Positions 1-64,000 of a stretch of 64,000 nucleotides of DNA are shown in pieces; the first letter of the stretch is position 1, and the number at the start of each line of letters is the position of its first letter. The position numbers were made by a program, and so were the translations under genes. The stretch covers positions 667 to 64,666 of the forward strand of contig JBHIAL010000001.1 in assembly GCA_046758525.1 (NCBI GenBank), read 5' to 3'. The notes beneath the pieces are model-generated. The model ran no database searches and had not been told where the DNA came from. It saw only the letters and a list, made by a program, of their open reading frames with translations. This DNA is from a bacterium. GTDB taxonomy: Bacteria > Aerophobota > Aerophobia > Aerophobales > AE-B3A.

Positions 1-138
1 TATCTCGTATTTCAGAAACAGTCTTATTATTCATATTTCCTTTCTCTTGGTATATTTGAGCCCAATGACGTGATTGTTTATACCAATCCTGAAGCGCTGT
101 TATAGTTATATCTTTATTCTTATCTGTTTTGCCGTTCA
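1..138 (-). CDS. partial hypothetical protein (N-terminus only; continues off the window)
   Basis: Minus-strand ATG at 138..136 preceded by AGGA. It reads M N G K T D K N K D I T I T A L Q D W Y K Q S R H W A Q I Y Q E K G N M N N K T V S E I R D with no stop before the window edge. Confidence 0.2.
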
Positions 139-410
139 TAAGTTTTTTATCCTCTTCATTATCCTTACCTAATAGGTAAACCCACCTTTCCTTTATCTTC
201 CCCATTGAACTTTTTATTGTATGTTTCATATTTCATGGACCCCAAATCAGAGTAATGATTAAAAAGGCGTGTCTTTACCTGTCATATCCTTATAAAATTT
301 TTTAAACTCGTTCATCTGTCCTAATGGAAGGTTTTTGTAGTGCACTAATAAATCGGGATATTCCTTTAAGCGTTCACAGCATACTTCCATGCCACTCACA
401 TAATATTGTT

Positions 411-644
411 TCATGGCATCACTTGTTTAGTGGAAAACCCATAAACTGTTGGTTGGATGTTTATTTCTGGAGTGAGGTTTTTGACAATGGCATATTTCAC
501 AGCCTCCTTGCTATAGCAGGTCTCACAAACACCATAATATATATCGCCAGCCAAGTTGGGTATCGGAGCAGGTAAGATAAGCAATTTAGCGTCAGATTCT
601 TCCCTGCATAATGCACAGATTTTGGGGAGGACTGCATCATTCAT
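411..644 (-). CDS. small Cys4 zinc-ribbon protein, hypothetical
   Basis: 77-aa ORF with CxxC...CxxC (CALCRE / CETC). Its orientation fits the divergent minus-strand block upstream of the 833 promoter. It is preferred over the overlapping plus ORF 324..575. Confidence 0.3.
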   Translation of the reverse strand: MNDAVLPKICALCREESDAKLLILPAPIPNLAGDIYYGVCETCYSKEAVKYAIVKNLTPEINIQPTVYGFSTKQVMP

Positions 645-832
645 GTCAATATTAATGTCTTTTGTATGTTTTTAATTTTGGGGCAGGAAGTAAATGAAAA
701 ATTAATATCGCCCAAGACGATTTTTCGCAACCACCCTCCCCTCGTTTAAGGAGAAGTTTACTATTATAGTATACCACATTTTTAGGGAAAATTCAACCTA
801 ATTTTTACAATATTTTAAAAAACAGAAAATCC

Positions 833-861
833 TTGACATTTGCAAATCCTTGGTTTATAAG
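833..861 (+). promoter_or_regulatory. sigma70-like promoter, TTGACA-17-TATAAG
   Basis: TTGACA at 833..838, a 17-nt spacer, TATAAG at 856..861, and an AT-rich upstream tract. The first ATG of the downstream gene is at 869, giving a nearly leaderless transcript. Confidence 0.4.
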
Positions 862-868
862 TAGTTTT

Positions 869-1480
869 ATGAAATCTACTCCAAGAAAACAACAAAAAAC
901 CCGCATTTTGGAGAAATTTGAGGCGGGTGATTGGGTGTATCTTCTTCAAAGGGTTTACGTATGTAGTAACGAAACCTGCAAGTGCAAGGAGGGACAGCTC
1001 CATAACTACGAATATGTTTTCAAAAGGAAGAAATACAGTAAGCGTAAATTCTTTATAGGCAGCAAAGAGGAAGTGGGATTCCCTCCTGACACATCCAACG
1101 AACCTGAAATCAAGGATTTGGAATTTAAATTAAACATACAAGACGAGGTAAACACATTCGTTGAGAATCTCAAGGAGGAACTGAATATAAATGGTTCCTT
1201 GGTTGAACAAATGGAACTGGATTTCTTGAAATCTGAATACTATATATATAAGGTAATCACTCAGGAACTTTTTAAATCCCGCAAAAGAATAACCGACCGA
1301 ACGGGGGACGGTGATTGGAAGTCGTCAAATCTCACAACAAATTTGCTCAAAACGATTGACAGACTCAGGGATTCGCTTGGAAAGCTTCGTGGCGCATCAT
1401 TCAGTGTTCCCTCTAAAAATGCAACATCAGAGGAAACAGTTAATGGTTCTAACTATAATGATTTATTAGCTTCTTTATAA
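869..1480 (+). CDS. hypothetical protein, putative small terminase subunit by position
   Basis: It lies immediately upstream of TerL, with its stop 2 nt before the TerL start. It is basic and Lys-rich. The track ORF 833..1480 starts at TTG; the first ATG at 869 is used here. No recognisable HTH. Confidence 0.3.
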   Translation: MKSTPRKQQKTRILEKFEAGDWVYLLQRVYVCSNETCKCKEGQLHNYEYVFKRKKYSKRKFFIGSKEEVGFPPDTSNEPEIKDLEFKLNIQDEVNTFVENLKEELNINGSLVEQMELDFLKSEYYIYKVITQELFKSRKRITDRTGDGDWKSSNLTTNLLKTIDRLRDSLGKLRGASFSVPSKNATSEETVNGSNYNDLLASL

Positions 1481-1482
1481 TT

Positions 1483-3021
1483 ATGAACGCTAAAAAATTC
1501 TCTTCTTTTACGCCACTCAGAAGTCTCAATGATAGAGATTCACTTCTTTTATATAAGGATAATCCTTGTCAATTCCTTGAAGAACAAGTTGTAATTGGTA
1601 CTAACGTTATATTACCAGAGAATATAGACAATTACTACAAGGTTGGCAACAGGATTCTATTGAAGCTTGAGCCTTTTCAAAAGAAATTTATTGACGCAAT
1701 CATATTAACCAGAGACAAGAATGGTTACAGATATTATGATGAAGCTGTGCTTGCTATAGGAAAGAAGAATGGCAAAAGTAGCCTTGCATCCTATATAGCG
1801 ACTTACCTGTTTTTTATGGATAGGGAAGAAGAGTCTGATTATATATTCTCATCCAACTCAAAAGACCAAGCGGATATTCTTGCATTTGGTAATTTTAAAC
1901 GAATCTGTTACCACAGCCCTAACCTGAAAGATAAAACGGACAGATTTAAGTCTTATGTTCAGCGCAAGAATTCTGAAATCAAGGCATATCCCGTCCCTTA
2001 TGCAGAGGCATCCAATCATGGCGTTATGAACCTTGCTTTTGTAAGCCATGATGAGGCTTGGGGTTACGCTGATGATTCTGCTTATACAGCATTAACAAGG
2101 AACTTTGCCAAGAATGAATTTCTGGCGTTAACCACATCCTATGCAGGATATAATAAAAACTCTGTTTATTATCAACTTTATGATAGGTGTAAAAAAGCAA
2201 ACAGTGCAAAGACATATTTCAAATCCTATGAGTGTACCATAGACGACCCACAATTTTGGAAAGATGCCAACCCTGCATCTTGGGTTACCTTGGAAAAGTT
2301 AATGCACCAAAAGGAGCGTTTACATGATAATCAATTTAAGCGTATGCACCTAAATATGTGGGCGAGTTCTGACAGTTCAACGAAGATGCAGCAATTTGTA
2401 ACCGAAGAGCAGGTTATGGCAGTAACAAACCCCGATTTAGCTCCCACAGAGATAGGGGGAGATTCCGATTTCTATGTGTGTGGCGTTGATTTGGGGCTTG
2501 TCCATGATAATACGGCTGTTGCAGTCATGCACACAAAAGGCAGTAAATTAATACTTGATAGATTGGATGTATTTTCAGGAACAAAGGAGAACCCTGTTGA
2601 CATCGTAAAGTTAGAAAACTATTTGAAGGAATTAAGGGTACGTTATGGATGTGTTTTTGTAATTGACCCTTGGCAAATGGCGCAAACACTACAAAAATTT
2701 GTTACTCTTTATGGGAGTGATGTAGTTAATGAGGTCTCATTTAGGAAGGTAAATGCAGAATTGACTGAACTTCTTTGCAGGGTGATTAAAACCAAGGAAA
2801 TAGAGTTTTATCCGAGGGCGGGGTTGCACTATGACCAAAAAGGGAATGAATTTACATTGCAACAAGAGTTGGCTGACCTTTATGTTAAGTGGACTAATGG
2901 CACTATTCGGTTTGACCATGAATACAACAAGAAATCTGATATGGCTGTGGCAGTTGCTATTTGTGTCTTGAAATTGGTTGGGTGTTCTCAATACAGCCCA
3001 CCAAGAATCAGAAGACTTTGA
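1483..3021 (+). CDS. terL: terminase large subunit (TerL)
   Basis: 512 aa. Walker A-like GKKNGKSSL. Acidic Walker B region VSHDEAWGY. C-terminal RNaseH-like nuclease segment GVDLGLVHDNTAVAV. Position is at the head of the structural module. Confidence 0.8.
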   Translation: MNAKKFSSFTPLRSLNDRDSLLLYKDNPCQFLEEQVVIGTNVILPENIDNYYKVGNRILLKLEPFQKKFIDAIILTRDKNGYRYYDEAVLAIGKKNGKSSLASYIATYLFFMDREEESDYIFSSNSKDQADILAFGNFKRICYHSPNLKDKTDRFKSYVQRKNSEIKAYPVPYAEASNHGVMNLAFVSHDEAWGYADDSAYTALTRNFAKNEFLALTTSYAGYNKNSVYYQLYDRCKKANSAKTYFKSYECTIDDPQFWKDANPASWVTLEKLMHQKERLHDNQFKRMHLNMWASSDSSTKMQQFVTEEQVMAVTNPDLAPTEIGGDSDFYVCGVDLGLVHDNTAVAVMHTKGSKLILDRLDVFSGTKENPVDIVKLENYLKELRVRYGCVFVIDPWQMAQTLQKFVTLYGSDVVNEVSFRKVNAELTELLCRVIKTKEIEFYPRAGLHYDQKGNEFTLQQELADLYVKWTNGTIRFDHEYNKKSDMAVAVAICVLKLVGCSQYSPPRIRRL

Positions 3022-3027
3022 TTTTCC

Positions 3028-3057
3028 TTGACATTTAACAGGTGGGTGTTCTAATAT
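3028..3057 (+). promoter_or_regulatory. putative promoter, TTGACA-18-TAATAT
   Basis: TTGACATTT at 3028 is the same extended motif seen at 833 and 16743. TAATAT is at 3052..3057. Confidence 0.3.
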
Positions 3058-3126
3058 ATCCATACAAAAATGTTCACTTGTGTATTCCAGATTTCGCCAT
3101 TAAATATTTAATAAGGAGTGAATTAT

Positions 3127-3171
3127 ATGCCAAAAAAGAAGAAAGCTAAGAAAAATAAAAAGGGTAAATAA
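3127..3171 (+). CDS. 14-aa poly-lysine micro-ORF (MPKKKKAKKNKKGK)
   Basis: Strong SD AAGGAGTG sits 6-7 nt upstream of the ATG. It is too short for the ORF track. Confidence 0.25.
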   Translation: MPKKKKAKKNKKGK

Positions 3172-3193
3172 AAATGTAAGATTAGTAACCCCA

Positions 3194-3505
3194 TTGATTA
3201 TATTATTTTTTTCAATGAAGAGACTATTCAAAAGAAGTGGTAATATAATCTGGATTAACTGCCCTTGTCATCCACAGGCAGACAAGAGTGGCTTTGTACC
3301 CTATCACAGATGGTTAATAGAGAAAGACCAATGTAGATTCCTGAAACCAGATGAAGTAGTTAGGCACAAAAACGGAGACATTTTGGATAATAGATTGTCC
3401 AATCTTGTAATAGATAAAAAATGGGCTTTCAGAGGGGATTGTGGGAATAGGCCCAAGCCACCTACCAAGAAAGAAATTGAGAAGTTCAAGCAAGAGAAAT
3501 TATAA
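3194..3505 (+). CDS. HNH endonuclease
   Basis: CPCH...YHRW...VRHKNGDILDNRLSNL, an HNH_3-type His-Asn-His core. It is adjacent to the terminase. The true start may be the internal Met at 3215. Confidence 0.7.
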   Translation: MIILFFSMKRLFKRSGNIIWINCPCHPQADKSGFVPYHRWLIEKDQCRFLKPDEVVRHKNGDILDNRLSNLVIDKKWAFRGDCGNRPKPPTKKEIEKFKQEKL

Positions 3506-3522
3506 CTACAAAAGGAGTAAAG

Positions 3523-3741
3523 GTGGCATTACCTTACGTGGATGAATATTATTATACACATTATGGGTTTAATGGTTATATAAAAATCAGAACCATAGGT
3601 GGTATTACTACAATCAGAACTGTAAGTAGTGGGAAATATGCGGAAGATAGGGAATCTGTCCCTCCAATACAGACAGGTTTAATTACTATTGATAACAATA
3701 CCAATATAATGAGTGTGTCGACACCATGTGGGAAGGATTAA
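3523..3741 (+). CDS. hypothetical protein
   Basis: 72-aa ORF with SD GGAGTAAAGG upstream. Confidence 0.3.
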   Translation: MALPYVDEYYYTHYGFNGYIKIRTIGGITTIRTVSSGKYAEDRESVPPIQTGLITIDNNTNIMSVSTPCGKD

Positions 3742-3848
3742 TCGAGATAGGAAAAGCCTTTTTAGGACTGACTCTTGTATTTATAATATTAGGAGTAATT
3801 TATTTTATCTTCAAGTATTCGGAAACATGGAAAGGAGGTGAATAAATT

Positions 3849-4064
3849 ATGAAACCAGGTATAAGAAGCAGTGAGTTATGGCTTGGTCTTTTTGGTGCTG
3901 TACTTATGTACCTTAATGATTTTTACGGGTGGGGGTTTGATGTAAAAACAATTGTTGGGACTGTTGCTATTATTGTCGGGTATATCGTTTCCAGAACAGT
4001 TGTCAAGGCAAAACAGATAACCAAAGAGAAGGAGATAGAGCTTGAAAAAGTCAAGACCAAATAA
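3849..4064 (+). CDS. holin-like small membrane protein
   Basis: 71 aa with two predicted TM helices and a highly charged C-terminal tail (KEKEIELEKVKTK). Strong SD AAGGAGGTG. Confidence 0.4.
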   Translation: MKPGIRSSELWLGLFGAVLMYLNDFYGWGFDVKTIVGTVAIIVGYIVSRTVVKAKQITKEKEIELEKVKTK

Positions 4065-4108
4065 GAAGCTGTTAATATTTGTTTCGGTATTCAGTATTGG
4101 AGGGAAAG

Positions 4109-4519
4109 ATGCGATTCCAGAATGATGAAAAGGCTCTTTTTAAATTTTTGGGTTTTATTGCATTAGTATCATTGGTAGGAGCTTTGCTGCTATCGCTTGG
4201 TGGATGCTCTGTAATGACAATTAGAAAACAAAAGTCGATAGTTGACAGGGCAGAGAATGTGTTAATAGAGGCAAATCGTGTTGTTGGTGAGACTTGTAAT
4301 GACCCTGAATCCAGCCCAAAAAAACAGGAATTATGCGAGGTTATACGTGAGGGAATGGCTTTGTTACAGGAGGGACTCGGAGTTTACAGGGAAGTCCTGA
4401 TTGCTGTAGAGAATGGAGAGGCGACTGAAGACAAGGTAGCAGACGCTATTATTGCTGTTGGGCTGCGTGCTACAACACTTGAAATGAGAATCAGAAGATT
4501 AATAGAAACCGTTGATTAG
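4109..4519 (+). CDS. lipoprotein with coiled-coil region (spanin-like or exclusion lipoprotein)
   Basis: Signal peptide plus lipobox, LLLSLGGC. SD GGAGGG lies before the ATG at 4109; the track ORF starts earlier at 4079. The C-terminus is helical. It is adjacent to the holin-like gene. Confidence 0.45.
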   Translation: MRFQNDEKALFKFLGFIALVSLVGALLLSLGGCSVMTIRKQKSIVDRAENVLIEANRVVGETCNDPESSPKKQELCEVIREGMALLQEGLGVYREVLIAVENGEATEDKVADAIIAVGLRATTLEMRIRRLIETVD

Positions 4520-4555
4520 TGTATGTCCCTCATGATAAATTAGCGATAAAAAACA

Positions 4556-4942
4556 ATGACTGTGTCAAGACGATGTGCGTATGACGGGGGTGAAGAAATC
4601 ATAGTTAGTTTAGATAAGCGCATTAAGTATCATACTTTGGAATGCGCCAGGCGAGCGAGGTATTTGAAAAAATGTCAAAGGCAACACAGGAACAAGAAGA
4701 AGGCGGTTTGTAAGAATTGTGGGGAGGAGATACTTACTGAAGGCAGGGTGGGAAGACCAGTGCTGGTTTGCAATAACTGTGCAAAAGCGGAAGTAAGCAG
4801 CAGGAGGGCGATGGCATCGGCAAAGATAAAAGTAAAGGCGAATAGAGTCCAGGAACTGAATATGGGCAAAGGTAGAAGTTATGTTGGTTTTACCAACCGT
4901 TGTGTTGAGTGGCGTGATTGGCTTAGGGATAGAAAGCTATAA
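4556..4942 (+). CDS. basic zinc-ribbon protein, likely nucleic-acid binding
   Basis: 128 aa with CKNCGEE...CNNC and a very basic composition (HRNKKK). It ends ...WLRDRKL inside a 26-nt direct repeat. Confidence 0.4.
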   Translation: MTVSRRCAYDGGEEIIVSLDKRIKYHTLECARRARYLKKCQRQHRNKKKAVCKNCGEEILTEGRVGRPVLVCNNCAKAEVSSRRAMASAKIKVKANRVQELNMGKGRSYVGFTNRCVEWRDWLRDRKL

Positions 4943-4975
4943 GCAAGTAACGAGTAACGAGTAACCTATAACCTA

Positions 4976-5206
4976 ATGTATTCACAAAAAAAGAAATCAA
5001 TTGAGGATGCTTTTTATTTGTTGATAAAAAGGCTGGTTAATTGCAAGTTGGCACATAAGAACGGGGGCGATATGCTTGAGTCCTTGTGGCAGGCACACTC
5101 AATGTACCATGAGTTATTGGTTCTTGTAAACGATTATGAATCTGAAAAAAGAAGATTCGAGGAGTCATTCCGTTTCTGTGTCCCAAGACGAAATGGTACG
5201 GGATGA
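4976..5206 (+). CDS. hypothetical protein
   Basis: 76-aa ORF. It overlaps the next ORF. Confidence 0.25.
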   Translation: MYSQKKKSIEDAFYLLIKRLVNCKLAHKNGGDMLESLWQAHSMYHELLVLVNDYESEKRRFEESFRFCVPRRNGTG

Positions 5207-5363
5207 ATTTATTTTTACCCGTTTATCAAGCGGAATACGATTAAATGGGAATTTTCTGTGGTCAGTAGAGAGTAGGGATACAGGGCTTACGGCATCTGGT
5301 GTTACTAAAGAAGCAGCAGCCAATAGGTTACGAAAGAAAATATGGAAGGCGATAAGAGTATAG
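5136..5363 (+). CDS. hypothetical protein
   Basis: 75-aa ORF in an alternative frame. Confidence 0.2.
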   Translation: MNLKKEDSRSHSVSVSQDEMVRDEFIFTRLSSGIRLNGNFLWSVESRDTGLTASGVTKEAAANRLRKKIWKAIRV

Positions 5364-5503
5364 AGTTGTTTGAGAGGATTGACCGCAAGATGATAAGGGT
5401 GCGTATTCGTAGTATAGTTACAGGGTTGTATAATATTGTGAGCTTAAGCTTTGGACTTCTTTTGTTAATCACTCGTTATTGGCTTAGGGATAGAAAGCTA
5501 TAA
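5342..5503 (+). CDS. 53-aa small protein with C-terminal TM segment, ending ...RYWLRDRKL
   Basis: Read by hand because it is under the 60-aa track cutoff. ATG at 5342. Hydrophobic stretch IVTGLYNIVSLSFGLLLLIT. The last 26 nt are identical to the 3' end of ORF 4556..4942. Confidence 0.2.
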   Translation: MEGDKSIELFERIDRKMIRVRIRSIVTGLYNIVSLSFGLLLLITRYWLRDRKL

Positions 5504-5701
5504 ATGGTAACATTTGAATGTTCTAAGTGTAAATCGTTATGCTTCAGTGAAAAACCAGTAACAACTATTGCCTATAACCATCTTGTTAATGGAGATTATA
5601 TTCCTTATCTGGTTCAGTATATTTGCAGGAATTGTTTTGAGGGGAAGAAGATAGATGCCCGAAATTGGGGATTGCCCACAAGGGAAAGAAATACAAGGTA
5701 A
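5504..5701 (+). CDS. Cys-rich zinc-finger-like small protein
   Basis: CSKCKSLC...CRNC. Confidence 0.3.
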   Translation: MVTFECSKCKSLCFSEKPVTTIAYNHLVNGDYIPYLVQYICRNCFEGKKIDARNWGLPTRERNTR

Positions 5702-5933
5702 TCTTGAGGTCGTGGCGGAAAGGCTGGCAAACTATATAGCTTTCTCCGAAAAGACGATTACCCGTATTGAACATGCCATTGAGTTGTGTACTAAAGAAAC
5801 AAAGGATGGGCTTAAGGAAATAAAAAAGCAAATTGAGGAGAGGAATAAATATAATAGGGTGCTATGGGTTACTATCATTGGTACGGCAACAGGAATAATA
5901 GTAACAAACATTTTCTTCTTGATGGTAAAATGA
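5655..5933 (+). CDS. membrane-anchored hypothetical protein
   Basis: 92 aa with a C-terminal TM helix (VLWVTIIGTATGIIVTNIFFLMV). Confidence 0.3.
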   Translation: MPEIGDCPQGKEIQGNLEVVAERLANYIAFSEKTITRIEHAIELCTKETKDGLKEIKKQIEERNKYNRVLWVTIIGTATGIIVTNIFFLMVK

Positions 5934-5937
5934 TGAA

Positions 5938-6339
5938 ATGTTATTCTTATGCGAAAAATGCGGAAGGATTCGGAAGTTCGGCAAGTGGAGTGAATTACCA
6001 GAGCATTTAATTTTAACTAATGAATTTAAAGCCGTTCCTAAAACAAAGATGACTTGCGATGATTGTAAAGATAAAAAGCTTGGCTTGTCCCGTACCGAAA
6101 TAGTACGGGGCGGGGGCTGTGAAGGACTTAGAGAGGTCAGAAAGCAGGTTGTGAGTATGCGTATCGGAGACTGTCTGGTCGGCGCTTTGCTTCTTGTTTT
6201 GATAATTAGTGTAGTATGGTGCGGTATTGTCTCTTACAAAACATGGGCTGTAATGGAAAAGAGTAAGTGTGTGTGCGATGATAACGGAACGAATCGTGGA
6301 ATTATGCAAAGAGACGGCAATCCAAGCTCTAAAAGATGA
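5938..6339 (+). CDS. zinc-ribbon membrane protein
   Basis: CEKCG...CDDCKDKK and a TM helix. Confidence 0.35.
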   Translation: MLFLCEKCGRIRKFGKWSELPEHLILTNEFKAVPKTKMTCDDCKDKKLGLSRTEIVRGGGCEGLREVRKQVVSMRIGDCLVGALLLVLIISVVWCGIVSYKTWAVMEKSKCVCDDNGTNRGIMQRDGNPSSKR

Positions 6340-6481
6340 TGTGGGCATAAAAGAGGTATTAGACTGTCAGAGGAGTTGGCTTATTGACGAGGCACTTGTG
6401 AGATATGGTACGCAGGCTGAAGCTGCAAAGAAATTAAAAAAGAGCCGTAGGGTTATTAATTATTATTTGAGAGGAAAATAA
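6269..6481 (+). CDS. small HTH DNA-binding protein
   Basis: C-terminal GTQAEAAKKLKKSRRVINYYLRGK resembles a Fis / sigma-region-4-type HTH. Confidence 0.35.
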   Translation: MCAMITERIVELCKETAIQALKDDVGIKEVLDCQRSWLIDEALVRYGTQAEAAKKLKKSRRVINYYLRGK

Positions 6482-6482
6482 A

Positions 6483-7682
6483 ATGGTGGCATCATTCATT
6501 CCTTCAATTTTAGATGAGCTTGATGATGTTGTGATAGCAGCGCCTATTGCAGGACATGTGTTAAGATATGACGGCATGGACTGGAAGAACGCTCAACTTG
6601 CCCATAGCGATTTGTCAGGCTTAGCGAATGATGACCATTCCATCTACACCTTACTTGCAGGCAGGGCTGGTGGACAGACCCTTATTGGCGGTATGGCAGC
6701 CAGCGAAAATCTTACGCTTCAGTCCACATCACATGCCACAAGGGGCAAGATACTCTTTGGTACTTCAGCTTATGACGAGGTAAATAATAGATTAGGTCTT
6801 GGTACGGTTTCACCAGCATCACTGCTTACAGTAGCAGGGAATGCCTCTATAGGCTCAGGATATACAGGTATAGCAGCGCCTGCCAATGGAATGTTGATTG
6901 AAGGTAAAGTTTGGATTGGAACCACATCCCCAACAACAAATTCAGGTGATATGCTTGTAGTACATAGAAGTTCTGCCAATAATCAATTGATAACGCTAAG
7001 AAATACACATGTGGATGGTCTCTCTTCTATAAGATTAGAGGATGAGGCTGGGGCGTTTAAAGGGGATATTGGGTATTATAATAACATAGACAAGATACGG
7101 ATAGGGGGGGCTGGAGTTCCCATGTACTTTGACGGGTCATTAGATTTATTTACTTCCGCTATCCCTGCATCGGAAGCAGACTACACAAAATTATATACAC
7201 GAGATTGGAACGGTCCTGGTACAAATGCGCTATTCATACTATGTGAAGAAAATGTTGCTCATGTTTTTGGTAGCAGTGTAGGCATCGGCACGGCTGCACC
7301 AGATTCTCAAGCAAAAGCAACAATAGCAGGCGGACTTAAAACACAAGCTGATGTAGGTGCGACCCAGTTTAATTGGTTTCCCTATGAAGGCGACTGGAGA
7401 ATCTATTTTCGGTCGCCCGTACAAGTTGATGACGAAATGAAATTTGGGACTACTGGTGTATGGGGAGTTGGCAGCAATGTTGGTATTGGGACCCTTACTC
7501 CAGCCGCATCAGCGCAGCTTGAAATGGTATCTACGTCAAAAGGCTTCTTGCCTCCTCGCATGACGGAAGTACAGCGAGATGCAATATCAAGCCCTGCAGC
7601 AGGACTTGTGGTTTATGTTACTGATGGCACAAATCCAAATAAACTCCACTTTTATAATGGCACGGCATGGGGAGTAGTGTAA
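6483..7682 (+). CDS. fiber-like structural protein with repeated xGIGT(x)P motifs
   Basis: 399 aa. N-terminal HSDLSGLANDDHSIY. Three copies of a motif common in phage tail-fiber repeats: LGLGTVSPASL, VGIGTAAPDSQ, VGIGTLTPAAS. Confidence 0.5.
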   Translation: MVASFIPSILDELDDVVIAAPIAGHVLRYDGMDWKNAQLAHSDLSGLANDDHSIYTLLAGRAGGQTLIGGMAASENLTLQSTSHATRGKILFGTSAYDEVNNRLGLGTVSPASLLTVAGNASIGSGYTGIAAPANGMLIEGKVWIGTTSPTTNSGDMLVVHRSSANNQLITLRNTHVDGLSSIRLEDEAGAFKGDIGYYNNIDKIRIGGAGVPMYFDGSLDLFTSAIPASEADYTKLYTRDWNGPGTNALFILCEENVAHVFGSSVGIGTAAPDSQAKATIAGGLKTQADVGATQFNWFPYEGDWRIYFRSPVQVDDEMKFGTTGVWGVGSNVGIGTLTPAASAQLEMVSTSKGFLPPRMTEVQRDAISSPAAGLVVYVTDGTNPNKLHFYNGTAWGVV

Positions 7683-8053
7683 ATCCCGACGGAACGAATG
7701 AGGTAAAGATTATGATTAAAGTAACAAGACATGAAATTACAAAAGACAAAAATAATAATATTATCAGGGGCGTTATAGGAATTACTTACATCGACACAGT
7801 AACTGGCAAATCTGCATATAGAGACAGGGTGTGGACGGTGGGCAGTCCTGATTCAGATTTCCCCACCGTGCCTACAAAGGCAGAGTTTAGGGCTGCTGTC
7901 AAGTCATGGCTAACTGCTATACCTAAAGATGGTCAATCTATTTTACAAAGTATAAAAGCTTCTATACGAAAAGAAGTAGAAGAATCAATTACGGTGTTTA
8001 AACCAGGAGACCCTGGGTCTATGGTGAATGAAGAAATACAGGAGCCGGTATGA
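7667..8053 (+). CDS. hypothetical protein
   Basis: 128 aa, overlapping the preceding gene by 16 nt. Confidence 0.35.
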   Translation: MGSSVNPDGTNEVKIMIKVTRHEITKDKNNNIIRGVIGITYIDTVTGKSAYRDRVWTVGSPDSDFPTVPTKAEFRAAVKSWLTAIPKDGQSILQSIKASIRKEVEESITVFKPGDPGSMVNEEIQEPV

Positions 8054-8109
8054 GCGAGAATAAGATTAAAGTCAAAGCTGAAACTCCCTTGTGAGGCGGA
8101 AAGTTTGAT

Positions 8110-8301
8110 ATGAAATGTCCTGAGTGTGAGCATGTTAAAACTTGTATTGTAAAGGAATATTTATCTCCTTTAGGCGTTGTGGTTTTTAGGATTCGTGAAT
8201 GTCAAAAATGCAAAACAAAATTTGAGACTACCGAGACAGTAGCATTTTATAATGAACGCAATAAAGGGTTTAAAGGGGTACAAATGCGTTTGCTTTATTA
8301 A
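8110..8301 (+). CDS. zinc-finger small protein
   Basis: CPECEH...CQKCK. Confidence 0.35.
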   Translation: MKCPECEHVKTCIVKEYLSPLGVVVFRIRECQKCKTKFETTETVAFYNERNKGFKGVQMRLLY

Positions 8302-8315
8302 TGGCAGGAAATTAA

Positions 8316-8672
8316 ATGGACAACAACAAGATTAAAGTCAAACTGGAACAGATTAAAAACATCGATAAGGATGGAAAGAGCATTAAAGATAAAGAAGGCA
8401 ATTTGATTTACATCAGGCACGATGCGATTGCCCTATCGCAACTGATAAATGCCGTTGACAGCAAGGTAGTCGCTACTGGCGAATATCCTGCATGGATAGC
8501 GCTTGATGATAAAAGTAGAGAGGCGTTAAAGCAAGATAGGGATGAAATTGAATTGACAGTTGACGAGGCATCCTTTTTGAAGAAACTATTTAGTAATCCC
8601 CAAAATGATAGAGTTACTTTGGGGGTATTCCATGTTAGAACGATTAACGGAATTTTGGAGCAACTAAAATAA
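8316..8672 (+). CDS. hypothetical protein
   Basis: 118 aa. Confidence 0.35.
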   Translation: MDNNKIKVKLEQIKNIDKDGKSIKDKEGNLIYIRHDAIALSQLINAVDSKVVATGEYPAWIALDDKSREALKQDRDEIELTVDEASFLKKLFSNPQNDRVTLGVFHVRTINGILEQLK

Positions 8673-9529
8673 TGCCTTATACATTACTCTTGGCGGTTGG
8701 TTTTGGTTCAACAAAAACAGGGCTTGCTACTGTTGGCTATCAGTTGAAGAACGCTGATGCTACTAATAACGGTACAAGAATTACGGCTGGTATAGTGGAA
8801 GTTGGCAATGGCTACTATCAAGCGTCTGTGTCAATCCCTGATACGCATAGCGGTGGCATTCTCTGGGATACTGGAGAGGCAACGCCAAAGTACGTTTATC
8901 AGGACATTAATCCTGGGGTGGACGAATACACTGATGCAAAGATTTCATCAAGGGCGGTAGGTATGGGAACAGGCGTAAATACCGTTACGATAACCTTAAC
9001 AGAGACAGGCGGGACGCCTGTGATACCAGGTGCAACTGTGTCAGTGAAGAATCAGGCTAATGATACTCTACTTGCAACAGGAACAACAGATGCGAACGGG
9101 CAGGTAGTGTTCATGCTTGATAATGGCACATATTCTGTTGACAAGCAGAAGCTTGGCAGTTACAGCTTCACGAATCCTGAAACCCTTGTTGTTAGTGGCA
9201 ACACCAATCAAAGCTACATCGGCACGCCAATAAGCGTGAGCGCACCTGCACAGCCGAACACGTGCAGAATGTTCATCTGGGCAAGGAATCTTGACGGGAC
9301 ACTTATGACAACGCTCACTGGCAATGTTACAATCATCAAATTGCCCTATACCACGTCAGGCGCTGCTTACCAGAAAGATGACACTATATTTATATTACAT
9401 GCAGATGGTTATTTTTATGTGGACGTAGTTTATGGAGCAACCATTAGTATTTATATACCAGTTCTTGGGGTTGATACCACTCTTGTAGTTCCGTCTCAAA
9501 CTACATACGACCTTGATACCTTAATTTAA
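8672..9529 (+). CDS. structural protein with carboxypeptidase-regulatory-like or Ig-like beta-sandwich domain
   Basis: TVTITLTETGGTPVIPGATVSVKNQANDTLLATGTTDANGQVVFMLDNGTYSV is a typical CarboxypepD_reg-like segment. Confidence 0.4.
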   Translation: MPYTLLLAVGFGSTKTGLATVGYQLKNADATNNGTRITAGIVEVGNGYYQASVSIPDTHSGGILWDTGEATPKYVYQDINPGVDEYTDAKISSRAVGMGTGVNTVTITLTETGGTPVIPGATVSVKNQANDTLLATGTTDANGQVVFMLDNGTYSVDKQKLGSYSFTNPETLVVSGNTNQSYIGTPISVSAPAQPNTCRMFIWARNLDGTLMTTLTGNVTIIKLPYTTSGAAYQKDDTIFILHADGYFYVDVVYGATISIYIPVLGVDTTLVVPSQTTYDLDTLI

Positions 9530-9645
9530 GATAATAGAGGTGATGAATACTATTGCAAAATCATATCTTATATCTGAAAAAGAGAATTCTATCTGTACCA
9601 AGATAAAAAACTACCAAGAATTATTGTTTTAGCATAGGAGCGAAT

Positions 9646-10365
9646 TTGTTGTCTAACAGTATAGTTGATGCTAAAACCATTTCAATTATCCTTCCCACCC
9701 GTAAGCGGGTTAGGAATTTAACACGCCTGATAGATTCTATCATTCAAACAAGTAAATATCCTTCTAACATAGAGATTTGTATCCGTGTTGACCATGACGA
9801 TATGGAATCTGCCTTGGCATTAATTCCTTATTCTGACAAAATAACTATAAAAGTTTGTATTGGCTCCAGGGAAAAATGTTATGGCCATTACTGGAATGAC
9901 GCATGGAGATTAGCCACGGGGGATGTCTTACAAATGAGCGGTGATGATTTTATATACAGAACCAAGGATTGGGATGTTGAGATTCTCAAAGAAATAAATA
10001 AGTTCAATGATAAGATGGTTTTTGTCTATGGTAATGATGGATTTCAGCACGGTAATCTGGGAACTCATTTTTTTATCCATCGTAGATGGGCAGATGCGTT
10101 GGGGGAGTTTGTGCAGATGCACACTAACGTATTTTACCACGACACATGGGCGGATGTTTTGGCAACAAGAATAAATAGAAGAATGTACAGAGATGACCTT
10201 TTCTTTGAGCATGTCCATTGGGTAACTGGTAAAACAGGTAAGGATGTAATTTACGAAACCGCTCAAAAGAATGCAGAATCGGACGCCAGAATATGGGAAG
10301 CAAATTGGCAAGGCCCAGCCATGCAGAGTGATGTCGCCAAATTAAAAAGATTACTGAATGAATAA
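9646..10365 (+). CDS. glycosyltransferase family 2-like
   Basis: TTG start with SD AGGAG. N-terminal ISIILPTRKR resembles the GT2 opening strand. Acidic motifs DHDD and GDD follow. Confidence 0.5.
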   Translation: MLSNSIVDAKTISIILPTRKRVRNLTRLIDSIIQTSKYPSNIEICIRVDHDDMESALALIPYSDKITIKVCIGSREKCYGHYWNDAWRLATGDVLQMSGDDFIYRTKDWDVEILKEINKFNDKMVFVYGNDGFQHGNLGTHFFIHRRWADALGEFVQMHTNVFYHDTWADVLATRINRRMYRDDLFFEHVHWVTGKTGKDVIYETAQKNAESDARIWEANWQGPAMQSDVAKLKRLLNE

Positions 10366-10930
10366 TGTTTTGTCATTATTAATATGTTCCTTAACCAAAA
10401 GGGAATCATCCCTCAGAGAACTTTTATCCTGTTTATCTCCCCAATTGGTAGAGGGAGTGCAGATTCTGGTTAATTCGGATAATGGGAGGAAAGCTGTAGG
10501 GCAAAAAAGGAACGAACTATTAAGAGGCGCAACAGGGAAATATGTTACATTCATAGACGATGACGACCTTGTAAGCGATGATTATGTTTTTCTGATTCTG
10601 GATGCAATCAGGAATGATTGTGATGTTGTTGGCATACATCTTCTTATGACAACCAATGGAATCAAGAATAGCGAATGCAGGACATATCATTCACTCAAAT
10701 ATAAATCATGGTGGGATGAGGAAGACCCAGACAGACCAGGAAGGAGGCGGTATTTCAGGAATCCAAATCATCTGAATCCAGTAAAAAGAGACCTTGCCCT
10801 TGCTACACAGTTTATTGAAATAGATTATGGAGAAGACCACGATTATAGCAAAAGGCTTCTGCCTTTATTGAAAACAGAGGTAAATATAAACGAACCAATC
10901 TATTACTATCAGGTTAAGGGCGTGGAGTAA
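10358..10930 (+). CDS. glycosyltransferase family 2-like
   Basis: YVTFIDDDDLVSDDY is a DXD-type motif. There is an 8-nt overlap with the upstream gene. Confidence 0.5.
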   Translation: MNNVLSLLICSLTKRESSLRELLSCLSPQLVEGVQILVNSDNGRKAVGQKRNELLRGATGKYVTFIDDDDLVSDDYVFLILDAIRNDCDVVGIHLLMTTNGIKNSECRTYHSLKYKSWWDEEDPDRPGRRRYFRNPNHLNPVKRDLALATQFIEIDYGEDHDYSKRLLPLLKTEVNINEPIYYYQVKGVE

Positions 10931-10940
10931 AGGAGTATTT

Positions 10941-11630
10941 GTGGAAGTAATGATTAACCAATCGGCAGGGCTTGGTGATATTTTCTTCTGCCAGAAAATT
11001 GCTATGAAACTTATGGAACTTGGTTATGAAGTTTATTGGCCTGTTATTGAAGAATATAGATATATAAGTAATTATATACATAATGGTGTTATATGGAGAA
11101 TGAGCGAAAAAAAACGTAATGAAATTTATAAATTAGACCTTAGCCATTCTACCAATTATTTTAGGTTCAAGCACAATCAACAGCTTAATGATAATATCAT
11201 GCAAGCTAAATACAAGTATGCAAACAGTCAATTCTCATTTGCAATTGGTGGGTGGGAAGATTGGCAGGATTATCTTAAAATAACAAGAAATTCCGAAGAG
11301 GAGAAAGAACTCGAAGATATTATCCTGAACGGCGTCCCCGACAAGTTTGCGCTTGTGTGCAACCATTTTGCAACTAACTATCTCACTCTCAATAAGAGTA
11401 TAGAATCTGACTTACCAACAGTGGAGATTATCAAGATTCCTAATGTGCCTATTTTTAGTTGGTGCGGAATTATTGAGAAGGCCTCCGAAATAAGAATACC
11501 AGATTCAAGTTTTCCATATCTTGTTGAGGTACTGAATACAACAGATAACCTCTATCTTTATAATAGAAACTACGAATCTAATATACGAACCAAGCCTATA
11601 TGGAAGAAGGGATGGACATTCGTGGAATGA
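10941..11630 (+). CDS. hypothetical protein, possible GT-B/GT9-like transferase
   Basis: AGLGDIFF resembles the GLGD signature of heptosyltransferase-like enzymes. The evidence is weak. Confidence 0.3.
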   Translation: MEVMINQSAGLGDIFFCQKIAMKLMELGYEVYWPVIEEYRYISNYIHNGVIWRMSEKKRNEIYKLDLSHSTNYFRFKHNQQLNDNIMQAKYKYANSQFSFAIGGWEDWQDYLKITRNSEEEKELEDIILNGVPDKFALVCNHFATNYLTLNKSIESDLPTVEIIKIPNVPIFSWCGIIEKASEIRIPDSSFPYLVEVLNTTDNLYLYNRNYESNIRTKPIWKKGWTFVE

Positions 11631-12568
11631 CATTTCTTATCACAGGAATATCTGGCTTTGTTGGTCCCTATTTAGCGAGTCATCTATTAGAGAGGGGACA
11701 TATCGTGTATGGGTTGGCTCACACTAAAACAGACAAGTGTGCGAAAGGTGTGAAATATCTACATGGGGATTTACGTAATATAAATGATTTAGTATCTTTA
11801 CAATCATACAATTTTGCTGGTGTTTTTCATCTTGCAGCATTAACTCACCCACCAACATCATTCAAGGAACCCAGATTGTATTTTGAAACAAATGCACTTG
11901 GGACTGTGAATTTATGCGAAGTCCTTGGAGAAAATAGTATAATTATGCAGTGCAGTAGTCCAGAAGTCTATGGGGTGTGCCCACAAAGAGAAATATTTGA
12001 GTCATTCCCAATGAACCCTGTTTCTCCCTATGCTGTTTCAAAGGCAGCATCTGATTTATATATTCTTGAGCGGACAAAAAGTAAAAGATTAAAGGCATTC
12101 ATTACACGGGCTGGGTCGCATACTGGAGCAGGCAGGCCTTCTTGTTATTCTATTTCTTCAGATGCTGCCCAAATAATAAGAATTAAAAGAGGCTTGCAGA
12201 AGCCTGTACTCAGGGTAGGAAATATTAATTCCCAGAGGGCTGTGATGGATGTTCGAGATGTGGTTGCAGCTTATTATAAATTAATGATTAAATATATACT
12301 GGGGGGAATAAGGAATGGAGATATTTTTCATATAAGTGGGCATAATTTACAGACAATAGAGTATTATATTGACCTTATGATGAATTTGGCAAATGTTAAA
12401 GCGGAAAAGGTAGCTGATAAAAATCTCGTGCGAAGGATAGATATTCCTGTACAGATATTAAACAGTGATAAAACTCGCTCTATTATTTCGTGGAAGCCAA
12501 AAATTCCTATTGAGGAAACTCTTGGAGAGCTACTTGATTATTGGGAGAAGATTATAGATGGGAATTAA
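11627..12568 (+). CDS. GDP-mannose 4,6-dehydratase / GDP-4-keto-6-deoxymannose reductase family (Gmd/Rmd-like extended SDR)
   Basis: Rossmann motif TGISGFVG. Catalytic YAVSK (YxxxK). LRVGNINSQRAVMDVRDVV matches the Gmd-family LRxGNLxAxRDWGxAxDYV block. Translationally coupled to the upstream gene by an ATGA overlap. Confidence 0.65.
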   Translation: MTFLITGISGFVGPYLASHLLERGHIVYGLAHTKTDKCAKGVKYLHGDLRNINDLVSLQSYNFAGVFHLAALTHPPTSFKEPRLYFETNALGTVNLCEVLGENSIIMQCSSPEVYGVCPQREIFESFPMNPVSPYAVSKAASDLYILERTKSKRLKAFITRAGSHTGAGRPSCYSISSDAAQIIRIKRGLQKPVLRVGNINSQRAVMDVRDVVAAYYKLMIKYILGGIRNGDIFHISGHNLQTIEYYIDLMMNLANVKAEKVADKNLVRRIDIPVQILNSDKTRSIISWKPKIPIEETLGELLDYWEKIIDGN

Positions 12569-13610
12569 AGATATTGACTCACATAAGCTGAATTACCATC
12601 CTGAAAGAGTAGCCCAATGGAAGAGTACGGGTTTTTGTTATCCCCTTCATATGGAAGTTGGAATAACTAATGAGTGCAATCACAGGTGTAAACAATGCAC
12701 GCTGGATTGGATAAATCATGGGCAGGATTCTCTTGATGCCCAGATTCTTGTTGAGACATTAAAGGAAGCAAGCAGTCTTGGAGTTAAATCTGTTTACTTT
12801 GCGGGGGAGGGTGAGCCAACTCTTCACAGAGCTTTGGGTTTGTTTGCAAGAACAGCGCATGATTTGGGAATAAAAGTGGCGCTTTCAACCAATGGGTCTT
12901 GTTTATCTACCTTAAAGGATACATTACCCTACTTATCGTGGTTAAGGTTTAGTGTTGATGCCGCAACCGCAGAAACATTCTCAAAAATCCATCGAGTAGA
13001 ACTTTCTGAATTTGATAAGGTTATTTCCAATATAAAGCAATGCGTAGATGTGGTTAAAAATGAGGATTATAAAGTACAGATTGGTATTCAGTCCCTCCTA
13101 ATGCCAGAAAATATAAATGAGATTGAGCCACTTGCCAACATTGCCAAGAATATAGGGGCGCATAATTTCCAAGTGAAACCTGCTCATTGCCACCCTAAAA
13201 GCTCTTATCAGATAACACCCCGCCAGCATTTACAAGATGGGATGCAACAAAGGCTTGAGAAGTTAAACAGTAATACTTTTACAACAATAGTAAGGATTAG
13301 AAGCTTGGAAAGGTTAGGTCAACCCAGAACTTATAATGAATGTCATGCGTTTAACTTCTATTGTCTCATTGATGCTTGTGGAAATTTGTCCCCTTGTAAT
13401 GTTTTTTATGGAAAAGATAATTATATATTTGGTAATATTTATAAGGACAGTCTTCAAGAGATTTGGTCAAGCGACAAGAAGAGAATAATAATAAAGCAAA
13501 TAGCTGAGCTTAAACATTCACTGTGTAAAGATTACAGATGCAGACAGGATGTAATGAATAGGTATCTTGAAAGAGTGAAGAATCCAGAGATTAACGATGA
13601 GTTTATTTAG
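12558..13610 (+). CDS. radical SAM enzyme with C-terminal SPASM/twitch-like Cys cluster
   Basis: CNHRCKQC is a Cx3Cx2C motif. GEGEP is a SAM-binding-like motif. The C-terminal CHAFNFYCLIDACGNLSPC supplies auxiliary-cluster cysteines. Confidence 0.7.
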   Translation: MGIKDIDSHKLNYHPERVAQWKSTGFCYPLHMEVGITNECNHRCKQCTLDWINHGQDSLDAQILVETLKEASSLGVKSVYFAGEGEPTLHRALGLFARTAHDLGIKVALSTNGSCLSTLKDTLPYLSWLRFSVDAATAETFSKIHRVELSEFDKVISNIKQCVDVVKNEDYKVQIGIQSLLMPENINEIEPLANIAKNIGAHNFQVKPAHCHPKSSYQITPRQHLQDGMQQRLEKLNSNTFTTIVRIRSLERLGQPRTYNECHAFNFYCLIDACGNLSPCNVFYGKDNYIFGNIYKDSLQEIWSSDKKRIIIKQIAELKHSLCKDYRCRQDVMNRYLERVKNPEINDEFI

Positions 13611-13621
13611 GAGTAGAATGA

Positions 13622-14590
13622 ATGATTAAAAAGACGGTCTTGGTATGTGGAGCGGGGGGTTTTATAGGCAATCATCTTGTAAAGCGCCTGAAAAAAGACG
13701 GTTATTGGGTAAGGGGAGTGGATTTGAAATACCCAGAATATTCAAAAACTGAAGCGGATAATTTTGTTGTTGGTGATTTAACAGATATTACTTTTTGTCG
13801 AGGGATAATGGATAGACAATTTGATGAGGTATATAACCTCGCTGCTGATATGGGGGGAGCTGAGTATGTATTTACAGGCGATAACGATGCTAATATTATG
13901 TCCAATTCAGTAATGATTAATCTAAACATACTGAATACTTGTTATAAGAGAAACATAAAGCGCCTTTTTTATTCCTCTTCAGCGTGCTGCTATGCAGAAC
14001 ACAACCAGTTAGACCCACATAATCCAAAATGTTCTGAAGATTCTGCCTATCCTGCTAATCCTGACTCTGCCTATGGTTGGGAAAAACTGTTTAGTGAGCG
14101 TCTTTATAATGCCCATCATAGAAATTGTGGTATGGAAGTTAGGATTGGTCGCTATCATAATGTGTTTGGTCCCGAATGTACTTGGTTTGGAGGGAAGGAA
14201 AAAGCACCTGCTGCACTATGTAGGAAAGTGGCTGAAGTTGAATCTGGAGGAGGAATAGAGATATTTGGGGATGGGAAACAAACAAGGTCTTTTCTCTACA
14301 TTGATGAGTGCATTGAAGGTACTATCAGGCTTATGAAGTCGGATTATAATGAACCCATTAACATAGGCTCGGATGAAATGATAACAATAGACGAATTAGC
14401 CAAAAAGATAATGACTATTGCCAAGAAGGAATTAAAAATCAGGCATATAGATGGGCCTCAAGGGGTTAGGGGCAGAAACTCAGATAATACACTGATTAAA
14501 AAGGTCTTAGGCTGGGCTCCATCTGCTTCTTTGGATGAGGGGCTTAGAGTAACATATGACTGGATTTCAAAAAGGAGGGATATAACATGA
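13622..14590 (+). CDS. GDP-mannose 3,5-epimerase homologue (GME family)
   Basis: Block-by-block resemblance to plant GDP-mannose 3',5'-epimerase as I recall it, not an alignment I ran: GAGGFIGNHL; NLAADMGG; SSACCYAE; DSAYGWEKL; RIGRYHNVFGP; GGKEKAPAALCRK; GDGKQTRSF.YIDECIEG; NIGSDEMITI; GPQGVRGRNSDNTLIKKVLGWAP; EGLRVTYDWI. Confidence 0.75.
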   Translation: MIKKTVLVCGAGGFIGNHLVKRLKKDGYWVRGVDLKYPEYSKTEADNFVVGDLTDITFCRGIMDRQFDEVYNLAADMGGAEYVFTGDNDANIMSNSVMINLNILNTCYKRNIKRLFYSSSACCYAEHNQLDPHNPKCSEDSAYPANPDSAYGWEKLFSERLYNAHHRNCGMEVRIGRYHNVFGPECTWFGGKEKAPAALCRKVAEVESGGGIEIFGDGKQTRSFLYIDECIEGTIRLMKSDYNEPINIGSDEMITIDELAKKIMTIAKKELKIRHIDGPQGVRGRNSDNTLIKKVLGWAPSASLDEGLRVTYDWISKRRDIT

Positions 14591-16725
14591 CAGTCGAACA
14601 TACTATTATAATACCTCTGACCACTAACCTTTGTAACTTGAGAGAAACCATAAAGAGTGTAAATGAATACTCAGAAGACCACGAGATTCTGGTTATTGTA
14701 GATGATAGACAAAAGGTAGAATCAGAAATTGTAAAAACTATGGCATCTGTAGTTTGCAAAAAATCTACAATTGGGGAGGCTCTTAATGCTTGCATAGATT
14801 CAGCCAATGGAAAATACATTACAATCTTGAAGGATAATGCACTTGTTTCTCCTAATTGGCTAAATAAACTAAAAAGAACCTTTTTGCTCCCATCTTACAG
14901 ACCAGTTACAATAGCTGCGCCAATTCTGAGTCATACAGTATTTAGTGTCCAACAATGTGAATTCAGTCTGACATCTGGTAATTATATAAAAGCCTTGGAA
15001 GAGCGTAAGTTTAATTATGGATACACTCTTGCAAATCTGGTTTCGGATGTGTGTATTATGTTTGAGAGGACAAATGGGGTGCGCTTTAATGGGACGCTAA
15101 ATTCAGGTGAGATATTTGACGTGGTAGTAAGGAACACGCTCTCTGGAAATATATGTGCAATTAATAAGGGCGTTTTCATATTTGATAAGAGTCCAATAAC
15201 AAAACTTGATAATCTATCAAAGAGTATTATTGCTGTAGCCAAGATACATAACAGGTATCTCACAAGACCCCAAACAATACTGGGGGTAATAAGAACCAAA
15301 ATAACAAATGATTTTGACGCTGAAATATTCAAAATGGTATTGGATAAAACTAAGAGTCTTGTTGATAAAATACTTGTTCTCAATGAGGGACAGGAGTATC
15401 CTTTTGACCTGATAGGAGATATAAATAAACTGGATGTGTCTGAATCAATACATAACGAGAAAGCTTCCGAAGCAATAATCGACAGAATTGAAGAACTTAA
15501 TTGCGACTGGATTTTACACCTGAATGAAAAAGAAGTTTTAGAGGAGTCTATTACAAGGAAGGATTTGGACAGACTTATTTATAACCCTAACCCCCTTATT
15601 CATGGATATGTTTTTCAGGATTATCTATTTGAGGGGACGGACAATAACTACACAGCAAGTCAAGATTCCACCAAGACTGTAGTCCCCAATCTATTCAGAT
15701 ATATTCCAAATAGTAAGCATAGAAATTTTGCTATGCTCTTAAAGATGACTGAAGACTCTTTATGTGTATCAAGCATGAGATATAAACAGTATATAGAGCC
15801 AGCTAAAAATAAACCTGTCTTTACAACGAAGATGTGGAATGCAAATAATAGAATTGACATATGTACTATTATGAAAAATGAGGAGGCCAAATTATTCTGG
15901 TACATGCACAGACATTTTGGCTTTGCCAACAATGTTATACTTATTGACACAGGTTCTACGGACAGCTCCATAGAGTTGGCGAGATTGTTAGGAGCTATTG
16001 TTTATGAAGAAAGGGACGGCTCTAAAGATTTTGCACGAGCAAGGAATACCTATCTCAATAAATCATCTTCAGAATGGATTTTTCATGTTGATTTGGATGA
16101 ATATTGCAGTGATTTGACAGGCATAAGGAAATTGACTGAAGGTACTTGTGATAACTGGTTATTCAAGATTCAAAACAGGCGGAAGGATGGCTCCACTCCT
16201 ACAAGCGAAACCATCAGGCTGTTTCGTAATAAAGAAGGATTATCTTATAAGGGTATAATACATGAAATACTTGATACGCCGAAACCCCCTGCATATTCGC
16301 CCATAATTCTAATCAATGAAGGATTCTTGGAAGATGATGATGTCGTTGCAAGGAAGGTAAAAATGTATCTGGATATGTGCATGATGAGAATCAAACAAGA
16401 CCCAGAGGATGTTCAGGCATTATACTCAGTTGGGATTCATTTGGCAGATGATAATAGATATGAGCTTGCAATAGCAATGCTCAACAAGGCGGTAAGATTG
16501 ATGAGTGAATGGCACTTGCCAAAGAAGGAACTGGCAGTTACATATCTGCATTTTGGTAAACAATTATATAAAGAGCTTGTTGATATGTTGCCTGCCCACC
16601 ATCCTGACAGACTGGAATATGTAAAAGTATTTGAGTTTCTAAACAACGCATTCAAACCAAGAATAATAGATGTTGTCAGTATTACAAAAGATATATCTGA
16701 CGAGGATATAATGAAGATTTTATAA
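14587..16725 (+). CDS. multidomain glycosyltransferase: N-terminal GT-like domain, central GT2 domain, C-terminal TPR-like repeats
   Basis: 712 aa. ICTIMKNEE...LIDTGSTD...DLDEY is a GT2 signature. The C-terminus is helical and repeat-like (ALYSVGIHLADDNRYELAIAMLNKAV). ATGA overlap with the epimerase gene. Confidence 0.55.
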   Translation: MTVEHTIIIPLTTNLCNLRETIKSVNEYSEDHEILVIVDDRQKVESEIVKTMASVVCKKSTIGEALNACIDSANGKYITILKDNALVSPNWLNKLKRTFLLPSYRPVTIAAPILSHTVFSVQQCEFSLTSGNYIKALEERKFNYGYTLANLVSDVCIMFERTNGVRFNGTLNSGEIFDVVVRNTLSGNICAINKGVFIFDKSPITKLDNLSKSIIAVAKIHNRYLTRPQTILGVIRTKITNDFDAEIFKMVLDKTKSLVDKILVLNEGQEYPFDLIGDINKLDVSESIHNEKASEAIIDRIEELNCDWILHLNEKEVLEESITRKDLDRLIYNPNPLIHGYVFQDYLFEGTDNNYTASQDSTKTVVPNLFRYIPNSKHRNFAMLLKMTEDSLCVSSMRYKQYIEPAKNKPVFTTKMWNANNRIDICTIMKNEEAKLFWYMHRHFGFANNVILIDTGSTDSSIELARLLGAIVYEERDGSKDFARARNTYLNKSSSEWIFHVDLDEYCSDLTGIRKLTEGTCDNWLFKIQNRRKDGSTPTSETIRLFRNKEGLSYKGIIHEILDTPKPPAYSPIILINEGFLEDDDVVARKVKMYLDMCMMRIKQDPEDVQALYSVGIHLADDNRYELAIAMLNKAVRLMSEWHLPKKELAVTYLHFGKQLYKELVDMLPAHHPDRLEYVKVFEFLNNAFKPRIIDVVSITKDISDEDIMKIL

Positions 16726-17003
16726 ACAATCGGAGAAATTGCTTGACATTTTAATTATTTGTGTTTTTATTATGTGTAAGTGAGTATGCTAACGCAGTTT
16801 ACAATTGAAAAGATTAAAAGGGTTGTACAAGAGGAGGAGTCAAGAATCACTAACAACGATTTCTGTGGTTCTATAAGTATTAAACTGAATTTTCTTCATG
16901 GTTTGGTAAGGACGGTCGAAACATCCATAAACCAACATGAGCAACTCAAGAACTAAAATTTAAAATATATTAAAAATCTCATTAGCTTTACCAAAGCCTG
17001 AGA

Positions 17004-17046
17004 TGGGTAATTAATCTACCTGTCTTGGGCTTTTTTATTGGAATAA
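17004..17046 (+). terminator. possible rho-independent terminator (G·U-containing stem plus T tract)
   Basis: AGCCUGAGAUGGG pairs with CCUGUCUUGGGCU as RNA in a 13-bp stem with 4 wobble pairs, followed by UUUUUAUU. This is weak and lies immediately before the portal ATG. Confidence 0.25.
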
Positions 17047-17047
17047 A

Positions 17048-18358
17048 ATGCAAATAACACAAAAAATAAGAAACTTTCTTAGAACAAAAGCCAATAGAGC
17101 ATTGGGGCTTATGATTTATCCTTGGATGGACAATAGCGGGATAAAGATGGATTGGCGAACAAAGGATTATATAGATTTGTATGGTAAATCCGATTTTTCC
17201 AATGCTGTGGTTCATGGGACAGTGAAAGAGCTTGCATTGGCTATTGCCAATTGCGATTTGAAATTTTATCGAAAGGTAAGAAAGAAAAAATTAAAGAAAT
17301 TGACCCGTACTCACCCCCTTGTAGATTTATTCTGGAATGTTAATCCTGTTACAACCAGATTTGATTTTTGGGAATCTCTTGTTGTCTATTTGCAATTGGC
17401 AGGCGAAGCCCCTGTAGCATTAGAGCGACTGAATAAGTTAGACCAACCTAAAGAACTATGGACTTTAAGACCCGATTTTATTCGTGTAATTCCAGACGCT
17501 AAAAATTTTGTTAGGGGGTATCTGTATGAGACTGGTGTGGGACGGGTTGGCTACCTCCCCAACGAATTAATATTTTTTAAGCATTTTAGCCCAACAGAAA
17601 CATGGAGAGGGCAGTCCCCCTATGCTGCTGCAAGACAAGAACTTATATCTGAATATTATAGAAGTAAATATAATATCGAATTCTTCAAACAAGGCGCAAG
17701 TCCTTCTGGAGTATTCTCCACAGATAGGACATTAGACAATGATACGTTTAAGAGACTTCAGAAAGAGCTTGAGATGGCTTACTCAGGCGTTAATAAGGCG
17801 CACAGACCAATGTTACTTGAAAGCGGATTGCAATGGACTCGAATAGGAGTGAGCCCAAAGGATGGTGATTTTATACAACAACACGCCTTGAACAATGAAG
17901 CAATTGCAGGTGTTGTGAATGTGCCCCCTCAATTTGCCTTTGGGGGCAATTCATTCAGATACGGAAATGTTCAAACCACAAAGGAACAAGCCAAGATGTT
18001 TTGGGGGATTACGATAAAGCCCCTAATCAGAAAAATAGAGGAGTATTTAAATACTTTCCTTGTAAAGAGATATGGTAATGATTTGATTGCCAAGTTTGAT
18101 TTAAGTGAAATTGACGCTATCAACGATACAAATGTTGAAAAGAGTATTGTTGCAAGAAGAATGGTAGAAATAGGTATCTGGACTCCAAATGAAGCAAGAA
18201 AGATATTGTGGAATATGGAAGAAACAGAAGACGGAAATGGCGATACAAGATATGTACCAGGTAATTTAATTGATGCCAATTCGGAATCGCAGATACCTGA
18301 TGAACCTGATAATGGTAAACTTTTGGAGAGGCACGAAAATGAACGAATTTATATATAA
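17048..18358 (+). CDS. portal protein
   Basis: 436 aa. Called mainly by synteny (portal, protease, then MCP) and size. Confidence 0.55.
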   Translation: MQITQKIRNFLRTKANRALGLMIYPWMDNSGIKMDWRTKDYIDLYGKSDFSNAVVHGTVKELALAIANCDLKFYRKVRKKKLKKLTRTHPLVDLFWNVNPVTTRFDFWESLVVYLQLAGEAPVALERLNKLDQPKELWTLRPDFIRVIPDAKNFVRGYLYETGVGRVGYLPNELIFFKHFSPTETWRGQSPYAAARQELISEYYRSKYNIEFFKQGASPSGVFSTDRTLDNDTFKRLQKELEMAYSGVNKAHRPMLLESGLQWTRIGVSPKDGDFIQQHALNNEAIAGVVNVPPQFAFGGNSFRYGNVQTTKEQAKMFWGITIKPLIRKIEEYLNTFLVKRYGNDLIAKFDLSEIDAINDTNVEKSIVARRMVEIGIWTPNEARKILWNMEETEDGNGDTRYVPGNLIDANSESQIPDEPDNGKLLERHENERIYI

Positions 18359-19487
18359 AACAGTTGATTCTAAGATTAAAGATATAGATGAAAGAAACAG
18401 GACATTTTTAGCCATAGCCTCCACCGAAGATAAAGATAGGGATGGAGATATTATTCAACAAAGTGGCTGGGATTTGAGGAACTATGAAAAGAATCCTGTT
18501 GTACTTTGGGCGCACAGACACACAGATTTACCTATAGCTAAAGCAGAAAAGATAAAGGTTGAGGATAATAAGCTTGTCTTTAAACCGAAATTTGCAACGT
18601 ATGAGGAATACCCATTTGCAGATACAGTTTTCAAGCTATACAAAGGGGGCTTTATTAATTCATTTTCGGTTGGCTTTCAGCCAAAGGAATCTGAGCCTTT
18701 AGATGAGGATAACCTTTTTAGTGGAAGAAGAATAATTAAACAGGAATTGCTCGAAATTTCTGGTTTGCCCTTACCTTCCAATCCAAGCGCAAGGATTAGG
18801 GAAGCGCTTTCAAAGGGAATTATAAGTGAGGATGACCACAAGATTTATAATGATACAATGAATTTAATAATTGAAGAATGTATGGAAGATTTTGAGGGTA
18901 AGGGAACTGGGAATGGGAATATAACAGATGACTCTTGGGACGGCAGTAAATCAAGATTTTCAGTTCAACAGCTTTTAGCTTCTGTACCCCCAGCGATTGC
19001 AAGGGCAGCGAGGGCACGAGCAAGGCGGGAGGATAGAGAGATTGCGGACATCCCCAAAGATTGGTTAAAACTTCCTCATCACGAACCTAATGGGGCACTT
19101 AATGCAAATGGCGTGAGGGCTGCTAAAGGTAGATTAAATCAAGCAGATTTACCTGAAGGTGTTAGTAGAAGTGCGGTTATGGCTCATCTCGATATGCACA
19201 GTGGACAAGTTGAAAGATGGAGAGAAAGACGTAGTGTTGAGGATGAGGAAACCAAGCACACTCCCATTGAAATTATTTCATTTAATACATTTGAAGCTGC
19301 CCTGAAAGCTGTGAAGGCAGACGTAGACCTATACAAGAACAAGAATGAATTCAACAGTTCCGATAAAGAAAGACTAAATTGGATGGCTAATGAGCTTAAG
19401 AAGACATCCAATACATTATTCTCTTATGCGAATGAAGAAAAGCTAAGAGATTTAATCAAGCGTGCAGAGGCATGTTTGAAAGATTAG
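18339..19487 (+). CDS. prohead protease (HK97 / S78 family) with C-terminal coiled-coil (scaffold-like) extension
   Basis: NPVVLWAHRHTDLPIAKAE matches the conserved pvLwqHd..piG block of HK97-type prohead proteases. The start is taken at MNEF (18339); the track start 18270 overlaps the portal. Confidence 0.65.
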   Translation: MNEFIYKTVDSKIKDIDERNRTFLAIASTEDKDRDGDIIQQSGWDLRNYEKNPVVLWAHRHTDLPIAKAEKIKVEDNKLVFKPKFATYEEYPFADTVFKLYKGGFINSFSVGFQPKESEPLDEDNLFSGRRIIKQELLEISGLPLPSNPSARIREALSKGIISEDDHKIYNDTMNLIIEECMEDFEGKGTGNGNITDDSWDGSKSRFSVQQLLASVPPAIARAARARARREDREIADIPKDWLKLPHHEPNGALNANGVRAAKGRLNQADLPEGVSRSAVMAHLDMHSGQVERWRERRSVEDEETKHTPIEIISFNTFEAALKAVKADVDLYKNKNEFNSSDKERLNWMANELKKTSNTLFSYANEEKLRDLIKRAEACLKD

Positions 19488-19513
19488 TGCACATTTTTTA
19501 AGGAGTTTAGTAA

Positions 19514-20779
19514 ATGACTGAACCAAAAGAGCCACAGGAAAAAGACTTAGCTACACAACTCGAAGAAAAGGTTTCAGAGTTGGAGGCCAAAAAGAAAGAA
19601 GAAGTTGAAAGGAAAATTAAGGAGAAGGAGGATGCTGTAAAAATAGCTGAAGGCATGAAGGAATTCAAGGGCTTAAATGATAAGCTAACCAAAGAACTTG
19701 AGGCATTGAAGGAGCAGCAAGGTAATATAAAGGAAAGTGTTGAAAGGGATAGGGAAGAAAGAAAGCTTCGTTTCGACACTACTAAAGAGGTCAATGAGAG
19801 TGCCCCAAATAGTAACAAAGGGAGCGAGTTTAGTTTTGCTCGATTTTATAACGCTATAGCACATAAGAACATGAATCTTGCTCCTTACGAGTTTAAGGCT
19901 TTGGGGGAAAGCACAGGTTCGGGGGGTGGTTTTATAGTACCAGAGGAATACCTTGGCGATTTAAGGGATAGAATTACAGCGCAGTCAGTTGTTAGAGGAA
20001 TGGGACCTACTGTCTATCCTATGGTATCTGATACTCTGTTAGTACCAAAGATAACAGGCGGGGCTACAGCCGTTTGGGTGGGGGAGAATGCACAAATTAC
20101 TGAAAGCCAAAACACATTTGGACAACTTCAGTTAATAGCAAAGTTGTTGGCAGCCCTTGTCAAAGTAAGTAATCAATTGATTTCTGATTCTAATCCTGCT
20201 GTTGAGACTGCTGTTAGAAAGGATACGGTAAAGGTTCTTGCGCTTGCCGAGGATATTGCATTCTTGGGAGGCTCTGGTTCGGCTAACCAACCAACAGGTA
20301 TCATAAATACTACTGGTGTAGCAGAGGTTACTCTTGGGGCAAATGGGGCAACGCCTACATTTGATAATATTTATGACACACTCTATCAGGTGGAGTTGGC
20401 TAATGGCGTAGCAAGCGGTTGGGTTATGCACCCAAGAACAAAAAACACATTGACAAAGATTAAGGATTCCAATGGTCAATACATCTACAATGTAAGTCCA
20501 AGTATCAAGGAGCCAGATACACTTGTAGGTTTGCCTGTAAAACTAACCACCCAAGTTCCAATCAATCTTACTGTGGGCAGTTCTTCAGACTGTTCTTATG
20601 TAATCTGCGCCCAATGGGATGAGGCTGTGATTGGGGAAAGAGCAGGCATTGAGTTTGCTGCTGATACATCTGGGACTGCTTTTGAGTTTTACCAGACTTG
20701 GATTAGGGCAATTGAAAGAATTGATTTTGGGTTAAGGACACCAGAAGTGTTCTGTAAAATGACTGGCGTAAGACCTTAA
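19514..20779 (+). CDS. major capsid protein, HK97 fold, with N-terminal delta/scaffold domain
   Basis: The N-terminal ~110 aa are a charged coiled coil (EEKVSELEAKKKEEVERKIKEKEDAVK). The rest has HK97-MCP size and composition. It follows the protease and is followed by a strong terminator. Confidence 0.7.
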   Translation: MTEPKEPQEKDLATQLEEKVSELEAKKKEEVERKIKEKEDAVKIAEGMKEFKGLNDKLTKELEALKEQQGNIKESVERDREERKLRFDTTKEVNESAPNSNKGSEFSFARFYNAIAHKNMNLAPYEFKALGESTGSGGGFIVPEEYLGDLRDRITAQSVVRGMGPTVYPMVSDTLLVPKITGGATAVWVGENAQITESQNTFGQLQLIAKLLAALVKVSNQLISDSNPAVETAVRKDTVKVLALAEDIAFLGGSGSANQPTGIINTTGVAEVTLGANGATPTFDNIYDTLYQVELANGVASGWVMHPRTKNTLTKIKDSNGQYIYNVSPSIKEPDTLVGLPVKLTTQVPINLTVGSSSDCSYVICAQWDEAVIGERAGIEFAADTSGTAFEFYQTWIRAIERIDFGLRTPEVFCKMTGVRP

Positions 20780-20802
20780 GTAGTGAGATTTATATAAATT
20801 TT

Positions 20803-20840
20803 GAAGCCCTGCTCTTGTCAGGGTGGGGCTTCTCTTTATA
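20803..20840 (+). terminator. rho-independent terminator after major capsid gene
   Basis: Sequence gaagCCCTGctcttgtCAGGGtggggcttc. The inner stem is CCCTG/CAGGG and the outer stem is GAAG/CTTC, followed by TCTCTTTAT. Confidence 0.5.
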
Positions 20841-20852
20841 GGAGAGTTAAAC

Positions 20853-21257
20853 ATGGCAAGAAACGTTGGTGAAGTTATTAAAAGTCTAACAGCCCTGAGA
20901 CCACAATCTGATTCTGGAGGTTCTGCTGTAAATGGAGCGGATGTTGATAGATTGGGTTATCAGAATGCTACCTTTCTAATTCAAACAGGAGCTATCAGTG
21001 GTTCTCCAGGTGCAAACACAGTTACAGTAAATGTTCAACATGCTACTGCTGCAGGGGGCTCCTATGCAAACGTGTCTGGGGCAACTGGTACAATCACTGC
21101 TGCTAATACCGATTTGGAGATTAATGTCGCACTTCAAGCGTTGAATCAGTATATACGTGTAACTGAGACCACTGCATTTACAGGTGGTTCATCTCCCACA
21201 GTTTTGATTGGTTCCGCATGTGTACTTGGTAATTTCTCTGGCACATTACCTGTCTAA
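20853..21257 (+). CDS. hypothetical head-associated protein (possible decoration protein)
   Basis: 134 aa starting at the ATG at 20853 with SD GGAGAG; the track's GTG start at 20823 lies inside the terminator. Gly/Ala/Thr-rich. Confidence 0.4.
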   Translation: MARNVGEVIKSLTALRPQSDSGGSAVNGADVDRLGYQNATFLIQTGAISGSPGANTVTVNVQHATAAGGSYANVSGATGTITAANTDLEINVALQALNQYIRVTETTAFTGGSSPTVLIGSACVLGNFSGTLPV

Positions 21258-21271
21258 AAATAGGGACATTT

Positions 21272-21348
21272 GGGCAGAAGTGGAGAACTGAGAAAGATAT
21301 AACGAAATCAATTTATTGAGGATATTTCGATAATGTACACTTCTGCCC
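21272..21348 (+). repeat. long-range perfect 11-bp inverted repeat (GGGCAGAAGTG ... CACTTCTGCCC) enclosing a nested CGAAAT/ATTTCG hairpin
   Basis: Read directly. It is followed by CCTTTTCTTGGG. It may be a terminator or a structured RNA. Confidence 0.3.
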
Positions 21349-21397
21349 CTTTTCTTGGGATTGGATGAACAAAATGCTTAAACATTATGAGAATAAG

Positions 21398-21457
21398 ATG
21401 ATGGAGTCAGTCGATAAGCCTAAGAGGAAGAAAAAGAAGAAAAAGATTAAAAAATAA
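21398..21457 (+). CDS. 19-aa poly-lysine micro-ORF (MMESVDKPKRKKKKKKIKK)
   Basis: Read by hand. It carries an AAG/AAA run. Confidence 0.2.
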   Translation: MMESVDKPKRKKKKKKIKK

Positions 21458-21598
21458 CTTTTTCTGGGGGAGTTTCCCATGTGTGATATAGATGATGCTT
21501 TTCGTAGAGCAATAAACAAAAGGGTTGGCTATTTAGAATAGTGTGAGGAACGCTTTGGGGAAGACAAGGAAGCCAAGGGAGATTTTAAGAGTTCCTAT

Positions 21599-22237
21599 AT
21601 GGAGTTGTTTCATTTTTATAACGCACAAGCATTTCTTATAAGGAGAGGATACAGCAGACTTAACGAAGATTGGATAAAAGATGATGTAGAAGGAACCTTT
21701 AAAGAAATTGACGAAAAATACCCTTACATGCTTGAAGATTTAAGCAGAGTCTTAATACAATGCAATGAGCTTATTGCTATACATGGAGATTGGGCTAAAT
21801 ATATAAAACCTCCCCAGGCACCATTACCCTCACAGGATATATCTTCTTTATTTTACGATATAAATGAGTCCATAAGAGAAGAAGAAAAGAGAACAATTGC
21901 TAATATAAATGATTTATTAATGAGAAAAGATGGAAAGAGGGGTTTTGGAGAATATGGAACTTACTGGAGATATGATGAAGATACTCTTGGTAGCTTCATT
22001 ATGGCATTATTATACTGCTATGATATAAAGAATTTTTTTATAAGGCAAAAATATAATAGGATAAATAAGTCGTGTCAGAAAGGTCGTCTGGATGCAATAT
22101 TCAAAGATATTGGCGAGAACTATCCATTTGTGTTTGATAAGATGCGTGAGATAGAGAAAGAATATCCCCTACGACTTAAAGAAGTAGAATATATGTACGA
22201 TGATTTATTTAAGGAAGAACAATTAGTACATATTTAA
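21599..22237 (+). CDS. hypothetical protein, moron-like insertion
   Basis: 212 aa and visibly AT-richer than the flanking structural genes. It is set between a ~340-nt intergenic region and the connector gene. No recognisable motif. Confidence 0.4.
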   Translation: MELFHFYNAQAFLIRRGYSRLNEDWIKDDVEGTFKEIDEKYPYMLEDLSRVLIQCNELIAIHGDWAKYIKPPQAPLPSQDISSLFYDINESIREEEKRTIANINDLLMRKDGKRGFGEYGTYWRYDEDTLGSFIMALLYCYDIKNFFIRQKYNRINKSCQKGRLDAIFKDIGENYPFVFDKMREIEKEYPLRLKEVEYMYDDLFKEEQLVHI

Positions 22238-22240
22238 ACT

Positions 22241-22792
22241 ATGGCTATAACTATAACAAGAGCACAAGTAAAGGCTAAGGACACATTCCCCACATCTGAT
22301 GACAGCTTTGTTGATACACTTATAAGTGCAGTTACTACATTTGTAGAGAATTATCTTAAACGCACAGTAGAAGCTGCTGCTTATGATGAATACTATGATG
22401 GAGATGGCAGTCTTGAGATTCATACTAAACAATTTCCTATAAATAGTGTATCCTCACTTACACATGAAGACGAAAACGGCAATACAGTTTATACATGGAC
22501 GAGTGTTGACTACGCCTATGAAAGTCAAGGACTTATAAAATTAAGAAAGGGAAAATTCCCAAAAGGAATCCAAAATATAAGAATTCAATATAACGCTGGT
22601 TATACAACATTGCCCAAAGACCTTGAGGATGCAGTTATAGACCATATTTTATGGAAGAAAGCAAACAGGCAAGGGAAGGATTTGGGATTAAGAACTAAAT
22701 CCTTGGGTGATGGAGGTTATCAGATATACCAAATGGGAATACCAGATAAAATAAAAATAGTTTATGATTTGTACCGAAGATTTGGCACTTAA
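22241..22792 (+). CDS. head-tail connector / adaptor protein (gp6-like)
   Basis: N-terminus ITITRAQVKAKDTFPTSDDSFVDTLISAVTTFVENYL resembles gp6-like connectors (leader region ...dd..l..li.aA...). Confidence 0.55.
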   Translation: MAITITRAQVKAKDTFPTSDDSFVDTLISAVTTFVENYLKRTVEAAAYDEYYDGDGSLEIHTKQFPINSVSSLTHEDENGNTVYTWTSVDYAYESQGLIKLRKGKFPKGIQNIRIQYNAGYTTLPKDLEDAVIDHILWKKANRQGKDLGLRTKSLGDGGYQIYQMGIPDKIKIVYDLYRRFGT

Positions 22793-22807
22793 CAGGAGGA
22801 TTTCAAC

Positions 22808-23812
22808 ATGCCACTACAAGCAACAGGTTCAGAAGCCCTAATTGTGTTTGATGAAGAAGTAACATACAATACTATACCAACGGCAGCAGCAGCAAATCCA
22901 AGATTATTTCCCTTTACATCCGAGGATTTGAGGAGGTCAAGGGGCAGGATTGAGTCAGCAGCCATTACGGCATACAGGGATAGAAGGATGCCCCGACAGG
23001 AAAATATCGATGTCAGGGGCACAATTAATTTTGAGGCAGATGCTACGTGGATGGGAACCATATTCAAACATGCTTTAGGTTCTGTATCATCTACAACAAC
23101 CGCTCCTAATTACACTCACACAATTACAGTTGGCGCTCTGCCTACAGGTTTGATGCTTGAGAAAAGATTTATAAATGTTGGTTCAGCGACTGGAACTCAA
23201 TATTTCAACTACAGAGGATGCAAGATTAATCAGCTCTCCATGAGTTTTAGTGCAAGCGGATTTATAACAGGCTCGGTTTCTGTTATAGGCGCATCGGAAA
23301 ATCAATCCACAGCCTCCTACACAACAGCGACTGCAACAGACTTGGGTAATAATCCATTCGATGGTTTCGAGGCTACAATATTTGAGGGGGGAACTGGAGG
23401 TACTACATTAGGTTACGCTACTGATATAGAGTTTACACTTGATAATGCCCTTGATGACACCACATTCGCCATTGGTGGAGCGGGGACAAGGCGAAATCTC
23501 CCAGAAGGCTTCTCAACTATAACAGGTACAATGACTGTGTTATTTGAGGATATTTCACTTTATACAAAGGCTGTAAATTTTGATACAAGCCTCATCAAGA
23601 TACAACTCACTCGTGGTACAGGAGACGGCTCGGCAGGCAATGAACACATGGAAATTCTTATACCAGAATTGAAATATGATTCGAGCGCTCCTGTTGTAGC
23701 GGATGATAGGGGAATCAAGCTTGAGTTGCCTTTCTCTGCATTTGCATCAACAGCAGGCGGTTCTACAACCAGTATGCAGATTACACTCAAGAATACTCAA
23801 GCGACAATCTGA
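22808..23812 (+). CDS. structural protein, possibly major tail tube protein
   Basis: 334 aa, Thr/Gly/Ala-rich and beta-rich in composition. Called from position only. Confidence 0.35.
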   Translation: MPLQATGSEALIVFDEEVTYNTIPTAAAANPRLFPFTSEDLRRSRGRIESAAITAYRDRRMPRQENIDVRGTINFEADATWMGTIFKHALGSVSSTTTAPNYTHTITVGALPTGLMLEKRFINVGSATGTQYFNYRGCKINQLSMSFSASGFITGSVSVIGASENQSTASYTTATATDLGNNPFDGFEATIFEGGTGGTTLGYATDIEFTLDNALDDTTFAIGGAGTRRNLPEGFSTITGTMTVLFEDISLYTKAVNFDTSLIKIQLTRGTGDGSAGNEHMEILIPELKYDSSAPVVADDRGIKLELPFSAFASTAGGSTTSMQITLKNTQATI

Positions 23813-23861
23813 GAAAGTCAAAATGTTTTAAAAATCTACCTCTATTTGGGGAATTTATAAA

Positions 23862-24347
23862 ATGAAAATTATAGAAGATGCAGCAATAAAGATTAGGACT
23901 GTGCTTCAGACTAATCTTCCAGCCAAATTAGACACAATAGACACTGAAAGAGGCGATGGAATCGTTCTGGATGACATCGCCTTTTTTTCCATTACAAGTT
24001 ATCAATTGAACGAATACTTCCCCCGCCCTGCAATGTTTATCTTAGGAGAAAACACTCCATTTCTTGAAATCTCCACAGTTGGAGGTAAAAGAAAGAGAAT
24101 GACTTATATAATGGACTTGACTGTCGTAGTAGAAGATAATGATGAAGAAAGGTTGCAAAAGAAATTGTGGCGATATGCTGATGGGGTTGAGAGAGTTCTG
24201 GAGGCAGACAGACGATTAGGAGGGACTGTTCACTCTATAATAATAAAGGATTTGTTGATAACCAGTAGGGGTTTTACCACTTCTTCGGCACCAACAAGAG
24301 CAATAAGCCTCCTCGCTGAGATTCAACAGGATTATACTATTGATTAG
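23862..24347 (+). CDS. neck / head-tail joining protein (hypothetical)
   Basis: 161 aa, placed between the connector and the chaperones. Confidence 0.35.
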   Translation: MKIIEDAAIKIRTVLQTNLPAKLDTIDTERGDGIVLDDIAFFSITSYQLNEYFPRPAMFILGENTPFLEISTVGGKRKRMTYIMDLTVVVEDNDEERLQKKLWRYADGVERVLEADRRLGGTVHSIIIKDLLITSRGFTTSSAPTRAISLLAEIQQDYTID

Positions 24348-24822
24348 AATTGATATAGATGCCAAAGACATAGCTGGAAAAATAGATGAAATAACGACTT
24401 ACTTGAGAAACTATGGTGATGCTCTCAGAACATCTGCTGATTTCGTTATATACCCAATTCTTGAAAGAAAATTCGATGCAGAGGGGAAAACAAAACAAAG
24501 CTCCAAATGGGATGCTTTAGACCCTGATACAGTTAATGCTCGTTTAAGAAGGATTGGTTACTACTCGGTAAAATCTTCTGAGGGAGCAACGGGCAGAATA
24601 CTTCATTGGACACATAGATTAAGAAGAAGTGTCTTGGGTAAAAGCTCTGAAAGCGTGTTTGAATTAAGGAAAGAAGGAGACAAGCATATTATGACTATTG
24701 GTACAAGAGTCCCCTATGCAAAAAAATTGCACAGAAAAAGACCTATATATGTTATTGCAGATATTAGGGACGATGTAAAAGAATTTTTGGATGAGGATTT
24801 AAGAATTGTTGTAGAAGATTGA
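24340..24822 (+). CDS. HK97 gp10-like neck/tail component
   Basis: RVPYAKKLH resembles the vPYA..vEfG motif of HK97-gp10-family proteins. Confidence 0.4.
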   Translation: MIRIDIDAKDIAGKIDEITTYLRNYGDALRTSADFVIYPILERKFDAEGKTKQSSKWDALDPDTVNARLRRIGYYSVKSSEGATGRILHWTHRLRRSVLGKSSESVFELRKEGDKHIMTIGTRVPYAKKLHRKRPIYVIADIRDDVKEFLDEDLRIVVED

Positions 24823-24867
24823 CAAGTTGGTTTTTTGAGCCTTATTTAGGCAAAAGGAAGGTGTTGG

Positions 24868-25392
24868 ATGGAGATATTTGAAGATGTAAAAACTCCTATA
24901 GGAGAGGTACTTGAAAGGTATAATGTTTACTCTGCCAATTTGGAAAGGGATTTATTGGCATTACAATCAAGGGTTGGTAAAGTACCTGAGTTTCTTGAAA
25001 CGGTTGGGTTTACCGAAGGAATAATAAGAATTCCTGGTAATGGTAATGAAGAGTGTTATTTGAAAATTTGCGGTTTAACAGACGAGGCGAGAATCAAAGG
25101 AAGGGAAGTATATACAAAGAAGAATCTTGCCCTGCTTGAAGAAGCCAAAAATCTCGCCTTTAGGGATTGTGTAATCGAAATTAAGGGTATAAAGTTTGAG
25201 CGCAATGTAAGGGAGTATAAAAGAGGGGATGAAGTTCCCCTTTTATATGAAATAAAAAATCGAAAGGAAGCAGAAGAGCTTGTTCAAGCAATTCCCCAAA
25301 AGATTAGAAATATGGTATATGATGGGGCGGATTATCTGAGTGATTTCCAAAAGGATGAACTAAAAAACTGGAACATGCCATCGAGAAGTTAA
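24868..25392 (+). CDS. tail assembly chaperone (lambda gpG analogue)
   Basis: Lies immediately upstream of the tape measure protein. An A_AAA_AAC slippery heptamer sits near its 3' end, and the -1 frame is open to 25658. Confidence 0.55.
   Translation: MEIFEDVKTPIGEVLERYNVYSANLERDLLALQSRVGKVPEFLETVGFTEGIIRIPGNGNEECYLKICGLTDEARIKGREVYTKKNLALLEEAKNLAFRDCVIEIKGIKFERNVREYKRGDEVPLLYEIKNRKEAEELVQAIPQKIRNMVYDGADYLSDFQKDELKNWNMPSRS
25362..25368 (+). promoter_or_regulatory. programmed -1 ribosomal frameshift slippery site A_AAA_AAC
   Basis: The 0-frame codons are cta aaa aac. The -1 frame (aaa aaa ctg ...) is open from 25359 to the stop at 25658. Confidence 0.55.
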
Positions 25393-25658
25393 TCGGTGGC
25401 AAGCGGATAACCCAGATTGCGAAGACTCCATCAGGAAGATTGGTTAATGAGGATATACCAATCCCTTTCTACATAGAAGATATAGTTTTTGAGGCTTTTC
25501 TTTGCTACAAAATGGGTAAATTATTCAGAGATGGCGGGCTAAAAGCACAAAGATACAAGGAGTTACAAGTGCTATATTTGGTAATCCAATACATAGACAG
25601 AAAGTACATCAATGATTGGTGTGAAGTTCTTTTTGGTTCAAAGGACAGTAAAAAATAA
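25368..25658 (+). CDS. -1 frame extension giving the G-T-like chaperone fusion (about 263 aa total with 24868..25368)
   Basis: See the slippery site above. The track ORF 25440..25658 is the ATG/TTG-anchored part of this frame. Confidence 0.5.
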   Translation: MEHAIEKLIGGKRITQIAKTPSGRLVNEDIPIPFYIEDIVFEAFLCYKMGKLFRDGGLKAQRYKELQVLYLVIQYIDRKYINDWCEVLFGSKDSKK

Positions 25659-28600
25659 TGGCTAACTTAGGAATTACAGTAACTGCTGACGCTAAAAATG
25701 CTCTTGGCACACTTGTCAAATTGCAAGCGCAACTTGAGAATATAGGCAAGATTAAGGGCACTGGTTTTTCAAAAAGCTTCATAAATCTTCAAAAAGAGCA
25801 GGAAAAGACTCTCCAAAAACAAATAGACCTTCAAGGCAAGAAGGCCGATGCAGTAAGTAGGTTTGCAGTAGCAGAACAAAAAACAATTCAGCAAGCAATG
25901 AGGGCTAATCAACAGGCTGCTAAAGCCAAAGATAAGGCAGTAAAGGATGAGATACGCACAGAACAGCAAAAGAGTAAACTTGCACTAAATATAAGAATGA
26001 CGGAAGCCAAGACTGTTAAGGATTTGGAAAAGCTGAAAGCAGATGCTGTCAAACTTCAAGGATTTGAACGATTCAAGGCGGAAAAAAATATAAGTCAGAA
26101 GATTAAGAAGGTTCAGGAGCAAGAGGCTGCGTGGAGAAAAGCAAAGCTGCTTGCTGCTGGTAACACAATAATAAGAACATTTACAGGTGTAGCAGCAGCA
26201 TTTGAGAAGATAGGATTGCCTCAAGGTCTTTCCCTTTCTGCTCGTGCTTTATCAGATGTCGTGAGGGCTATGCAAACATTCAAGAAAGAGGGGTCTTTAA
26301 GTGGCTTACAAGGATTAACACGTGCTTGGGGCAGGGTATTTGAAGGTTTAGCAAAAGGCATAACCACACTTTGGCTCAATGTGCTTGGTACAATGCTCAA
26401 GGTAGCTACTAATATAATGGGCAAGATACTAAACGTATTCAAACGTACATTTCAGGGCATGTCAATTGCCCTTGCTGCCTTTCTTGCAAAGGCAACCGTT
26501 GACTTTATAAGGTTCAGTCATGCTATATCTGGAGCAGTCATACTTATACCTGAAGCTACTGAAAAAACATTCTCAAAAGCATTTAAAGGGGTTGCACAAA
26601 TAGTAAGGGACATCCCTTCTGAGTTTAGAGACATAGCAGCAGGTTTAACAGAGATTGTATCTACAGGTATAGAAAATATAAATGAGGCTCTTATAATTAC
26701 AAGAGAGGCCGCCAGAGGCGCAGTATCTGGTATGACAAATGTTGCTACTGCAACATCGGGTTTATTAACAGTCATAAGTGCCTACAATATGTCAGCTAAG
26801 GACTCCTCAAAAATAAATGATTTATTGTTCAGGACAGTCGACAAATCAAGGGCAAGTTTTACACAACTTACTCAGGAGATGGGATTCTTCATAGGTGTTG
26901 CAAGAAATGCCAATCTTGCCCTTGAGGAAGTATTTGCAACATTCTCACTCATAACAAGGGTACTGAGACCAGAACAAGCAGGCATTGCTACTGCAAGATT
27001 GATTGAGGCTGTTACTACTCCATCTGAGGAGATACTCCAAAGAATGCAAGCTTTGGATATATCCCCATTTCAATTTGGGCAGTTTGGGGAGCGCATCTTT
27101 TTGGGCATGGAGAATTTCCTGACAAGGTTAGCCTCAAAAAATTTTCCCACTCATATAATACGACAGCTATTTCCAGATGCAAGGCAATTCAGGGCTGCTA
27201 CATCAATCATAGGTCAAGGAGTTGCCAATATTGAAAAAATGTTTGATTCTTTTGGTAATTTTATAGGTGCACAAAGCAAACCCTTTGAAACAATGTCCAA
27301 TACGATACAGAACATACTGCTGCAATTGTGGAATAATATAAGATTATTAGGAGCAACACTCATAAGACCTCTTGATAAGCCTCTGACATTATTTGTAACC
27401 AAAATTAAAGATTTTGCCATAGGGATTGGGGATACACTCCGTAAGCACATTGAGAGGGGCGGATTTGGAAGGGTTGTATCAAGAATTCAAGGAATGGTAA
27501 ATGATATTGATTTTTCTACTGGCACAACCAAAGCAGAGAGCTTCTTTCTTGGTTTAGATAATCTTATGAACAAAGCTCTTGACCTAATTGATAAGGTTAG
27601 ACAAAATTTTGGTACTATAAAAGATACCGTCAAAGATGTTTTTGTTACCATAGTTACAACCCACTTACCAAAAATTATAGAAACATTCAAAATAGTTGGA
27701 GGGCTTATATTAGATTTGGCTAAAATATCATTGACTGTTCTAAAACCAGTCATACTTATAGCTGAAAAGGCTGTAAATCTCAGCAGCTTTATCTTTGGAG
27801 ACTCCTCAAAGTTGAGTAGGGCAAAATCCGACAGGAAAAAACTTCAAGAGGAATTAGATAGTATTAGAACTAAGAAAAGAGAGCCCATAAAATTAGAATC
27901 AGGTTCTATAAGTGAAGAAACAAAAAAAGAAATCAAAGCCTTAGATGATAGAGAGAAGATAATTATATCTAAGATTGAGGGTTTAAATAAAAAGATTGAA
28001 CTACTAACAGAATTGACAGCTAACACAGGCTTAGGCATTAATCCAGCAATAGATGCAGTTATAAAGGCTTTTATTGAATTAGAAGCAGTGGGGGGGAAGG
28101 CATTAGACAAGTTCTTAAAATTACTCCAAGATTTTGCTGCGGGTACTAAAGAAGCTGGGGAAAAAGCAGGAACTGCCCTTACAGAAGGCATGAATAGAAT
28201 GTTAGATGTAAGTACAACAGTAGAATTTCTTAAAAGAGAGGAAGAAGAATTTAATGACCATGTACAAAGATTAAGATTACAACTACTTGAGGCTGGAGGT
28301 GTACTATCCCCTCAAACCTTTGATACTATGATTGCTAAAATGAGAAGTCATCTTATAGATAGGGGATTTAAACCAATAACAAAAGAGGCAGTACAGCTTG
28401 CTAATGATGCTTTTGAGGAGTTACAAAAACTTTTAGAGTTCCCTGAGAAGTTCAACTTCTCTCGTGAACAAACCGAAAGGGTATTAGAAGATGCAAGAAA
28501 AAGGGCGTTAGACGTAACCCCATTTAAAACATTAAGGGGTTTAACTGGTACGAAAAGATTAGAGGCATTAGACCCAACAGGAAGGATAGAGGAATTAAAT

Positions 28601-29566
28601 CAACTCGAACACAAAAGCGGGATTATTACTCAAGAAAAGGCAGACGCTGCTAAAGAATTAGGTCTAAATTATGGTATCTATGCTGATTTTCTCGAAGAGG
28701 GTATTAGAAGAGAAATGGATACTCTAAGACTACAATTCAGGCGCAATGATGCAGCACAGAAGCAGATAGACTTGTTGGAAAAGTTCAGAATATTACAAGC
28801 AAAAATACAGTCCGCTCAAATAAGGGCAGATGTTGGAGAGACTGTTGGCGAGGTTGTGATGGCTAAATTGAAAGCGAGGCAGTTTGAAGAAAGACCTGTC
28901 CAAATCATTGCTGACCGAATAGTAAATATATTTGATGATATGGGAAGTAGGATTGAAACTACCCTTACAGATGTCTTTAATACAGGCGAGCTCAACTTCA
29001 GAAATTTTGCAGAATCCATACAAAAAATAATGAACAGGGCTATATCTGGTATAATTGCAGATTTAATACGTTTAAAATTAAGAACAGCTATCCTGGGAGA
29101 GGCTGCGGGCGATGCTGGTGGAGGTCTGAATATTTTAGCAGCCATTGGAAGCCTCTTTGGCGCTGCTGGAGGTGCAGCGCCACCAAGCACTGGTACTAAC
29201 CCTTCTCCTGCAGGGCCTGGAGGAGGTGGGTCGTTGGCAAGACATAGTGGGGGGATGATTACAAAAGATACTCCCCGCTTTCACTCTGGGGGATTCAACA
29301 GATTATTAGCAGAGGATGAGCGAATGGCTGTTCTACAAACTGGAGAGGGAGTTCTATCCAGAGAGGGCATCAAAAACTTAGGGAAACTAAACAAAGGACA
29401 ACTATCAAAAGATTCATCTCAGGGTAATCTAACTATTAACATGCCAGTAACTATAGAAGCAATTGACCCTGTATCTGGAGCAGAGTTAATACAACCAATG
29501 ATAACAAAGAATGACCCGCTGCTTCGAGCTATGTATAGAAGATGGCAAATAGACCAAAGGAGATAA
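25658..29566 (+). CDS. tail tape measure protein
   Basis: 1302 aa, strongly alpha-helical and coiled-coil in composition, with a Gly-rich C-terminal segment (GGGLNILAAIGSLFGAAGGAAPP). Confidence 0.85.
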   Translation: MANLGITVTADAKNALGTLVKLQAQLENIGKIKGTGFSKSFINLQKEQEKTLQKQIDLQGKKADAVSRFAVAEQKTIQQAMRANQQAAKAKDKAVKDEIRTEQQKSKLALNIRMTEAKTVKDLEKLKADAVKLQGFERFKAEKNISQKIKKVQEQEAAWRKAKLLAAGNTIIRTFTGVAAAFEKIGLPQGLSLSARALSDVVRAMQTFKKEGSLSGLQGLTRAWGRVFEGLAKGITTLWLNVLGTMLKVATNIMGKILNVFKRTFQGMSIALAAFLAKATVDFIRFSHAISGAVILIPEATEKTFSKAFKGVAQIVRDIPSEFRDIAAGLTEIVSTGIENINEALIITREAARGAVSGMTNVATATSGLLTVISAYNMSAKDSSKINDLLFRTVDKSRASFTQLTQEMGFFIGVARNANLALEEVFATFSLITRVLRPEQAGIATARLIEAVTTPSEEILQRMQALDISPFQFGQFGERIFLGMENFLTRLASKNFPTHIIRQLFPDARQFRAATSIIGQGVANIEKMFDSFGNFIGAQSKPFETMSNTIQNILLQLWNNIRLLGATLIRPLDKPLTLFVTKIKDFAIGIGDTLRKHIERGGFGRVVSRIQGMVNDIDFSTGTTKAESFFLGLDNLMNKALDLIDKVRQNFGTIKDTVKDVFVTIVTTHLPKIIETFKIVGGLILDLAKISLTVLKPVILIAEKAVNLSSFIFGDSSKLSRAKSDRKKLQEELDSIRTKKREPIKLESGSISEETKKEIKALDDREKIIISKIEGLNKKIELLTELTANTGLGINPAIDAVIKAFIELEAVGGKALDKFLKLLQDFAAGTKEAGEKAGTALTEGMNRMLDVSTTVEFLKREEEEFNDHVQRLRLQLLEAGGVLSPQTFDTMIAKMRSHLIDRGFKPITKEAVQLANDAFEELQKLLEFPEKFNFSREQTERVLEDARKRALDVTPFKTLRGLTGTKRLEALDPTGRIEELNQLEHKSGIITQEKADAAKELGLNYGIYADFLEEGIRREMDTLRLQFRRNDAAQKQIDLLEKFRILQAKIQSAQIRADVGETVGEVVMAKLKARQFEERPVQIIADRIVNIFDDMGSRIETTLTDVFNTGELNFRNFAESIQKIMNRAISGIIADLIRLKLRTAILGEAAGDAGGGLNILAAIGSLFGAAGGAAPPSTGTNPSPAGPGGGGSLARHSGGMITKDTPRFHSGGFNRLLAEDERMAVLQTGEGVLSREGIKNLGKLNKGQLSKDSSQGNLTINMPVTIEAIDPVSGAELIQPMITKNDPLLRAMYRRWQIDQRR

Positions 29567-29569
29567 GCC

Positions 29570-30466
29570 ATGCCTCAAGGAGCGCTCAGAGTTATTAACC
29601 GTATATTCCCCTACAATCCATCGTATCCAGTGCAGACAACGCCTGAATGGAGTACGCTTGTACCACAATATAGGGAGGCAGACCAGTCCAGAAGTCTTGT
29701 ATCTCGCCCAAAGAGGACATGGTCGCTTCAGTGGGATTCTCTTACTAAGATAGAAAAGGATGCAATTCGGGATTTCTACCACGCCCGTAAGGGGGGATTT
29801 GGGAAGTTTTTATTTTTGGCTTACAAGGATTATGATGATGATAGTCGTTCAGATATTATAGGTACAGCAGGCAGCAGCAGTAACACAACCCAAATCTATC
29901 TACAAAATGCCCCAGCAGAAGATGACCTATATAATAATTGGACTATAGAGATTGATGTTGGTTCTGGAGCAGAACATAAGATTATTACAGATTATGACGG
30001 CTCCAATCAAGTTGCTACGACACAGGCGTTTACTGCCTCAACAGCAGGCAAGCAATACACATTACGACAAAGTATTGGAGTAGGTAACGGTACAAAGACT
30101 GCTTTTGATTTAGTTAAAAATTACAACACTCATTCAGAAACCAAAAAGTATATGTATGATGAAAGTACGAGTGGGGGAGTATATGAACCAAAGGTTTGGA
30201 CACATGATGGTTCAACAATAACAACTCAAGTATGGAGTACGAATTATACATATACACAACATCTGTTTGCCAACAATGATAGACAATATTATGAAGGTCC
30301 CATTAATTTTGTAACTGCTCCCACAAATGGACATTCTGTAATTGCAAGCTGGTATTACCTGTATCCAGTAAGATTTCATCCAGATGATGCCCTGAACAAA
30401 AGTTTGTTCACAACAAATCTTTATGAACTCAATACAATAAGGTTGGTAGAAGTATATGAGTCCTAA
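29570..30466 (+). CDS. minor tail protein, lambda gpM-like N-terminal domain
   Basis: WSLQWDSLTKIEKDAIRDFYHARKGGFGKFLFLA parallels the lambda gpM block YSVTLSVPREEATVLESFLEEHGGWKSFLWTP. Confidence 0.45.
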   Translation: MPQGALRVINRIFPYNPSYPVQTTPEWSTLVPQYREADQSRSLVSRPKRTWSLQWDSLTKIEKDAIRDFYHARKGGFGKFLFLAYKDYDDDSRSDIIGTAGSSSNTTQIYLQNAPAEDDLYNNWTIEIDVGSGAEHKIITDYDGSNQVATTQAFTASTAGKQYTLRQSIGVGNGTKTAFDLVKNYNTHSETKKYMYDESTSGGVYEPKVWTHDGSTITTQVWSTNYTYTQHLFANNDRQYYEGPINFVTAPTNGHSVIASWYYLYPVRFHPDDALNKSLFTTNLYELNTIRLVEVYES

Positions 30467-31388
30467 ATCCACCACGACTAATTTCAATACCCAGAAGGAT
30501 GCCGAGCAGAATGCCCCATTTTATTTAATGGAACTTGATGGTTTGATTTGGGGTACTACAGGCAGTTCTTCAACATCAACAAACGTGTATCTTGGAGCGA
30601 GTGCAAGTTCTGTGGATGGTATTTATGATGGTCATCAATTGAAGGTGGGCGACCCTGAATCTACCACAGGTACTGAAACACGGACAATAAATACATATAC
30701 AGGCTCTACCAAGATAGCCAACGTTTCGACAGCATTTACAATCCCTACAGCATCTGTCAAATATGAAGTATCCAACACTTATTATTTTGCCAACTGGAGT
30801 AATGATGTTGTAATAGGAGCTACAACATACAAAAGTAGAGGATTTAATATAAGCGACCAAGGTATAACTGAAAATGCTATTGGGGAAGTGGATAGCTCAG
30901 ACATAATGATTGATGATGTTGATAGACAGATTGTATTATATGCCAATGCTTATAATTCATTCAAGGAAAGAGAACTTAGATTGCATACTATATTTCTCGA
31001 TGAATTAACAATTGCAGATGCCATTACGGATGTATTTGATGTCCGTACAGTTGCATTCAAACCTCCAGCAGCGTCTATTCTGGTAAGATTCGCAATCAAT
31101 CCCCAAGAAAACATGTTGCATTTGCGAACATGGCTTGCAGAGGGATGCCCTTGGAAGTATAAGGATTCAAATACATGTAGATACAACCCCGACAATATTG
31201 CCAATTTATTTGTACCAGGCCCTAATGGAGAAACAGACTTTTGCTCAAAGTCATTTCATGGGCCTTTTGGGTGTAAATTTGGTATAAGAGCCGATGGGGA
31301 ATTCAGACGTAATACAGAGAATTTCGGTGGAGCCCCTGGAATGCCAGACCCTCGTCTCATTGTATTTGTGCCCACAAAGGGGAGATAA
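30456..31388 (+). CDS. minor tail protein, lambda gpL-like (C-terminal Cys cluster)
   Basis: The C-terminus CPWKYKDSNTCRYNP...FCSKSFHGPFGCKFG has 4-5 cysteines. Lambda gpL coordinates an Fe-S cluster through C-terminal cysteines. Confidence 0.45.
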   Translation: MSPKSTTTNFNTQKDAEQNAPFYLMELDGLIWGTTGSSSTSTNVYLGASASSVDGIYDGHQLKVGDPESTTGTETRTINTYTGSTKIANVSTAFTIPTASVKYEVSNTYYFANWSNDVVIGATTYKSRGFNISDQGITENAIGEVDSSDIMIDDVDRQIVLYANAYNSFKERELRLHTIFLDELTIADAITDVFDVRTVAFKPPAASILVRFAINPQENMLHLRTWLAEGCPWKYKDSNTCRYNPDNIANLFVPGPNGETDFCSKSFHGPFGCKFGIRADGEFRRNTENFGGAPGMPDPRLIVFVPTKGR

Positions 31389-31393
31389 TAACT

Positions 31394-34300
31394 ATGGCTA
31401 AGATTATTCCAATTATATTAGGTGGAATACAAATAATTACAGGCACACTTATGCTTTTGTCTGGGAATCCATGGGGATTAATGCTTATGTTCACAGGGGC
31501 AATGAGTATAAGCACTGCCCTCGCCCGCATCCCACGAGCACGGACACCAAAAAGACCAGATGAAGTATTTAGCTTTATGGGGGCAGAGGCACGGTCTGAA
31601 CCTGGTATGCCAGTTGGAACTCATTGGGGACGCAATTTGGTGGGAGGACAGCTATTACAATTATCAAGAGACTTTGAGCGCCCAGGTCACACCTTTGAAG
31701 TGCTAACAATGGTTATAGGGATTGGAGAGGGTAAAGCAGAGGGATTCTCTGGTTCACTTAACGAAGCACTTAATAGAATCTTTGTTAATGACCAATCATT
31801 GAAATCACTTGGTATAGATTCAAGAATCCAATTTACAGACGGTACGCAAGATTCTCCTCTGGATAAAGTATTTGCAGATAGATTAGTTACTCATTATAGA
31901 CAAAGTACAAGCCTTGATGATTCTGAATTTTCTTATACCGTTCAAAATAAGTTTGCCGAAGGAGTTGAGGTAGGTATCACATTCCCAGAAGGTCTATATG
32001 GGATTGATATGACAGGCGATAATGCTGGAAGTATAAGGGGCGCAAAGGTGGAGTTTACAATGGAATTCAGAGATGTTACAGACCCCGATAACCTTGGTGT
32101 ATGGCAGAGTGGTTTAAGAAACCGAACAAGAGAACAGGAGTTATTGGTCATAAATGAGTTCCCAGGCGTTGGTAAGGTTACAGATGAGATTTCTTTTACT
32201 ATGCCAGATGAAGGAGGGCATTTTGCATTAGACAAGATAGAATTTGGGGCACAATTTGTAGATGAATGTCTGGTAAATATCATTCCAGACACAGGTATAA
32301 CCTTCACTAATGCTTGTACTACGTTTACATTCAGCATTGATGGAGAAACAGGGGCGAGAACAGAGGACTTAACTTACCAAAAAAGTCAAAATAGGATTAA
32401 AAGAGTATGTGGAACAGTAACCTATACTACATCAGGTAATAGTTATGCAGTAGATATTTCAGTAACTTGGAGCTTTCGTTGTATAGCCGACATTAATGGT
32501 ATTGCAATGTTGCTGACAGGAGCTACACTACCTGACATAACAGAATTAGAGTTGACCAAAAACGGGCAACGCACTGGTGTAGTATTAAATGTAGTTGAAT
32601 CAGAAGGTATTACATCCCTTTCTCCAGCTATTAAGTTTCGAGACCAAGATAGATTGGGTTTTTATGTTATAAAGGGAACTTGGAGCGGGGCACAGTATGT
32701 TACACTCAGAGGAGAAAGGGTAAGTAAAAAAGACAGTACGTTTCAGGTAATAGGAGGCAAGTGGGCTCAGAAAACACTGAATAAAGATTACGAGATATTT
32801 TTTCCTGATAATGTATCAGGAGCAGAGAAAACACATCAAATCAGAATATCTAAGAAAAACTTCCCTGGCGATAGTGATACTCAGCAATTTAATAAGGCTA
32901 CAATAGTATATGTAGAGGAATTTGAATTTGGTAGACTACGTTATCCAAATACGGCATTATTGGCATTACAATTTTTTCCCTCTTCCCGCCTATCTGGAGG
33001 AACCCCCCAAATTAAAATAGTATGGGATGGGCAACACGTTTACACATTAATGGAGTCAGGGGGCACGCCCACAATGAAAGGATTTTATGATTGGGCAAAC
33101 CCCTCTTCTGACAGAAGGGTATGGGGGAGGAATCCAGCGTGTATCCTTTATACAATATATCGTGATATTATTGGGGTAAGCGCCAGCAGACTTGACCTTA
33201 CCAGTTTCAAGGATGTTAGAGATAGGGCGTTTGCCAATGGCATTACATTTGATTATTCAGTAGCTACAGAAGTCAGTTTCAGGGACTTTATAGAAGACTT
33301 CAAGAATGCTACGGGATTCGTTCCAATAAGAGGGAATAATGGCGTGATTGAACTCACTTATGATAAAGCTATGTTTGGGGAGACTGATACATCTGCTTTC
33401 TCATTCAATGAAAAGAATATAATTGATAAACCAAGCCTATCTCTTGAATGGGGAGGCAAACCCGCAACCAAGCTCCCTAATGCAATAGAGATACAATATC
33501 GTAACGCTGAAAATAACTATGCGCCTGAGACTATTTTATTGACAAGGGAGGACTTAAGAGACTTTGAGAAATTAGAGACTGTAAATGTATTATTAAATGG
33601 AGTTACAATTAGAGAACAGGCATTGAAAAAGGGAAATGTAATACTTAATACATTAAGACTTGAAGACATCACAGCAAGATGGAAAACAGGGACTTATGGT
33701 ATGCACTTGCAGCCGACTGATATAGTTGATATTACACATGAAGACCCTGGTTGGTCAAGTAAGCAATTTAAAATAACTAAGTTATCTCGTACACTTGATG
33801 AGCCTAACGTAATGACATTGGAAGCAATTGAATTTAATCCAGACATCTATAAAAGGGATGGAACCCCCAGTTATACTCCCGACAAACTAACATTCAGACC
33901 TCCTAATGCTGCTCCTTTGAATGTACTGAATTTGAACGTAACTCTGAATAAGGTTGAAGAAAGACTTGTACTGTTCATTACTTTTGATTTACCTGATGAT
34001 AATAATTTCAGTCATGCCGAGATTTATCTGTCAGAGGAGAACAACGACACCCCCATCCTAAAAGGTAACTCGACAGGACAATTTACCATATACCACGAAT
34101 TAATCGAGAAGCAGCTTTATACAGTTTCCGTTACGAGCGTATCAATTTACAATATCAGAAGTTTTAAAAGTGCAGAAAGTACAATATATATAGACCCCTT
34201 CATTCATGTAGTTCCTCCCAATGTAGAGGATTTCACAGCTTCTTTCGATGGTAATATTATTCACTTCGAGTGGAGTGCAATAGCAGATACAGACCTTGAC

Positions 34301-34858
34301 TATTATGAAATCAGGGAAGGACAATCATGGGAGGGGGGCACAACTGTCGCAACCAGAATAAGACAAACAACATGGAGTTTGATGAATATTCCAGAACCAG
34401 GTACTTATAAATACTTTATCAAAGCAATTGATAAATTCAGGGACGAATCTGAGGGCGCTACTGATTTTATTTTAGAGATACCTCCAGATAAAAATAGAAG
34501 GTTGATTTTTAGCAGGGATGAACGAGTAGAAGACTGGATATTTGAATCGTCCACAACAAGCGCCAACAGTGGAGATATACGTGAGGTATTCCTTGGTTCA
34601 GATGCCAGCGGAGAAGATGATTTCTACAATGATATGTTAGTAGAAGTGGAAAATGTAGGTTGGGGACATATAGAGGATTATGTTGGTTCTACAAAACTTG
34701 CAACATTGATGGCTGTTGATAAATTTTCATCCCCACCAAAATCAGGCAAGACCTATAAAATACGTAACACTGGAAACAGACTTTTCAGGACAGTAGAAGG
34801 AACCTTAATGCTGGCATCAAGAAAAAGATGGGACGATATGCGTATTTTCAACCCTTAA
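31394..34858 (+). CDS. central tail fiber / host specificity protein: gpI C-terminal-like hydrophobic Gly-rich N-terminus fused to gpJ-like body with fibronectin-III domain
   Basis: The N-terminus IILGGIQIITGTLMLLSG...LARIPRARTPKRPD parallels the lambda gpI C-terminus (...GGVAQMLAPKARTPRIQ). FN3-like segment VVPPNVEDFTASFDGNIIHFEWSAIADTDLDYYEIREG. 1154 aa. Confidence 0.6.
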   Translation: MAKIIPIILGGIQIITGTLMLLSGNPWGLMLMFTGAMSISTALARIPRARTPKRPDEVFSFMGAEARSEPGMPVGTHWGRNLVGGQLLQLSRDFERPGHTFEVLTMVIGIGEGKAEGFSGSLNEALNRIFVNDQSLKSLGIDSRIQFTDGTQDSPLDKVFADRLVTHYRQSTSLDDSEFSYTVQNKFAEGVEVGITFPEGLYGIDMTGDNAGSIRGAKVEFTMEFRDVTDPDNLGVWQSGLRNRTREQELLVINEFPGVGKVTDEISFTMPDEGGHFALDKIEFGAQFVDECLVNIIPDTGITFTNACTTFTFSIDGETGARTEDLTYQKSQNRIKRVCGTVTYTTSGNSYAVDISVTWSFRCIADINGIAMLLTGATLPDITELELTKNGQRTGVVLNVVESEGITSLSPAIKFRDQDRLGFYVIKGTWSGAQYVTLRGERVSKKDSTFQVIGGKWAQKTLNKDYEIFFPDNVSGAEKTHQIRISKKNFPGDSDTQQFNKATIVYVEEFEFGRLRYPNTALLALQFFPSSRLSGGTPQIKIVWDGQHVYTLMESGGTPTMKGFYDWANPSSDRRVWGRNPACILYTIYRDIIGVSASRLDLTSFKDVRDRAFANGITFDYSVATEVSFRDFIEDFKNATGFVPIRGNNGVIELTYDKAMFGETDTSAFSFNEKNIIDKPSLSLEWGGKPATKLPNAIEIQYRNAENNYAPETILLTREDLRDFEKLETVNVLLNGVTIREQALKKGNVILNTLRLEDITARWKTGTYGMHLQPTDIVDITHEDPGWSSKQFKITKLSRTLDEPNVMTLEAIEFNPDIYKRDGTPSYTPDKLTFRPPNAAPLNVLNLNVTLNKVEERLVLFITFDLPDDNNFSHAEIYLSEENNDTPILKGNSTGQFTIYHELIEKQLYTVSVTSVSIYNIRSFKSAESTIYIDPFIHVVPPNVEDFTASFDGNIIHFEWSAIADTDLDYYEIREGQSWEGGTTVATRIRQTTWSLMNIPEPGTYKYFIKAIDKFRDESEGATDFILEIPPDKNRRLIFSRDERVEDWIFESSTTSANSGDIREVFLGSDASGEDDFYNDMLVEVENVGWGHIEDYVGSTKLATLMAVDKFSSPPKSGKTYKIRNTGNRLFRTVEGTLMLASRKRWDDMRIFNP

Positions 34859-34876
34859 AATTGACAGGAATGAATC

Positions 34877-37432
34877 ATGTCTACAAACATATTTTTTGAC
34901 GATTTCGGGGGCACATACCCCTCAACAAACTGGATAGAAGATTCTGGCGCTAATGATTTAAATATATCATCTGGCGAATTAAGAAATGACGTTACAGGTG
35001 AAGTATTTGCTACTCATACAGGCACAACCATGCCAGCTATTAATGGCAAGGAAAATTATGCAGTTGAAGTTAGGATAAGAGTCTCCGCAGCAACAAATAA
35101 TTTTAGTGGGCTGATTGCACGATATACGGGGACAAGTGATTATTATTATGTAAAGGTAGATTGGGCAGGGAATAAGATAGAACTTAGAAAAAAGACAACG
35201 GCAGGCGGGGACGAGTTAATCCAATCTGTTAATAAGACAGTATTTTTTCTATCTGCTGGTAATTATTATTATATGAAATTCATTGTTAAGGATACTAATT
35301 TAAAAGTTTTCTTATCAAAAATTACTAATCTTGTTCTTCCTGTTTATGACGAGCCCCCCCTCTTCGATGTTACAGACACAAGTTTAGCTACGGGAAAACC
35401 AGGTGTCTGGGGAAATGCCAATGCTGCAAATGAATTATATTGGGATAATTTTAGCGTTGATGTAACAGAATTGTATGTTGATTTTGCATCTGGATTAGAC
35501 ACTAATAACGGAAGAACTCCAGCCAATGCAAAAAAACATATTCAGGATACAATTTATAGTTTTACACCATTTGGAACATATCAAAGCACTCCGTTAGGTA
35601 TAGATATAATTTTACGCAGAAACCAGATACACGATACATTATATAGCAGATTTGAAAACGAACATACATCATGGCGTTCAACTTTCCTCACATGGGCCCC
35701 AATAGGGCAGAGATACCTACCTTTAAAGCTTAAATCTGATAATGATACAATTGGAAGATGGACAGCAGACGCAGGTAATGCTATACCTGCCCAGTTAAAT
35801 TTCTACCGTTCCTACGGAGATGTTGGAGATAACCTGTCCCCATACATTGGACACTTCAAGAACCAAGTATTGGATGGGTTCATGGAAAGAACTGGTACAA
35901 CAGATTGGACTGCTGGTAACAGCGCAACATTATCAAAAGACACAGTTGAAAAAACATCAGGGAGCCAATCTCTCAAGGTTGTTGCGGGGGCAAGTGCAGG
36001 TTGGGCAGAACAATCAGGAGATTCAGTAAATAATTCGGGTAATTTCTTCGTTGGCGGTTATGGCTTCCGCTTTAGGAAATGGGAGTTCTCCTGTCGTTAC
36101 AAAGGCGCAAATTGCAGAATTATCATTGAAGATACAAGTAGTAATGTTATCTGGGATAGCGGAAACCTTAATAGTGCAGGCTGGTCAATTGCAACATTTA
36201 CGGTTGAATTCCCCCGACCAGGTAAAATCAAGCTATATGCTAATGCAGCCAGCGCAATCTCTTATTATGATGATGTAATCATTGCATACGATAAAACTAC
36301 AGAAAGACTCAGTGCCTTCCTTGCTGGGAATCATGTTTATTTTGATGATGTACGTTTTTACTATGACTTATCCAATTTATCATGGGCTGAATATACCAGC
36401 ATAATTGGCCCTAATCTTGGTGATTATACAGGCATACAGGCAATTGCTTATCAGTTTAAAGCATGCAGATTTACATCCAATCCTTCCATGTACGATGGTG
36501 GATGGGAGACATTAATTTTCTCCAGATATGGAGATGATGATATGACTTTGTTTGATACCTGTAATATTGATAATAATACGTCTAACTCAGGAGAAGTTTT
36601 CTGGGGGCAATTCCGTAACGTAAAACTAAAGAAATGTACCATAGAGAATGTAGCAGAAGTCCTGAACGCAGGAGGAAACTTTATCTGGGAGGATTGCAAG
36701 ATTGGCACAGTTAATAAAAAGGTTGCTCAACCTATTGGTGTAAGTGGCGGATTTGAAACATTTGGGTATCTGCGAGTATACTCGAAAGGGTGTGAGTATC
36801 ATTATACAGGCGCTGCCATTGTGAATGATTCTATGCTAACTACAGATATGATAAATGCACAACCACCTAATGATAACTATATCATACTTGAAGACTACGG
36901 AGACCAAGGAGCGACAGTAAAAGGGACCCGATGGGGATATAGAAGATTAGGTAATGTAAAATATAACACTGATTATACATACAAGTCTCAAAATTCATGG
37001 CGAGCTGAAGGAAATGTAAATACAAACACAACTGAACCTTTATTAATAATTGAATATCCAGGACTACGACTTAATAATCCTCAAGATATTGAAATACGTG
37101 TTATGCCTCGTGAGGGATGGACTACATTACCCACAACCTATATTGACGGCACAACAATAAGCGGTTTGTGGTTTGAAATAGAGTATTATAATAGTGCATT
37201 AAACGCTGATGTCATTAAACGATATAGTTATCAGGAGACACAACAACCATTAGCAGAGAATGTGTGGACTCCAATCAAGATTTCCTCAAGTAATTATACC
37301 TTCAACGCTCCAGGATTTGTCTCTACCATAAGGGTTTATTTGTCAACAGGCGAAGCAGGGAAGTATGTTTATGTAGATGGAGTGCCCAAAGTCTCAAATG
37401 TAAATTTCCAACCAGATTTGGTAGGATGGTAG
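34877..37432 (+). CDS. receptor-binding / tail fiber protein with N-terminal concanavalin-A-like (LamG-type) domain
   Basis: 851 aa. Its N-terminal ~150 aa are paralogous to the N-terminus of the next gene: F.DDF......NW.E...L.I.S..L.ND....GLIAR....YY. Confidence 0.5.
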   Translation: MSTNIFFDDFGGTYPSTNWIEDSGANDLNISSGELRNDVTGEVFATHTGTTMPAINGKENYAVEVRIRVSAATNNFSGLIARYTGTSDYYYVKVDWAGNKIELRKKTTAGGDELIQSVNKTVFFLSAGNYYYMKFIVKDTNLKVFLSKITNLVLPVYDEPPLFDVTDTSLATGKPGVWGNANAANELYWDNFSVDVTELYVDFASGLDTNNGRTPANAKKHIQDTIYSFTPFGTYQSTPLGIDIILRRNQIHDTLYSRFENEHTSWRSTFLTWAPIGQRYLPLKLKSDNDTIGRWTADAGNAIPAQLNFYRSYGDVGDNLSPYIGHFKNQVLDGFMERTGTTDWTAGNSATLSKDTVEKTSGSQSLKVVAGASAGWAEQSGDSVNNSGNFFVGGYGFRFRKWEFSCRYKGANCRIIIEDTSSNVIWDSGNLNSAGWSIATFTVEFPRPGKIKLYANAASAISYYDDVIIAYDKTTERLSAFLAGNHVYFDDVRFYYDLSNLSWAEYTSIIGPNLGDYTGIQAIAYQFKACRFTSNPSMYDGGWETLIFSRYGDDDMTLFDTCNIDNNTSNSGEVFWGQFRNVKLKKCTIENVAEVLNAGGNFIWEDCKIGTVNKKVAQPIGVSGGFETFGYLRVYSKGCEYHYTGAAIVNDSMLTTDMINAQPPNDNYIILEDYGDQGATVKGTRWGYRRLGNVKYNTDYTYKSQNSWRAEGNVNTNTTEPLLIIEYPGLRLNNPQDIEIRVMPREGWTTLPTTYIDGTTISGLWFEIEYYNSALNADVIKRYSYQETQQPLAENVWTPIKISSSNYTFNAPGFVSTIRVYLSTGEAGKYVYVDGVPKVSNVNFQPDLVGW

Positions 37433-37443
37433 GGGTTTAATAT

Positions 37444-40400
37444 ATGGCACAACTCGTTTTTGAAGATGATTTTGACAGAGCAGACAGTTCAGATTTAGGC
37501 TCAAACTGGGATGAATTTGACACAGGATTATCAATTGCAAGTAATAAACTAAGTAATGATACATCTGCTGGTTTAAGTGGTACTGCTGTATATACAGGAG
37601 TAGTGCTGAACAACCAAGAAGTGCAGGCTATTGTGAGCACATCCTCTATTGGAGGCGCATCAGACAACGCTAATGGACTGATTGCAAGGCGGGCTAATAG
37701 TAGCTATTATTCTATTCACATGAATTGGGACACAGGGGAGCTTAAACTTCAAAAGAATGTCAGTGGAGTCTGGACAACACTTGGGAGTATCATTAAGACT
37801 GTCGCTATAAATACAGATTATCTATTAAGGCTTATTTGTAAAGGTAATTCAATTGAGGCATGGTTTGACAAGGTGGGAGAGGAGAAAGGAGTTGCCCAAA
37901 TAAGTGTAGAGGATAGTTCCATTAGTTCTGGAAGTGCTGGGGTCAGAGCACCTTTTGTCTTTGGTGTAAATGAGGTTACATGGAATGATTTTAAAATATT
38001 CAATCTTAATGTGCCTGCTGAGGGCTTTGTTACGCCAAATAAGATTTTTTTACAAACAATTAATAATATACCATCAGATAACATTAATCTTAACTCCGCA
38101 ATAAGAAATCCAAATAGCGGTACATGGGAAGATTTGAAATGGGGGGATAAACGTATAGAAAACTACAAATACTGGGCATATCCTTTTAATGATGGTAAAT
38201 ACACATCCCCCATTATAGATTTGGGTAAACAAGATAATACTGGTACAACCACTGCCCCAAATTCCACTACAATTGCATTAAATACCACAGCCTCCGACAA
38301 AGACGATTTCTATAACAACTGGGATATAACCGTTGTTGATAATGGGAGTATTAAGAAGGGAAAGATAACTGATTATTTTGGCAGCTCAAGAGTAGCTGTA
38401 CTGGATTTCACTATAGTAAATCAGGTAACTAATACCCCAGTAACACTCAGTGGCAAGGTTTTTTATAATACCAAAATAAAGATTATTCCACGTATTACAC
38501 AACATACAACTAATTATACACCAGAGAGTCTGCAGATGGATGATAATGGAAGAGTACGTCTAAATATCAAAGGCAAATGCAATATTATGAAATCCCGAAC
38601 AGGTTATAAGGGGGAGTTCGGAAGGAAAGCCACAAATGCTCTGACCCAATTGAATTATTTTTGGATTGATAGCAACAGACAATTTGTATTTGTATCAAAA
38701 AGGGGGGATGACTTTATACAAAAATTAAACTATAAAGACCTTTCAATAGTGCAGGAGGTTGATAATTCCGACATTGGTATTACATTCGGAGATGAAAGAG
38801 ACGGACTTGGAGGTATTACAGGAGACAGTGAATATATTTATTACCTGTATAATAATGATGAGGAAGCTGCTTCGGCAAGTTATGTAATCAAGCGACGCCA
38901 ATCGGATTTGGCATTCATAGACAAAAAATCTACTCTAACAGGGGATTCAACAGCGCTCAATATTAGTTCTGATACAGGACTTTGGTGGGATGGGACTAAT
39001 CTATTCATCTGCGACAAGTATAATGATAGAGTGATTAAAAGTGATTCCACATTGGCATATATTGCGGATTATTTGGATGCCACTAATTTTACCCCTATAA
39101 GTGTTTGGGGAGGGAGCAGCTCCGAATCAAGTATATATGTATTAAATAATCATACAATTGAGAAATCAGCAAGGAGAATCACCAAGTCCACCATGTCCCT
39201 GAACGGCACAAGTACAGTAAACCTGACATTCCCTCGATATATTTTTGGTGATGGGGCAGGAGCGCCCAACATATATATACTTGAGGCACAATCATATCCT
39301 AAATCTAACAGACTTTTGAGGCTGGACGCCACTTTGGCAGTTGTTATTGGAGAAACCGATAAACTTGGGCCGAACAATGAAAAAAGCTACTTTGGAGGAG
39401 GTTTTGGAAATGTTTTTAATAACCAAATCTATCTATCATTCAGGCGATTGCATATCATGGATACTATGAATGTCGATTTAACATGGGGAGGCACAGAGAA
39501 GACATCGCCAAGTTCCACAGCAGATTCCATACCTCAATTTGCATCAATTACGGGAGATGACAAACATTTTTATATTAGCGACCATAATACCCAAAGAATC
39601 ATCAAGGTTAATCGTAATACACTTATTCCCATAACTACCACACCCCATTTCTTTGATTTGGTAGGAGGCGATTTTACAAAAATTGAAAGGGCAATGCGCT
39701 CTGATGATTCACATTTATATATAACAATCGACACATATAGCAATCCAGACAAGATAATTAAAGTCAGGAAGGACACGATGCAGATTGAAAAAATCGGATT
39801 GTTAGCAGATGGAGCTACAAATTATTCCCCTGCGCTGTACGAAGGAATGGCTGTTGATGGAGGCTTCATCTACATTTCAAATGGTTTTGGGGAATTTACC
39901 AAATGGAAAACATCCGATTTAAGCTTTGTCGCCAGCAACACCAACACCAACAAGGCGGAGATTAATTCTCCTCGCAGCTTATGGGCGGACGGAGATTATA
40001 TTTATGTAACAAATCACCGTAAACTTACAGGTAAAACAGACTACAGCATTTCAATCTTGAGTGCAAAAACATCAACATTTGGGAATTTTCTTACATCCTA
40101 TGAATTCTCAAAGTTTGACCGCCCTTATGGAATCACTGGCGATACGACCGAAGGTTATCTATATACAACCAATATTGGAGAAGACACTACGACATTTAAT
40201 ATTCTTGGAGAACCTGTTACTGTTTATGATTCATTTATTACGAAGATTCAATATGATAGAGATATAGGATTTCTTTACTCTGCTACATTAAACTTTGGAA
40301 GTCAGGGTTTGGGAAAATCAAACTTTGACCGTCCAAGGTCAATCCATGTAGATAGTGATTATATATTTATTGCAGATAGTGGAAATTACCGCATTATGCG

Positions 40401-41148
40401 CAGATACAAGGATGTTTATTTCAGGGTCAAATTATTAACAGATGAAAGTACATCGGATGGATTACCCAGTAAGGTAAATGACGCCTATAGAGGATATGAT
40501 ATTGTGCTTGTAAACCACCCAGAAATATCACAATTCAAGTCCAGACGGAAGGTTATAAGTTATAATGCACGAACAAACCGTATCAGGGTTGCAAGAAGTA
40601 ACCCCCTGTTTGTAAAAGCCGTTAATAAACTAAATAACGTCCGATATAGAATGGTTTATAAAAGTGAATACTTTGATGATGTACAAAATATACACAAAAA
40701 TCCTAAAATAAGGATAAAGACATCAGATAGGGATTCGCTACTCACATCCATACCTTGGGAGAGTTATTCACCACAAAAAGAATACAGCGCCGTACGATTT
40801 GTCCAGTATGATTCAAAATTTGAGGTAAAAGACCACCAGGCAAATATAGAAGTTGATACTATACAGTTTAAAGCTCATATAGTGCTTCAAAATGATGGGG
40901 GAACTAATATTAGCATTCCTTCTTCTACAGATGCAACAAAGATATTCTTTAATAAAAGATTTAATGAAATACCAAGAATCAATGCCACAGTTGATAGCAC
41001 AACGGCTGCTTATGCCGTTGTATCAAATGCAACAATAATAGATACAACCAATTACCCCCCTTTTGGAGGTTTTGACGTTAGATTATTTGATGGCGCTGGA
41101 ACGCAAATAGCAGGTACACTGCTAAGCTGGACAGCAACAGAATTTTAG
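37444..41148 (+). CDS. receptor-binding / tail fiber protein: ConA-like N-terminal domain plus NHL-type beta-propeller repeats
   Basis: 1234 aa. N-terminus paralogous to 34877..37432. NHL-like repeats: DRPYGITGDTTEGYLYTTN; DRPRSIHVDSDYIFIADSGNYRIMRR; PRSLWADGDYIYVTNHRK; KHFYISDHNTQRIIKV. Confidence 0.5.
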   Translation: MAQLVFEDDFDRADSSDLGSNWDEFDTGLSIASNKLSNDTSAGLSGTAVYTGVVLNNQEVQAIVSTSSIGGASDNANGLIARRANSSYYSIHMNWDTGELKLQKNVSGVWTTLGSIIKTVAINTDYLLRLICKGNSIEAWFDKVGEEKGVAQISVEDSSISSGSAGVRAPFVFGVNEVTWNDFKIFNLNVPAEGFVTPNKIFLQTINNIPSDNINLNSAIRNPNSGTWEDLKWGDKRIENYKYWAYPFNDGKYTSPIIDLGKQDNTGTTTAPNSTTIALNTTASDKDDFYNNWDITVVDNGSIKKGKITDYFGSSRVAVLDFTIVNQVTNTPVTLSGKVFYNTKIKIIPRITQHTTNYTPESLQMDDNGRVRLNIKGKCNIMKSRTGYKGEFGRKATNALTQLNYFWIDSNRQFVFVSKRGDDFIQKLNYKDLSIVQEVDNSDIGITFGDERDGLGGITGDSEYIYYLYNNDEEAASASYVIKRRQSDLAFIDKKSTLTGDSTALNISSDTGLWWDGTNLFICDKYNDRVIKSDSTLAYIADYLDATNFTPISVWGGSSSESSIYVLNNHTIEKSARRITKSTMSLNGTSTVNLTFPRYIFGDGAGAPNIYILEAQSYPKSNRLLRLDATLAVVIGETDKLGPNNEKSYFGGGFGNVFNNQIYLSFRRLHIMDTMNVDLTWGGTEKTSPSSTADSIPQFASITGDDKHFYISDHNTQRIIKVNRNTLIPITTTPHFFDLVGGDFTKIERAMRSDDSHLYITIDTYSNPDKIIKVRKDTMQIEKIGLLADGATNYSPALYEGMAVDGGFIYISNGFGEFTKWKTSDLSFVASNTNTNKAEINSPRSLWADGDYIYVTNHRKLTGKTDYSISILSAKTSTFGNFLTSYEFSKFDRPYGITGDTTEGYLYTTNIGEDTTTFNILGEPVTVYDSFITKIQYDRDIGFLYSATLNFGSQGLGKSNFDRPRSIHVDSDYIFIADSGNYRIMRRYKDVYFRVKLLTDESTSDGLPSKVNDAYRGYDIVLVNHPEISQFKSRRKVISYNARTNRIRVARSNPLFVKAVNKLNNVRYRMVYKSEYFDDVQNIHKNPKIRIKTSDRDSLLTSIPWESYSPQKEYSAVRFVQYDSKFEVKDHQANIEVDTIQFKAHIVLQNDGGTNISIPSSTDATKIFFNKRFNEIPRINATVDSTTAAYAVVSNATIIDTTNYPPFGGFDVRLFDGAGTQIAGTLLSWTATEF

Positions 41149-41166
41149 AATAAGGAGTTAAATATC

Positions 41167-42129
41167 ATGGGACAAGCTTGGCCTGGCATGGGAGAAGATT
41201 TACACGATAATAGAGGAGTTCTTGATGGAAGAACAAATACATTAAGGAGCAATTTTTCTGGTACATCATGGCCCACTGATGATGTAAGTGAGGGGCAGAC
41301 ATCTTATAATACTACTACAGGACTTCTTGGTTTGAGAAAGAGCGATGCTTATGTTCCTTTAAACGCAATAATAGAAAACCGCCTTTTTTACAAGAACCTT
41401 GTTATTACAAACAATGCAACCACTCCTGCAACCCAACTGGATATAAGTGCAGATTTTATTTCATGTAATGGGTATGCTATAACAAGTGCAACAACTTGGA
41501 CACTTGATGCAGGGCAGACACAGACTGCTGATGAGGCTAACAAAAGGGATTCAGCCACAGGATTAGTAGCCGATACATGGTATTTCATCTACTTGATAGT
41601 AGATACAGGAGCTTCAGAACCTCTGGGGCAGTCTCCCACCTTTGCAACAATACTCTCTACAAACTCTACAACGCCAACATTAACATCCTCTGGTTACGAT
41701 AAATTTGTTAGAATAGGCGCAGTGAGAACACTAAGCGGAGCTGCAACATTCAGGGAATTCCAACAAACAGATAACGTTGTTTTTTACACTGATGGTAGCT
41801 CAGATACAGACACGAACATTCTCTCAACAGCTACTCCAGCTACTTCTTTTACAGACTTAACTATAGCACAACTTGGTAAATCTGTACCAAATGACGGTAC
41901 AAACTATTTTTCTCGGAAAATATTCTTTTATGCTACAAAGGCTACATCGGGGACTATAAACGTGAGACCCAATAATTCACCGTCCACAAATGGGGTATCT
42001 CCAGAGGTTCTTTCTGCATTACCTAAGCCATATATTCCAATGCCTATTGCAAAGACAGGTCTGGAATATAAAGCGTCAACACAGACACAAGTAGACCTGT
42101 ATGTGGCTGGTTATGTTGATATTATTTAA
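41167..42129 (+). CDS. putative tail fiber-associated structural protein
   Basis: 320 aa, Thr/Ser-rich. It is the last gene of the plus-strand structural block. Confidence 0.35.
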   Translation: MGQAWPGMGEDLHDNRGVLDGRTNTLRSNFSGTSWPTDDVSEGQTSYNTTTGLLGLRKSDAYVPLNAIIENRLFYKNLVITNNATTPATQLDISADFISCNGYAITSATTWTLDAGQTQTADEANKRDSATGLVADTWYFIYLIVDTGASEPLGQSPTFATILSTNSTTPTLTSSGYDKFVRIGAVRTLSGAATFREFQQTDNVVFYTDGSSDTDTNILSTATPATSFTDLTIAQLGKSVPNDGTNYFSRKIFFYATKATSGTINVRPNNSPSTNGVSPEVLSALPKPYIPMPIAKTGLEYKASTQTQVDLYVAGYVDII

Positions 42130-42178
42130 TTGATATTAAATAAACCCACAAAAAACATAGAAAATCCCCTTGCATACC

Positions 42179-42207
42179 TTGACAAATCAATTATTTTATG
42201 ATATAAT
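42179..42207 (+). promoter_or_regulatory. consensus sigma70 promoter TTGACA-17-TATAAT
   Basis: Perfect -35 at 42179..42184 and perfect -10 at 42202..42207 with a 17-nt spacer. The ATG of the RHH gene lies 10 nt after the -10, so the transcript is leaderless. Confidence 0.6.
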
Positions 42208-42216
42208 TATGTTGTA

Positions 42217-42423
42217 ATGAAAAATACTGAAAAACCCACATCTGACGTGATTGTTTATACCAAATTATCCCGCACAATATGGTTTGCTGAAAATCATTAT
42301 TATTGGCTCGAAGAGGAAGCCATGCGTAGAAGACATAAAGGAGATAGACAGGCTTCTATTTCAGGGTTAGTACGTGAGGCAATTGAACTTTTGATGAATA
42401 AAACAAAAAACCAAAGCGACTAA
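42217..42423 (+). CDS. ribbon-helix-helix (CopG/Arc-like) DNA-binding protein
   Basis: 68 aa. KLSRTIWFAENHYYWLEEEA looks like a beta-strand plus helix A. RQASISGLVREAIELL matches the RHH helix-B consensus (S.lIReAi). Confidence 0.4.
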   Translation: MKNTEKPTSDVIVYTKLSRTIWFAENHYYWLEEEAMRRRHKGDRQASISGLVREAIELLMNKTKNQSD

Positions 42424-42458
42424 ATGTAAACCCAAAAAGATTTTAAGAGGCTAAAAGA

Positions 42459-42665
42459 ATGAAAATAAGAGAATATACAATTCCCATTTGTGATTCTTGC
42501 TACGACTTGCAAGGTGAAATGTGCCATACTCCAAGGTGTGTATTCATTAGGCACACAATGAGTGCGGTAAAGGAGCTTTTAAATATATTACAAATAAGGA
42601 TTCCAGGCTTGGAGGGTGAAAGTGTTATTGTTCAGAATAAACCACCCGAATATTCCACCAAATAA
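42459..42665 (+). CDS. hypothetical small Cys-containing protein
   Basis: 68 aa. CDSCYD...C..PRC. Confidence 0.3.
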   Translation: MKIREYTIPICDSCYDLQGEMCHTPRCVFIRHTMSAVKELLNILQIRIPGLEGESVIVQNKPPEYSTK

Positions 42666-43205
42666 GGAGAAGCAATGAGTGTTGAATTGAAGATAAGGTG
42701 GATTTTTTACAGTAGAATGCGATAAATGCCATAAAATATATGATTCAGGCGATACTACCGAATTTTGGCTTGAACATTTTAATGGGTGGACATGGGAGAT
42801 GGAGGAAAATGGATGGGGGTCAAACAGTTTAATCAATGAAGATTCCTCTCGGAAATGGAAATTTGGATTGTCCAACATAAAAATATATTGTCCAGATTGT
42901 AGAGAACATAAAGATTTACGATAATGAAAATTACCAAACAAACAATCCAAGAATGTATAGATGCGTTAATTGATACCAAGAGTGCATATCTTTGTAAACA
43001 TTGCAAAAAAAAATATATGCAAATGTAAATAAAGATAGTCTATGTTTCTCTTGTTGGCAAGAAAGGAAGGAGTGTGAGTGAGATATTGGTTAATTATTAT
43101 CATACTTGCCCTTGCCTTTGTGTATCACTCAATTTTGATTAGTGAATTGAAAAGTGAATTACGGTACATCAAAGGCAAAGTTAATAAAATGCTAATTATA
43201 AGGCG

Positions 43206-43541
43206 ATGTTAATGGTAAGCTGGAAAGATGATGTAGATGTACGTGGGGAACGGCGTATCTATGATGAGGACGTTTTGTGTGATGGGTGTGACACGTGGCA
43301 AATACCAATTGCACATGATGAAGAGGGCGAAGTATACTGCATCTACTGTATAGAAAAGATTGCAGAGTGGTTTCGCAACATAGCTCCTCCTTTGACGGGG
43401 AAAGGGGTGCTTTTTGCTGGAGAGGATGTGATTTTTGACGTGGAAAAAAAGATAGATAAGGTTTCAGAAACTATTGATAAGTATAGGATAAAAGAAGAAA
43501 TACGACAAGAATATAAGAGAAATAAGTATCAACACATATAA
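43206..43541 (+). CDS. zinc-finger small protein
   Basis: CDGCD...CIYC. Confidence 0.3.
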   Translation: MLMVSWKDDVDVRGERRIYDEDVLCDGCDTWQIPIAHDEEGEVYCIYCIEKIAEWFRNIAPPLTGKGVLFAGEDVIFDVEKKIDKVSETIDKYRIKEEIRQEYKRNKYQHI

Positions 43542-43569
43542 CAGTAAGGAAACTGAAAAAGAGAAAAAC

Positions 43570-43782
43570 ATGACAACGAACCTAAACATTGAACATGTGC
43601 CGAGCTGGGAGGTGAAACTCAACTATATGAACTTAATATATGCCCTGAAATTCGGCATTATCAGGCAAAAATGCAGGTGCGGTTCTGTGCTGTTATGGCA
43701 TGAATCTACACAGACGCTCCGATGTCCAGATTGCAGGTACAATTTTTTTCTTCAGGAATTCCGTTTGCCTTTTTCTTTGTAA
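43570..43782 (+). CDS. zinc-ribbon small protein
   Basis: CRCGS...CPDC. Confidence 0.3.
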   Translation: MTTNLNIEHVPSWEVKLNYMNLIYALKFGIIRQKCRCGSVLLWHESTQTLRCPDCRYNFFLQEFRLPFSL

Positions 43783-43934
43783 GAAAGTGGGGAAATCAAT
43801 GACACAAAATCATAATAGCAGGGAGGATATTCTTGCACAAATAGCAGTGTTAGATGTAGCTAATATGATACATGGGAAAGATGTGATAAGGAATTATAAA
43901 AGAAAAGAGTTACTCGAAAAGCTCAAGAGAGAAA

Positions 43935-44279
43935 ATGAAAAGCAAAAATGATATAAAAAAAGATTTGCACTTGCTGAAAGACCGCTTAAGATTGGCAGAT
44001 AGGAGTCTATTAGAAACGGTTTTAACCCAATTCTATCTGCCCGAAATTCCTTTGAGCAAACTGAAAAGAATTGTGGACAGTCATTCTGAGAATCTGAGCG
44101 AAGACACATCTATCCTTGTAAAAACTGTCCAAGGAAGAGAGAAATTAATCAGTCTTGCGCAAGAAGAATTTTTAAGTGCTATGACCTTTAGAGAGCTTTG
44201 GGGACTAATAATTAGATTCGCTCAGGAAAAAGAAGGAATACTTGAAGATATTTTAGGTTTTCTTGGAGTGCGTTATTGA
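43935..44279 (+). CDS. hypothetical protein
   Basis: 114 aa. The overlapping ORF 43700..43951 is an alternative call. Confidence 0.3.
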   Translation: MKSKNDIKKDLHLLKDRLRLADRSLLETVLTQFYLPEIPLSKLKRIVDSHSENLSEDTSILVKTVQGREKLISLAQEEFLSAMTFRELWGLIIRFAQEKEGILEDILGFLGVRY

Positions 44280-44296
44280 GCGGATAAAGCGCTGGC

Positions 44297-46441
44297 ATGG
44301 AGAAAAGTGATAAGTGGAAAGACAAGTTTTTAAACAAAATTACTCAGGGCGATTGCCTTGAATTGCTGAAAGAACTGCCTGACGAGAGCATTGACTGTGT
44401 AATCACCTCTCCGCCGTACTGGGGGCTTCGGGACTACGGAGTTAATGAGCAGTTAGGCTTAGAACCTACATTTAAAGAGTATATTAACAACATCTGCAAT
44501 ATTTTTGACGAGGTCAAGCGGGTGTTGAAAAAGACTGGTACATGCTGGGTGAATATCGCTGATACCTACTGGGGTGGAGGTAATAATCGAGGTAATAATT
44601 CTCCTATTTCAGATAAGCAAAGCAGTAATCGTGGAGCGGTAGGGCAGGTGCAAATGGACTGGGATGGCGCCTTACCCAATAAGTGTCTTGTTGGCATCCC
44701 TGAGCGCTTTGTGATTGAAATGACGGATAGAGGGTGGATACGGCGTAATACGATAATCTGGCATAAGCCGAACTGTATGCCCACCAGCGCAGGTGACAGG
44801 TTTACGGTGGACTTTGAATACCTGTACTTCTTTGCTAAAAGCACAAAGTATTGTTTTGAGCGACAGTTTGAGCCGCTTTGCTTAGATATAAAAAAGCGGG
44901 CAAAGACAAATAATAATTCCGCAAAATCTGACACACAGGATTCTTATATATCTAACGAAAACACAAGGAAATATTTCAATAAGGTTTTAAGCGGTAAAAT
45001 ACAAGGGCGCAACATGCGAACCGTTTGGACTATACCAACGCAATCTTATAGCGAAGCACACTTTGCGTGTGTAACGCCTGATACAGAGATATTAACTATC
45101 GATGGATGGAAAAAATACACGGACATTAAATGGTATGGGAAAAGCAGCCCTCAGCATATTTTGGTTGCCACCTACAATATTAAGAAAAAAACTATTGAGT
45201 ATCAACCGTTAAGTTATATTAGAGAATACGACTTTAATGGAAAACTAATTAAAATCGGGAATAGAGATTTAGATGTTTTGATGACACCGAACCACCGAAA
45301 TATCGTAAAGAAAAAAATAGGAAAAGAAGAAATTGTATTAGCCGATAAACTTGCATATCTCGATAAAATTAGAGTTCATGCTCCCATAAAATATCCAGAA
45401 ACCTCTGGTATAGGAAGAACCTTTGCAGAGTTAATTGGTTGGATTATTTCGGAAGGTCATTATAAAAAAGGTGGCTATATTGAACTTTATCAAAATGAAG
45501 GTAATAGTGCAAAACGAATAGATTACCTTTTGCGAAAATTAGAAATATCACATACAAGAAAATTAAGAAATAAAATTTATAGGGGGCAAAACAAGGGGCA
45601 AGTTACTTGGTTTCTCAAGAAATCGCCTTTGATAGAATGGTGTTTAGCAAACATAAAATATAAACAACTTAATAAATTTTTAGTATCGTTACCTTTAACA
45701 GAAGTAAGGGCATTGTTTAATGGTTTAATTGCAGGGGATGGTCATAAAAGAAAAGATGATGGAAGGTTGTCTTTTGTGCAGAATAACAAACAGACAAAGG
45801 ATTGGTTTCAAATATTGGCATTCAGACTTGGGTATCATTCTATGCAAAAAGGCAATACGATTTATTTAACAAAAAGAACACATATCGGTATTAGAAAAAC
45901 TAATGGATGTGGTAAAAACATAAAGAAGATAAACTATGATGGTAAAGTTTGGTGTCCTAAAACTAAGAACGGAACATGGGTTGCCCGCAGAAATGGCAAG
46001 ATATTTATTACTGGCAATACATTTCCTGAGCGTCTAATCGAGATACCTATAAAGGCGGGATGCCCTGAGAAGATTTGTAGGAAATGCGGGAAGGCAAGGG
46101 AAATGATAATTGCGGTTGATTATGTTCCCGTTGGTGTTAAAAGTAACAACGAAAAATATGCAGAGAATACGCCATCAGACAATACCAATCCTGGGCCAGC
46201 AGGGATGAGGCATGGCAGAGCAAGGGCAATCCGTAACACCGCAGGTTATACCGATTGTGGATGCAACGCCGGCTACAACCCTGGGGTTGTTTTGGATTTA
46301 TTCATGGGTTCGGGTACAACAGCTTTAGTTGCCCTTAAGCTTAACCGTAACTTCATAGGTTTTGAACTATCTCAAAAGTATATTGATATGGCTGACAAAC
46401 GCATCCAACAGGAACTCAGGCAGGGGAATTTTTTGAGGTGA
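44297..46441 (+). CDS. DNA methyltransferase (beta-class N6-adenine/N4-cytosine amino-MTase, SPPY motif) interrupted by an intein
   Basis: N-terminal extein: GDCLELLKELPDESIDCVITSPPYW...KRVLKKTGTCWVNI. C-terminal extein: TFPERL...LDLFMGSGTTALVALKLNRNFIGFELS. The junction HFA|TFPERL is the conserved HxAxFPxxL motif split by the insert. Confidence 0.8.
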   Translation: MEKSDKWKDKFLNKITQGDCLELLKELPDESIDCVITSPPYWGLRDYGVNEQLGLEPTFKEYINNICNIFDEVKRVLKKTGTCWVNIADTYWGGGNNRGNNSPISDKQSSNRGAVGQVQMDWDGALPNKCLVGIPERFVIEMTDRGWIRRNTIIWHKPNCMPTSAGDRFTVDFEYLYFFAKSTKYCFERQFEPLCLDIKKRAKTNNNSAKSDTQDSYISNENTRKYFNKVLSGKIQGRNMRTVWTIPTQSYSEAHFACVTPDTEILTIDGWKKYTDIKWYGKSSPQHILVATYNIKKKTIEYQPLSYIREYDFNGKLIKIGNRDLDVLMTPNHRNIVKKKIGKEEIVLADKLAYLDKIRVHAPIKYPETSGIGRTFAELIGWIISEGHYKKGGYIELYQNEGNSAKRIDYLLRKLEISHTRKLRNKIYRGQNKGQVTWFLKKSPLIEWCLANIKYKQLNKFLVSLPLTEVRALFNGLIAGDGHKRKDDGRLSFVQNNKQTKDWFQILAFRLGYHSMQKGNTIYLTKRTHIGIRKTNGCGKNIKKINYDGKVWCPKTKNGTWVARRNGKIFITGNTFPERLIEIPIKAGCPEKICRKCGKAREMIIAVDYVPVGVKSNNEKYAENTPSDNTNPGPAGMRHGRARAIRNTAGYTDCGCNAGYNPGVVLDLFMGSGTTALVALKLNRNFIGFELSQKYIDMADKRIQQELRQGNFLR
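45068..46018 (+). mobile_element. intein (317 aa) with LAGLIDADG-type homing endonuclease domain
   Basis: Starts CVTPDTEILTIDG (Hint block A). Block B is LMTPNHR. Two LAGLIDADG-like motifs (ELIGWIISEGH and LFNGLIAGDGH). Ends ...FITGN followed by Thr+1 (TFPE). Confidence 0.7.
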
Positions 46442-46447
46442 GGGGAA

Positions 46448-46663
46448 ATGATAGAATATGCATCTGGTGAGGGAGATTGCTTGTTTTTTAAAATGGACGG
46501 AGTTCGTTTCAGAATCAGGAAAGTAACAATTGTACTCAATAAAACACTTCGTGCAGTTATGCGGTGTGAAAGGGAACTGAATATTGGACACTGGTTGATT
46601 ATCCATGATGAATTGATACTTACAAAAAAGGAAGAGGAAGCCCTACCCAACAAGATTTTTTAA
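46448..46663 (+). CDS. hypothetical protein
   Basis: 71 aa. Confidence 0.3.
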   Translation: MIEYASGEGDCLFFKMDGVRFRIRKVTIVLNKTLRAVMRCERELNIGHWLIIHDELILTKKEEEALPNKIF

Positions 46664-46917
46664 GCACTCTTACCTTTCGTGAGCTTTCTGGATTAAATGT
46701 TAAAGAATTAAACTTGGGATGACAAATAAAATGATGAAAGAGTGCTAAAAATGATAAAAATCAGGCATCTGCCAGATAGGATTGCAAATGCAAAGGAAGT
46801 TGTTGCAAAGTTGGTAGAAGAGAGGAAGTCATTGATAGAGGAGGAAAGGAAGTCGTTGGGTGATGTCATGAAAAATTTGTGGAGATAGTATAGTACAATC
46901 AGAGGAGGGATAAATAA

Positions 46918-47094
46918 ATGTTTTTTATTGGAGATTTAAGAAGATTCTTGTTTGTGCCGTGGTCAAGTCGTTGGAATGCGTGGGTAAGAGATATAACAGC
47001 TAAATATGAGGGGACATGCCAGAATGATGAAAAGGCTTCTTTTAAATTTTTAGGATTTTTATATCTTCCAAACCATCATTCACATATACTATGA
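46918..47094 (+). CDS. 58-aa small ORF; its C-terminal half derives from a duplicated copy of the 4109 lipoprotein signal-peptide region
   Basis: SD GAGGAGGG 9 nt upstream. ...TCQNDEKASFKFLGFLYLP matches the lipoprotein N-terminus MRFQNDEKALFKFLGFIALV at both nucleotide and protein level. Confidence 0.25.
   Translation: MFFIGDLRRFLFVPWSSRWNAWVRDITAKYEGTCQNDEKASFKFLGFLYLPNHHSHIL
47007..47063 (+). pseudogene. degenerate duplicate of the RBS, start codon and signal-peptide region of the lipoprotein gene at 4098..4158
   Basis: About 88% nucleotide identity over ~45 nt (ccagaatgatgaaaaggct...aaattttt.gg.tttt) plus a GAGGG..ATG upstream. It lies in the convergent gap between the plus block and the RNR 3' end. 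Confidence 0.35.
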
Positions 47095-49076
47095 CTACAT
47101 TTTAAACAAATCTTACACCCCTCACTCCTAATTATAGTACCTCCACAATTTTCCCTATTACATTTCTCGCCATCACGGACAAGATATGCCTCAAGTCTGT
47201 TAGCTATTATGTGGGATAAAGAATTAATATGTCTATTCTTGACCTTTCGAGCTTGGTAGATTATCTCCTCAACAGGAAGACCCCATTGAAGGCTCTTACT
47301 CAATAATCGAGCAAGGAAGTCCTCTGTATCAGACACATCAACAACCTCTCCTGTACTCAACCATACTTCTAAGGGTAATAGCGTCTCTGGAGAATGATAT
47401 GTTGCTACATATATAGTCTTGTCTCTAAGTTTGTGCTTTCTTCGGAATCCAGGTAGTATGTCAGGAGAAGGTAATTTTGATTTGGACGACAATACCTCAA
47501 CCTCTCTTGAACCCTTCACATATACGGTAACACCTTTCAAATAAGGTATATTCTCAAGCAGCAGTTTACTTAATTTATCGTGTAGATTCTTATCAGGCAT
47601 ACAATTTATTGTTTTAGAAATACTACCATCTAAATATTTTTGGATTGTTCTTTGGACGGCTATATGCTCTTTTGGTGTTATCTCATTTGTAGTGGCAAAT
47701 AACTCTTTAGGATATTTACCTGTCTCATATAGAGAGTCTTTAATTTCATGCTCCCCCAAAGAATCCTTCCTGATGTAGGAAAGCTCAAATATAGGTTCCA
47801 CACCTGACGATGTGTTGGCCAATTGAGATAGAGTACCTGTGGGAGCACAAGTATTCACAGCACAATTAGCCATCCCTTTTTTTCTAATCAATCGTAGTAT
47901 ATCTTTTGGGAAATCCTCAAAGAATGGATTATTTAGATACTTTTTGGAGTTAAAGCCCTTAAACTTACCAAATACTTTTGTTAGATTTGCGCTTGCCTCA
48001 TAACTAAAATTTCTAAAAGCCTCAAATAATTTAGCAGCCACTTCTAAAGATTCCGAGGAACCATACTTAACATTATTTTTTATTAAAAAATGAGCTAACC
48101 CAAATACCCCAACTCCTACACGCCTAAAATCAAATGCTACTTTTTTATTCTCTGGTATAATGTAATTATTTTTTTCAAGCATATAGTTGGCTATCTCCAC
48201 TGATACATACACATACCTCTTTAATTCATCGTAAAAATAACTGCTCCTAATATTAGGAAGAGTAGATAGATTTATAGAAAATAAACAACACCCTGAATAA
48301 TCTTGTAAACCCAACTCAAAACATGGGTTACAACAATTTATTTCTCCGCCTTTTAAATAGCGCACTGTATTATATTTTGCATAAGTTCCTAAGTTTAAAA
48401 GTCCAGGTTCGCCGTCCTTAATCATACCATCAATAACAGCATTCCATAATTTACTCTCTCTTTCCACTCCACTCTTTACATTATTAATAAAACAATCATC
48501 TATACCAAGACTTATATTAAAGGAATTCCATTTGGAATGGTCTCTTTTTACTTTTATGAATTCATAAGCATCGGGATGGCGAAAATCTAAAACAGCAGCC
48601 GTTGCTCCCTTCCTTTCCCCAATCCCAGTTATTACATCGGCGGATTTATGAAAAATGTCCATAAAACCAATAGGCCCGCAACTTCTTTCTTTTGGTTTTG
48701 CTACCTTCCCCTTCCTATAGATAGGGGCTCCTTTTGCTCGGAGATTGCTAAAATTAATTCCCACTCCCCCACCTAATGTCTCTATCTTTATAAAGTCTGT
48801 AAGTGTTTTGCTTATAGACTCAATATTATCTTCTATGGGTAATACAAAACAATTAAGAATTTGATTTGTTGTCCCTGCATTGCTCAAGGCCCTGCCCCCA
48901 GGCAGCCCATTTAAACTATATATAAACTCAAAGAATTGCTTCTGCTTACTTTTATCATTTGTAAGCAACTTGCAAAACCGATTAACACACTGTTCCCATG
49001 TTTCCTTTGTTTCCTCATCATTTGATGCGTACTTTTGGTGAAATATCCGCTCTGCCCTTGGTGATAATATTGTCAT
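47076..49076 (-). CDS. ribonucleotide reductase, probably class II (adenosylcobalamin-dependent, NrdJ-like)
   Basis: 666 aa. The catalytic-barrel region has NCFVL and GGGVG. C-terminal Zn ribbon CNRENCGG...CKICLKC. No NrdB or ATP-cone is visible nearby. Confidence 0.6.
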   Translation of the reverse strand: MTILSPRAERIFHQKYASNDEETKETWEQCVNRFCKLLTNDKSKQKQFFEFIYSLNGLPGGRALSNAGTTNQILNCFVLPIEDNIESISKTLTDFIKIETLGGGVGINFSNLRAKGAPIYRKGKVAKPKERSCGPIGFMDIFHKSADVITGIGERKGATAAVLDFRHPDAYEFIKVKRDHSKWNSFNISLGIDDCFINNVKSGVERESKLWNAVIDGMIKDGEPGLLNLGTYAKYNTVRYLKGGEINCCNPCFELGLQDYSGCCLFSINLSTLPNIRSSYFYDELKRYVYVSVEIANYMLEKNNYIIPENKKVAFDFRRVGVGVFGLAHFLIKNNVKYGSSESLEVAAKLFEAFRNFSYEASANLTKVFGKFKGFNSKKYLNNPFFEDFPKDILRLIRKKGMANCAVNTCAPTGTLSQLANTSSGVEPIFELSYIRKDSLGEHEIKDSLYETGKYPKELFATTNEITPKEHIAVQRTIQKYLDGSISKTINCMPDKNLHDKLSKLLLENIPYLKGVTVYVKGSREVEVLSSKSKLPSPDILPGFRRKHKLRDKTIYVATYHSPETLLPLEVWLSTGEVVDVSDTEDFLARLLSKSLQWGLPVEEIIYQARKVKNRHINSLSHIIANRLEAYLVRDGEKCNRENCGGTIIRSEGCKICLKCSHSICE

Positions 49077-49112
49077 TTAACCACGCTCTCCCATTTAATA
49101 TCGTGAAAAATC

Positions 49113-49190
49113 TGGTCAGGGAGGGAGGATTTGAACCTCCGACCTCCTGCTTCCAAGGCAGGCACGCTAACCAGACTGCGCTACTCCCTG
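49113..49190 (-). tRNA. tRNA-Pro (anticodon TGG) with encoded CCA
   Basis: Reverse complement reads CAGGGAG-TA-GCGC-AGTCTGGTTA-GCGT-G-CCTGC-CTTGGAA-GCAGG-AGGTC-GGAGG-TTCAAAT-CCTCC-CTCCCTG-A-CCA. This is a full cloverleaf with a 7-bp acceptor stem, a T-loop TTCAAAT and a UGG anticodon. Confidence 0.8.
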
Positions 49191-49213
49191 ATAAGAGATA
49201 ATGTACCATTTAA

Positions 49214-49663
49214 TTAATCGGGTAAATCATCATCATTAAGCATACAGTAATCAATTGTTTCTACACGCTTACTTCTCCAAGCCCTCTTTACAAAAGAACT
49301 TGACCTCCTTATTCCAAAACCCACACTGGAAATAGAGAAGTTTTTTACCGCATATCTACCATTAAGTTTAGCCATTAACTCCTTTTCGGTTAGTTCATTT
49401 GGACAATTAAGCACAAATAATTTAACAACAGGCGACATAAGAAAATACGTAGAGTAAAGATAGCCAATCTTTGTGCCCAACAACATTTCCATCCTTTTAG
49501 TCCTTTCTGGCATTCTTAATGCGCCTTCATACAGGACATCTTTTCTATCTTCGTAGTCATTAATTGGGCATTTCCCAATAACTCTAATATTACAAATTCC
49601 TTCATTGATTGACTGCGCAAAAATTATAATGGCATTATGCCTTGATGTGTTTATCTCAATCAC
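49214..49663 (-). CDS. hypothetical protein
   Basis: 149 aa. Lies between the primase and the tRNA. Confidence 0.35.
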   Translation of the reverse strand: MIEINTSRHNAIIIFAQSINEGICNIRVIGKCPINDYEDRKDVLYEGALRMPERTKRMEMLLGTKIGYLYSTYFLMSPVVKLFVLNCPNELTEKELMAKLNGRYAVKNFSISSVGFGIRRSSSFVKRAWRSKRVETIDYCMLNDDDLPD

Positions 49664-49675
49664 TCCATCCCCCTA

Positions 49676-52072
49676 CTAAAAAGTGGACATCTTACACAAT
49701 TTCGTAAATTCCTCTATTGTGTTGCCTTGTTTAATAAAATCCAATATATCCTCTCCATCGCCAACAGATAAATGAACAGTTTTTAATTTGACAATTCCTC
49801 CAAGATGAATCATAAAATTCTCAACATACTGTTCCCCTGCCTTGTCATTATCAGGCACTAAGATGAAGGTCGAGCCTGCTGTATTATTCTTAACCAAATC
49901 TATAAGCCGTTGGTTCCATTTGGAGTTAGCCCCAGTGTCAAGGCATGTGGCTGTTAAACCATTGTCAATAGCCCAGTTAGCCTTCCTTTCACCCTCAAAT
50001 ACATAAACATCCTCGCCTGCTTTAAGCGCTTTCACCACATTGGATTCATTGTAGAAAATAGAAAAGCCTTCTCTATTCTCAAACTTGAAACTCTTTGAGC
50101 CGTCCTCAAAATCATATCGTGTCTTTTTATACTTAATTGTACTGTCAAACGATTCATAAGTGTAATGCTCAGTTGCTTTTATCTTCTTTAGGGCTTTTGG
50201 TTTATGCTTTCTGCCTTCAAATTCAAGTTGGGCAAGGGGCGAATATGAAAATTCAGGCTTCCATTCTTTCCATAAACCTAACTTGATAAAGTCAACCATG
50301 CCCCTGTAAGTCTTGAACTGTTCTTCCTGATTAGATTCTTCATAAATCTTTTTCAGGAACTCATAAACGTGTCCCCCAGAATTATTACACCCCCCAAAAC
50401 AAAACCATTTACCTGTCTTTAAATTGACACTCATGCTTGGGTCTGTATCTGAATGAAAAGGACACAAAGCCTTGACATCCCCATTTGAAAGCTCCCTGTC
50501 TTCCAGTTTGAGATAATGGGAGTAGAAATCCTTGTAATCCAAATCTGCCAACTGATGACCACACGATTTGTCCTCCCTGCCTGTGAGTTTATCCCCATTT
50601 CCACTTCCCTGTCCGCTATCCTTCAAATTGGTTTTGTATGGAACTGAACCTGCCAATTTGGTGATTTCCTCAATATTTGGTGTTCTTTGACCACAGGATG
50701 CCCCAATTTGAGGCGCAGAGACACCAAAAAAGGACTTGGATGGAGAATGGGCAGCCTGACCACAGTCAGCCCTTTTGATTGCCTCTATACACCCTTCCTG
50801 CGAATTTTCATGGATTTTTACAATATTACAAAAATCTCCTTTCAGATTCCCATTTATCTTACTCCCAAATCCACGTTTATCATTTTCAACCCTATTTTTT
50901 TTCAAAATCTGAGCCAACTCCAAAGAGTCCCCCAAAAAAGAATCCCCAGAACCACGATTAGCATCCGAATCAGAAACATCTCTACCCAAAGAATATTCAG
51001 AACCAACATTTAAATTTTCCCTTACATCAACCTGATTCAAAGAATTATCAACCAAAACGTCAACAGAATCTCTAACCTGATTCTCATCTCTACCCAAAAA
51101 ATCCCTATCTATATTTTCACATTCTCCCAAAAAACCCCCAACCAGATTATCATTTCCTTTTGGTTCTATGCTCCCGCTTATTCCTTCTTTAAAAAACTTA
51201 TTCCTAAAAGGAATATTACTCTGTCTATATATATAGGGGGTATTACTTACAGAAGGGGTCAGTTTTTCCTCATTTTGTTTGTAGATTGGTTCATTTTTTC
51301 CTTTTTCAGTTTTTTCATCTAACCCTTTTATTTCCAATAACTTACTTTGTTTTTCCGATTTATGTTTTATTTTCTGTTTTTTTACAAAATTTCTCATTTT
51401 TCCCTTGAATTCAGATATGGCTTTTTCCGCATCTTTTGGATGCTTTTCTCTGGACTTGGTTAGCAGTTTCCTTATAGATGGTTTCAGAGCTTTCAGTAGT
51501 CTTTCTTTAAGGTCTTCTGAGAATTCATCTTCATATCTTGTAAAGAGAATGCCCAATCTTGTTTGAGTTTTTAGATAATAAAAAACCCATTTTTTATCTT
51601 TGGGCATCCTTTTATAAAACCAGTAATTTCTGTCAATCAGGTATGTCAGCATGGCGCCCAAATCGTCATTCATAAAATCATTCCACCTGTCTATGTGATA
51701 TATCACAGACCTATGGGGAAATCTGGCATTTACACATTTTTGCACATATTGTCTAATTTGGCAGTCTGTTACTCCCCAGTCAGAGAATTTATGTCTGAGT
51801 TCCTTTTTTGGTTTCTTACAGATTCCACTCTTGTTTTTGATGTGTGTCAGAATCCTATATACCCCCTCGCTTAAATCTCGGAGTATCTCTTGTTTATCTT
51901 CTTTGTATTTGTTACCATAAAATGTCCTCTTTTGCTTGTGCCTTTCCCGTTCCAAGTAATATATCCTTTCAGGATTTTGTTTATCTTGTTCTATTATATT
52001 CTCATTGTATGCTGTGATTCTGGATTTTTTGGCTGCATTTGTCCCTTTGCGTTTTTCACTTGCTCGATTCAT
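49676..52072 (-). CDS. DNA primase (DnaG-like CHC2 zinc finger plus TOPRIM) with long N-terminal domain and low-complexity linker
   Basis: CPFHSDTDPSMSVNLKTGKWFCFGGCNNSGGHVYEF is a CHC2 zinc finger. The TOPRIM segment is YVFEGERKANWAID...ILVPDNDKAGEQY. The N-terminal 450 aa are unassigned and include a repetitive FLG(R/D)D... linker. Confidence 0.6.
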   Translation of the reverse strand: MNRASEKRKGTNAAKKSRITAYNENIIEQDKQNPERIYYLERERHKQKRTFYGNKYKEDKQEILRDLSEGVYRILTHIKNKSGICKKPKKELRHKFSDWGVTDCQIRQYVQKCVNARFPHRSVIYHIDRWNDFMNDDLGAMLTYLIDRNYWFYKRMPKDKKWVFYYLKTQTRLGILFTRYEDEFSEDLKERLLKALKPSIRKLLTKSREKHPKDAEKAISEFKGKMRNFVKKQKIKHKSEKQSKLLEIKGLDEKTEKGKNEPIYKQNEEKLTPSVSNTPYIYRQSNIPFRNKFFKEGISGSIEPKGNDNLVGGFLGECENIDRDFLGRDENQVRDSVDVLVDNSLNQVDVRENLNVGSEYSLGRDVSDSDANRGSGDSFLGDSLELAQILKKNRVENDKRGFGSKINGNLKGDFCNIVKIHENSQEGCIEAIKRADCGQAAHSPSKSFFGVSAPQIGASCGQRTPNIEEITKLAGSVPYKTNLKDSGQGSGNGDKLTGREDKSCGHQLADLDYKDFYSHYLKLEDRELSNGDVKALCPFHSDTDPSMSVNLKTGKWFCFGGCNNSGGHVYEFLKKIYEESNQEEQFKTYRGMVDFIKLGLWKEWKPEFSYSPLAQLEFEGRKHKPKALKKIKATEHYTYESFDSTIKYKKTRYDFEDGSKSFKFENREGFSIFYNESNVVKALKAGEDVYVFEGERKANWAIDNGLTATCLDTGANSKWNQRLIDLVKNNTAGSTFILVPDNDKAGEQYVENFMIHLGGIVKLKTVHLSVGDGEDILDFIKQGNTIEEFTKLCKMSTF

Positions 52073-52538
52073 CCTTCTCCATCCTTTCCTTCATTAATGC
52101 CTTGTTGTAGCTGTCTCTTTCTTTCTTCCTTTCCTCTTTGTATTTTTCACGGAGGATTTGCTCTATGCGTCTGTACTCTTCTTTTTTTGGTTTTTCTACG
52201 TTTATTTTAGACCACTTACCCCCATAATGGTCGAACCACTTGTCCCATCCCTCTTTGAACTCGTCAAATATAGTATTGATTTTATCGTATAGTTCATGGT
52301 AATTAACATCTGCAAATTCGACAATAATACCCATCTCGTCAGTTAGTGTTACGGTTTCTACCTTTATCACACTTGCTGGGTCGCTCTGTCCTATTGAGGA
52401 TTCAGAGAGGGTTATACAACTGTTGACAGGCGGAATGAACGATAGCTCGGCAGAACAGTCCCACGAACAGGTTATTTTCTCGCTATCTTCATTATCTTCA
52501 TTTACAAAATTAATATTCCCGTAAAAGACCATTTCCAT
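52056..52538 (-). CDS. hypothetical acidic protein
   Basis: 160 aa, with a Lys/Glu-rich C-terminus. Confidence 0.35.
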   Translation of the reverse strand: MEMVFYGNINFVNEDNEDSEKITCSWDCSAELSFIPPVNSCITLSESSIGQSDPASVIKVETVTLTDEMGIIVEFADVNYHELYDKINTIFDEFKEGWDKWFDHYGGKWSKINVEKPKKEEYRRIEQILREKYKEERKKERDSYNKALMKERMEKDESSK

Positions 52539-52561
52539 AATTTTTTCCTCTCTGTAAATAG

Positions 52562-52660
52562 AAAAGGCAACATGTTAATAGACCCTCAAAAATCTCGGAA
52601 AGAAAAAGGGTCTATTAACTGTTGCCTTTTCTAAACAACCTAAGTTCGATGCTTAGGTTG
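52562..52660. promoter_or_regulatory. pair of palindromes in a minus-strand intergenic region: a 23-bp-arm imperfect inverted repeat and a perfect 9-bp hairpin
   Basis: AAAAGGCAACATGTTAATAGACCC at 52562..52585 is mirrored at 52608..52630. CAACCTAAG-ttcgatg-CTTAGGTTG at 52636..52660 is followed by a T-rich tract. Confidence 0.3.
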
Positions 52661-52753
52661 CTCTTTACATATTCTTTTAATTCTTTTCCGAGATTTTTGA
52701 TTTCCCCAATTATAGTAATTATAGTTACATTTTAAAGAGAAGTCAAGGTTTTT

Positions 52754-53005
52754 TTAGTAAAATTCAAATTCTATTTTTTTCACTCTTCTTATTTCACCCT
52801 CCTTTAATTGTACACCTGTGGCGTTATAAAATTCTTTAATCTCACACAAGCTTTCACACTCTTTTTGGTCTATAAATTTTTTCTCTTCAGAGTCGAATAT
52901 AGGTTTTCTCTTCCACCAAATGGAGATGTAGTCTTTTTCCTCCATATCTCGTGTTATCCAAACACTCATTTTAACCTCCTTAGCATAATTTATCAAAAAA
53001 GTCAA
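52754..53005 (-). CDS. hypothetical protein
   Basis: 83 aa. Confidence 0.3.
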   Translation of the reverse strand: MTFLINYAKEVKMSVWITRDMEEKDYISIWWKRKPIFDSEEKKFIDQKECESLCEIKEFYNATGVQLKEGEIRRVKKIEFEFY

Positions 53006-53035
53006 GGTAAAGATTAATTTATTTAGTATTATATC

Positions 53036-54442
53036 TTATGTGGTAATCTTTATCTTGCCCTCGTTGACCTCGATTGTGCTATCCCAGTCAAAATCTACAT
53101 AACGAGGGGATATTATGTATGTTGGGTATGAAATATCAACCATCTTTAATAACTCCAATGTTTCTTCTATGCCTTTACTATCGAGGTTATTGAATAACTC
53201 ATCCATCACAAGATAATTACAAATTCCCAAATCCCCTTTTAAATAAACTACTAATTGCCTTAAGGCAAGACTCAGGAGCACATCTAATCGTCTTTTAATG
53301 CCATTGCCCTGATACTCATAAGGAATAGTATTAACAAATATGGTTAGGGTATTGTCCTCCCAATTGAGTTTTAAATCAAAATCAAATACGTTTTGCAAAT
53401 TTCGTATGAATTCTTCAATATATTGGGTGTATACATTTGCTAATGCAGCCTTAGCCCCCCTGCTTCCATTACTGCTAAAGAAATCATACCATTTTTTGTG
53501 TATTTCAATCTTCTTATCCAATTTCTTAATCTCATCCTCAATCGTAGTCATTGTATTAATTTTGTCCTGCACCTTTTGGTAATATATATAGTGGTCGAGG
53601 TCAACCCTCAAATCATTCAGTTTTTTAACATTCCTCCCTATTAGGTGCTCAAATTTGGCTATGGCAGAATGTAAATTAGCAATGTCCTTCTTCAGGATAG
53701 ACAATTGGTGTTCTTTGTAATCTTCTCTTATTGGTTGAAGACAGTTGGGGCATGTGTTATTATCACTCAATATGCTAACTGCATTATCCTTCTGGCATTT
53801 TTGGGCTGTAAATTTATTCTTATTTCCTTGGTGGTCTTTTAATGTGTATGATAAGTTATCTATCTGTAATCGTAGTTTGGTATCATAATCTGCTTCAAAC
53901 TTGCTTGCAGGAGTTCCCTTGAATTCTTTTATAACCCCCTGAATACCATACATTTCTTTTAGGTACTCGTTGTATATGCTTCGTAAATCAGAACAATCTT
54001 TATTTAATTTATTAGCACAACCATTTATGACTTCTGAATTGCTTAATGCGCTCAGTAAATTATTTTTTTTCCCAGACGTCATTTGCATAATTGCCGTAGA
54101 AAAATTCACATGAACAATTTGTCTATAAATATCATAGGAGATTGGGGTGAGTTCATCAATATCTTTTATATTAGTTCTACTTTGGGTTATAGTCCTTTCT
54201 CTATAAAATATTTGTGCCCCAGTATTTAAACTTACCTTACAGAAAGGACTACCTTTTTTTATAACACTCGATATGCCTTTTTTAGAGTCCAGTTTATTAT
54301 TATATTGCCAGATACACCAACCAATAGACTCTACCAGACTTGATTTACCCATCCCATTATCGCCATGAATCAAATGTAATCCCTTTTGCATAGTAAGCTC
54401 TGTCTTATCGAAACATGCGTAATTTTCAAGTTTTAAAATCAC
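53036..54442 (-). CDS. SbcC/Rad50-like ATPase with zinc hook
   Basis: Walker A HGDNGMGKSSLVESI. CPNC zinc hook in the middle. Walker B / D-loop YLVMDELFNNLD. Confidence 0.6.
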   Translation of the reverse strand: MILKLENYACFDKTELTMQKGLHLIHGDNGMGKSSLVESIGWCIWQYNNKLDSKKGISSVIKKGSPFCKVSLNTGAQIFYRERTITQSRTNIKDIDELTPISYDIYRQIVHVNFSTAIMQMTSGKKNNLLSALSNSEVINGCANKLNKDCSDLRSIYNEYLKEMYGIQGVIKEFKGTPASKFEADYDTKLRLQIDNLSYTLKDHQGNKNKFTAQKCQKDNAVSILSDNNTCPNCLQPIREDYKEHQLSILKKDIANLHSAIAKFEHLIGRNVKKLNDLRVDLDHYIYYQKVQDKINTMTTIEDEIKKLDKKIEIHKKWYDFFSSNGSRGAKAALANVYTQYIEEFIRNLQNVFDFDLKLNWEDNTLTIFVNTIPYEYQGNGIKRRLDVLLSLALRQLVVYLKGDLGICNYLVMDELFNNLDSKGIEETLELLKMVDISYPTYIISPRYVDFDWDSTIEVNEGKIKITT

Positions 54443-54447
54443 CTTAT

Positions 54448-54768
54448 TTAATCCTTTACAAATTTTAACCTAATCTCTATCTTTTTACATTCCCCTATTT
54501 CTAATTCTAAGTCAAAAATTTCCTTAAAATCTTCTTCATAAATACGGGTAATACCGCTATTTTCTGTATCCGTTACCCAATTGTAATATTTATCGTAGTG
54601 AGGCTTAAAATCTTTAAATGGTTGGGAATGGGAGATATAGTAGTCTCCAAAAGTATCCCTTGCCACATAAATATATCTCTTATTCATACTCTTCTTATAA
54701 TTGCCTCCCTTATCCTTAAATAGATTAAGGGCTTTACTTAAAACGCCTAAAGATATATCCTTACTCAT
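54448..54768 (-). CDS. hypothetical protein
   Basis: 106 aa. Confidence 0.3.
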   Translation of the reverse strand: MSKDISLGVLSKALNLFKDKGGNYKKSMNKRYIYVARDTFGDYYISHSQPFKDFKPHYDKYYNWVTDTENSGITRIYEEDFKEIFDLELEIGECKKIEIRLKFVKD

Positions 54769-54961
54769 CTTAACCTCCTCGTGATAATTCTGTGAGCTTG
54801 TTAGATTTTTCTGCTATGTCCTTTTTCTCCTCCTCTATTAATAAAGTCTTATTTTCCTCCAATTGTATCAAGCGCTCTTTCGCCTTTTGAATCCGCTCCA
54901 CTATCTTCTTTATCTTGGTCAATCTTGGTATAGGTTTTCCTCCCATTTTTAATCCTCCTTA

Positions 54962-55267
54962 TCAAATTCCCTTGCAAAATGTATATGTATCTGGTAATAA
55001 ATGAGAGGAATTACAATCACTTTCATATTCCTCTTTTGGCACTATATTATTACATTCTGCACATTTAAAAGTCTGTGTTTCAAAAGAATATAACATTTCT
55101 GTTTTGCATTTCCTGCAATAAATAGGTTTAGCCCCCAAAATGTTTAATCGTTTGTGGTGTGCAACCATATTTGGGATTTCCTTGCCTTTTTGAGTTATCG
55201 GGAAGTTGGGATGTTCTATTAATACTTTTATAGTGTTAGTATCAACATCGTAATGAAATCCCCTCAT
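54962..55267 (-). CDS. zinc-ribbon protein
   Basis: CRKCKTEM...CAECNN. Confidence 0.3.
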   Translation of the reverse strand: MRGFHYDVDTNTIKVLIEHPNFPITQKGKEIPNMVAHHKRLNILGAKPIYCRKCKTEMLYSFETQTFKCAECNNIVPKEEYESDCNSSHLLPDTYTFCKGI

Positions 55268-55343
55268 TTAGGCATCTTTTGGTATTCCCTTAGTAACCTT
55301 AAAGCCATGCTCAGTTCCTTCTACCCATATTTGTAACCTTTTT

Positions 55344-56369
55344 TTATCCATTTTCAATCTCCATTATTAATTCTTCTAATATTGTGGGGTTATTTATGAA
55401 AAATGCCCTCATACCTTCAATTGTTCTTCCTATAATATTATCTTTATAAAAGCGTTTACCTTCCTTATCCTCAAATAGGTTAAGAGCTTTACCTAAAGTG
55501 GCAACTTCTAAGATTGTGTCAATTCCTTCCCCATAAATTAATGGAAATTTACCTTTATCGGGCGGGGCAACTTTGGATTTGTTAATGGTTGCCGTTACCC
55601 AATGCCCTATTTTCTTTTCGCTCTTTTTAATTGCATCGGACGGACTCAATTGCAATAGTATTCGATTATAGTGTTCTAATGCTTCACCGCACGGTCTTGT
55701 ATAAGGAGGCGCATAAGAATTCAAACCCGCTCCCCAATTAGCCCTAACCTGATTTATGATTATAAGTATCTTGTTCCTTGGTTTAATAATCTGAGCAAAA
55801 CGGGGTAATGCTTTTGTTACAAGTCCTGCAATAGCTGCTAACCTTCCCCCAGAATCGTAGTTAAGCATTCCATCTTCGAGAAACTTTCTTGGTAAGAGTG
55901 CGGGCAATGAATCCAAGATTATAAGTTTAATGTCTGAATCCAGTATTGTTTTCTCTATAAGCTTCATTATGTTTTCAGCATATAAGTTACCTTCATCGTC
56001 TGATTGAATAAGGACAAGTCTGTCGAAATCTATTCCTAAATTATGTGCATAACCGTTATCAAATGAGCACTCTGCATCTATAAATAATACATTTTGTTTC
56101 TTCCTTTGGGTTTCTACTGCTGTATTTATACCAATAGTGCTCTTACTTGCTCCCTTTTCTCCCCAAATCTCTATGATAGACCCCAAAGGAAATCCTCCTA
56201 CACCAAGGATTCTATCTAATATTATAGACCCTGAAGATATAACCTCACAGGGGGCAACCCTATTAGAGGCTATTACATTGCCTATATTCTCCCGAATCCA
56301 AGCAATGTGTTCCTCTGTCGTCCTTATTTCTGCCCTGTCTTTTGTTGTTTTTTCTTTAGGTTTACTCAT
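55344..56369 (-). CDS. RecA-family recombinase
   Basis: SSGSIILDRILGVGGFPLGSIIEIWGEKGASKST (Walker A in RecA context). FIDAE. LIILDSLPALLP. IIINQVR. Confidence 0.7.
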   Translation of the reverse strand: MSKPKEKTTKDRAEIRTTEEHIAWIRENIGNVIASNRVAPCEVISSGSIILDRILGVGGFPLGSIIEIWGEKGASKSTIGINTAVETQRKKQNVLFIDAECSFDNGYAHNLGIDFDRLVLIQSDDEGNLYAENIMKLIEKTILDSDIKLIILDSLPALLPRKFLEDGMLNYDSGGRLAAIAGLVTKALPRFAQIIKPRNKILIIINQVRANWGAGLNSYAPPYTRPCGEALEHYNRILLQLSPSDAIKKSEKKIGHWVTATINKSKVAPPDKGKFPLIYGEGIDTILEVATLGKALNLFEDKEGKRFYKDNIIGRTIEGMRAFFINNPTILEELIMEIENG

Positions 56370-56372
56370 ATT

Positions 56373-57278
56373 TTAATATCCTAAACTATTTAATGTTTCC
56401 AGAGGAACCTTTACATCCAATCCGTTATCTCTCCCATAATCCTCTATGAGTTTCCTGATTGATGGAATCTTCTGCTTTTTAGGCATTGGTTTATTGTTTT
56501 GGCGATTGAAAACAGGAAATATCTTTGCATTCTTGATATTTAGCTCCTTGATTCTTGTTATTACTACATCAATTTCGTCTTGATTCTTACAATTTAACCT
56601 AACAAAGTCATCATGTTTTACAGTTCCATCCTGTATATAGGTTAGCCATTTATCTACACTTAGCGTGAATTTGCCCTCTGTGTTACTATAAATGTATTTT
56701 ATTTCCGACCTGTCGGAGTCAAAATGGATAAATCTGCATCTGTAAACCTCATTGAGAGTTCCATATCTCTCAGGTATGAGGCTTCCTACAAAACAAAGAT
56801 TACTTTTTTGAAATGATGTTGGCTGATGCCAATGCCCTAAAAAATATATTTTGTTCCTGTCAAAGCTTTTTATGGGTTTGGTCTTGTCCCCAAAGAATGG
56901 ATTTGATTCTTTTGGCACATAATGACATAACTCAAAGTGCCCCTTTGGATGTATGGAGTGCCCATCAGGAATAAAGGAAATTCCGAATTCTTTTAATAAT
57001 CTCCATGAATTTCTATCGTGATTTCCTTTAATACTCCGCAGAATAATCCCATTATCCTTAATTTTTTTTATCAATCTCATGGCTTCTATTATAACATTAT
57101 ATTTTTCATCTTCTTGTCTGTGTAGAAAATCCCCGCAAGAAAGCCATGTATTTATATTATTTTTAAGACTGTAATTTATCATTTGGTCAAACACCTTTGT
57201 AACCATAGATAGTGTTTTCTCTGATATGTGTACATCTGAAAATATTAGATAATTCAAATTTTTTGAAAAGCCCACCAA
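56373..57278 (-). CDS. Mre11/SbcD-family nuclease (calcineurin-like phosphoesterase)
   Basis: FSDVHIS, CGDFLHR, KGNHD and LGHWHQP are metallophosphatase motifs I-IV. Confidence 0.65.
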   Translation of the reverse strand: MVGFSKNLNYLIFSDVHISEKTLSMVTKVFDQMINYSLKNNINTWLSCGDFLHRQEDEKYNVIIEAMRLIKKIKDNGIILRSIKGNHDRNSWRLLKEFGISFIPDGHSIHPKGHFELCHYVPKESNPFFGDKTKPIKSFDRNKIYFLGHWHQPTSFQKSNLCFVGSLIPERYGTLNEVYRCRFIHFDSDRSEIKYIYSNTEGKFTLSVDKWLTYIQDGTVKHDDFVRLNCKNQDEIDVVITRIKELNIKNAKIFPVFNRQNNKPMPKKQKIPSIRKLIEDYGRDNGLDVKVPLETLNSLGY

Positions 57279-57377
57279 TAACTGTGAAATTTTCTGGAGT
57301 GCTTCTGATTTAATCTTGGGTTACAGAATATTATGCCTCTCGTCATTAACGTAATACCTTTGTCTTAGGTATGTTAT

Positions 57378-57959
57378 TCATTTCTGTTTATCCTCCAAAA
57401 CTTGTTGGCACATTCCCAGAATGCCTGAATCTAATTTACAAAGTTGTTCGGGACTGAAACCATGATTATATTTAATATAACCATCTTTGAATTCCATAGG
57501 TATATCAAATGTAACTTCTATTCCTAAGTATCGTCTTGTATTTTTTGTAACAACTCCTGTTTGGTATTCCCAAAAAAAGCAACAATCTGAGTATGGTGTG
57601 ATTATTCTAACTTTTGTGCCAACAGGAAAGTCTTCATAATTATTATTCCCCGTGTTATATTTTGCTATTTTTTCCTCTAAAACAGTGCCTAATGATTTAC
57701 ACATTTTTTGCTCCTTTATTTGAGAGGTTGTATTTTGTCTAGGATGTTGTATTTTGTCTAATAAGTGTAAATACCAGTACGTAGAATAATAATCCCCTTT
57801 ATTAGCGTCTTTTCTATTTCGGAGTGCCTCTACTACTATATTACGTTCTAATTCGGTGAGGGTAAATGTATATGTTTTTTCCTTATCGTTCCCCATGAAA
57901 AATCTCCCTATGATGTTGCTTACACATTGGTAATAGGTTATAAATGCTATTACACACAA
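57378..57959 (-). CDS. hypothetical protein
   Basis: 193 aa. The true start is possibly the internal MGNDKEK. Confidence 0.35.
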   Translation of the reverse strand: MCVIAFITYYQCVSNIIGRFFMGNDKEKTYTFTLTELERNIVVEALRNRKDANKGDYYSTYWYLHLLDKIQHPRQNTTSQIKEQKMCKSLGTVLEEKIAKYNTGNNNYEDFPVGTKVRIITPYSDCCFFWEYQTGVVTKNTRRYLGIEVTFDIPMEFKDGYIKYNHGFSPEQLCKLDSGILGMCQQVLEDKQK

Positions 57960-58155
57960 TTACGCTCCTTGGCACTATGTGCGCCAACTCTAATCTCCGC
58001 CTTGTACCACACACAACACACTTTGTTTTGTAGAATCTCATAATGCTCTTATATTTTGTTGGTGTAATCTTTTCTTTTATTCTATCCTTACACTGACTAC
58101 ATTGTTTATAAGTAGGTTTTGTTATTTCGTTTTCTTCTATCATGTAAAGCTCCAA
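57883..58155 (-). CDS. HNH endonuclease
   Basis: CSQCKD...CVVCG...LELAHIVP...CKQHHREIFHG. Confidence 0.55.
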   Translation of the reverse strand: MELYMIEENEITKPTYKQCSQCKDRIKEKITPTKYKSIMRFYKTKCVVCGTRRRLELAHIVPRSVIVCNSIYNLLPMCKQHHREIFHGER

Positions 58156-60359
58156 TCCTTACCTATTTCTACATCTACATTTAGCACATTCTTCATTTCA
58201 GGTATGATTTGAGATGGAGATTCCTTTATGATATTTACTATGTCTTTTATAATATCTTTTTTAATTAAATCTTTTCTAACATAGAAGTCAATCTCATCGT
58301 GTACAGTATTACATATATATACCCCATTAAATCCTGCTCTATATACTTGAATACCTGCATTAATCGTAATATCTGATGCCAAACTCTGTATTATTGTGTT
58401 AACTGCCAACCTTTTTACTCTGTCTGAGTCTTCTTCTCTGTTTAAGTCTCTCCATCTATTGGTATAAGGAACATCAATCCTTTTTGTTCTTAGGGCTTTA
58501 TTTCTTACGGAAGCAATCCACCGAGCCACTTTTGGGAAAGCTGGGAAGAATGTTCTGATAACTTCCTCATCCATAAGTCCATACATTACTCCCAAAACTC
58601 TTGGTTTTAATGCCTGTCTTTCCTCTTTTGTGGGTAGCCCTCTATACATCCGCTTAAAAATAAATGTATAAACATCACTTGTATTTAGAAGTTCCTTATC
58701 CCCCGCTAATAATGCCAACACTTTAGGCTCAATCTGTTGGAAATCTATGCTTACAAAGTCATGCCCTTCTGGGGCTATGAATAACTTCCTGAACTCAGGG
58801 TCTCTGGGGATATTTTGAACATTGAATGGTTTTCCAGAACTCACCCGACCTGTTTCAGTAAAATGTAAATTATAATTAGTATGAATCCTGTCCATGCCTA
58901 AATAGGGTTCAATGTATGTGGATAAGAGTTTTTGAGTCTTTTTGAATCCAGTCAGTAATTTACATAGTGGGTGGTCAATGTTACTAATAATATCACTTCT
59001 TACAGAGTAATTGTTTTTTGGCGTTTTAGACAATTTAACCCCATCTTTTCTTAGAAATCCTGCTACTTGCTTGGGGGATGCTGGATTAAATTTTTCGTCT
59101 TTTACAAAAGCTATAATATTGTTGTGTGTATCATCATACAACCTCTTGTATTTGGGTAAGAGTGTGTTTTCCAAATGTCCAGAATCTATAAGTAAACCAC
59201 GGGATTCTACATCAGACAGCATAGGAATAGCATTGCACAATAAGCTATAAGCAGGTTCTCTTTTAGGAATTTTATTATGTAAATATGTAGTGAGCACGAC
59301 ATCAGACTTATTATATTCATATAGTTCCTCTTTAGGTATCTCGCCTATTTTAGCTGGGTCAACTTCTTTGATTTGGTTAATTGAAACACCATAAGCCTTC
59401 GCAATGTTTTTTAATTTATTACTAACTATTTTACCCCCAACCATTCCCGAATCTAAATAATGAGCCAACATTACATCGTGTAATCTTCCCTTGACGTTGA
59501 TGTTGGCTATCTTTTTAAGGGCGTTGCAATCAAATTTTGCATTAAACAACACTTTAGGAATATTTGGATTCTCCAGTAATTTTTTATAGCTTTCAACCTG
59601 AGAATTCTTTACCCAATCTACTACAATACATTTTTGGTCTTGTGTTCCAAACCCAATAGAAAGCAAATCTACCTCTTTTGTAAACAGTTCTACTCCTGTA
59701 GTTTCTACATCGAAAGTAATTGCTCCATTGTTTAGGCTATCAAAGAACCAAGTCCTTGCTTCTAAATTACCCCCATCAACCTTGTATTCATTTTCAATTT
59801 TGGGGGCATCACCATAAACAAGTTCCTTCATTCTTTGGAACGAGCCCTTATATCTTTGAGTTTCATAAGGTTTATAATTTAAATATGATGGATGTAATAA
59901 TGGTATTACTTTACCAAATTTAGATTCTTGTAGAGTTCCTTCAATATCTGTTATCTTTAATCTTTTATTATTTAAAATCGTAGAAGTAGCTGTATCACCA
60001 AGAGTTACAATAAATTCTGGTTTTAGCTCTTTAATTGTATGTTCTATAATGGGATAACATAGCCCTATTTCATCTTTGGTAGGGGGTCTTACACCACCTT
60101 CTTTGGTTGTGGTACGACAGCATACAGTATTACCAATTGAAACGTCATTCCAAGGGATGCCCACAAAATTAACTATATCTCTGAAAATCTTTCCTGCTTT
60201 TCCTACGAGAGGTTCGCCTGTTACCTCTTCTGAAGCACCTGGAACTTCTGCAACAAACAGTATCTTATTACCTATTGTTTTATTGGGTACATATGGACGA
60301 TTCAATAGGGGGCATTTATTGCAATTCTCTTTATTGTATTCTGGTTTTTGCCTAACCAT
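58140..60359 (-). CDS. family A DNA polymerase with N-terminal UDG family-4-like domain and 3'-5' exonuclease domain
   Basis: N-terminus VAEVPGASEEVTGEPLVGKAGKIF...NTVCCRTT matches the UDG-4 pattern GE.PG..Ed..G.PFvG.AG.lL...N...CRPP. PolA motifs include ICNTVHDEIDFYV (motif C) and RQALKPRVLGVMYGL. Confidence 0.75.
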   Translation of the reverse strand: MVRQKPEYNKENCNKCPLLNRPYVPNKTIGNKILFVAEVPGASEEVTGEPLVGKAGKIFRDIVNFVGIPWNDVSIGNTVCCRTTTKEGGVRPPTKDEIGLCYPIIEHTIKELKPEFIVTLGDTATSTILNNKRLKITDIEGTLQESKFGKVIPLLHPSYLNYKPYETQRYKGSFQRMKELVYGDAPKIENEYKVDGGNLEARTWFFDSLNNGAITFDVETTGVELFTKEVDLLSIGFGTQDQKCIVVDWVKNSQVESYKKLLENPNIPKVLFNAKFDCNALKKIANINVKGRLHDVMLAHYLDSGMVGGKIVSNKLKNIAKAYGVSINQIKEVDPAKIGEIPKEELYEYNKSDVVLTTYLHNKIPKREPAYSLLCNAIPMLSDVESRGLLIDSGHLENTLLPKYKRLYDDTHNNIIAFVKDEKFNPASPKQVAGFLRKDGVKLSKTPKNNYSVRSDIISNIDHPLCKLLTGFKKTQKLLSTYIEPYLGMDRIHTNYNLHFTETGRVSSGKPFNVQNIPRDPEFRKLFIAPEGHDFVSIDFQQIEPKVLALLAGDKELLNTSDVYTFIFKRMYRGLPTKEERQALKPRVLGVMYGLMDEEVIRTFFPAFPKVARWIASVRNKALRTKRIDVPYTNRWRDLNREEDSDRVKRLAVNTIIQSLASDITINAGIQVYRAGFNGVYICNTVHDEIDFYVRKDLIKKDIIKDIVNIIKESPSQIIPEMKNVLNVDVEIGKDWSFT

Positions 60360-60573
60360 AAATTTCCTTTAATATTTGCTCTTTGCTCTTGGTCTTTTGT
60401 AACGGTTTAAAAGATGTTTGTTTTATAAAGTTGGCATGAGCCAAACCACCCCCCAGAAGCAGCCTCCCATAGAAGTCTTCCAGTGTAACTTCTGGGGGTT
60501 TATACATTCTAACCAAGTCTTCCAAATCAGTATAGGAATTGGGGGGCAAGCTAATGATTATTTTATGCTTCAT
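60352..60573 (-). CDS. hypothetical protein
   Basis: 73 aa. Confidence 0.3.
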   Translation of the reverse strand: MKHKIIISLPPNSYTDLEDLVRMYKPPEVTLEDFYGRLLLGGGLAHANFIKQTSFKPLQKTKSKEQILKEIYG

Positions 60574-60577
60574 TGAA

Positions 60578-61096
60578 TTACAGTATTAATTTGTATTTAT
60601 TGTGAATGTTATCTAATACGTCCCTTTGTGGCTTTATCAATTCCCCAACACAATTCACCAAGCAATGTCCAATTTTGAAAAGCCCATAGGCATCTGCCTC
60701 GTTTGAATCCTTTGGGTCAAATCCCCATCTTTTGTACACGTCCTTCATAATCTTGTCTTTTCGGGCTGTGCCATCTCCTGTAATAAATTTTTTAAGTTGT
60801 GTAGGAGCTATATAAATTATCTTAGCTTTAGTATCTTCCAAAAATAGCTCAAGAAGTCCCATCAATTTAGCCAACGGTATAACAGATATACTATCTTTAT
60901 AATAATTACCCAAGCCCTCTATTACATATAGATTGGTTGTTTCTGTTGATAGAGATTCTCTAAATACGGACATTGCATGTTTCTTATTATGTTGATTCAT
61001 TTTTATAGATGTCACAAAGTCAGGTTTTTCTGGGTTGTTTCCAGTTACGATACCAGTCCCAGACCAACTTAAGTCAATCCCTGTTACTACTTTCAT
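60578..61096 (-). CDS. RuvC-like Holliday junction resolvase
   Basis: N-terminal TGIDLSWSGTGIV. Acidic residues appear in RuvC-like positions: E in YVIEGLG, then TGDGTARKD, then EADAYGL. Confidence 0.65.
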   Translation of the reverse strand: MKVVTGIDLSWSGTGIVTGNNPEKPDFVTSIKMNQHNKKHAMSVFRESLSTETTNLYVIEGLGNYYKDSISVIPLAKLMGLLELFLEDTKAKIIYIAPTQLKKFITGDGTARKDKIMKDVYKRWGFDPKDSNEADAYGLFKIGHCLVNCVGELIKPQRDVLDNIHNKYKLIL

Positions 61097-61473
61097 TACT
61101 GTTGATTTCTCTCCTCTGTTTCGTTACTAATCCCCCAAAATAAAAAGTACAGCTTTGTTTTAGTCAATTTATCATCTGAGTCTATTTTAGCTAACTTGCT
61201 GTGAAATTTCTCTGGGTTATAGGTTGTGCCAAAAAGATTGCTCCATACTAATGAATCATTCTTAAAAGGCTTGGATTTCACAATAGCTTTATCGTGTATT
61301 AATTGATTAAATATACCTGCCCATTGCCTTTCCAGCTTTGTTATTAATTTATTCATGCCTTCCTCAGATTCTGTTTTACAATCATTCCTCACTTTAGACT
61401 CTTTCTTGATTACACATTCATAAAGTTTTGGGAATTTCTCTTTGGTTATTTTCCTAATTGGACATTCATACAT
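61096..61473 (-). CDS. hypothetical protein
   Basis: 125 aa. Confidence 0.3.
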   Translation of the reverse strand: MYECPIRKITKEKFPKLYECVIKKESKVRNDCKTESEEGMNKLITKLERQWAGIFNQLIHDKAIVKSKPFKNDSLVWSNLFGTTYNPEKFHSKLAKIDSDDKLTKTKLYFLFWGISNETEERNQQ

Positions 61474-61486
61474 GATAAAATGCCAT

Positions 61487-63379
61487 TCATCTAATGAATT
61501 TATTACTTGGTGGGAAAAGTGCTTTTTTTTCTTCTATGATGTCTTCTGCACATTCAGCAGGTACGTCAATTAATCTACCATTTTTATATTTTAGGAAATC
61601 CTTAAAGGGTTTACCCCCCAGTCTTATTTTTTCGAGGCTTATTAAACTGTATTCAGACATTGTCGTTATGGAACTCAAGGCATCGAGCCTGTCTGTATCT
61701 TCATCCTTTCTGCGCCTGTAGATTAAAATTATTTGGCTTGCAGTATCCAATAATCCGCTTGTCTCTCTCAGGCTTTGTTTTGTAGGTACGATGCGGTCAT
61801 CTCCCTTTTTTAATTGTGAAAGGCATATAAAGATTATTCCCGTTTTCTCTGTCAAGAATTTTAAATCAGTTGTAAACTGATTATATAAACTTGCATCCGT
61901 TTTGTATCTTGTAGCGCTACCAGAAAAGGTTACGAATTGTAGATGGTCGAACATTACAACCTTCAAATTGTATTTTATAATTGCTTTCTCTATTAAACTT
62001 AATAACTCATCTGCTGTTCTTTCCTGAACCCCTCTGGGAATCCATAGAGGTACACCTCTTTCTTTCTGGCAGATAAGACCTTGTGCTTCCAATGTGTAAT
62101 CTATACTTCCTAAATCATGTTCTCCCAAGGACAGTTCTGTATATTTAAGTACGTGTTCTAATTTACTCATTTCGAGACATACAAATAATGTGGGTAGGCA
62201 CAGCTTATAAGTTAAATAGTTTGCCCACTGAAAGGCAAAACTTGTTTTACCTGAGCCTGGGTAGCCTCCTATTGCTACAAGATTTCCCCACCTGAAGAAT
62301 ACTTTTTTATTTAATGTCTGCCATGGTGTATTAATTCCCTCATTTAGATTTATATCGCTTTTGGGCTGTGCTAATTCTATCAGGACTTCTGCAAAAGCAG
62401 TTTTTATATCCACGAAATCAACCAATGAGGATTCTTCAGCATTTTCTATTGCCGTACTTATAATATCCTGAGCTTTCTCACTGGTGGAAGTTAAAAATAT
62501 ATCGAAAATTTCTTGTGGAAGTTTTGATTGACAAGTCCTGTCCTTGCCTAAGAAATCTATAATTTCTTTTATTTTAATTTTATCTGCATATTTTGCATGG
62601 TATAGTATATTTATTCGGCAATTCATTCCTTTTATAGCATCTAAATACCTGTAGGAATTAATTTCAGTTTGAGGCATGGAGACCACATCTTTCCAACCTA
62701 ACTGGTATAATGCCCAACACTCCATCTCACTTCTTACGATAAATACCTCTTTAGCATTTTTTGAGATATTATTTTGGTTATAAAGGCAAGGTTTGTTTGT
62801 TTCATGGTCGATAAATGTTCTATAAGCGCCCTTTTCATCAGACGCTAAACGATACTTAAGAAGTGTTACATTATGCTTATTATCAATATATGGTATTGTA
62901 GTGTAATATCTGCCGTCTTGAATATCTGAACCTAACTTAAAATGCTCTATTGTGTCTTTTGTTAGCTTGTTGTTGTGAGCAAGCCAATTCAATGTTGGAT
63001 TGTCTAAGGTAAAAAGGGAGCTTACATATCTTTTTGTATATTCATTTAATGTAAGGGTTTGGGAGGATGGCTTTTTTTCTTGTTGGGTTGATTTATTGAG
63101 AGTTGGAATTATATCTGTATAACCAAATTCATCATATATGTAAGCTTTAAGTGCCTCATAATTCCCAAAATTCTTGCAGTTTGTGCAGTTCCAGCTCCCG
63201 CTTGTGCAGTCAATTTGGAATGTGGATGTTTCTCCCGAACAAAAGAAGCATTTTTTAACAACGAATTTTTCTTTTATTTTAAGATAGTGCCTATTTGAAA
63301 CAAGTCCAATTTTATCAAGGAGCGCCTTTGGGGATAAAAAGAAATCTCCAACCTTCTGGTTTTCGTGAAGTTGTGCCAA
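61487..63379 (-). CDS. primase-helicase (zinc-ribbon N-terminus plus DnaB-like helicase, T7 gp4-like architecture)
   Basis: Zinc ribbon CFFCSGE...CTNCKN. Walker A LVAIGGYPGSGKTSFAF. Walker B VVMFDHLQ. C-terminal DnaB-like region. Confidence 0.65.
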   Translation of the reverse strand: MAQLHENQKVGDFFLSPKALLDKIGLVSNRHYLKIKEKFVVKKCFFCSGETSTFQIDCTSGSWNCTNCKNFGNYEALKAYIYDEFGYTDIIPTLNKSTQQEKKPSSQTLTLNEYTKRYVSSLFTLDNPTLNWLAHNNKLTKDTIEHFKLGSDIQDGRYYTTIPYIDNKHNVTLLKYRLASDEKGAYRTFIDHETNKPCLYNQNNISKNAKEVFIVRSEMECWALYQLGWKDVVSMPQTEINSYRYLDAIKGMNCRINILYHAKYADKIKIKEIIDFLGKDRTCQSKLPQEIFDIFLTSTSEKAQDIISTAIENAEESSLVDFVDIKTAFAEVLIELAQPKSDINLNEGINTPWQTLNKKVFFRWGNLVAIGGYPGSGKTSFAFQWANYLTYKLCLPTLFVCLEMSKLEHVLKYTELSLGEHDLGSIDYTLEAQGLICQKERGVPLWIPRGVQERTADELLSLIEKAIIKYNLKVVMFDHLQFVTFSGSATRYKTDASLYNQFTTDLKFLTEKTGIIFICLSQLKKGDDRIVPTKQSLRETSGLLDTASQIILIYRRRKDEDTDRLDALSSITTMSEYSLISLEKIRLGGKPFKDFLKYKNGRLIDVPAECAEDIIEEKKALFPPSNKFIR

Positions 63380-63400
63380 CTCGACTCCTTTTTAGTATGA

Positions 63401-63613
63401 TTAGCCCTGATTTAATTCTCGGTAAATTTCGTTTATGCGAGCTCGGATGAATTCTTTGGAACGTTTAGGTACTCTGACTTTATGAGCCTCTCTTGGAGGG
63501 GATATTTCGACATATTTTTTGTCCAAATTCGGGGTTTTTGAGCCTGATTGAATATCTGAATCAACAGACGCTATGATGCTCTTTTTTTCCCCTTTAATTG
63601 GTTTCCGAATCAT
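63401..63613 (-). CDS. hypothetical protein
   Basis: 70 aa. Confidence 0.25.
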   Translation of the reverse strand: MIRKPIKGEKKSIIASVDSDIQSGSKTPNLDKKYVEISPPREAHKVRVPKRSKEFIRARINEIYRELNQG

Positions 63614-63923
63614 AATTAATGCCTGTGATGGTTGGGTTTAGAAGATTTGGAGCATTCGTGGTCAAATTCTGGACAAGCTCTCTAACTTCTTCGTCAGGAT
63701 TAAATCCATCATCTTCAGTGTCTCTCCCCATGATTGTAAACTCTGCATGTACTGGACGTTTAATGTCGCCACCCTTATTGTTAATATCTTGTCTTAGACC
63801 TATTTTAATAATATAATCCCAAGGATGGCTTATTTTTTTCTTTATTACAATCTCTTTCAGTTTATTTATGAATTTCTTTGCATCTGGCAGGGCAACCCTG
63901 TCAAAATATACCCATACAGGCAA
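63594..63923 (-). CDS. hypothetical protein
   Basis: 109 aa. Confidence 0.3.
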   Translation of the reverse strand: MPVWVYFDRVALPDAKKFINKLKEIVIKKKISHPWDYIIKIGLRQDINNKGGDIKRPVHAEFTIMGRDTEDDGFNPDEEVRELVQNLTTNAPNLLNPTITGINYDSETN

Positions 63924-64000
63924 AGAGGATTCTTCAAGTAGTACGAGAAAATATACAATTTCAGCACATTCTGGGGGTATGTTTCTCTTACTATCCTTAG

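Follow-up and report, generated by a model that had tools for sequence, protein, structure and literature searches.

Does a phage gene that resembles the plant enzyme GDP-mannose 3,5-epimerase (GM35E, or GME) really encode that enzyme, and if so, what would a phage do with it? The gene lies in a 64,000-nt stretch of DNA (the window), and a first-pass annotation had described it as a clear GME homologue in a phage. The phage setting is borne out by the genes around it, which encode TerL, portal, S78 protease, capsid, tail (tail tube and tape measure), and replication proteins (PolA and a primase-helicase) (Table 1). A megablast search with 21 kb around the gene found no match among 50,697 phage records; thus, the window phage has no close sequenced relative.

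Table 1. Features of the window. Coordinates are window positions; GT, glycosyltransferase; SDR, the extended SDR of the cassette; AtGME, Arabidopsis thaliana GME.
Feature	Coordinates	Strand	Basis or remark
TerL	1483-3021
GT2a, soluble family-2 GT, 239 aa	9646..10365	+	First cassette gene; Pfam Glycos_transf_2, 4.4e-06, above gathering score
GT2b, short soluble family-2 GT, 190 aa	10358..10930	+	Pfam Glycos_transf_2, 2.1e-07
X, compact GT-B-fold protein like GT9 heptosyltransferases, 229 aa	10941..11630	+	Formerly "hypothetical"
Extended SDR, GDP-sugar 4,6-dehydratase/4-reductase group (Gmd/Rmd/GDP-heptose-dehydratase-like)	11600..12568	+	Pfam GDP_Man_Dehyd, 2.6e-45
Radical SAM/SPASM enzyme, 350 aa, unnamed family	12558..13610	+	Closest fold, DesII
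GDP-mannose 3,5-epimerase (GM35E/GME) homologue, 322 aa	13622..14590	+	ATG-to-TGA ORF; AtGME match, conserved residues
712-aa protein, two GT2 domains plus C-terminal helical/TPR-like region	14587..16725	+	Pfam Glycos_transf_2, two stretches, 4.2e-16
Terminator-like hairpin (predicted), 17-pair stem then TTTTATT	16993..17033	+	Between cassette and portal gene
Portal	17048-18358
HK97-type capsid	19514-20779
Tape measure	25658-29566
Large DNA methylase	44297-46441		N6/N4 type (PF01555)

The GME ORF is preceded, a few bases 5' of its start, by a Shine-Dalgarno-like GGAG. All eight GME motifs quoted in the first-pass annotation were found in it, in the order claimed: NLAADMGG (residues 72-79), SSACCYAE (119-126), DSAYGWEKL (148-156), RIGRYHNVFGP (174-184), GGKEKAPAALCRK (190-202), GDGKQTRSFLYIDECIEG (216-233), NIGSDEM (247-253), and GPQGVRGRNSDNTLIKKVLGWAP (278-300). 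In a phmmer search of all PDB sequences, AtGME (2c59) was matched with an E value of 1.5e-96 (327 bits; residues 6-318 against 32-341), which puts the similarity well beyond chance level. A second GME structure, 8sg0, followed at 2e-93, and the next family, UDP-glucuronate decarboxylase, at 6.5e-29. Identity to AtGME is 49.4% over 308 aligned residues, the same distance as that of the biochemically proven bacterial enzyme MfGM35E, which is 50.5% identical to AtGME (PMC6678494).

We then compared the residues that define GM35E (taken from PMC8787198), with the AtGME numbering offset confirmed via the entry for the K178R mutant, 2c54. The Pfam Epimerase domain spans residues 6-249 (4.6e-44), as in extended SDRs, and GAGGFIG at residues 10-16 is a GxxGxxG NAD+ motif of the type found in MfGM35E; its glycines G10, G13, and G16 are kept in all the viral and bacterial homologues aligned. 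The triad [ST]...Yx3K is present as S120, Y151, and K155 (S143, Y174, and K178 in AtGME), and the Cys acid/Lys base pair as C122 and K194 (C145 and K217). R285, R222, and N180 correspond to R306, R243, and N203 of AtGME; in the plant enzyme R306 acidifies the catalytic Cys (the equivalent in GMER is Lys), R243 binds the diphosphate, and N203 is conserved (PMC8787198). The 11 GM35E-defining positions do not vary among the viral, metagenomic, and plant homologues compared (43 of 43). The phage protein keeps all GME-specific residues, and its E value to AtGME (1.5e-96) is far removed from that of the next SDR family (about 1e-29). The description of the gene as a clear GME homologue stands, and judged from its sequence it very probably encodes a genuine GDP-mannose 3,5-epimerase, an enzyme producing rare L-sugars.

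Databases mostly say otherwise. The source record calls the protein an "NAD-dependent epimerase/dehydratase family protein," and most of its cyanophage homologues are labeled UDP-glucose 4-epimerase. If these labels were right, the gene would encode a generic UDP-glucose 4-epimerase or some undefined member of the broader family, which we consider most improbable. The labels arise because NCBIfam has no GME model; its best match to the ORF is Fcl, at 105 bits. Against the Fcl/GMER equivalog, NF047922, the score is 105.1 bits versus a cutoff of 500, and the base and its helper are Lys194 and Arg285, where GMER has His and Lys, so an Fcl/GMER identity was rejected. The GalE identity was rejected likewise: the ORF scores 88.9 bits against equivalog TIGR01179 (cutoff, 262.3), and it has the Cys/Lys acid-base pair, which GalE lacks. 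That pair sets GM35E apart from both GalE (which has neither residue) and GMER (Cys/His), and misannotation of GME of this kind is explicitly cautioned against in a review (PMC8787198). Against a solved GME the ORF scores 327 bits, three times as much as for other families (105 or fewer for UXS, GalE, Fcl, and others). Thus, a generic UDP-sugar epimerase without GME-specific residues, which the first-pass annotation had named as its own refutation, is not what was found, and the GME label amounts to an annotation fix for a protein whose phage relatives are mostly labeled generically or as UDP-glucose 4-epimerases.

The same annotation had held that GME homologues are uncommon in prokaryotes, and this did not hold up. 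At least 8,000 clusters at the 90% identity level match the phage GME with E values of 1e-20 or less, and the best 120 of these are all 68 to 74% identical to it; named sources among the best matches include Thermodesulfitimonas, Nitrospirota, Kryptobacter, Brocadia, and Thermodesulfatator. A full scan of 1.84 billion representatives gave 984 clusters at 50% identity with E values of 1e-30 or less. Phages are no exception: 36 isolated cyanophage or marine-virus records match at 1e-90 or less, and ORF123 of cyanophage S-SCSM1 has been published as a GDP-mannose-3,5-epimerase (PMC9602691). GME in a phage is therefore already known, and the novelty of the gene was overstated. Taken alone, it was correctly spotted but belongs, as an ordinary representative, to a large enzyme family. 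Less usual is its setting, a conserved sugar cassette carried by viruses.

That cassette is a translationally coupled set of soluble enzymes with GME as a fixed member. The successive intergenic spacings are -8, +10, -31, -11, +11, and -4 nt, the first and last being overlaps of GT2b with GT2a and of the 712-aa GT with the GME stop codon, and none of the proteins has a membrane segment (for GT2a, the maximum Kyte-Doolittle mean over 19 residues is 1.00). A six-gene core (GT2a, GT2b, X, SDR, radical SAM, GME) is colinear in five other loci (L004, L005, L043, L047, and L048) at 48 to 75% identity, except that GT2a is only 32 to 33% identical in L043 and L048; it is 68 to 75% identical in the other three, always at the same position, and GT2b is 59 to 71% identical in all five. 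To this core the window adds the 712-aa GT. Its orthologue in L047 (57% identity) likewise lies directly 5' of the portal gene, and it is missing from the L004/L005 and L043/L048 versions.

The core occurs on three phage backbones and lies among head or packaging genes on two of them. The first, of the HK97/S78 siphovirus type (the window and L047), has the cassette between TerL and portal; the second has a DUF6260-type capsid (L004/L005), and in L005 the cassette lies between the major capsid and neck genes; the third consists of contigs of 164 to 204 kb. In our reading, the cassette moves between phage backbones. Its GC content, 37.3% versus 38.7% for the rest, gives no sign of recent acquisition. 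In a neighbor-joining tree without bootstrap, which is an indication only, the window GME clusters with GMEs of the other cassettes in a clade separate from those of the cyanophages.

Scans for transcription signals added little. A promoter scan of the region gave 35 sites versus 33.4 expected and was uninformative, and terminator-like sites were not above chance (5 found versus 5.1 expected). The hairpin between the cassette and the portal gene is notable by its unusual stem length and its position alone; it would act as a terminator.

The neighbors of GME suggest a second sugar. The first-pass annotation had paired GME with an adjacent Gmd/Rmd-like enzyme. An SDR is indeed nearby but does not directly adjoin GME; a radical SAM/SPASM gene lies between the two. 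The GDP-L-fucose-like product suggested for the pair is a guess. "Gmd/Rmd-like" is apt in the broad sense only: the best PDB match of the SDR is GDP-D-glycero-D-manno-heptose 4,6-dehydratase (7us5; 3.6e-43), followed by an Rmd-type GDP-6-deoxy-D-lyxo-4-hexulose reductase (2pk3; 2.3e-39) and a GDP-6-deoxy-D-mannose reductase (6x3b; 1e-33), and its S-x-E and YxxxK align with 7us5 residues. It fails as a Gmd proper, scoring 64.5 bits against equivalog TIGR01472 (cutoff, 415), and its sequence is compatible with both a dehydratase and a reductase. (The SDR may start at 11612; an independent gene call gives 318 aa.)

The radical SAM enzyme had only weak sequence matches in the PDB, to the SPASM enzyme BtrN, and matches of at most 26% identity among isolated phage records. 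A scan of one genome per species yielded a single relative (30% identity) and pointed to no cellular origin for the cassette. Of eight loci examined, seven have a member of this family directly 3' of an SDR of this kind.

Combining these results, we put at roughly 0.7 the probability that the gene is a GME and that it supplies a sugar donor within the cassette. The donor, as far as the sequence indicates, is most likely GDP-L-galactose or GDP-L-gulose for glycan assembly. For substrate, products, and above all acceptor, we infer the following course. If it works as its Arabidopsis and Methylacidiphilum counterparts do, GME would bind GDP-D-mannose, which must come from the host because no GDP-mannose-making enzyme is encoded in the cassette. 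Tyr151, Lys155, and Ser120, with bound NAD+, would oxidize C4; the Cys122/Lys194 pair would then deprotonate and reprotonate C5 and C3 to invert them, Arg285 lowering the pKa of the Cys; and GME would finally re-reduce C4. GDP-L-galactose would result, accompanied by the side products GDP-L-gulose (and GDP-D-altrose), and the cassette would thereby have an L-hexose donor. A second GDP-sugar, deoxy- or keto-modified, would probably come from the SDR and radical SAM pair, and the five glycosyltransferase domains would build a short glycan, with a protein, probably a virion protein, as its most likely acceptor.

The fold and chemistry could be those of GME and the substrate still be another GDP-sugar: a GDP-6-deoxy- or keto-hexose from the SDR and radical SAM pair, or GDP-D-glycero-D-manno-heptose. 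The enzyme might also release mainly the C5 epimer; in either case, the product would not be L-galactose. The heptose link comes from the best solved relative of the SDR, from the heptosyltransferase-like fold of X, and from radical SAM homologues (43 to 45% identity) that lie beside HldE-like and GmhA-like heptose-activation genes; moreover, GME is fixed in the cassette rather than free-standing, and several epimers are already known as products of GM35E enzymes. However, the AtGME residues that contact the substrate are all unchanged in the phage enzyme, which is 70 to 74% identical to ordinary free-standing bacterial homologues. Heptose-activation genes are absent from the window, and in the three loci that have them (L044 to L046) no GME-level homologue was detected, just generic SDR matches at 24 to 25% identity. 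We think a different substrate unlikely and retain GDP-mannose.

On the acceptor, our preference for a virion protein is tentative, at odds below even, and follows from the position of the cassette and the protein-glycosyltransferase affinities of the 712-aa GT. The sole PDB sequence matches of that protein are GmaR (5.2e-14), the SunS-like 7msk (9e-09), and SunS (7msp; 3.9e-06). We take GmaR to be a flagellin O-GlcNAc transferase and SunS and the SunS-like enzyme to be peptide S-glycosyltransferases. The NCBIfam SunS-family peptide S-glycosyltransferase model matches residues 426-640 at 5.5e-10, under its cutoff. The 712-aa GT is thus a candidate protein glycosyltransferase, its C-terminal part being similar to enzymes that glycosylate proteins and peptides. 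The solubility of the cassette proteins also favors a protein acceptor, as does the presence among the structural neighbors of X of TibC, presumably a protein heptosyltransferase. On the other side, the GmaR and SunS similarity is weak (25 to 28% identity, under the NCBIfam cutoff), and the 712-aa GT is absent from four of the five other cassettes. Because the hairpin lies between the cassette and the portal-capsid genes, the head genes need not be coexpressed with the cassette. In PHROG and Pfam scans, the genes from TerL to the cassette gave a faint tail-fiber match, a PTL_trimer domain, and little else, so no acceptor can be nominated with confidence. Candidates would include the capsid, the tail tube (22808-23812), a 285-aa Ig-like protein (8672-9529), and a 399-aa fiber-like protein (6483-7682).

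Virion glycosylation has precedents. Mycobacteriophages glycosylate capsid and tail-tube subunits with phage-encoded enzymes, according to Freeman et al. 2023 as relayed in PMC12619734, and chloroviruses, as described in part in PMC9614988, use their own soluble glycosyltransferases and GDP-sugar-modifying enzymes for capsid glycans. In the literature searched we found no description of GME together with a radical SAM enzyme in virion glycosylation.

The cassette might instead serve during infection as an auxiliary metabolic module, altering glycans of the host surface (LPS, capsule, or S-layer) and perhaps blocking superinfection; the L-galactose made via GME would in that case enter a host polysaccharide, and the virion would be undecorated. 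We regard this as possible, though doubtful. Cyanophage authors have read GME-containing islands as serving host cell-surface modification, the characterized bacterial GM35E has a proposed role in LPS synthesis, and one bacterial O-antigen-like cluster, which has Wzm/Wzt, contains a relative of the radical SAM enzyme. Extension of undecaprenyl-linked glycans is a common task of soluble GT2 enzymes, which may also act on lipid-linked intermediates. However, the cassette encodes no membrane protein and lacks an initiating phosphoglycosyl transferase, a flippase, a polymerase, and a ligase; it lies among head or packaging genes on two unrelated backbones; and the 712-aa GT is similar to enzymes that glycosylate proteins and peptides. 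The phage also looks virulent (it carries replication genes of its own, and the ORFs scanned included no integrase), which makes lysogenic serotype conversion unlikely; with no membrane proteins in the cassette either, conversion of the Gtr type was rejected.

A third potential acceptor is the phage DNA. The glycosyltransferases might modify hypermodified bases with GME supplying the donor, as in 5-hydroxymethylcytosine epimerase-GT pairs. Phage GT and epimerase pairs that glycosylate 5hmC have been demonstrated, some of them near terminase genes, and DNA-glycosylation clusters are recognized by a GT (with or without an epimerase) beside a C5-methyltransferase (C5-MT), a 5mYOX/TET dioxygenase, or a thymidylate-synthase-like hydroxymethylase (10.1101/2023.12.21.572611). 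The window phage does invest in DNA modification, with its large methylase. This methylase is, however, of the N6/N4 type rather than a C5-MT; the cassette lies about 28 kb from it, beside head and packaging genes; and five GT domains with a TPR-like tail exceed what base glycosylation typically uses. The ORFs scanned (small ones only in part) included no C5-MT, 5mYOX/TET, or hydroxymethylase, and the locus was rejected as such a cluster. A DNA acceptor is very unlikely.

Returning to the virion, we can imagine, with the odds clearly against the full statement, a mobile, virus-specific cassette that decorates virion proteins with L-galactose or L-gulose and with a second rare GDP-derived sugar made by the SDR and the new radical SAM enzyme, both installed by the GT9-like X and the GmaR/SunS-like GT. 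If true, phages would have their first virion glycosylation system of the L-galactose type, and GDP-sugar pathways their first radical SAM step. Virion glycosylation by the cassette would extend the phage-encoded process beyond mycobacteriophages and bring L-hexoses into phage glycans, with relevance to immune recognition, receptor masking, and particle stability. New enzymes for the synthesis of rare L- and deoxy-sugars would also come from it, namely, a GM35E of phage origin, a radical SAM enzyme of DesII-like fold with GDP-sugars as its probable substrates, and a minimal GT-B transferase of 229 aa. The recurrence of the cassette on unrelated phage backbones, on two of them beside head or packaging genes, may matter more than GME alone.

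How does this locus compare with known systems? The phage GME shares with AtGME and MfGM35E the triad, the Cys/Lys pair, the Arg helper, the diphosphate-binding Arg, and the Asn; its glycine motif is as in MfGM35E, and it is in the length class of the bacterial enzyme, whereas the plant GME has N- and C-terminal extensions (377 versus 322 aa). The known enzymes belong to the vitamin C pathway or to a chromosomal LPS cluster; here a siphovirus-like phage encodes the predicted enzyme in a glycosyltransferase/radical SAM cassette. For the SDR and radical SAM pair, the comparison is desosamine biosynthesis, in which DesII, a radical SAM TDP-4-amino-4,6-dideoxy-D-glucose deaminase, has a 4,6-dehydratase partner. 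As in the virion glycosylation of mycobacteriophages and chloroviruses, the virus carries its own (here, predicted) soluble glycosyltransferases, although the mycobacteriophage enzymes have no sequence relation to those of the cassette as far as tested. The GMEs of marine T4-like cyanophages (for example, those of S-SCSM1 [ORF123], P-TIM68, and S-SSM7) are also phage-borne, 56 to 61% identical to the window GME, with all functional residues kept, and located in glycosyltransferase-rich islands. No match to the radical SAM enzyme or to X was detectable in the cyanophage GME islands compared. These islands lie in large myovirus genomes, where GME is found beside Gmd, Fcl, fucosyltransferases, and 2OG oxygenases; in contrast, the window GME is part of a compact cassette adjoining head and packaging genes.

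The 322-amino-acid (aa) window protein that the first-pass annotation had called a GDP-mannose 3,5-epimerase (GME, or GM35E) belongs, as firmly as sequence permits one to say, to that family. All eight sequence blocks quoted in that annotation are present in the open reading frame (ORF) in the same order, and comparison with all PDB sequences bore out the identification. The Arabidopsis GDP-mannose 3',5'-epimerase (AtGME) matched at E = 1.5e-96 (327 bits; query residues 6 to 318, chain residues 32 to 341) and a second solved GME, 8sg0, at 2e-93, whereas the best non-GME family, UDP-glucuronate decarboxylase, reached only 6.5e-29. According to Beerens et al. (PMC8787198), the features that mark GM35E against UDP-glucose 4-epimerase (GalE) and GDP-L-fucose synthase (GMER, or Fcl) are the S/Y/K triad S143, Y174, and K178; C145 as acid paired with K217 as base, a pair that is Cys/His in GMER and of which GalE has neither residue; R306, which acidifies the Cys and is a Lys in GMER; the diphosphate-binding R243; and the conserved N203. 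When the HMMER alignment was converted to UniProt numbering (offset 2, verified with entry 2c54, the K178R mutant, which has R in place of K), all of these were found to be kept, as S120, Y151, K155, C122, K194, R285, R222, and N180; GAGGFIG lies at residues 10 to 16. An alignment of 43 homologues, made up of AtGME, the window protein, and 24 viral and 17 metagenomic or bacterial sequences, showed no variation at any of the 11 positions examined except for the known plant GxxGxxA variant. The window protein is 49.4% identical to AtGME; because the only biochemically characterized bacterial enzyme, from Methylacidiphilum fumariolicum, is 50.5% identical to AtGME (PMC6678494), the phage protein is about as far from the reference as an enzyme of demonstrated activity.

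Pfam gave only the generic SDR families Epimerase and GDP_Man_Dehyd. NCBIfam lacks a GME model; the best match there was GDP-L-fucose synthase, at 105 bits versus a cut-off of 500, and its GalE model gave 89 bits versus a cut-off of 262. Consequently, P0001, the database entry identical to the window protein and encoded on the 76.9-kb contig 'MAG ... [bacterium]', is named 'NAD-dependent epimerase/dehydratase family protein'.

The rarity and novelty that had been claimed for the gene did not hold. In a word-indexed search, at least 8,000 clusters matched at E ≤ 1e-20. The best 120 of these at least 8,000 are all 68 to 74% identical, and their named sources are Thermodesulfitimonas, Nitrospirota, Kryptobacter, Thermodesulfovibrio, Desulfofervidus, Brocadia, and Thermodesulfatator; among the matches listed, several carry the JGI annotation GDP-D-mannose 3',5'-epimerase. 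Exhaustive phmmer comparison with 1.84 billion representatives at 50% identity gave 984 clusters at E ≤ 1e-30, a cut-off set above the scores of other SDR families. Many of the 984 are fused into proteins of 500 to 850 aa (e.g., representatives P0274 to P0282), with the GME domain N-terminal or C-terminal. Among isolated phages, 36 records matched at E ≤ 1e-90 (55 to 61% identity), all of them marine Synechococcus or Prochlorococcus myoviruses or marine single-cell viral records, and homologues were found on 36 more contigs in IMG/VR. The phage homologues are mostly labeled UDP-glucose 4-epimerase or 'nucleotide-sugar epimerase', but for S-SCSM1 both the annotation and a published discussion call the gene product GDP-mannose-3,5-epimerase (PMC9602691). 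A predicted GME gene in a phage is thus already known.

The part worth pursuing is the conserved cassette around the gene, with its GT9-like mini-transferase and a radical SAM family found in association with NDP-sugar genes. Its seven genes overlap or are at most 11 nt apart (spacings −8, +10, −31, −11, +11, and −4), their GC content (37.3%) resembles that of the remainder of the genome, and none of the seven proteins has a plausible membrane segment. Two short GT2 glycosyltransferases (GT2a and GT2b) are followed by X, labeled 'hypothetical', which has the fold of a GT-B, GT9-like glycosyltransferase but is very compact, about two-thirds as large as WaaC or WaaF. The X family has 33 members, from metagenomes only, and its invariant residues include G10, G12, D13, K19, W33, K90, Y91, R116, and E121. 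The best solved relative of the extended SDR is GDP-D-glycero-D-manno-heptose 4,6-dehydratase (3.6e-43), with Rmd-type GDP-4-keto-6-deoxymannose reductases at 2.3e-39 and 1e-33; its S-x-E and YxxxK residues are present, and it does not pass the Gmd equivalog model. The radical SAM gene and GME follow, and then a 712-aa glycosyltransferase (GT) that combines two GT2 domains with a helical tail. Among solved proteins, it has sequence similarity only to the flagellin O-GlcNAc transferase GmaR (5.2e-14), a SunS-like enzyme (9e-09), and SunS (3.9e-06); its SunS-family NCBIfam match is below threshold.

Coordinates of the cassette, of surrounding features of the window, and of extra genes in two related loci
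Feature	Position	Strand	Remarks
TerL	1483-3021
Fiber-like and Ig-like genes	6483-9529	+	between TerL and portal
Cassette	9646-16725	+	between TerL region and portal
X	10941-11630	+	229 aa
GME ORF	13622-14590	+	322 aa; ATG to TGA; GGAG just upstream
Hairpin	16993-17033	+	17-bp stem, then TTTTATT; between cassette and portal gene
Portal	17048-18358
S78 protease			head gene set
HK97-type capsid	19514-20779
Head-tail adaptor, tube			structural gene set
Tape measure			1,302 aa; structural gene set
N6/N4 DNA methylase (PF01555)	44297-46441	+	714 aa
tRNA-Pro (TGG)	49113-49190	−	single; between RNR gene and small ORF upstream of primase gene
RNR, primase, SbcCD-like nuclease, UvsX-like recombinase, PolA, DnaB-primase			replication genes; strand opposite structural genes
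L047 insert	12287-13576		B12-binding radical SAM and three further genes without family assignment
L005 extra cassette genes	9053-9682, 11062-11736

The cassette is conserved and mobile between phage backbones. The order from GT2a to GME is colinear in the related loci L004, L005, L043, L047, and L048, at 48 to 75% identity (tblastn with the window proteins); the source contigs of L043 and L048 are 204 and 164 kb. L047 is syntenic with the window phage (TerL, 57%; portal, 64%; capsid, 59%; 714-aa GT, 57%), and its cassette is in the same place, with extra genes between radical SAM and GME. L004 and L005 are of a different head lineage (DUF2213 protease and DUF6260/phrog_771 capsid); on its annotated flanks, the L005 cassette has the major capsid gene to one side and neck and tail genes to the other, and its X and SDR are fused. 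A CmcI-like O-methyltransferase gene is inserted in the cassettes of both L004 and L005, and in L005 GME is followed by a sulfotransferase-like gene as well. This variable center suggests that the same core yields differently decorated sugars. The window GME clusters with the other cassette GMEs in a neighbor-joining tree without bootstrap support, and this group includes clusters found on 18 to 29 contigs, Tara Oceans samples among them. More distant loci (radical SAM protein, 43 to 45% identity) retain the SDR and radical SAM genes but nothing else of the cassette, next to aminotransferase, formyltransferase, and heptose-activation genes; one such pair shares a bacterial O-antigen-like gene cluster with Wzm/Wzt. 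The B12-binding radical SAM protein of L047 is probably a methyltransferase.

The window phage is siphovirus-like and appears virulent, and no integrase was found among the window ORFs scanned. The sign of the coding strand and the GC skew flip near 47 kb (window position about 47000), separating the structural and late block (+) from the replication block (−). The methylase is interrupted by an insertion of ∼316 aa with a LAGLIDADG domain, which starts at Cys258 (SEAHFA/CVTPDTEIL) and ends at FITGN/TFPERL, its C-terminal junction being GN, not HN. With it taken out, the methylase would regain its canonical AHFATFP motif, and the insertion thus resembles an intein that carries a homing endonuclease. 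The fiber-like and Ig-like genes are in an unusual location. The product of one (399 aa) contains a PTL_trimer domain and has a faint tail-fiber match; the other, directly upstream of the cassette, encodes a 285-aa Thr/Ser/Gly-rich protein with a CarboxypepD_reg-like Ig domain. The two proteins might be head fibers or decoration proteins and possible glycosylation targets.

By homology, GME would oxidize host GDP-D-mannose at C4, epimerize it at C5 and C3, and re-reduce it; the product would be GDP-L-galactose and the side product GDP-L-gulose. Together, the SDR and the radical SAM enzyme probably provide a second, modified GDP-sugar; conceivably, 4,6-dehydration or reduction would be followed by radical oxidation or dehydration of the DesII kind. 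Five GT domains would then build a short glycan.

The acceptor is the weakest step. The cassette could glycosylate DNA, but the hallmark partners of that process, a C5-MT, TET, or hydroxymethylase (10.1101/2023.12.21.572611), are absent from the window ORFs scanned, and the window methylase is of the N6/N4 type and far from the cassette; DNA glycosylation is therefore unlikely. We tentatively favor a protein, most plausibly a virion component, because all of the cassette enzymes are soluble, because head or packaging genes surround the cassette on two unrelated backbones, because the 712-aa GT has its affinities with glycosyltransferases that act on proteins and peptides, and because mycobacteriophages offer a precedent, their capsid and tail-tube subunits being glycosylated by phage-encoded systems (Freeman et al. 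2023, according to the account in PMC12619734). Against a virion acceptor, only one of the three backbones has the 712-aa GT, and the hairpin stands between the cassette and the head operon, which suggests that the TerL-to-cassette and portal-capsid blocks are separate transcription units. Host-surface modification is the role that the cyanophage authors assign to their own GME islands (PMC9602691); in S-SCSM1, the GME gene follows Gmd and Fcl and precedes a run of fucosyl- and other glycosyltransferases.

Follow-up and report, generated by a model that had tools for sequence, protein, structure and literature searches.

An orphan gene has been inserted between a lysine-rich micro-ORF and the head-tail adaptor gene in the late region of an uncultured tailed phage, most of whose genome is contained in the 64,000-nt stretch of DNA analyzed here (the window). 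The window lineage would have gained a single gene of about 252 codons (ATG 21479 to TAA 22237), preceded by a good ribosome-binding site, whose original product is predicted to have been a soluble, mildly acidic protein composed of two tandem helical repeats of ~120 aa with a proline-rich linker between them. Codon 21 is now a TAG, which would leave a 212-aa form, starting at ATG 21599, as the only long product. We consider it probable that this is a late accessory gene, translationally coupled to the adaptor gene and secondarily truncated at its N terminus.

The phage is of the HK97 type and long-tailed, and the late gene run around the ORF is standard for such phages. On the left side, the portal (17048-18358), prohead protease (18270-19487), and major capsid protein (19514-20779) genes are followed by the last conserved head-module gene (p144; 20853-21257, + strand), a member of PHROG 5707, which has no assigned function. 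This gene encodes 134 aa from ATG 20853, which lies 7 nt downstream of an AGGAG ribosome-binding site, or 144 aa from GTG 20823. On the right side are the gene for the head-tail adaptor, or head completion protein (22241-22792, + strand; PF24163, PHROG 442), the tail tube gene (22808-23812), and further tail genes, among them the tape measure gene (25658-29566). There is no close cultured phage: among GenBank phage records, the capsid reaches ~35% identity at best, and a blastn search of 19500-24000 against the phage records gave no match. Genes matched to Pfam elsewhere in the window encode, among others, a replicative helicase, DNA polymerase A, and a RecA-like protein, the annotation covering a minority of the window genes. 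In NCBI, the ORF is listed as "MAG: hypothetical protein ACE5HR_00140 [bacterium]" on a contig of 76,917 bp. A contig from an independent Logan assembly (L018, run SRR29324601) is identical across the ORF region, including the stops, although the MAG and the Logan contig derive from one sample, and a common error or a minor-allele consensus is possible. A single known sequence of the gene underlies the readings given below on selection, on the true start, and on fixation of the TAG at 21539.

Relatives of the locus were found by a search with the adaptor protein, followed by an alignment of five adaptors. In three of them, the adaptor gene comes directly after the last head gene or a micro-ORF, which bears out the proposal of the initial annotation that the ORF interrupts a capsid-to-connector run. 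The first, L022, is a 97.9-kb contig from Hainich groundwater with 65% identity in the portal, 69% in the capsid, 73% in p144, and 48% in the adaptor; 222 nt separate its p144 homolog from the adaptor gene, and 26 nt separate its micro-ORF from the adaptor gene. In L043, a contig in a Planctomycetota MAG (capsid 57% and adaptor 40% identity), the distance from the capsid gene to the adaptor gene is 163 nt, and that from the micro-ORF to the adaptor gene is 0 nt. In L019 (Logan SRR29324610; portal 64%, capsid 49%, p144 46%, and adaptor 48% identity), a 131-aa gene is followed by 91 nt containing a hairpin and then by the adaptor gene. None of the three has the ORF. The 657-nt contig L021 encodes the adaptor with 60% identity, and its 49 upstream bases, which read ...KDKK-stop in one frame, are unlike the 3' end of the ORF; this fragment provides weak evidence for the absence of the ORF. 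A tblastn search of the ORF against 59 loci gave no match except the identical L018. Judged by these alignments, the ORF is an insertion that separates genes adjoining each other in L022, L043, and L019, and relative to L022 and L043 the insertion proper extends from the micro-ORF stop to the adaptor start (21458-22240, + strand, 783 nt). Gain of the gene in the window lineage would be the parsimonious explanation, and loss of the ORF in several relatives instead would be less parsimonious. In distant relatives, the slot before the adaptor is variable and holds a small zinc-ribbon ORF, a small K/R-rich ORF, or other small ORFs.

The region upstream of the ORF had been described as a structured intergenic region of ~340 nt. 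Its extent was given correctly: the gap is 341 nt long (21258-21598), and the ORF runs from ATG 21599 to 22237. Its GC content of 0.364 is near the window mean of 0.376, so that it is not AT-rich, and it is structured only modestly, with a folding z of -2.1 and 3 of 100 shuffled sequences folding as well. It is also hardly intergenic, because most of it is taken up by a hairpin, a micro-ORF, and, after a strong ribosome-binding site, a 40-codon stretch that shares the reading frame of the ORF. Rfam searches of the whole window at the gathering threshold found the tRNA only, a Pro(TGG) tRNA that is the sole tRNA in the 64 kb, and a search of 21150-22300 at E ≤ 10 gave just chance snoRNA-like matches far under the threshold.

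The hairpin is terminator-like (21272-21356, + strand). Its stem region spans 21272-21348 and is closed by a perfect 11-bp stem between 21272-21282 and 21338-21348 (GGGCAGAAGTG and CACTTCTGCCC); the loop of 55 nt contains a small inner hairpin, and the stem is followed on its 3' side by CTTTTCTT. Positions 4790-4870 of L022 are homologous to it (GGGCAGGGGTGT...ACACCCCTACCC plus CTTTCTTT), with two compensatory changes that convert A-U pairs to G-C pairs. Strong hairpins occur at the same place in L043, where UGUUUU accompanies the hairpin (z = -5.9), and in L019 (z = -4.4). From this conservation, the hairpin is an ancestral terminator or attenuator-like element that closes the head genes and lies outside the insertion.

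The lysine-rich micro-ORF (21374-21457, + strand) encodes 27 aa (MLKHYENKMMESVDKPKRKKKKKKIKK), or 30 aa from ATG 21365, and with both starts it reads M(NKM)LKHYENKMMESVDKPKRKKKKKKIKK. At the same position, L022 has MIVAYENKAITEFNSASKKSKKKQKRKKKK, with a GAGGAGG ribosome-binding site in front, and L043 has MQKVYKNKMVRPGQTVKKSKGK, which abuts the adaptor ATG. In another relative, L038, ...MVKGYKNKKLHTEG stops 3 nt before its own adaptor gene. The micro-ORFs begin in common with M-x3-Y-[E/K]-N-K and continue into a K/R-rich tail; that this pattern is shared in different codons suggests a conserved tiny protein that was missed by gene callers. By the same comparison, the micro-ORF is ancestral and outside the insertion. 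Most of the upstream ~340 nt cannot then be counted as part of a moron, as had been proposed, because the hairpin and micro-ORF are kept in L022 and L043. Two further ideas about the micro-ORF were rejected: a frameshift on its A-rich tail, since both alternative frames meet stops at once, and a paralog in the gap at 16726-17047, which shares the word AAAAGATTAAA and whose ORFs are unrelated.

The 212-aa ORF (ACE5HR_00140; 21599-22237, + strand, with the TAA at 22235-22237) has the properties of a real coding gene: 212 sense codons at 32% GC, where we estimate from base composition that ~7.6% of random codons would be stops, a GC content higher at codon position 1 than at positions 2 and 3, and an internal repeat. 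The protein has a mass of 25.6 kDa and a pI of 5.1 and is predicted, with low confidence, to be all-helical. It has no transmembrane segment (the top 19-residue hydropathy is 1.3) and no predicted signal peptide. The internal duplication has a period of ~134 aa and includes the proline-rich linker KPPQAPLPSQ; its Smith-Waterman score is 99, compared with 31 ± 5.6 for shuffled sequences, and none of 1000 shuffles equaled it.

The visibly lower GC noted in the initial annotation was confirmed by a windowed GC check. The ORF has a GC content of 0.319 compared with a gene mean of 0.376 (sd 0.032), the third lowest among 64 ORFs, and ranks within the bottom 2.4% when compared with all 639-nt windows and the bottom 0.7% within the + strand arm. 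The deficit lies at codon positions 1 and 2, mainly at position 2 (0.268), and the low value at position 2 results from the amino acid composition of a protein rich in I, K, E, D, Y, F, and N. The GC3 of 0.268 is close to the values of 0.255 and 0.250 in the genes on either side, and the synonymous codons of the ORF match the phage preferences best among 49 genes. The base composition is therefore weak evidence for a foreign origin.

The ORF is an orphan, a singleton in both large protein searches. A word-seeded search of 5.8 billion clustered proteins retrieved the ORF itself only, and an exhaustive phmmer search of 1.84 billion representatives retrieved the ORF and two weak multi-stretch matches (P0002 and P0003), repeat-rich sequences that were judged spurious as homologs. 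A profile made from the two internal repeats retrieved the ORF alone. The absence of a recognizable motif, read originally from the sequence, is supported by database searches: Pfam, PHROGs, NCBIfam, and PADLOC gave nothing significant with either the 212-aa form or the 252-aa read-through form, nor did Pfam with the two repeats alone. The best PHROG match has an E-value of 0.053 and is to a family without assigned function, PADLOC gave no family at E ≤ 1 for either form, and sequence and profile searches of the PDB gave nothing under E = 0.02. The ORF thus belongs neither to a known defense family (PADLOC-DB) nor to a known structural family (Pfam, PHROGs). A tblastn search against 50,697 phage records found no match to the ORF, and one against the window and all loci found no paralog and no translocated copy. 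AlphaFold2 models reached a pLDDT of 36 from the single sequence and 42 from the two-repeat alignment, both too poor for a fold comparison. The two-fold repeat was also considered as a possible LAGLIDADG or HEPN protein, and this was rejected because there is no Pfam match and the motifs are absent. A GC content like that of the flanks, and homologs that are structural proteins at this exact position in all relatives, had been named in the initial annotation as the observations that would speak against its reading, and we found neither.

The annotated start of the ORF is probably not the original one. A ribosome-binding site, GGGGGAG (21466-21472, + strand), lies 6-7 nt before ATG 21479, an optimal spacing, and its pairing with the anti-Shine-Dalgarno sequence (-8.4 kcal/mol) is equal to or stronger than that in 77% of the phage genes. 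This ATG opens a 20-codon ORF (MCDIDDAFRRAINKRVGYLE; 21479-21541, + strand) that ends at a TAG (21539-21541) and is in frame with the 212-aa ORF. In the 40 codons upstream of ATG 21599 in the ORF frame, this TAG is the sole break and is followed by 19 sense codons; across the whole gap, there are 3 stops in the ORF frame compared with 7 and 13 in the other two. Alignments of repeat 2, by tblastn and by Smith-Waterman, extend 5' of ATG 21599 and across the TAG. When the 40 upstream codons were aligned, anchored at the repeat core, with the region preceding repeat 2, the score was 12, compared with -7.4 ± 7.8 for shuffled sequences (equaled in 83 of 5000) and with -20 and -8 for the other two frames. 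The resemblance between the upstream codons and repeat 2 is weak, with p ~0.017 for the anchored alignment and a free local alignment that is not significant. For ATG 21599, the nearest candidate is a GGGAG motif 16 nt away, a poor spacing.

The ribosome-binding site, the frame, the repeat homology, and the length of the insert together indicate that the gene most likely began at 21479. The 783-nt insert corresponds exactly to a ribosome-binding site plus a 252-codon frame, which suggests one gene-sized unit. The original gene most likely extended from ATG 21479 to TAA 22237, with what is now a nonsense codon at position 21, and the annotated start of the 212-aa form is probably secondary to the nonsense mutation. 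By this alignment, the 212-aa form has lost ~40 residues from the start of repeat 1. The phage uses TAG as a normal stop, which terminates 8 of its 63 genes; genes split by an in-frame TAG are not in excess, and the 64-kb window encodes no suppressor tRNA. Recoding of TAG in the phage was rejected on these grounds, the sole tRNA in the window being that for proline.

At the other end of the ORF, the TAA is separated from the adaptor ATG at 22241 by 3 nt, and there is no terminator 3' of the ORF, neither a hairpin nor a T-run. The sequence upstream of the adaptor gene gives +0.7 kcal/mol with the anti-Shine-Dalgarno sequence, i.e., no ribosome-binding site, where most other structural genes have one of the AGGAG type; the adaptor start is backed by N-terminal conservation with homologs (MAITIT...). 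The 3-nt gap and the adaptor's lack of a ribosome-binding site make late co-transcription and translational coupling more likely than the independent expression that had been proposed for the ORF. No sigma-70-like promoter was found on the + strand of 21258-21598, although the host may use another promoter type, which makes promoter scans uninformative. A k-mer motif search across the intergenic regions found nothing recurrent. From the spacing, the ORF and the adaptor gene are likely to be translationally coupled, and we infer that the ORF has no transcription unit of its own and is co-transcribed with the late genes. The simplest reading of L043 is that its adaptor gene is coupled likewise to the micro-ORF. 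The conserved upstream hairpin would end the head genes and is probably leaky, with the late transcript continuing into the adaptor and tail genes; transcripts that pass the hairpin would carry the micro-ORF, the inserted gene, the adaptor gene, and the tail genes. Ribosomes that end at the TAA of the inserted gene would most likely restart at the adaptor ATG. Coupling to the adaptor would by itself favor keeping the frame open as far as 22237, irrespective of any role of the protein.

Because relatives lack the ORF, phages of this group appear able to assemble virions without its protein, and the ORF may be either an accessory late protein gene or a gene in early decay. We regard decay as unlikely though credible. 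In that case, the TAG would have inactivated the gene, and the 212-aa ORF would be a functionless remnant whose frame stays open through its coupling to the adaptor or because the mutation is recent. The position of the TAG, 20 codons past the only well-placed ribosome-binding site, is consistent with inactivation, as are the poorly spaced motif before ATG 21599, the incomplete first repeat of the 212-aa form, and the ordinary use of TAG as a stop in a window that holds no suppressor tRNA. However, a single lesion is found in a sequence whose GC content would generate random stops at the rate given above, so that decay, if any, would be very recent; moreover, phages usually delete useless DNA fast, and a product starting at residue 41 could still function.

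That the ORF is instead a classical autonomous moron, with its own promoter in the 340-nt region, expressed independently of the late genes (e.g., from a prophage) and acting in exclusion or anti-defense, we consider improbable. Its insertion between neighboring genes and its low GC would suit such an element, the upstream hairpin could insulate it from head-gene transcription, and orphan accessory genes in structural modules sometimes do act in exclusion or anti-defense (PMC4378225). Yet the hairpin and most of the upstream DNA are ancestral, occurring in relatives that do not have the ORF, and the scans revealed neither a sigma-70-like promoter, with the caveat that the host's type may differ, nor a common intergenic motif. 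The 3' end, with its short gap, no terminator, and an adaptor gene that has no ribosome-binding site, argues against autonomy as well. Many exclusion proteins have a transmembrane segment or a signal peptide, neither of which is present in this protein, and it has no PADLOC match; the helicase, DNA polymerase A, and RecA-like genes of the window establish neither a temperate nor a lytic lifestyle. Readthrough of TAG 21539, whether programmed or by a suppressor tRNA from outside the window, which covers all but ~13 kb of the contig, would yield the 252-aa two-domain protein, perhaps with a 20-aa peptide in addition, and is accommodated by the common frame, the strong ribosome-binding site at 21479, the 19 sense codons between the TAG and ATG 21599, and the repeat homology across the TAG, but it is very improbable, given that no other gene shows such an in-frame TAG interruption, that TAG is the normal end of 8 genes, that the only tRNA in the 64 kb is Pro(TGG), and that no known readthrough signal was identified.

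If the truncated late accessory gene is functional, it would join the orphan accessory genes already known from structural modules, among which exclusion and anti-defense proteins have been found. More speculatively, the inserted gene may be the sole sequenced member of a new family of late accessory proteins with two tandem helical domains of ~120 aa, and/or the micro-ORF may encode an unrecognized tiny virion or regulatory protein common to the phage group; we hold this combined proposal to be rather doubtful. Such a protein might work inside the host cell during infection or travel in the phage head, e.g., to counter host defense. Known from one sequence, lacking a fold, and interrupted by an early stop, the gene is a weak candidate for follow-up, and it is an ordinary kind of phage accessory gene. 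The corrections to the annotation are more useful: what had been taken for an intergenic region contains a conserved terminator-like hairpin and a conserved micro-protein gene missed by gene callers, and the start given for the 212-aa ORF is probably a consequence of the nonsense mutation. The arrangement would also illustrate how an inserted gene can become locked in through translational coupling to an essential downstream gene.

Whether the ORF should be called a moron depends on the definition. In the strict sense, a moron is a coding region that has its own promoter and terminator, differs in composition, and is situated between genes that are adjacent in relatives (PMC4378225); in the broad sense, it is an inserted gene confined to one genome or a few (PMC6316719). 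The ORF lies between neighboring genes and has a different base composition, but it has no terminator of its own. As a singleton that none of the syntenic relatives carries, it is a moron by the broad definition, and the term used in the initial annotation can be kept in that sense.

The absence of the ORF from relatives indicates that it is not a core component of the connector. Head completion proteins (PF24163 HCP and PF05135 gp6-like) are encoded in the same late run, and the ORF lies directly 5' of the true adaptor gene, but its sequence matches neither family, whereas its neighbor at 22241-22792 does match. The morons of lambdoid phages (HK97 and HK022; Juhala et al. 2000 and Hendrix et al. 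2000, as cited in PMC4378225) are likewise single coding regions between neighboring genes, with a base composition below that of their surroundings, as in the ORF (PMC4378225). Unlike them, the ORF has no detected promoter or terminator and lies 3 nt from a late gene, to which it is probably coupled; its GC3 and synonymous codons do not look foreign, and expression from a prophage is not indicated by its sequence. The closest precedent is ORF 14 of SPP1, a dispensable orphan located between capsid gene 13 and adaptor gene 15, which its authors consider a moron in the broad sense (PMC6316719). SPP1 ORF 14 has no sequence similarity to the ORF, as the tblastn search of phage records was blank, and it is described as short, whereas the gene described here has 212-252 codons, an internal duplication, and a premature stop; the two occupy the same slot, between the capsid module and the head-completion module of a siphovirus.

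Several related phages carry a conserved micro-ORF of 14 to 30 aa directly upstream of the head-tail adaptor gene. The lysine-rich micro-ORF is found at 21374-21457 in the window, at 4882-4974 in L022 (a syntenic relative from Hainich groundwater), at 4881-4949 in L043 (a syntenic contig of a Planctomycetota MAG), and at 2048-2092 in the further locus L038. The encoded proteins share the pattern M-x3-Y-[E/K]-N-K, with a tail rich in K and R after it. No gene is listed at the micro-ORF position in the gene tables of Logan contigs L018, which is identical to the window here, and L019, a syntenic relative, and the micro-ORF had no match in PHROG or Pfam. Its product may be a very small component of the virion or a small regulator.

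More distant relatives have other small-protein ORFs in the slot immediately 5' of the adaptor gene (L045, 3150-3296; L046, 4790-4924; L027, 694-789; L036, 175-402). Zinc-ribbon proteins of 44 to 48 aa, one with a KKKK tail, are found in this slot, as are K/R-rich proteins of 31 to 75 aa. Because these relatives encode other small proteins there, the pre-adaptor slot appears to be a site of variable content where small basic proteins are encoded.

A strong GC-rich hairpin of 13 bp followed by TCTTTAT (20803-20832) lies just downstream of the major capsid gene and probably acts as an attenuator controlling the ratio of capsid to accessory protein. Since the hairpin overlaps GTG 20823, an alternative start of the next ORF, ATG 20853, which has an AGGAG site, is favored as the true start. 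The start of the prohead protease is uncertain, because the longest ORF (18270-19487, start TTG 18270), which shares 89 nt with the portal gene (17048-18358), and the Logan gene call, with a later start and 382 aa, differ.

After the last large tail gene, the 1,076 nt at 42130-43205 contain no plus-strand ORF of at least 70 aa, and the sole ORF (120 aa, 42588-42950) is on the minus strand. The coding strand switches near 46.7-47.1 kb of the window. The minus-strand arm encodes a RecA-like protein (55344-56369), a DNA polymerase A with a UDG domain (58140-60359), and a DnaB-like helicase (61487-63379), and a single tRNA-Pro(TGG) (49113-49190, minus strand) lies between minus-strand genes.

A terminase would be expected directly 5' of the portal gene; a sugar-modification gene set (window about 11600-16725, L018 14-5127) occupies this position and encodes two NAD-dependent epimerases/dehydratases, a radical SAM/SPASM protein, and a family-2 glycosyltransferase of 712 aa. 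A glycosyltransferase of 785 aa likewise precedes the portal gene in L019.

Follow-up and report, generated by a model that had tools for sequence, protein, structure and literature searches.

Predicted accessory tail-tip proteins with putative lectin heads, one of them bearing NHL-like blades, in a novel siphovirus

Two large neighbouring genes, p1 and p2, in the tail operon of a novel ~77 kb siphovirus probably encode accessory proteins of the tail tip (side fibres or peripheral adhesins), which would carry putative lectin heads and take part in multivalent adhesion (estimated probability, about 0.6). Gene order, paralogy, and orthologues come from computation, as do the ConA-like fold, the NHL repeats, and two insertions. 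In the window (the whole 64,000-nucleotide stretch of DNA that was analysed), p1 (34877..37432, + strand) and p2 (37444..41148, + strand) are open reading frames of 851 and 1234 aa, respectively, as originally predicted. A Shine-Dalgarno-like purine run lies upstream of both (RBS-like AGGA in the case of p1), with intergenic gaps of 18 and 11 nt. The operon runs from the TMP gene (25658) through the genes for a DUF2460 Dit-like, a tail-L-like hub, and a Phage-tail_3 J-like protein to p1, p2, and ORF41167, the genes being closely packed and co-oriented with an RBS-like run before each. The last gene of the module (41167..42129, + strand) encodes a 320-aa protein that is 39–44% identical to the product of the final gene of the matching module in the related phages L001 and L002, and has no match in Pfam or PHROG.

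Related phages are rare. Four of them (L001–L004) keep the identical gene order, and orthologues of both p1 and p2 are found among the related phages, located in at least three of these between the J-like and the terminal 320-aa genes. The content of the slot between the J-like and NHL genes differs among L001–L004, and this variability fits a host-range locus. The two genes have a tail-module location 3' of the central-fibre/host-specificity gene with conserved synteny, and it is from this gene position and from the domain types that we infer receptor binding by p1 and p2. A different origin, as passenger genes for adhesin-like proteins that are not virion components, would be consistent with the N-terminal domain and the NHL repeats being far commoner in cellular than in phage proteins, and with the finding of no phage family annotation for either p1 or p2. 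It is nevertheless very improbable, as the genes lie inside the co-oriented and closely packed operon, their orthologues hold the same position in other phages, p1 and p2 both lack a signal-peptide-like start, and p2 has gained a mini-domain that is also found on the Dit-like, hub-like, and J-like proteins.

The N-terminal domains of p1 (aa 1–195; 34877..35461, + strand) and p2 (aa 1–190; 37444..38013, + strand) are paralogues. In the pairwise BLASTP check, residues 1–194 of p1 aligned with residues 1–185 of p2 (28% identity; E = 1e-10), which upholds the paralogy anticipated in the original prediction with a domain length of ~190 instead of ~150 aa. Both proteins contain the motifs F6..D8-D9-F10, NW (residues 18–19 in p1 and 21–22 in p2), G78-LIAR-82, and YY at around residue 90. 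The AlphaFold model of p1 residues 1–200 is all-beta with ~13 strands (pLDDT, 85–97), and has the jelly roll of ~180–200 aa with two antiparallel beta sheets that characterizes the ConA-like lectin/glucanase superfamily. In the Foldseek comparison with the PDB, the best match of the p1 domain was CBM66 (4b1m/4azz; TM, 0.79–0.82; rmsd, 3.1), and other matches were GH16 glucanases, L-type lectins, and the GALC lectin domain; phage matches included CBM2 of the J-1 evolved Dit, Douge baseplate proteins, and actinophage minor tail proteins and putative RBPs. When p1 and p2 were searched directly against Pfam, no model was reached for the N-terminal domain, nor did its profile find any sequence of the PDB. 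The sequence link to the ConA clan runs through an intermediate, the protein P0004, two domains of which are matched by p1 (E = 2e-11 and 2e-8) and in turn match PF06439 (E = 6e-21) and also GH59_C. Members of the domain family match five Pfam models of the ConA clan, including DUF1080 (PF06439), LamG_3 (Laminin_G_3), and GH59_C, and among the 38 scanned rows of one alignment (A6), nearly all of them segments of this domain, 7 matched PF06439, 5 GH59_C, and 5 LamG_3. The ConA/LamG-like assignment made at the outset is supported by the predicted fold and, transitively, by the family hits. The p1 and p2 domains share the predicted jelly-roll fold of the CBM66/DUF1080 (PF06439) modules (TM, 0.8 to CBM66), and, like the siphophage CBMs that occur in minor tail proteins and evolved Dit (such as Lactobacillus phage J-1 CBM2; PDB, 5ly8), are part of a tail-tip protein, but one that is separate from Dit and has the domain at its N-terminus.

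Each of the two N-terminal domains scores 75–85 bits against its counterpart in related phages versus 54 bits against its neighbour. Since the domains are closer to these counterparts than to each other, the duplication did not take place recently in this genome; of the duplication and diversification originally suggested, the paralogy stands, and it is old as judged from these scores. Iterating jackhmmer locally over the hits that had been retrieved gave a family, which includes the p2 domain, of 132 copies across 68 proteins; most often, two or three copies stand in tandem at the C-terminus of a large non-phage protein, together with PKD, SBBP, and GH123-like domains.

Phage fibres are usually docked through the N-terminus, with their C-terminal parts binding the receptor. 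In keeping with this polarity, the shared domain might be a common docking adaptor that fits into similar tail-tip sites, much like the conserved N-termini in phages that have more than one receptor-binding protein, and leaves receptor binding to the C-terminal parts; it occupies the N-terminus of p1 and p2 and likewise of the orthologues P0066 and P0006, and p1 and p2 are encoded side by side in the tail operon. We consider such a role unlikely for the domain, because P0005, a p2 orthologue with the same synteny, is devoid of it. Furthermore, conservation within p1 is lowest in this domain (24–32% identity to the orthologues of 341/343 aa, as compared with 52–56% for the C-terminal domain), its family is mostly found in the non-phage context described above, and its nearest folds are carbohydrate-binding modules and lectins. 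The absence from P0005 points to an accessory lectin and not a virion anchor, and the domain would then be an optional, fast-evolving, putative glycan-binding head of the accessory tail-tip proteins. The relatives in PF06439 include enzymes (3-keto-disaccharide hydrolases), and a catalytic role for the domain is thereby also conceivable.

Between its N-terminal domain and a conserved C-terminal beta domain, p1 contains a large extra segment. The orthologues in related phages are only 341–343 aa long, and in those of L001 and L002 the N- and C-terminal domains adjoin directly in BLAST alignments; p1 is therefore the 343-aa orthologue with a unique insert of ~500 aa (aa 196–691; 35462..36949, + strand). 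The insert is absent from the orthologues, searches of phage and viral collections yielded no homologues of it, and AlphaFold modelled it with pLDDT mostly <50. Within it, a CBM4/9-like module (aa 321–478; 35837..36310, + strand) was delineated by its similarity over ~140 aa (E = 4e-13) to repeats found in P0003, a baseplate-type protein; pLDDT rises to 58–78 at aa 400–450, the match of the insert to Pfam CBM_4_9 is at E = 0.55 only, and a PDB profile search with the module found nothing. The C-terminal beta domain (aa 692–851; 36950..37432, + strand), the best-conserved part of p1, is predicted by AlphaFold to consist of beta strands (pLDDT, 55–77).

A different function, as enzymes degrading surface polysaccharide, could be envisaged for p1 and/or p2, either through a beta-helix depolymerase in the p1 insert or through NHL propellers of the lyase/lactonase type. 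Related phages have a separate Beta_helix protein (293–325 aa) in the module, while the window has no such gene and p1 is longer by ~500 aa. By eye, a beta-helix-like periodic motif is discernible in the insert, with hydrophobic residues around a cysteine repeating every 25–35 aa (residues 486–643) and an N-cap-like stretch at residues 199–225. In contrast, hhalign gave a probability of 0.2% when the insert was compared with these Beta_helix proteins, and p1 and p2 are both free of hydrolase, lyase, and beta-helix matches in Pfam and PHROGs, the Pfam Beta_helix model included. Together with the low pLDDT of the insert and the CBM_4_9 score given above, these results lend no support to the depolymerase-like module that had been proposed for one of the paralogues. 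As for the propellers, some NHL-related six-bladed families are enzymatic, and NHL-rich matches also hit the Arylesterase, SGL, and Str_synth models, but the nearest NHL matches of p2 are the non-enzymatic TRIM71-type blades. Taken over both proteins, an enzymatic function is quite improbable, and accessory adhesion proteins remain our preferred reading.

In p2, whose orthologues P0005 (E = 1e-126) and P0006 (E = 1e-110) occur in matching gene order, the ConA-like domain is combined with NHL-like blades. Residues 947–990 match all blades of the TRIM71 NHL propeller in a phmmer search of the PDB (E = 5.6e-8). An independent NHL HMM, seeded with a TRIM71 blade and comprising 636 repeats from which p2 and its orthologues were left out, matched p2 at E = 5.8e-30, with six blades at iE < 0.01 (residues 508, 701, 800, 839, 890, and 949); none of 100 shuffles gave a comparable match. 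Self-iteration from the canonical blade recovered 10 repeats versus 1–2 in shuffled controls. The Pfam NHL model, on the other hand, reached 18.2 bits (cut-off, 20) on a single stretch of p2, residues 961–984, whereas the orthologue P0006 clears the cut-off with 30 bits. The NHL assignment is accordingly supported by the independent profile and falls short of the Pfam threshold, and the repeats number about twelve in place of the four first noticed.

The twelve blade-like core strands, spaced by 44–69 aa, fall into blades 1–6 (aa 401–690; 38644..39513, + strand; core strands at aa 414, 464, 520, 564, 610, and 662) and blades 7–12 (aa 691–995; 39514..40428, + strand; core strands at aa 709, 758, 809, 853, 905, and 974). 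In the first set, aa 508–536 match the independent profile at iE = 9e-9; in the second, five blades do so at iE < 0.01, in addition to the TRIM71 match. The final blade is canonical, as in the TRIM71/Brat NHL domain (PF01436), and most of the others are degenerate, p2 as a whole scoring under the Pfam cut-off. The count of twelve suggests a 2 x 6 arrangement, and two six-bladed beta-propellers are likely on the basis of repeat counting; the AlphaFold model of residues 186–1234, the structure prediction called for originally, is too poor to display propellers (mean pLDDT, 44.6), and its Foldseek matches, to the tandem-propeller proteins LRP6 P3E3P4E4, PorZ, and BT4663, are at TM ~0.3 or less.

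NHL repeats are rare in phage tail proteins, in agreement with the original prediction: there is no PHROG family for them, and p2 has no similarity to 50,697 phage records in tblastn. The sole report within the literature searched concerns the tail fibres of the Nitratiruptor phages NrS-2 and NrS-3, with six NHL repeats (PMC9723563); as in NrS-2, the repeats of p2 are in a siphophage tail protein, with twelve blades versus six. A functional analogy may be drawn with the receptor-binding protein Gp45 of Staphylococcus phage phi11, which contains a five-bladed propeller (PMC4901313) and is likewise a siphophage tail-tip protein with a propeller as the presumed platform for glycan recognition, although its single propeller belongs to an unrelated sequence family and homology to p2 was not detected.

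The blades of p2 are flanked by conserved segments. On the N-terminal side, aa 191–265 (38014..38238, + strand) are 36–46% identical in P0005, P0006, and P0008, and constitute a candidate virion-attachment region; P0005, though lacking the N-terminal domain, retains aa 194–262 at 46–48% identity. On the C-terminal side, aa 996–1234 (40429..41148, + strand), consisting of a mini-domain-like segment followed by beta-sandwich domains, are 30–43% identical to P0005, P0006, and P0007, with a weak LtfC-like beta-sandwich match in Pfam (E = 0.19) and beta strands predicted by AlphaFold (pLDDT, 55–70). Judged by their conservation, the C-terminal parts may act as anchors, but a common receptor would explain this conservation equally well.

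A mini-domain of ~65 aa (38239..38463, + strand; HMM iE = 5e-29) is present in p2 of this phage only; alignment A3 with P0005, P0006, and P0008 shows it to be cleanly inserted. Further copies were identified in the Dit-like protein (29879..30076, + strand; iE = 1e-29), the hub-like protein (30570..30785, + strand; iE = 6e-27), and close to the C-terminus of the J-like protein (34583..34771, + strand; iE = 1e-21). The Dit-like copy is kept in L001 and L002, where it has an unchanged location, the hub-like copy is likewise kept in these two, and the J-like copy in L001, L002, and L004. The mini-domain has no relative in Pfam, PHROG, or the PDB. In the Dit-like protein, the best DUF2460 stretch starts from residue 161, at profile position 89, inside the last residues of the mini-domain copy.

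Altogether, the phage would be an uncultured siphovirus with an RcGTA/lambda-like tail tip, in which p1 and p2 serve as side-fibre or peripheral-adhesin proteins; from the above we infer that they are virion components and bind glycans, and likewise their oligomeric state and attached end. Their CBM66-like lectin domains would be optional glycan-binding heads and not anchors. The p1 protein is a local form of the conserved 343-aa two-domain protein, enlarged by the insert with its putative CBM-like jelly roll, and p2 would display its twelve or so blades, most likely as two six-bladed propellers, between the conserved segments aa 191–400 and 996–1234, which probably attach it to the tail and make the distal end. 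With the mini-domains of the Dit-like, hub-like, and J-like proteins and the extra copy in p2 as additional binding modules, the tail tip could bear many weak carbohydrate-binding sites, through which reversible multivalent adhesion to the host surface polysaccharide may precede engagement of the envelope by the J-like protein. As such, p1 and p2 look like a rare yet otherwise conventional modular host-adhesion apparatus and no new type of system. A bolder reading, which we regard as doubtful, combines two modules without earlier description: the mini-domain would be a mobile oligosaccharide-binding unit that spread anew into p2 and, at the same time, the tandem twelve-blade double propeller would be the main receptor-binding head on a fibre of inverted polarity, with the conserved C-proximal parts on the virion and the N-terminal lectin heads outward. 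If both parts held true, the tail tip would represent a new architecture of siphophage host recognition, beyond another modular fibre.

The proposed tail tip has a parallel in RcGTA, in which three proteins (distal tail, hub, and megatron) are all equipped for oligosaccharide binding by a domain of their own, amounting to 21 sites per tail (PMC7296036). The RcGTA genes g12 (DUF2460), g13 (hub), and g15 (megatron) have an equivalent set upstream of p1 and p2 (DUF2460, L-like hub, and Phage-tail_3 J/megatron-like), and the mini-domain may play a part parallel to that of the small extra domain on several RcGTA tail-tip proteins. The two systems differ in that the window proteins do not match the solved chains of RcGTA in sequence, and in that RcGTA has a fibre protein of 371 aa that is of another type than p1 and p2.

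The plus strand of the window carries a full siphovirus structural module (Pfam/PHROG-type assignments), consisting of the large terminase (1483), the portal, S78 protease, HK97-type capsid and tail tube proteins, a 1302-aa tape-measure protein, a DUF2460 distal-tail-like protein (29570; Dit-like), a tail-L-like hub (30456; hub-like), and a 1154-aa Phage-tail_3/'central tail fiber J' protein (31394; J-like). Directly after the J-like gene, on the same strand, come the genes of the two large proteins studied here, p1 (851 aa; 34877..37432) and p2 (1234 aa; 37444..41148), and then a 320-aa ORF (41167..42129), the last of the module, whose product has no family match though it is kept in related phages (39–44% identity). 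These genes are separated by gaps of 11–18 nt, each being preceded by a purine-rich RBS-like run. That p1 and p2 derive from passenger genes and are absent from the virion is considered highly improbable. The replication module (RNR, primase, RecA, a PolA-UDG fusion, and DnaB) is encoded on the opposite strand, no deposited phage has a capsid protein more than 35% identical to the one encoded here, and the sequence belongs to a 76.9-kb contig (NCBI, MAG).

As originally predicted, p1 and p2 begin with paralogous domains (N-domains): residues 1–194 of p1 align with residues 1–185 of p2 (pairwise BLASTP; 28% identity, E=1e-10), and every motif quoted in the prediction is found in both proteins, with the domain spanning ~190 aa rather than the proposed ~150 aa. 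The N-domain is a widespread unit of ~180 aa, with 132 copies in 68 retrieved proteins (local jackhmmer over the exhaustive-search hits), most often found in tandem, two or three in a row, at the C-terminal end of a large protein, and in other cases forming a stand-alone protein of ~200 aa. The N-domains of p1 and p2 have no direct Pfam match, and the N-domain profile gave no significant match among PDB sequences; related copies match PF06439 (3-keto-disaccharide hydrolase/DUF1080), the GH59 C-terminal lectin domain, Laminin_G_3, DUF6250, and GH43_C2, all five of which are ConA-like. Residues 1–200 of p1 were modeled as an all-beta domain with pLDDT of 85–97 (AlphaFold2, 36-sequence alignment), for which Foldseek ranked the CBM66 of Bacillus subtilis levanase first in the PDB (TM, 0.79–0.82; rmsd, 3.1 Å), followed by GH16 glucanases, L-type lectins, and the galactocerebrosidase lectin domain. 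Two phage structures are also among the matches, the evolved Dit of Lactobacillus phage J-1 (its CBM2) and the Douge baseplate proteins, and the best matches among predicted viral structures are actinophage minor tail proteins and putative receptor-binding proteins. The ConA/LamG-like assignment is thus well supported by both the predicted fold and the Pfam matches of related copies; finding such a domain in a siphophage tail tip is nothing unusual.

The N-domain of p1 scores 85 bits against that of a 343-aa protein on the Hainich contig of a related phage (L002), and the N-domain of p2 scores 75 bits against that of its relative P0006, as compared with 54 bits between the two neighbors. Because both N-domains match their counterparts in other phages better than they match each other, the paralogy is old; the predicted duplication, if read as a recent tandem event in this genome, is rejected on the same pattern. 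Another relative of p2, P0005, is without an N-domain, yet keeps a segment matching p2 residues 194–262 at 46–48% identity, and the domain is dispensable for the NHL protein. Within p1, conservation is lowest in the N-domain (24–32% identity) and highest in the C-terminal domain (52–56%). The absence from P0005 and the low identity in p1 argue against a shared virion anchor, making it unlikely that the N-domain is a common docking adaptor, and favor an accessory, fast-evolving binding domain.

p1 corresponds to a two-domain protein of 343 aa that has here been enlarged by an insert of ~497 aa (residues 195–691; window 35462–36949, plus strand) that is absent from the 341/343-aa orthologues. 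The sole detectable likeness of this insert resides in a ~140-aa module common to the repeats of a baseplate-type protein (P0003), which matches CBM_4_9 weakly (Pfam, E=0.55) and whose profile found no significant match among PDB sequences. The remainder of the insert shows, by eye, a beta-helix-like periodicity, which would be in line with an enzymatic, depolymerase role of p1/p2; the insert does not resemble the Beta_helix proteins encoded by related phages (hhalign probability, 0.2%) and was modeled by AlphaFold2 with pLDDT <50, so that the depolymerase-like module suggested in the original prediction is unsupported and such a role quite doubtful. A separate Beta_helix gene (293–325 aa), which related phages have after the NHL gene, is missing from the window; fusion of this protein into p1 was considered and rejected on the same lack of similarity.

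The NHL repeats predicted in p2 stayed below the cut-off of the Pfam model (18.2 bits in one stretch; cut-off, 20) and were upheld by three other tests. Residues 947–990 can be aligned with all blades of the TRIM71 NHL propeller, whose structure is solved (E=5.6e-8); iteration within p2 from this blade yielded 10 repeats, as compared with 1–2 in shuffled controls; and an independent NHL HMM, seeded with a TRIM71 blade and comprising 636 repeats with p2 and its orthologues left out, matched p2 at E=5.8e-30, with six blades at iE<0.01 and four more marginal ones in phase, while no comparable match occurred in 100 shuffles. P0006 clears the Pfam cut-off at 30 bits. The core strands of the blades lie at residues 414, 464, 520, 564, 610, 662, 709, 758, 809, 853, 905, and 974, a spacing of 44–69 aa that gives twelve blade units, the same count as in P0005. 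From these twelve NHL-like repeats, we infer that p2 would form two six-bladed propellers; the two halves show no similarity to each other by BLAST (best E=0.03). The model of p2 residues 186–1234 has a mean pLDDT of 44.6 (AlphaFold2, five-sequence alignment), and its best Foldseek matches, indicative only at a TM of ~0.3 or less, are the tandem-propeller proteins LRP6 P3E3P4E4, PorZ, and BT4663.

Residues 266–337 of p2 constitute a clean insertion of ~70 aa, missing in P0005, P0006, and the short relative P0008, which is a copy of a ~65-aa motif (mini-domain) with the consensus ...T.I.L...AS..DDFYNNW.I.V......I..Y.GST..AT.... The Dit-like, hub-like, and J-like proteins each have one further copy of the mini-domain, which related phages carry at matching positions (HMM iE, 1e-9 to 1e-30), giving four consecutive mini-domain-bearing tail-tip proteins in the window (29879–30076, 30570–30785, 34583–34771, and 38239–38463); the mini-domain is found on the related contigs L001, L002, and L004. 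The first three copies are kept in related phages, and that of p2 is a lineage-specific insertion. The strongest DUF2460 stretch of the Dit-like protein begins in the final residues of the motif, at profile position 89. Three canonical copies are present in a fibre-like protein (P0121), and tblastn located the mini-domain in three deposited phages (Microcystis Mae-JY22, Ochrobactrum vB_OspM_OC, and Klebsiella phiKp_32), in one of which the protein is labeled a structural component of the baseplate. The mini-domain has no match in Pfam, PHROG, or the PDB, and the Dit-like and hub-like profiles have no significant match among PDB sequences. In RcGTA, whose tail tip has the same DUF2460, hub, and megatron gene set as the window, an oligosaccharide-binding domain is present in each of the distal tail, hub, and megatron proteins, amounting to 21 sites per tail (PMC7296036); by analogy, the mini-domain may play the role of these domains.

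The p2 family is very rare: among representatives of ~15 billion proteins, it comprises two full-length orthologues, P0005 (960 aa, E=1e-126) and P0006 (1132 aa, E=1e-110), and two short relatives, P0007 and P0008, that are apparent fragments. All came solely from the exhaustive HMMER search, and their sources are a 97.8-kb Hainich groundwater contig and several Logan assemblies; when p1, p2, or a mixed alignment was used to query proteins through a word index, almost nothing past self matches was returned. Neither megablast nor tblastn matched p1 or p2 in 50,697 phage records, IMG/VR scans with p1 and the conserved p2 C-terminus gave no relatives, a metagenome scan found the Hainich contig again and nothing else, and a GTDB genome scan had no match and therefore provided no host clue. 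The module order in the relatives is TMP, DUF2460, L-like hub, J-like, the 341/343-aa protein, a variable slot, the NHL protein, the Beta_helix protein (293–325 aa), and a ~320-aa protein. The Hainich-relative locus is a hot spot for module exchange. On that contig, an additional 1008-aa fibre protein (PTL_trimer and SO2946-like_C) and a 107-aa ORF occupy the slot that separates the p1 orthologue from the NHL gene (5499–9908), and an IS605 OrfB/TnpB element (15793–16914) lies just downstream of the tail module.

We propose, with a probability of about 60%, that p1 and p2 are accessory tail-tip adhesins binding host surface glycans. Together they would present ConA-like lectin domains, the CBM-like module, two NHL propellers, and one mini-domain, and, joined by the mini-domains that the Dit-like, hub-like, and J-like proteins carry, would bind these glycans in a multivalent and reversible manner; the conserved segments (p2 191–400 and 996–1234; p1 692–851) presumably give attachment and oligomerisation. 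Siphophage tail tips are well known to carry ConA-like CBMs, and a propeller has been described in the receptor-binding protein Gp45 of phi11 (PMC4901313). NHL repeats are, as predicted, uncommon in phage fibres, with a single prior report, among the papers searched, from the siphophage tail fibre of Nitratiruptor phages NrS-2 and NrS-3 (PMC9723563). What sets the present case apart is that twelve blades stand in tandem, that the family is rare, that the N-terminal lectin domain is optional, and that two insertions are specific to this lineage. Modular tail proteins joining lectin-type domains and propellers decide which hosts can be attached to, and p1/p2 offer a clear case of domain insertion and loss in one host-range locus, leaving the understanding of phage adsorption unchanged. 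If they bind glycans, they would contain new carbohydrate-binding modules and open a route to identifying the host of a groundwater or sediment phage lineage.

Elsewhere in the window, a glycosylation island on the plus strand (9646–16725) lies between the terminase and portal genes and encodes four GT2 glycosyltransferases, one of them of 712 aa with two GT2 regions, two NAD-dependent epimerase/dehydratases, and one radical-SAM/SPASM protein. Just upstream (8672–9529) is a 285-aa protein with a CarboxypepD_reg/SdrD_B/prealbumin-like Ig-type domain, which may be a decoration or adhesion protein. A 714-aa N6/N4 DNA methyltransferase (44297–46441) has two Pfam stretches parted by an insert of ~350 aa with a LAGLIDADG_3 domain; the insert is a probable intein, because the region around 'FACVTPDTEIL' resembles an intein N-terminal splice junction. 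On the minus strand, a 739-aa ORF (58140–60359) combines an N-terminal uracil-DNA glycosylase-superfamily domain with a 3'-5' exonuclease and PolA (family A DNA polymerase).

Follow-up and report, generated by a model that had tools for sequence, protein, structure and literature searches.

We find that a tailed-phage DNA methyltransferase gene very probably (about 90%, by our rough estimate) carries a mobile intein in which a LAGLIDADG homing endonuclease is nested within a Hint splicing domain. The gene lies in a 64,000-nucleotide stretch of DNA, called the window here. It is an intact 714-codon reading frame (44297-46441, + strand) encoding a PF01555 methyltransferase whose unspliced precursor is 81.9 kDa. 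Translation of 45068-46018 (+) gives 317 codons, CVTPDTEILT...RNGKIFITGN, with ...SEAHFA on the N-terminal side and TFPERLIEIP on the C-terminal side; the Cys1 codon occupies 45068-45070 (Table 1). The initial annotation had placed an intein with a LAGLIDADG endonuclease at these same coordinates, and both the Hint domain and the nested endonuclease are found there. Its predicted sizes, ~46 kDa for the methyltransferase and ~36 kDa for the intein, are close to the computed values of 45.1 kDa for the 397 residues left without the insert and 36.8 kDa for the insert itself.

Table 1. Positions in the window of the intein, its host gene and their sequence motifs.
Feature	Position	Strand	Evidence
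Intein, 317 aa, 36.8 kDa, Cys1 to Asn317	45068..46018	+	Translation, AF2, Foldseek, family profile, phmmer
Splicing block A CVTPDTEILTIDG, Cys1 nucleophile	45068..45106	+	Family conservation; TIGR01445 below cutoff
Splicing block B DLDVLMTPNHRNIV; Thr73 (B:7), His76 (B:10), Asn78 (B:12)	45266..45307	+	Family conservation
LAGLIDADG homing-endonuclease domain, ~aa 106-280	45383..45907	+	Pfam LAGLIDADG_3 (PF14528), E=3e-9
LAGLIDADG motif 1, ELIGWIISEG, Glu129-Gly130	45416-45460	+	Helix 117-129 in model
LAGLIDADG motif 2, LIAGDG, Asp224-Gly225	45695-45745	+	Helix 210-224 in model
Splicing blocks F and G, KVWCPKTKNGTWVARR...KIFITGN	45944..46018	+	Family conservation
N-extein, methyltransferase aa 1-257	44297..45067	+	Pfam PF01555, E=1.8e-38, aa 32-254; alignment with intein-free homologues
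Motif IV ITSPPYWG, in N-extein	44402-44425	+	
Invariant H255-F256-A257, end of N-extein	45059-45067	+	
C-extein, aa 575-714 and stop	46019..46441	+	Alignment with homologues
Thr+1 within T-F-P, start of C-extein	46019-46021	+	
Cys-rich insert in C-extein	46061-46264	+	
Motif I GVVLDLFMGSGTTA, in C-extein	46283-46324	+	

The insert interrupts motif X of the methyltransferase

The host protein has the motif order IV...X-I of beta-class PF01555 enzymes, with SPPY at aa 38-41, H-F-A/T-F-P at 255-257 and 575-577, and FMGSGTT at 669-675. Residues 258-574 fall cleanly and in frame between the invariant H-F-A and T-F-P. When we aligned 13 sequences, the eleven that lack an intein showed a gap matching the 317-residue insert exactly. 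H255, F256, A257, and P577 were invariant, and the position of Thr+1 is occupied by T or V in the intein-free homologues. Such homologues number in the thousands and are 370-410 aa long; one of them, the methyltransferase of Methanobacterium virus Drs3, reads through the block as ...GAHFAVFPEELIETPIKAGCP. These proteins run uninterrupted here, and excision would restore the conserved H.A.FP block, as had been proposed. Every extein motif is conserved in the alignment with homologues, and a working methyltransferase therefore needs splicing. Related methyltransferases (L069-L071) contain a different insert, which had no match in Rfam or Pfam.

From PDB alignments and the EcoP15I paper, we assigned the split block, H-x-A/T-x-F/K-P, to motif X of beta-class amino-methyltransferases, with which it aligns. 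In EcoP15I, Asn416 and Lys418 of this motif contact the flipped base (PMC4490356); A257 and F576 map to these two residues when a HMMER alignment beginning at residue 421 is extended without gaps. The initial annotation described the insert as splitting the catalytic FP motif region. The block is near-invariant and "catalytic-pocket region" is a fair name for it, but the catalytic motif itself is IV, SPPY. H-F-A-T-F-P aligns with HPAPFP of a solved N4-cytosine methyltransferase (8s9m/8s9n), while N6-adenine enzymes have HPTQKP or HITPKP at the aligned block. Together with the SPPY form of motif IV, the H-x-A-x-F-P block suggests that the enzyme is probably N4-cytosine-specific, although base specificity cannot be read from sequence motifs by themselves.

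The insert has an intein fold and belongs to a large phage family

Pfam recognizes only the LAGLIDADG domain within the intein, with no Hint or Intein_splicing match, and no curated intein model scores above threshold: the NCBIfam model intein_Nterm (TIGR01445) reaches E=3.7e-4 and 21.4 bits, compared to a cutoff of 24.5. Identification thus rests on fold, family alignment, and context. The AlphaFold (AF2) model of the insert is confident (pLDDT 92.6, pTM 0.90), and its best Foldseek matches are all intein-endonucleases, namely TliVMA, PhoVMA, PI-PfuI, and PI-SceI, with E-values from 2e-16 to 1e-9. The endonuclease domain also matches I-DmoI, I-Tsp061I, and I-SceI. By sequence, the insert matches the 7qsu VMA intein, an archaeal VMA intein model, and intein_Nterm. 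The archaeal VMA inteins (TliVMA, 7qsu/7qss; PhoVMA, 7qst), PI-PfuI, and PI-SceI share the Hint domain with nested LAGLIDADG endonuclease, give TM-scores of ~0.6-0.7, and include the sole direct PDB sequence match. However, they are only 10-19% identical, larger, and found in archaeal or yeast hosts. In standard inteins of this type the penultimate residue is His, and F:4 is commonly Asp (PMC4031507).

A profile built from 34 related inteins, including the window copy, matches the region at E=2e-101, far above chance. This is the sole match in a six-frame translation of the window, which thus contains no further intein of the same family. phmmer returned 6871 matching representative proteins, nearly all with the match internal and full-length; about 2000 family members score E<1e-10. 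For conservation counts we also used 152 full-length copies in 144 newly returned proteins among the 150 best representatives. The element recurs in unrelated proteins, including methyltransferases at two sites, a metallophosphoesterase, PolA, AdoMet decarboxylase, portal, the RNR small subunit, TerL, and thymidylate synthase; in every host it is bounded as C...TGN followed by S/T/C. Hint homology of the insert is supported both by the intein fold (AF2 and Foldseek) and by the family profile. We rejected a non-splicing domain insertion, a BIL domain, and an ORF-containing, in-frame group I intron, given that the insert folds as a Hint domain, precedes a +1 nucleophile, and interrupts a conserved site, and that one bounded element recurs in many hosts.

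Published members of this family include the mycobacteriophage DNA methylase inteins DNMT-1/2 (for example Bobi gp73, Willsammy gp52, and TootsiePop gp75; Kelley 2016; Gosselin et al. 2025 preprint). These are 27-28% identical to the window intein over their full length (E~1e-23), end in ...ARRNGxxFITGN followed by S, and likewise reside in phage PF01555 N6_N4 methylases. Unlike the window intein, they sit at AWLYG/SGFPKS in a methyltransferase subfamily with a DPPY motif IV, and none of the three that we checked is located at the H-F-A/T-F-P block. Inteins in phage N6_N4 methylases are already published, at another site, and the element belongs to a large known phage intein family. In the literature on phage and metagenome methyltransferase inteins, we found no description of the H-F-A/T-F-P site, which is very commonly occupied in metagenomic sequences.

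Splicing residues and the penultimate glycine

The insert has the residues expected of a class 1 intein: Cys1, Thr73 and His76 in block B (LMTPNHR), and Asn317 followed by Thr575, all within a Hint fold inserted in frame at a conserved host site. Its endonuclease is of the two-motif, single-chain LAGLIDADG type, with two helices that each end in an acidic residue and Gly. As the initial annotation claimed, the insert contains splicing blocks A and B, the two LAGLIDADG helices, and a terminal G-N that precedes Thr+1. These positions are strongly conserved. Cys1 is found in 34/34 members of the profile set and 152/152 of the larger one (186/186 copies), the block B His (B:10) in 34/34, Thr or Ser at B:7 in 33/34, Asn at G:7 in 31/34, and T, S, or C at +1 in 33/34 and 152/152. 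Endonuclease residues G130, D224, and G225 are invariant in the family, and B:12 is variable.

Besides the sub-threshold intein_Nterm score and the lone LAGLIDADG match in Pfam, other points count against the intein reading. A penultimate His is common in class 1 inteins, not obligatory, and several inteins lack it (reviewed in PMC7664689); here G:6 is Gly316 and F:13 is Val305, so neither site offers a His to assist Asn cyclization. In addition, the homologue with experimental data, the Bethlehem gp51 intein, is only 23% identical to the window intein. The initial annotation considered splicing uncertain because of this glycine, a worry that proves unfounded. Gly is the family norm at G:6 (33/34 and 151/152), and the Bethlehem intein splices to completion with Gly at position 316, while replacing this Gly with His (G316H) slows splicing and leads to precursor accumulation (PMC5050341). 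Homology between the two inteins is supported by tblastn (E=4e-7) and BLASTP (E=7e-15). Like the window intein, the Bethlehem intein (RDF/metallophosphoesterase; Kelley et al. 2016, mBio, PMC5050341) has 317 aa, a LAGLIDADG domain, Cys1, a Cys at F:4 (VWC), and a T-G-N end. It differs in its metallophosphoesterase host, GNHD/C insertion site, and phage group, and in having CSWTNARAVT as block A and Ser at +1, compared to CVTPDTEILT and Thr.

We infer that the intein removes itself from the translated precursor by the standard class 1 pathway. A thioester would form between Cys1 and Ala257, the N-extein would pass to Thr+1, cyclization of Asn317 would free the intein, and an O-N shift would create the HFA-TFP peptide bond. 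The predicted products are a 45-kDa methyltransferase in which motif X is whole again and a separate endonuclease of 36.8 kDa.

Cysteine at F:4 suggests a second route. [quoted passage not shown] Cys occupies F:4 in 31/34 and 145/152 family members and Thr occupies G:5 in 34/34, mostly with Ser or Thr at +1, and F:4 and G:5 lie 19 residues apart, as do Cys320 and Thr339 in the class 3 prototype MP-Be DnaB (PMC2807308). The best mini-intein structural match, at rank 47 in Foldseek, is the class 3 AceL NrdHF intein, and 10 of the 34 relatives have Trp at B:12, giving a complete WCT triplet alongside Cys1; three inteins with the WCT triplet and an initial Ser or Cys have been listed (PMC2807308). 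The class 3 inteins (MP-Be DnaB, Msm/Mch DnaB1, AceL NrdHF) resemble ours in F:4 Cys, G:5 Thr, Ser or Thr at +1, and phage association, but they have no N-terminal nucleophile and need Trp B:12. The window intein has Cys1, whose invariance across the family argues for its use, and only two residues of the triplet (Asn78, Cys296, Thr315); in class 3 inteins, splicing is impaired when Trp B:12 is mutated (PMC5222942). Moreover, Cys is the second commonest residue at F:4 across inteins generally (PMC4031507), class 1 inteins with F:4 Cys are polyphyletic (PMC3196547), and Kelley et al. placed the homologous RDF intein in class 1 (PMC5050341). We consider a class 3-like or dual route unlikely.

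Least probable of all, at a few chances in a hundred, is a decayed or splicing-dead insertion, with the methyltransferase a pseudogene retained solely to carry the endonuclease, or with the insert a non-splicing domain: the missing penultimate His, the sub-threshold curated models, a 5'-truncated and clearly non-functional copy of a sister allele (L005), and loss of the terminal Asn in three relatives (P0020, P0024, P0029) could be read in its favor, but the reading frame and extein motifs are intact, the window intein keeps all family-conserved splicing residues, dN/dS in the Hint part is ~0.1, and Gly at G:6 is compatible with splicing in Bethlehem gp51.

Mobility and selection

The intein is 73% identical to an allele at the same site in another methyltransferase (L010), compared to 42-50% for the exteins, and an intein-free relative of the L010 methyltransferase (L054, 63% identical) exists. 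GC content is also lower in the intein, at 32.5% versus 43-45% in the exteins (~10 points), and at 28% versus 36% in L010. Purifying selection is evident from a dN/dS of ~0.10 against the L010 allele, alike in the Hint and endonuclease parts, an approximate value given that dS (~1.6) is near saturation. Taken together, the higher identity of the intein, its lower GC, and its low dN/dS point, indirectly, to an active, horizontally homing element. Functional endonucleases have been reported for several phage inteins (PMC5050341).

Once released, the endonuclease would be expected to cleave alleles that lack the intein, at the reconstructed and predicted site ...GAAGCACACTTTGCG^ACATTTCCTGAG..., and the intein would spread through repair during co-infection. 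We found no close cultured relative of the phage (its major capsid protein is at most 35% identical to others). Nor did we find a closely related intein-free allele of it, so homing into this lineage is deduced from other lineages.

Discussion

More speculatively, and with considerable doubt, phage inteins of the 'C1...C(F:4)...T-G-N' type, the window intein among them, may connect classes 1 and 3 in both evolution and mechanism. Cys296 would then serve either as a second internal nucleophile, by way of a block-F branched intermediate, or as a redox partner for Cys1, making methyltransferase maturation conditional. If so, the invariant Gly at G:6 would belong to an Asn-cyclization chemistry in which His is required neither at G:6 nor at F:13, and the common H-F-A/T-F-P methylase intein would provide a natural model of the origin of class 3 splicing in phages.

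For annotation, the locus is best described as one intein-containing DNA methyltransferase, neither a fusion nor two genes, with a mature enzyme of 397 aa. In practical terms, it offers a compact 317-aa predicted LAGLIDADG endonuclease with a foreseeable target, and a Thr+1 intein. The near-universal glycine at G:6 supports and extends the observation from mycobacteriophages that phage inteins do without the penultimate His. Finally, the H-(F/Y)-A/(T/S/C)-(F/Y)-P motif X site of PF01555 methylases holds 103 of the 152 full-length family copies in the larger set, making motif X of these enzymes a heavily used intein insertion point.

An intein interrupts the phage methyltransferase gene

The window comes from an uncultured tailed phage encoding a portal, an HK97-type capsid protein (≤35% identical to that of any deposited phage), a tape measure protein and a tail protein, together with a class II-like ribonucleotide reductase (RNR), a primase, PolA and one tRNA-Pro. 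Its DNA methyltransferase (MTase) gene, present in identical form on contigs of two sequencing runs, has two Pfam matches to PF01555 (N6_N4_Mtase), one over residues 32-254 and one at the C-terminus, which flank a LAGLIDADG_3 match. The computed masses are 81.9 kDa for the precursor, 36.8 kDa for the insert and 45.1 kDa for the 397-aa insert-free protein. At E≤1e-30 the spliced sequence has >7,900 homologues; the top matches are 370-410 aa long and ~50% identical over 94-97% coverage.

By translation, the insert is flanked by ...SEAHFA and TFPERLIEIP. Its 317 residues are exactly the gap in eleven intein-free homologues in a 13-sequence alignment, where H255, F256, A257 and P577 are invariant, and the Methanobacterium virus Drs3 MTase reads ...GAHFAVFPEELIETPIKAGCP at this site. 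Hence the insert boundaries and the restored conserved block proposed in the initial annotation are exact.

Features of the window
Feature	Position	Strand	Description
MTase precursor ORF	44297-46441	+	714 aa
Motif IV ITSPPYWG	44402-44425	+	catalytic motif; SPPY at residues 38-41
Motif X block H-F-A-T-F-P	45059-45067 / 46019-46027	+	interrupted by intein
Intein insert	45068-46018	+	317 residues by translation, CVTPDTEILT...RNGKIFITGN
Cys-rich insert	46061-46264	+	~68 aa (CPEKICRKCG...CGC), between MTase motifs X and I
Glycosyltransferase	14587-16725	+	712 aa; family 2 domain; structural module, just upstream of portal gene
tRNA-Pro (TGG)	49113-49190	-	single; between RNR gene and ORFs upstream of primase gene
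Family A DNA polymerase	58140-60359	-	739 aa; N-terminal uracil-DNA-glycosylase-superfamily domain, 3'-5' exonuclease domain

Several searches support the reading of the insert as an intein with a LAGLIDADG endonuclease. It matches the TliVMA intein (7qsu; E=1.8e-4, phmmer against PDB) and the NCBIfam model of intein-containing archaeal V-ATPase A; intein_Nterm also matches, below its cutoff (E=3.7e-4). An AlphaFold2 model built from a 22-sequence alignment (pLDDT 92.6, pTM 0.90) is rich in beta structure at both termini and contains helices at 117-129 and 210-224, which end at E129-G130 and D224-G225. Its top 16 Foldseek matches in the PDB are TliVMA, PhoVMA, PI-PfuI and PI-SceI (E 2e-16 to 1e-9), followed by the free LAGLIDADG enzymes I-Tsp061I, I-DmoI and I-SceI and one mini-intein. 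Family members occupy unrelated hosts, among them PF01555 methylases (at two different sites), metallophosphoesterases, PolA, AdoMet decarboxylase, portal, RNR small subunit, TerL and thymidylate synthase. In every host the element starts with C and finishes with TGN, and the next residue is S, T or C. This spread with constant bounds marks a mobile intein rather than a plain domain insertion.

The intein splits motif X

In alignments, the split block H-F-A/T-F-P falls opposite HPTQKP and HITPKP in beta-class MTases that target N6-adenine, and opposite HPAPFP in a solved N4-cytosine MTase (8s9m/8s9n). Its place, shortly before motif I, is that of motif X in beta-class MTases (PMC4490356). In the EcoP15I structure, motif X residues Asn416 and Lys418 touch the flipped base (PMC4490356); extending the HMMER alignment without gaps would place A257 opposite Asn416 and F576 opposite Lys418. 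From this alignment and position, we predict that the split block lines the catalytic pocket. Pocket-lining blocks are the usual kind of intein site. The initial annotation had the intein splitting the catalytic FP motif region; the split block is motif X, and the catalytic motif IV is SPPY. Because SPPY and H-F-A-T-F-P match the N4-cytosine enzyme (HPAPFP) and not N6-adenine HPTQKP, the sequence suggests an N4-cytosine type, and the phage MTase may make m4C.

The cysteines of the nearby Cys-rich insert are near-invariant among close homologues, and the Drs3 MTase lacks it. It is probably a zinc-binding module and possibly part of target recognition.

The penultimate glycine is a family trait

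Splicing-block residues of the family (34 aligned full-length members)
Position	Family	Window intein
A:1	Cys 34/34	Cys1
B:7	Thr/Ser 33/34	Thr73
B:10	His 34/34	His76
B:12	variable, Trp 10/34	Asn78
F:4	Cys 31/34	Cys296
F:13	mainly Val/Leu	Val305
G:5	Thr 34/34	Thr315
G:6	Gly 33/34	Gly316
G:7	Asn 31/34	Asn317
+1	S/T/C 33/34	Thr575

The window intein has no His at G:6 or F:13, and the initial annotation held its splicing efficiency to be uncertain because of the penultimate Gly. Run exhaustively against 1.84 billion representatives, phmmer returned 6,871 proteins at E≤1e-3 (2,073 at E≤1e-10; 204 at E≤1e-30), nearly all with internal, full-length matches. Among the best 150, 144 were newly returned, giving 152 full-length copies: Cys1 is present in 152/152, Gly at G:6 in 151/152 and Cys at F:4 in 145/152. 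Judged by both sets, the penultimate Gly is a strongly conserved family trait. Kelley et al. 2016 (PMC5050341) found that the Bethlehem gp51 RDF intein, also 317 aa with Gly316, splices completely and that precursor builds up in the G316H mutant. The Bethlehem intein is a direct homologue of the window intein (tblastn E=4e-7; pairwise BLASTP E=7e-15, 23% identity), with motifs VWC...TGN, then S. The Gly is therefore no liability. With this and the motif X assignment as the only corrections, the initial call was accurate.

Standard class 1 splicing is most likely: Cys1 would form a thioester, Thr+1 would carry out transesterification, Asn317 would cyclise and an O-N shift would follow. Cys F:4, Thr G:5 and, in some relatives, Trp B:12 resemble the WCT signature of class 3 inteins (PMC2807308). 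A class 3-like route nevertheless has low probability because Cys1 is invariant in the family, B:12 is Asn here, Cys is the second commonest F:4 residue across inteins generally (PMC4031507), and the known class 1 inteins that have Cys F:4 form a polyphyletic set (PMC3196547). The products of class 1 splicing would be an active methylase and, set free from it, a LAGLIDADG endonuclease targeting intein-free alleles. For several phage inteins, Kelley et al. report homing endonucleases that are functional (PMC5050341). Splicing, endonuclease activity and methylation specificity are predictions here.

Distribution and mobility

Earlier publications describe both LAGLIDADG-endonuclease inteins of phage PF01555 methylases and class 1 phage inteins whose penultimate residue is Gly (PMC5050341; bioRxiv 10.1101/2025.01.02.630785). 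The mycobacteriophage methylase inteins checked, those of Bobi, Willsammy and TootsiePop, are of the window intein's family but sit at AWLYG/SGFPKS in a different MTase subfamily. The H-F-A/T-F-P insertion point is very common in metagenomes, holding 103 of the 152 copies in the best-150 set; we found no description of this abundant site in the literature.

Two methylases carry two same-family inteins each: P0200 at HFA/TYP and within motif I (LLDPFMG/C...SGN/SGT), and P0162 at KCGAWKG/C...TGN/SLGLEPT and HFA/TFP. The window has no second member. A different in-frame insert of ~205-260 aa occurs in homologous MTases on IMG/VR contigs (L069 1544-3559, L070 2451-4307, L071 3688-5280), between RFA(I/V)EMVxRD and RWxLR..IIWHKPN. 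A 171-174-aa ORF with HNH-like CxxC...DH...N motifs overlaps it in another frame, and neither frame has Rfam or Pfam matches. It is a candidate intron or a candidate intein-like element with an out-of-frame endonuclease.

IMG/VR contig L010 carries a same-site allele. A 5'-truncated allele of this type, encoding the same protein on 4 contigs (L005 5983-7275; JGI 3300031586, Ga0315541_1001802), begins ~20 residues into the intein, lacks block A and the MTase N-extein, and follows unrelated ORFs; it looks like a recombination remnant retaining endonuclease and C-extein.

The L010 and window inteins are 73% (protein) and 73.6% (DNA) identical, versus 42-50% for their exteins, and an intein-free MTase (L054; site HFA-VYPETL) is 63% identical to the L010 extein. 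Intein GC is 32.5% versus 43-45% for the host gene in the window, and 28% versus 36% in L010. Nei-Gojobori dN/dS between the two inteins is 0.10 overall (N-terminal Hint 0.125, endonuclease 0.10, C-terminal Hint 0.05), values that are approximate with dS ~1.6 near saturation. Together, these sequence comparisons indicate that the intein passed horizontally between diverged methylase genes and that both of its predicted activities are still constrained.
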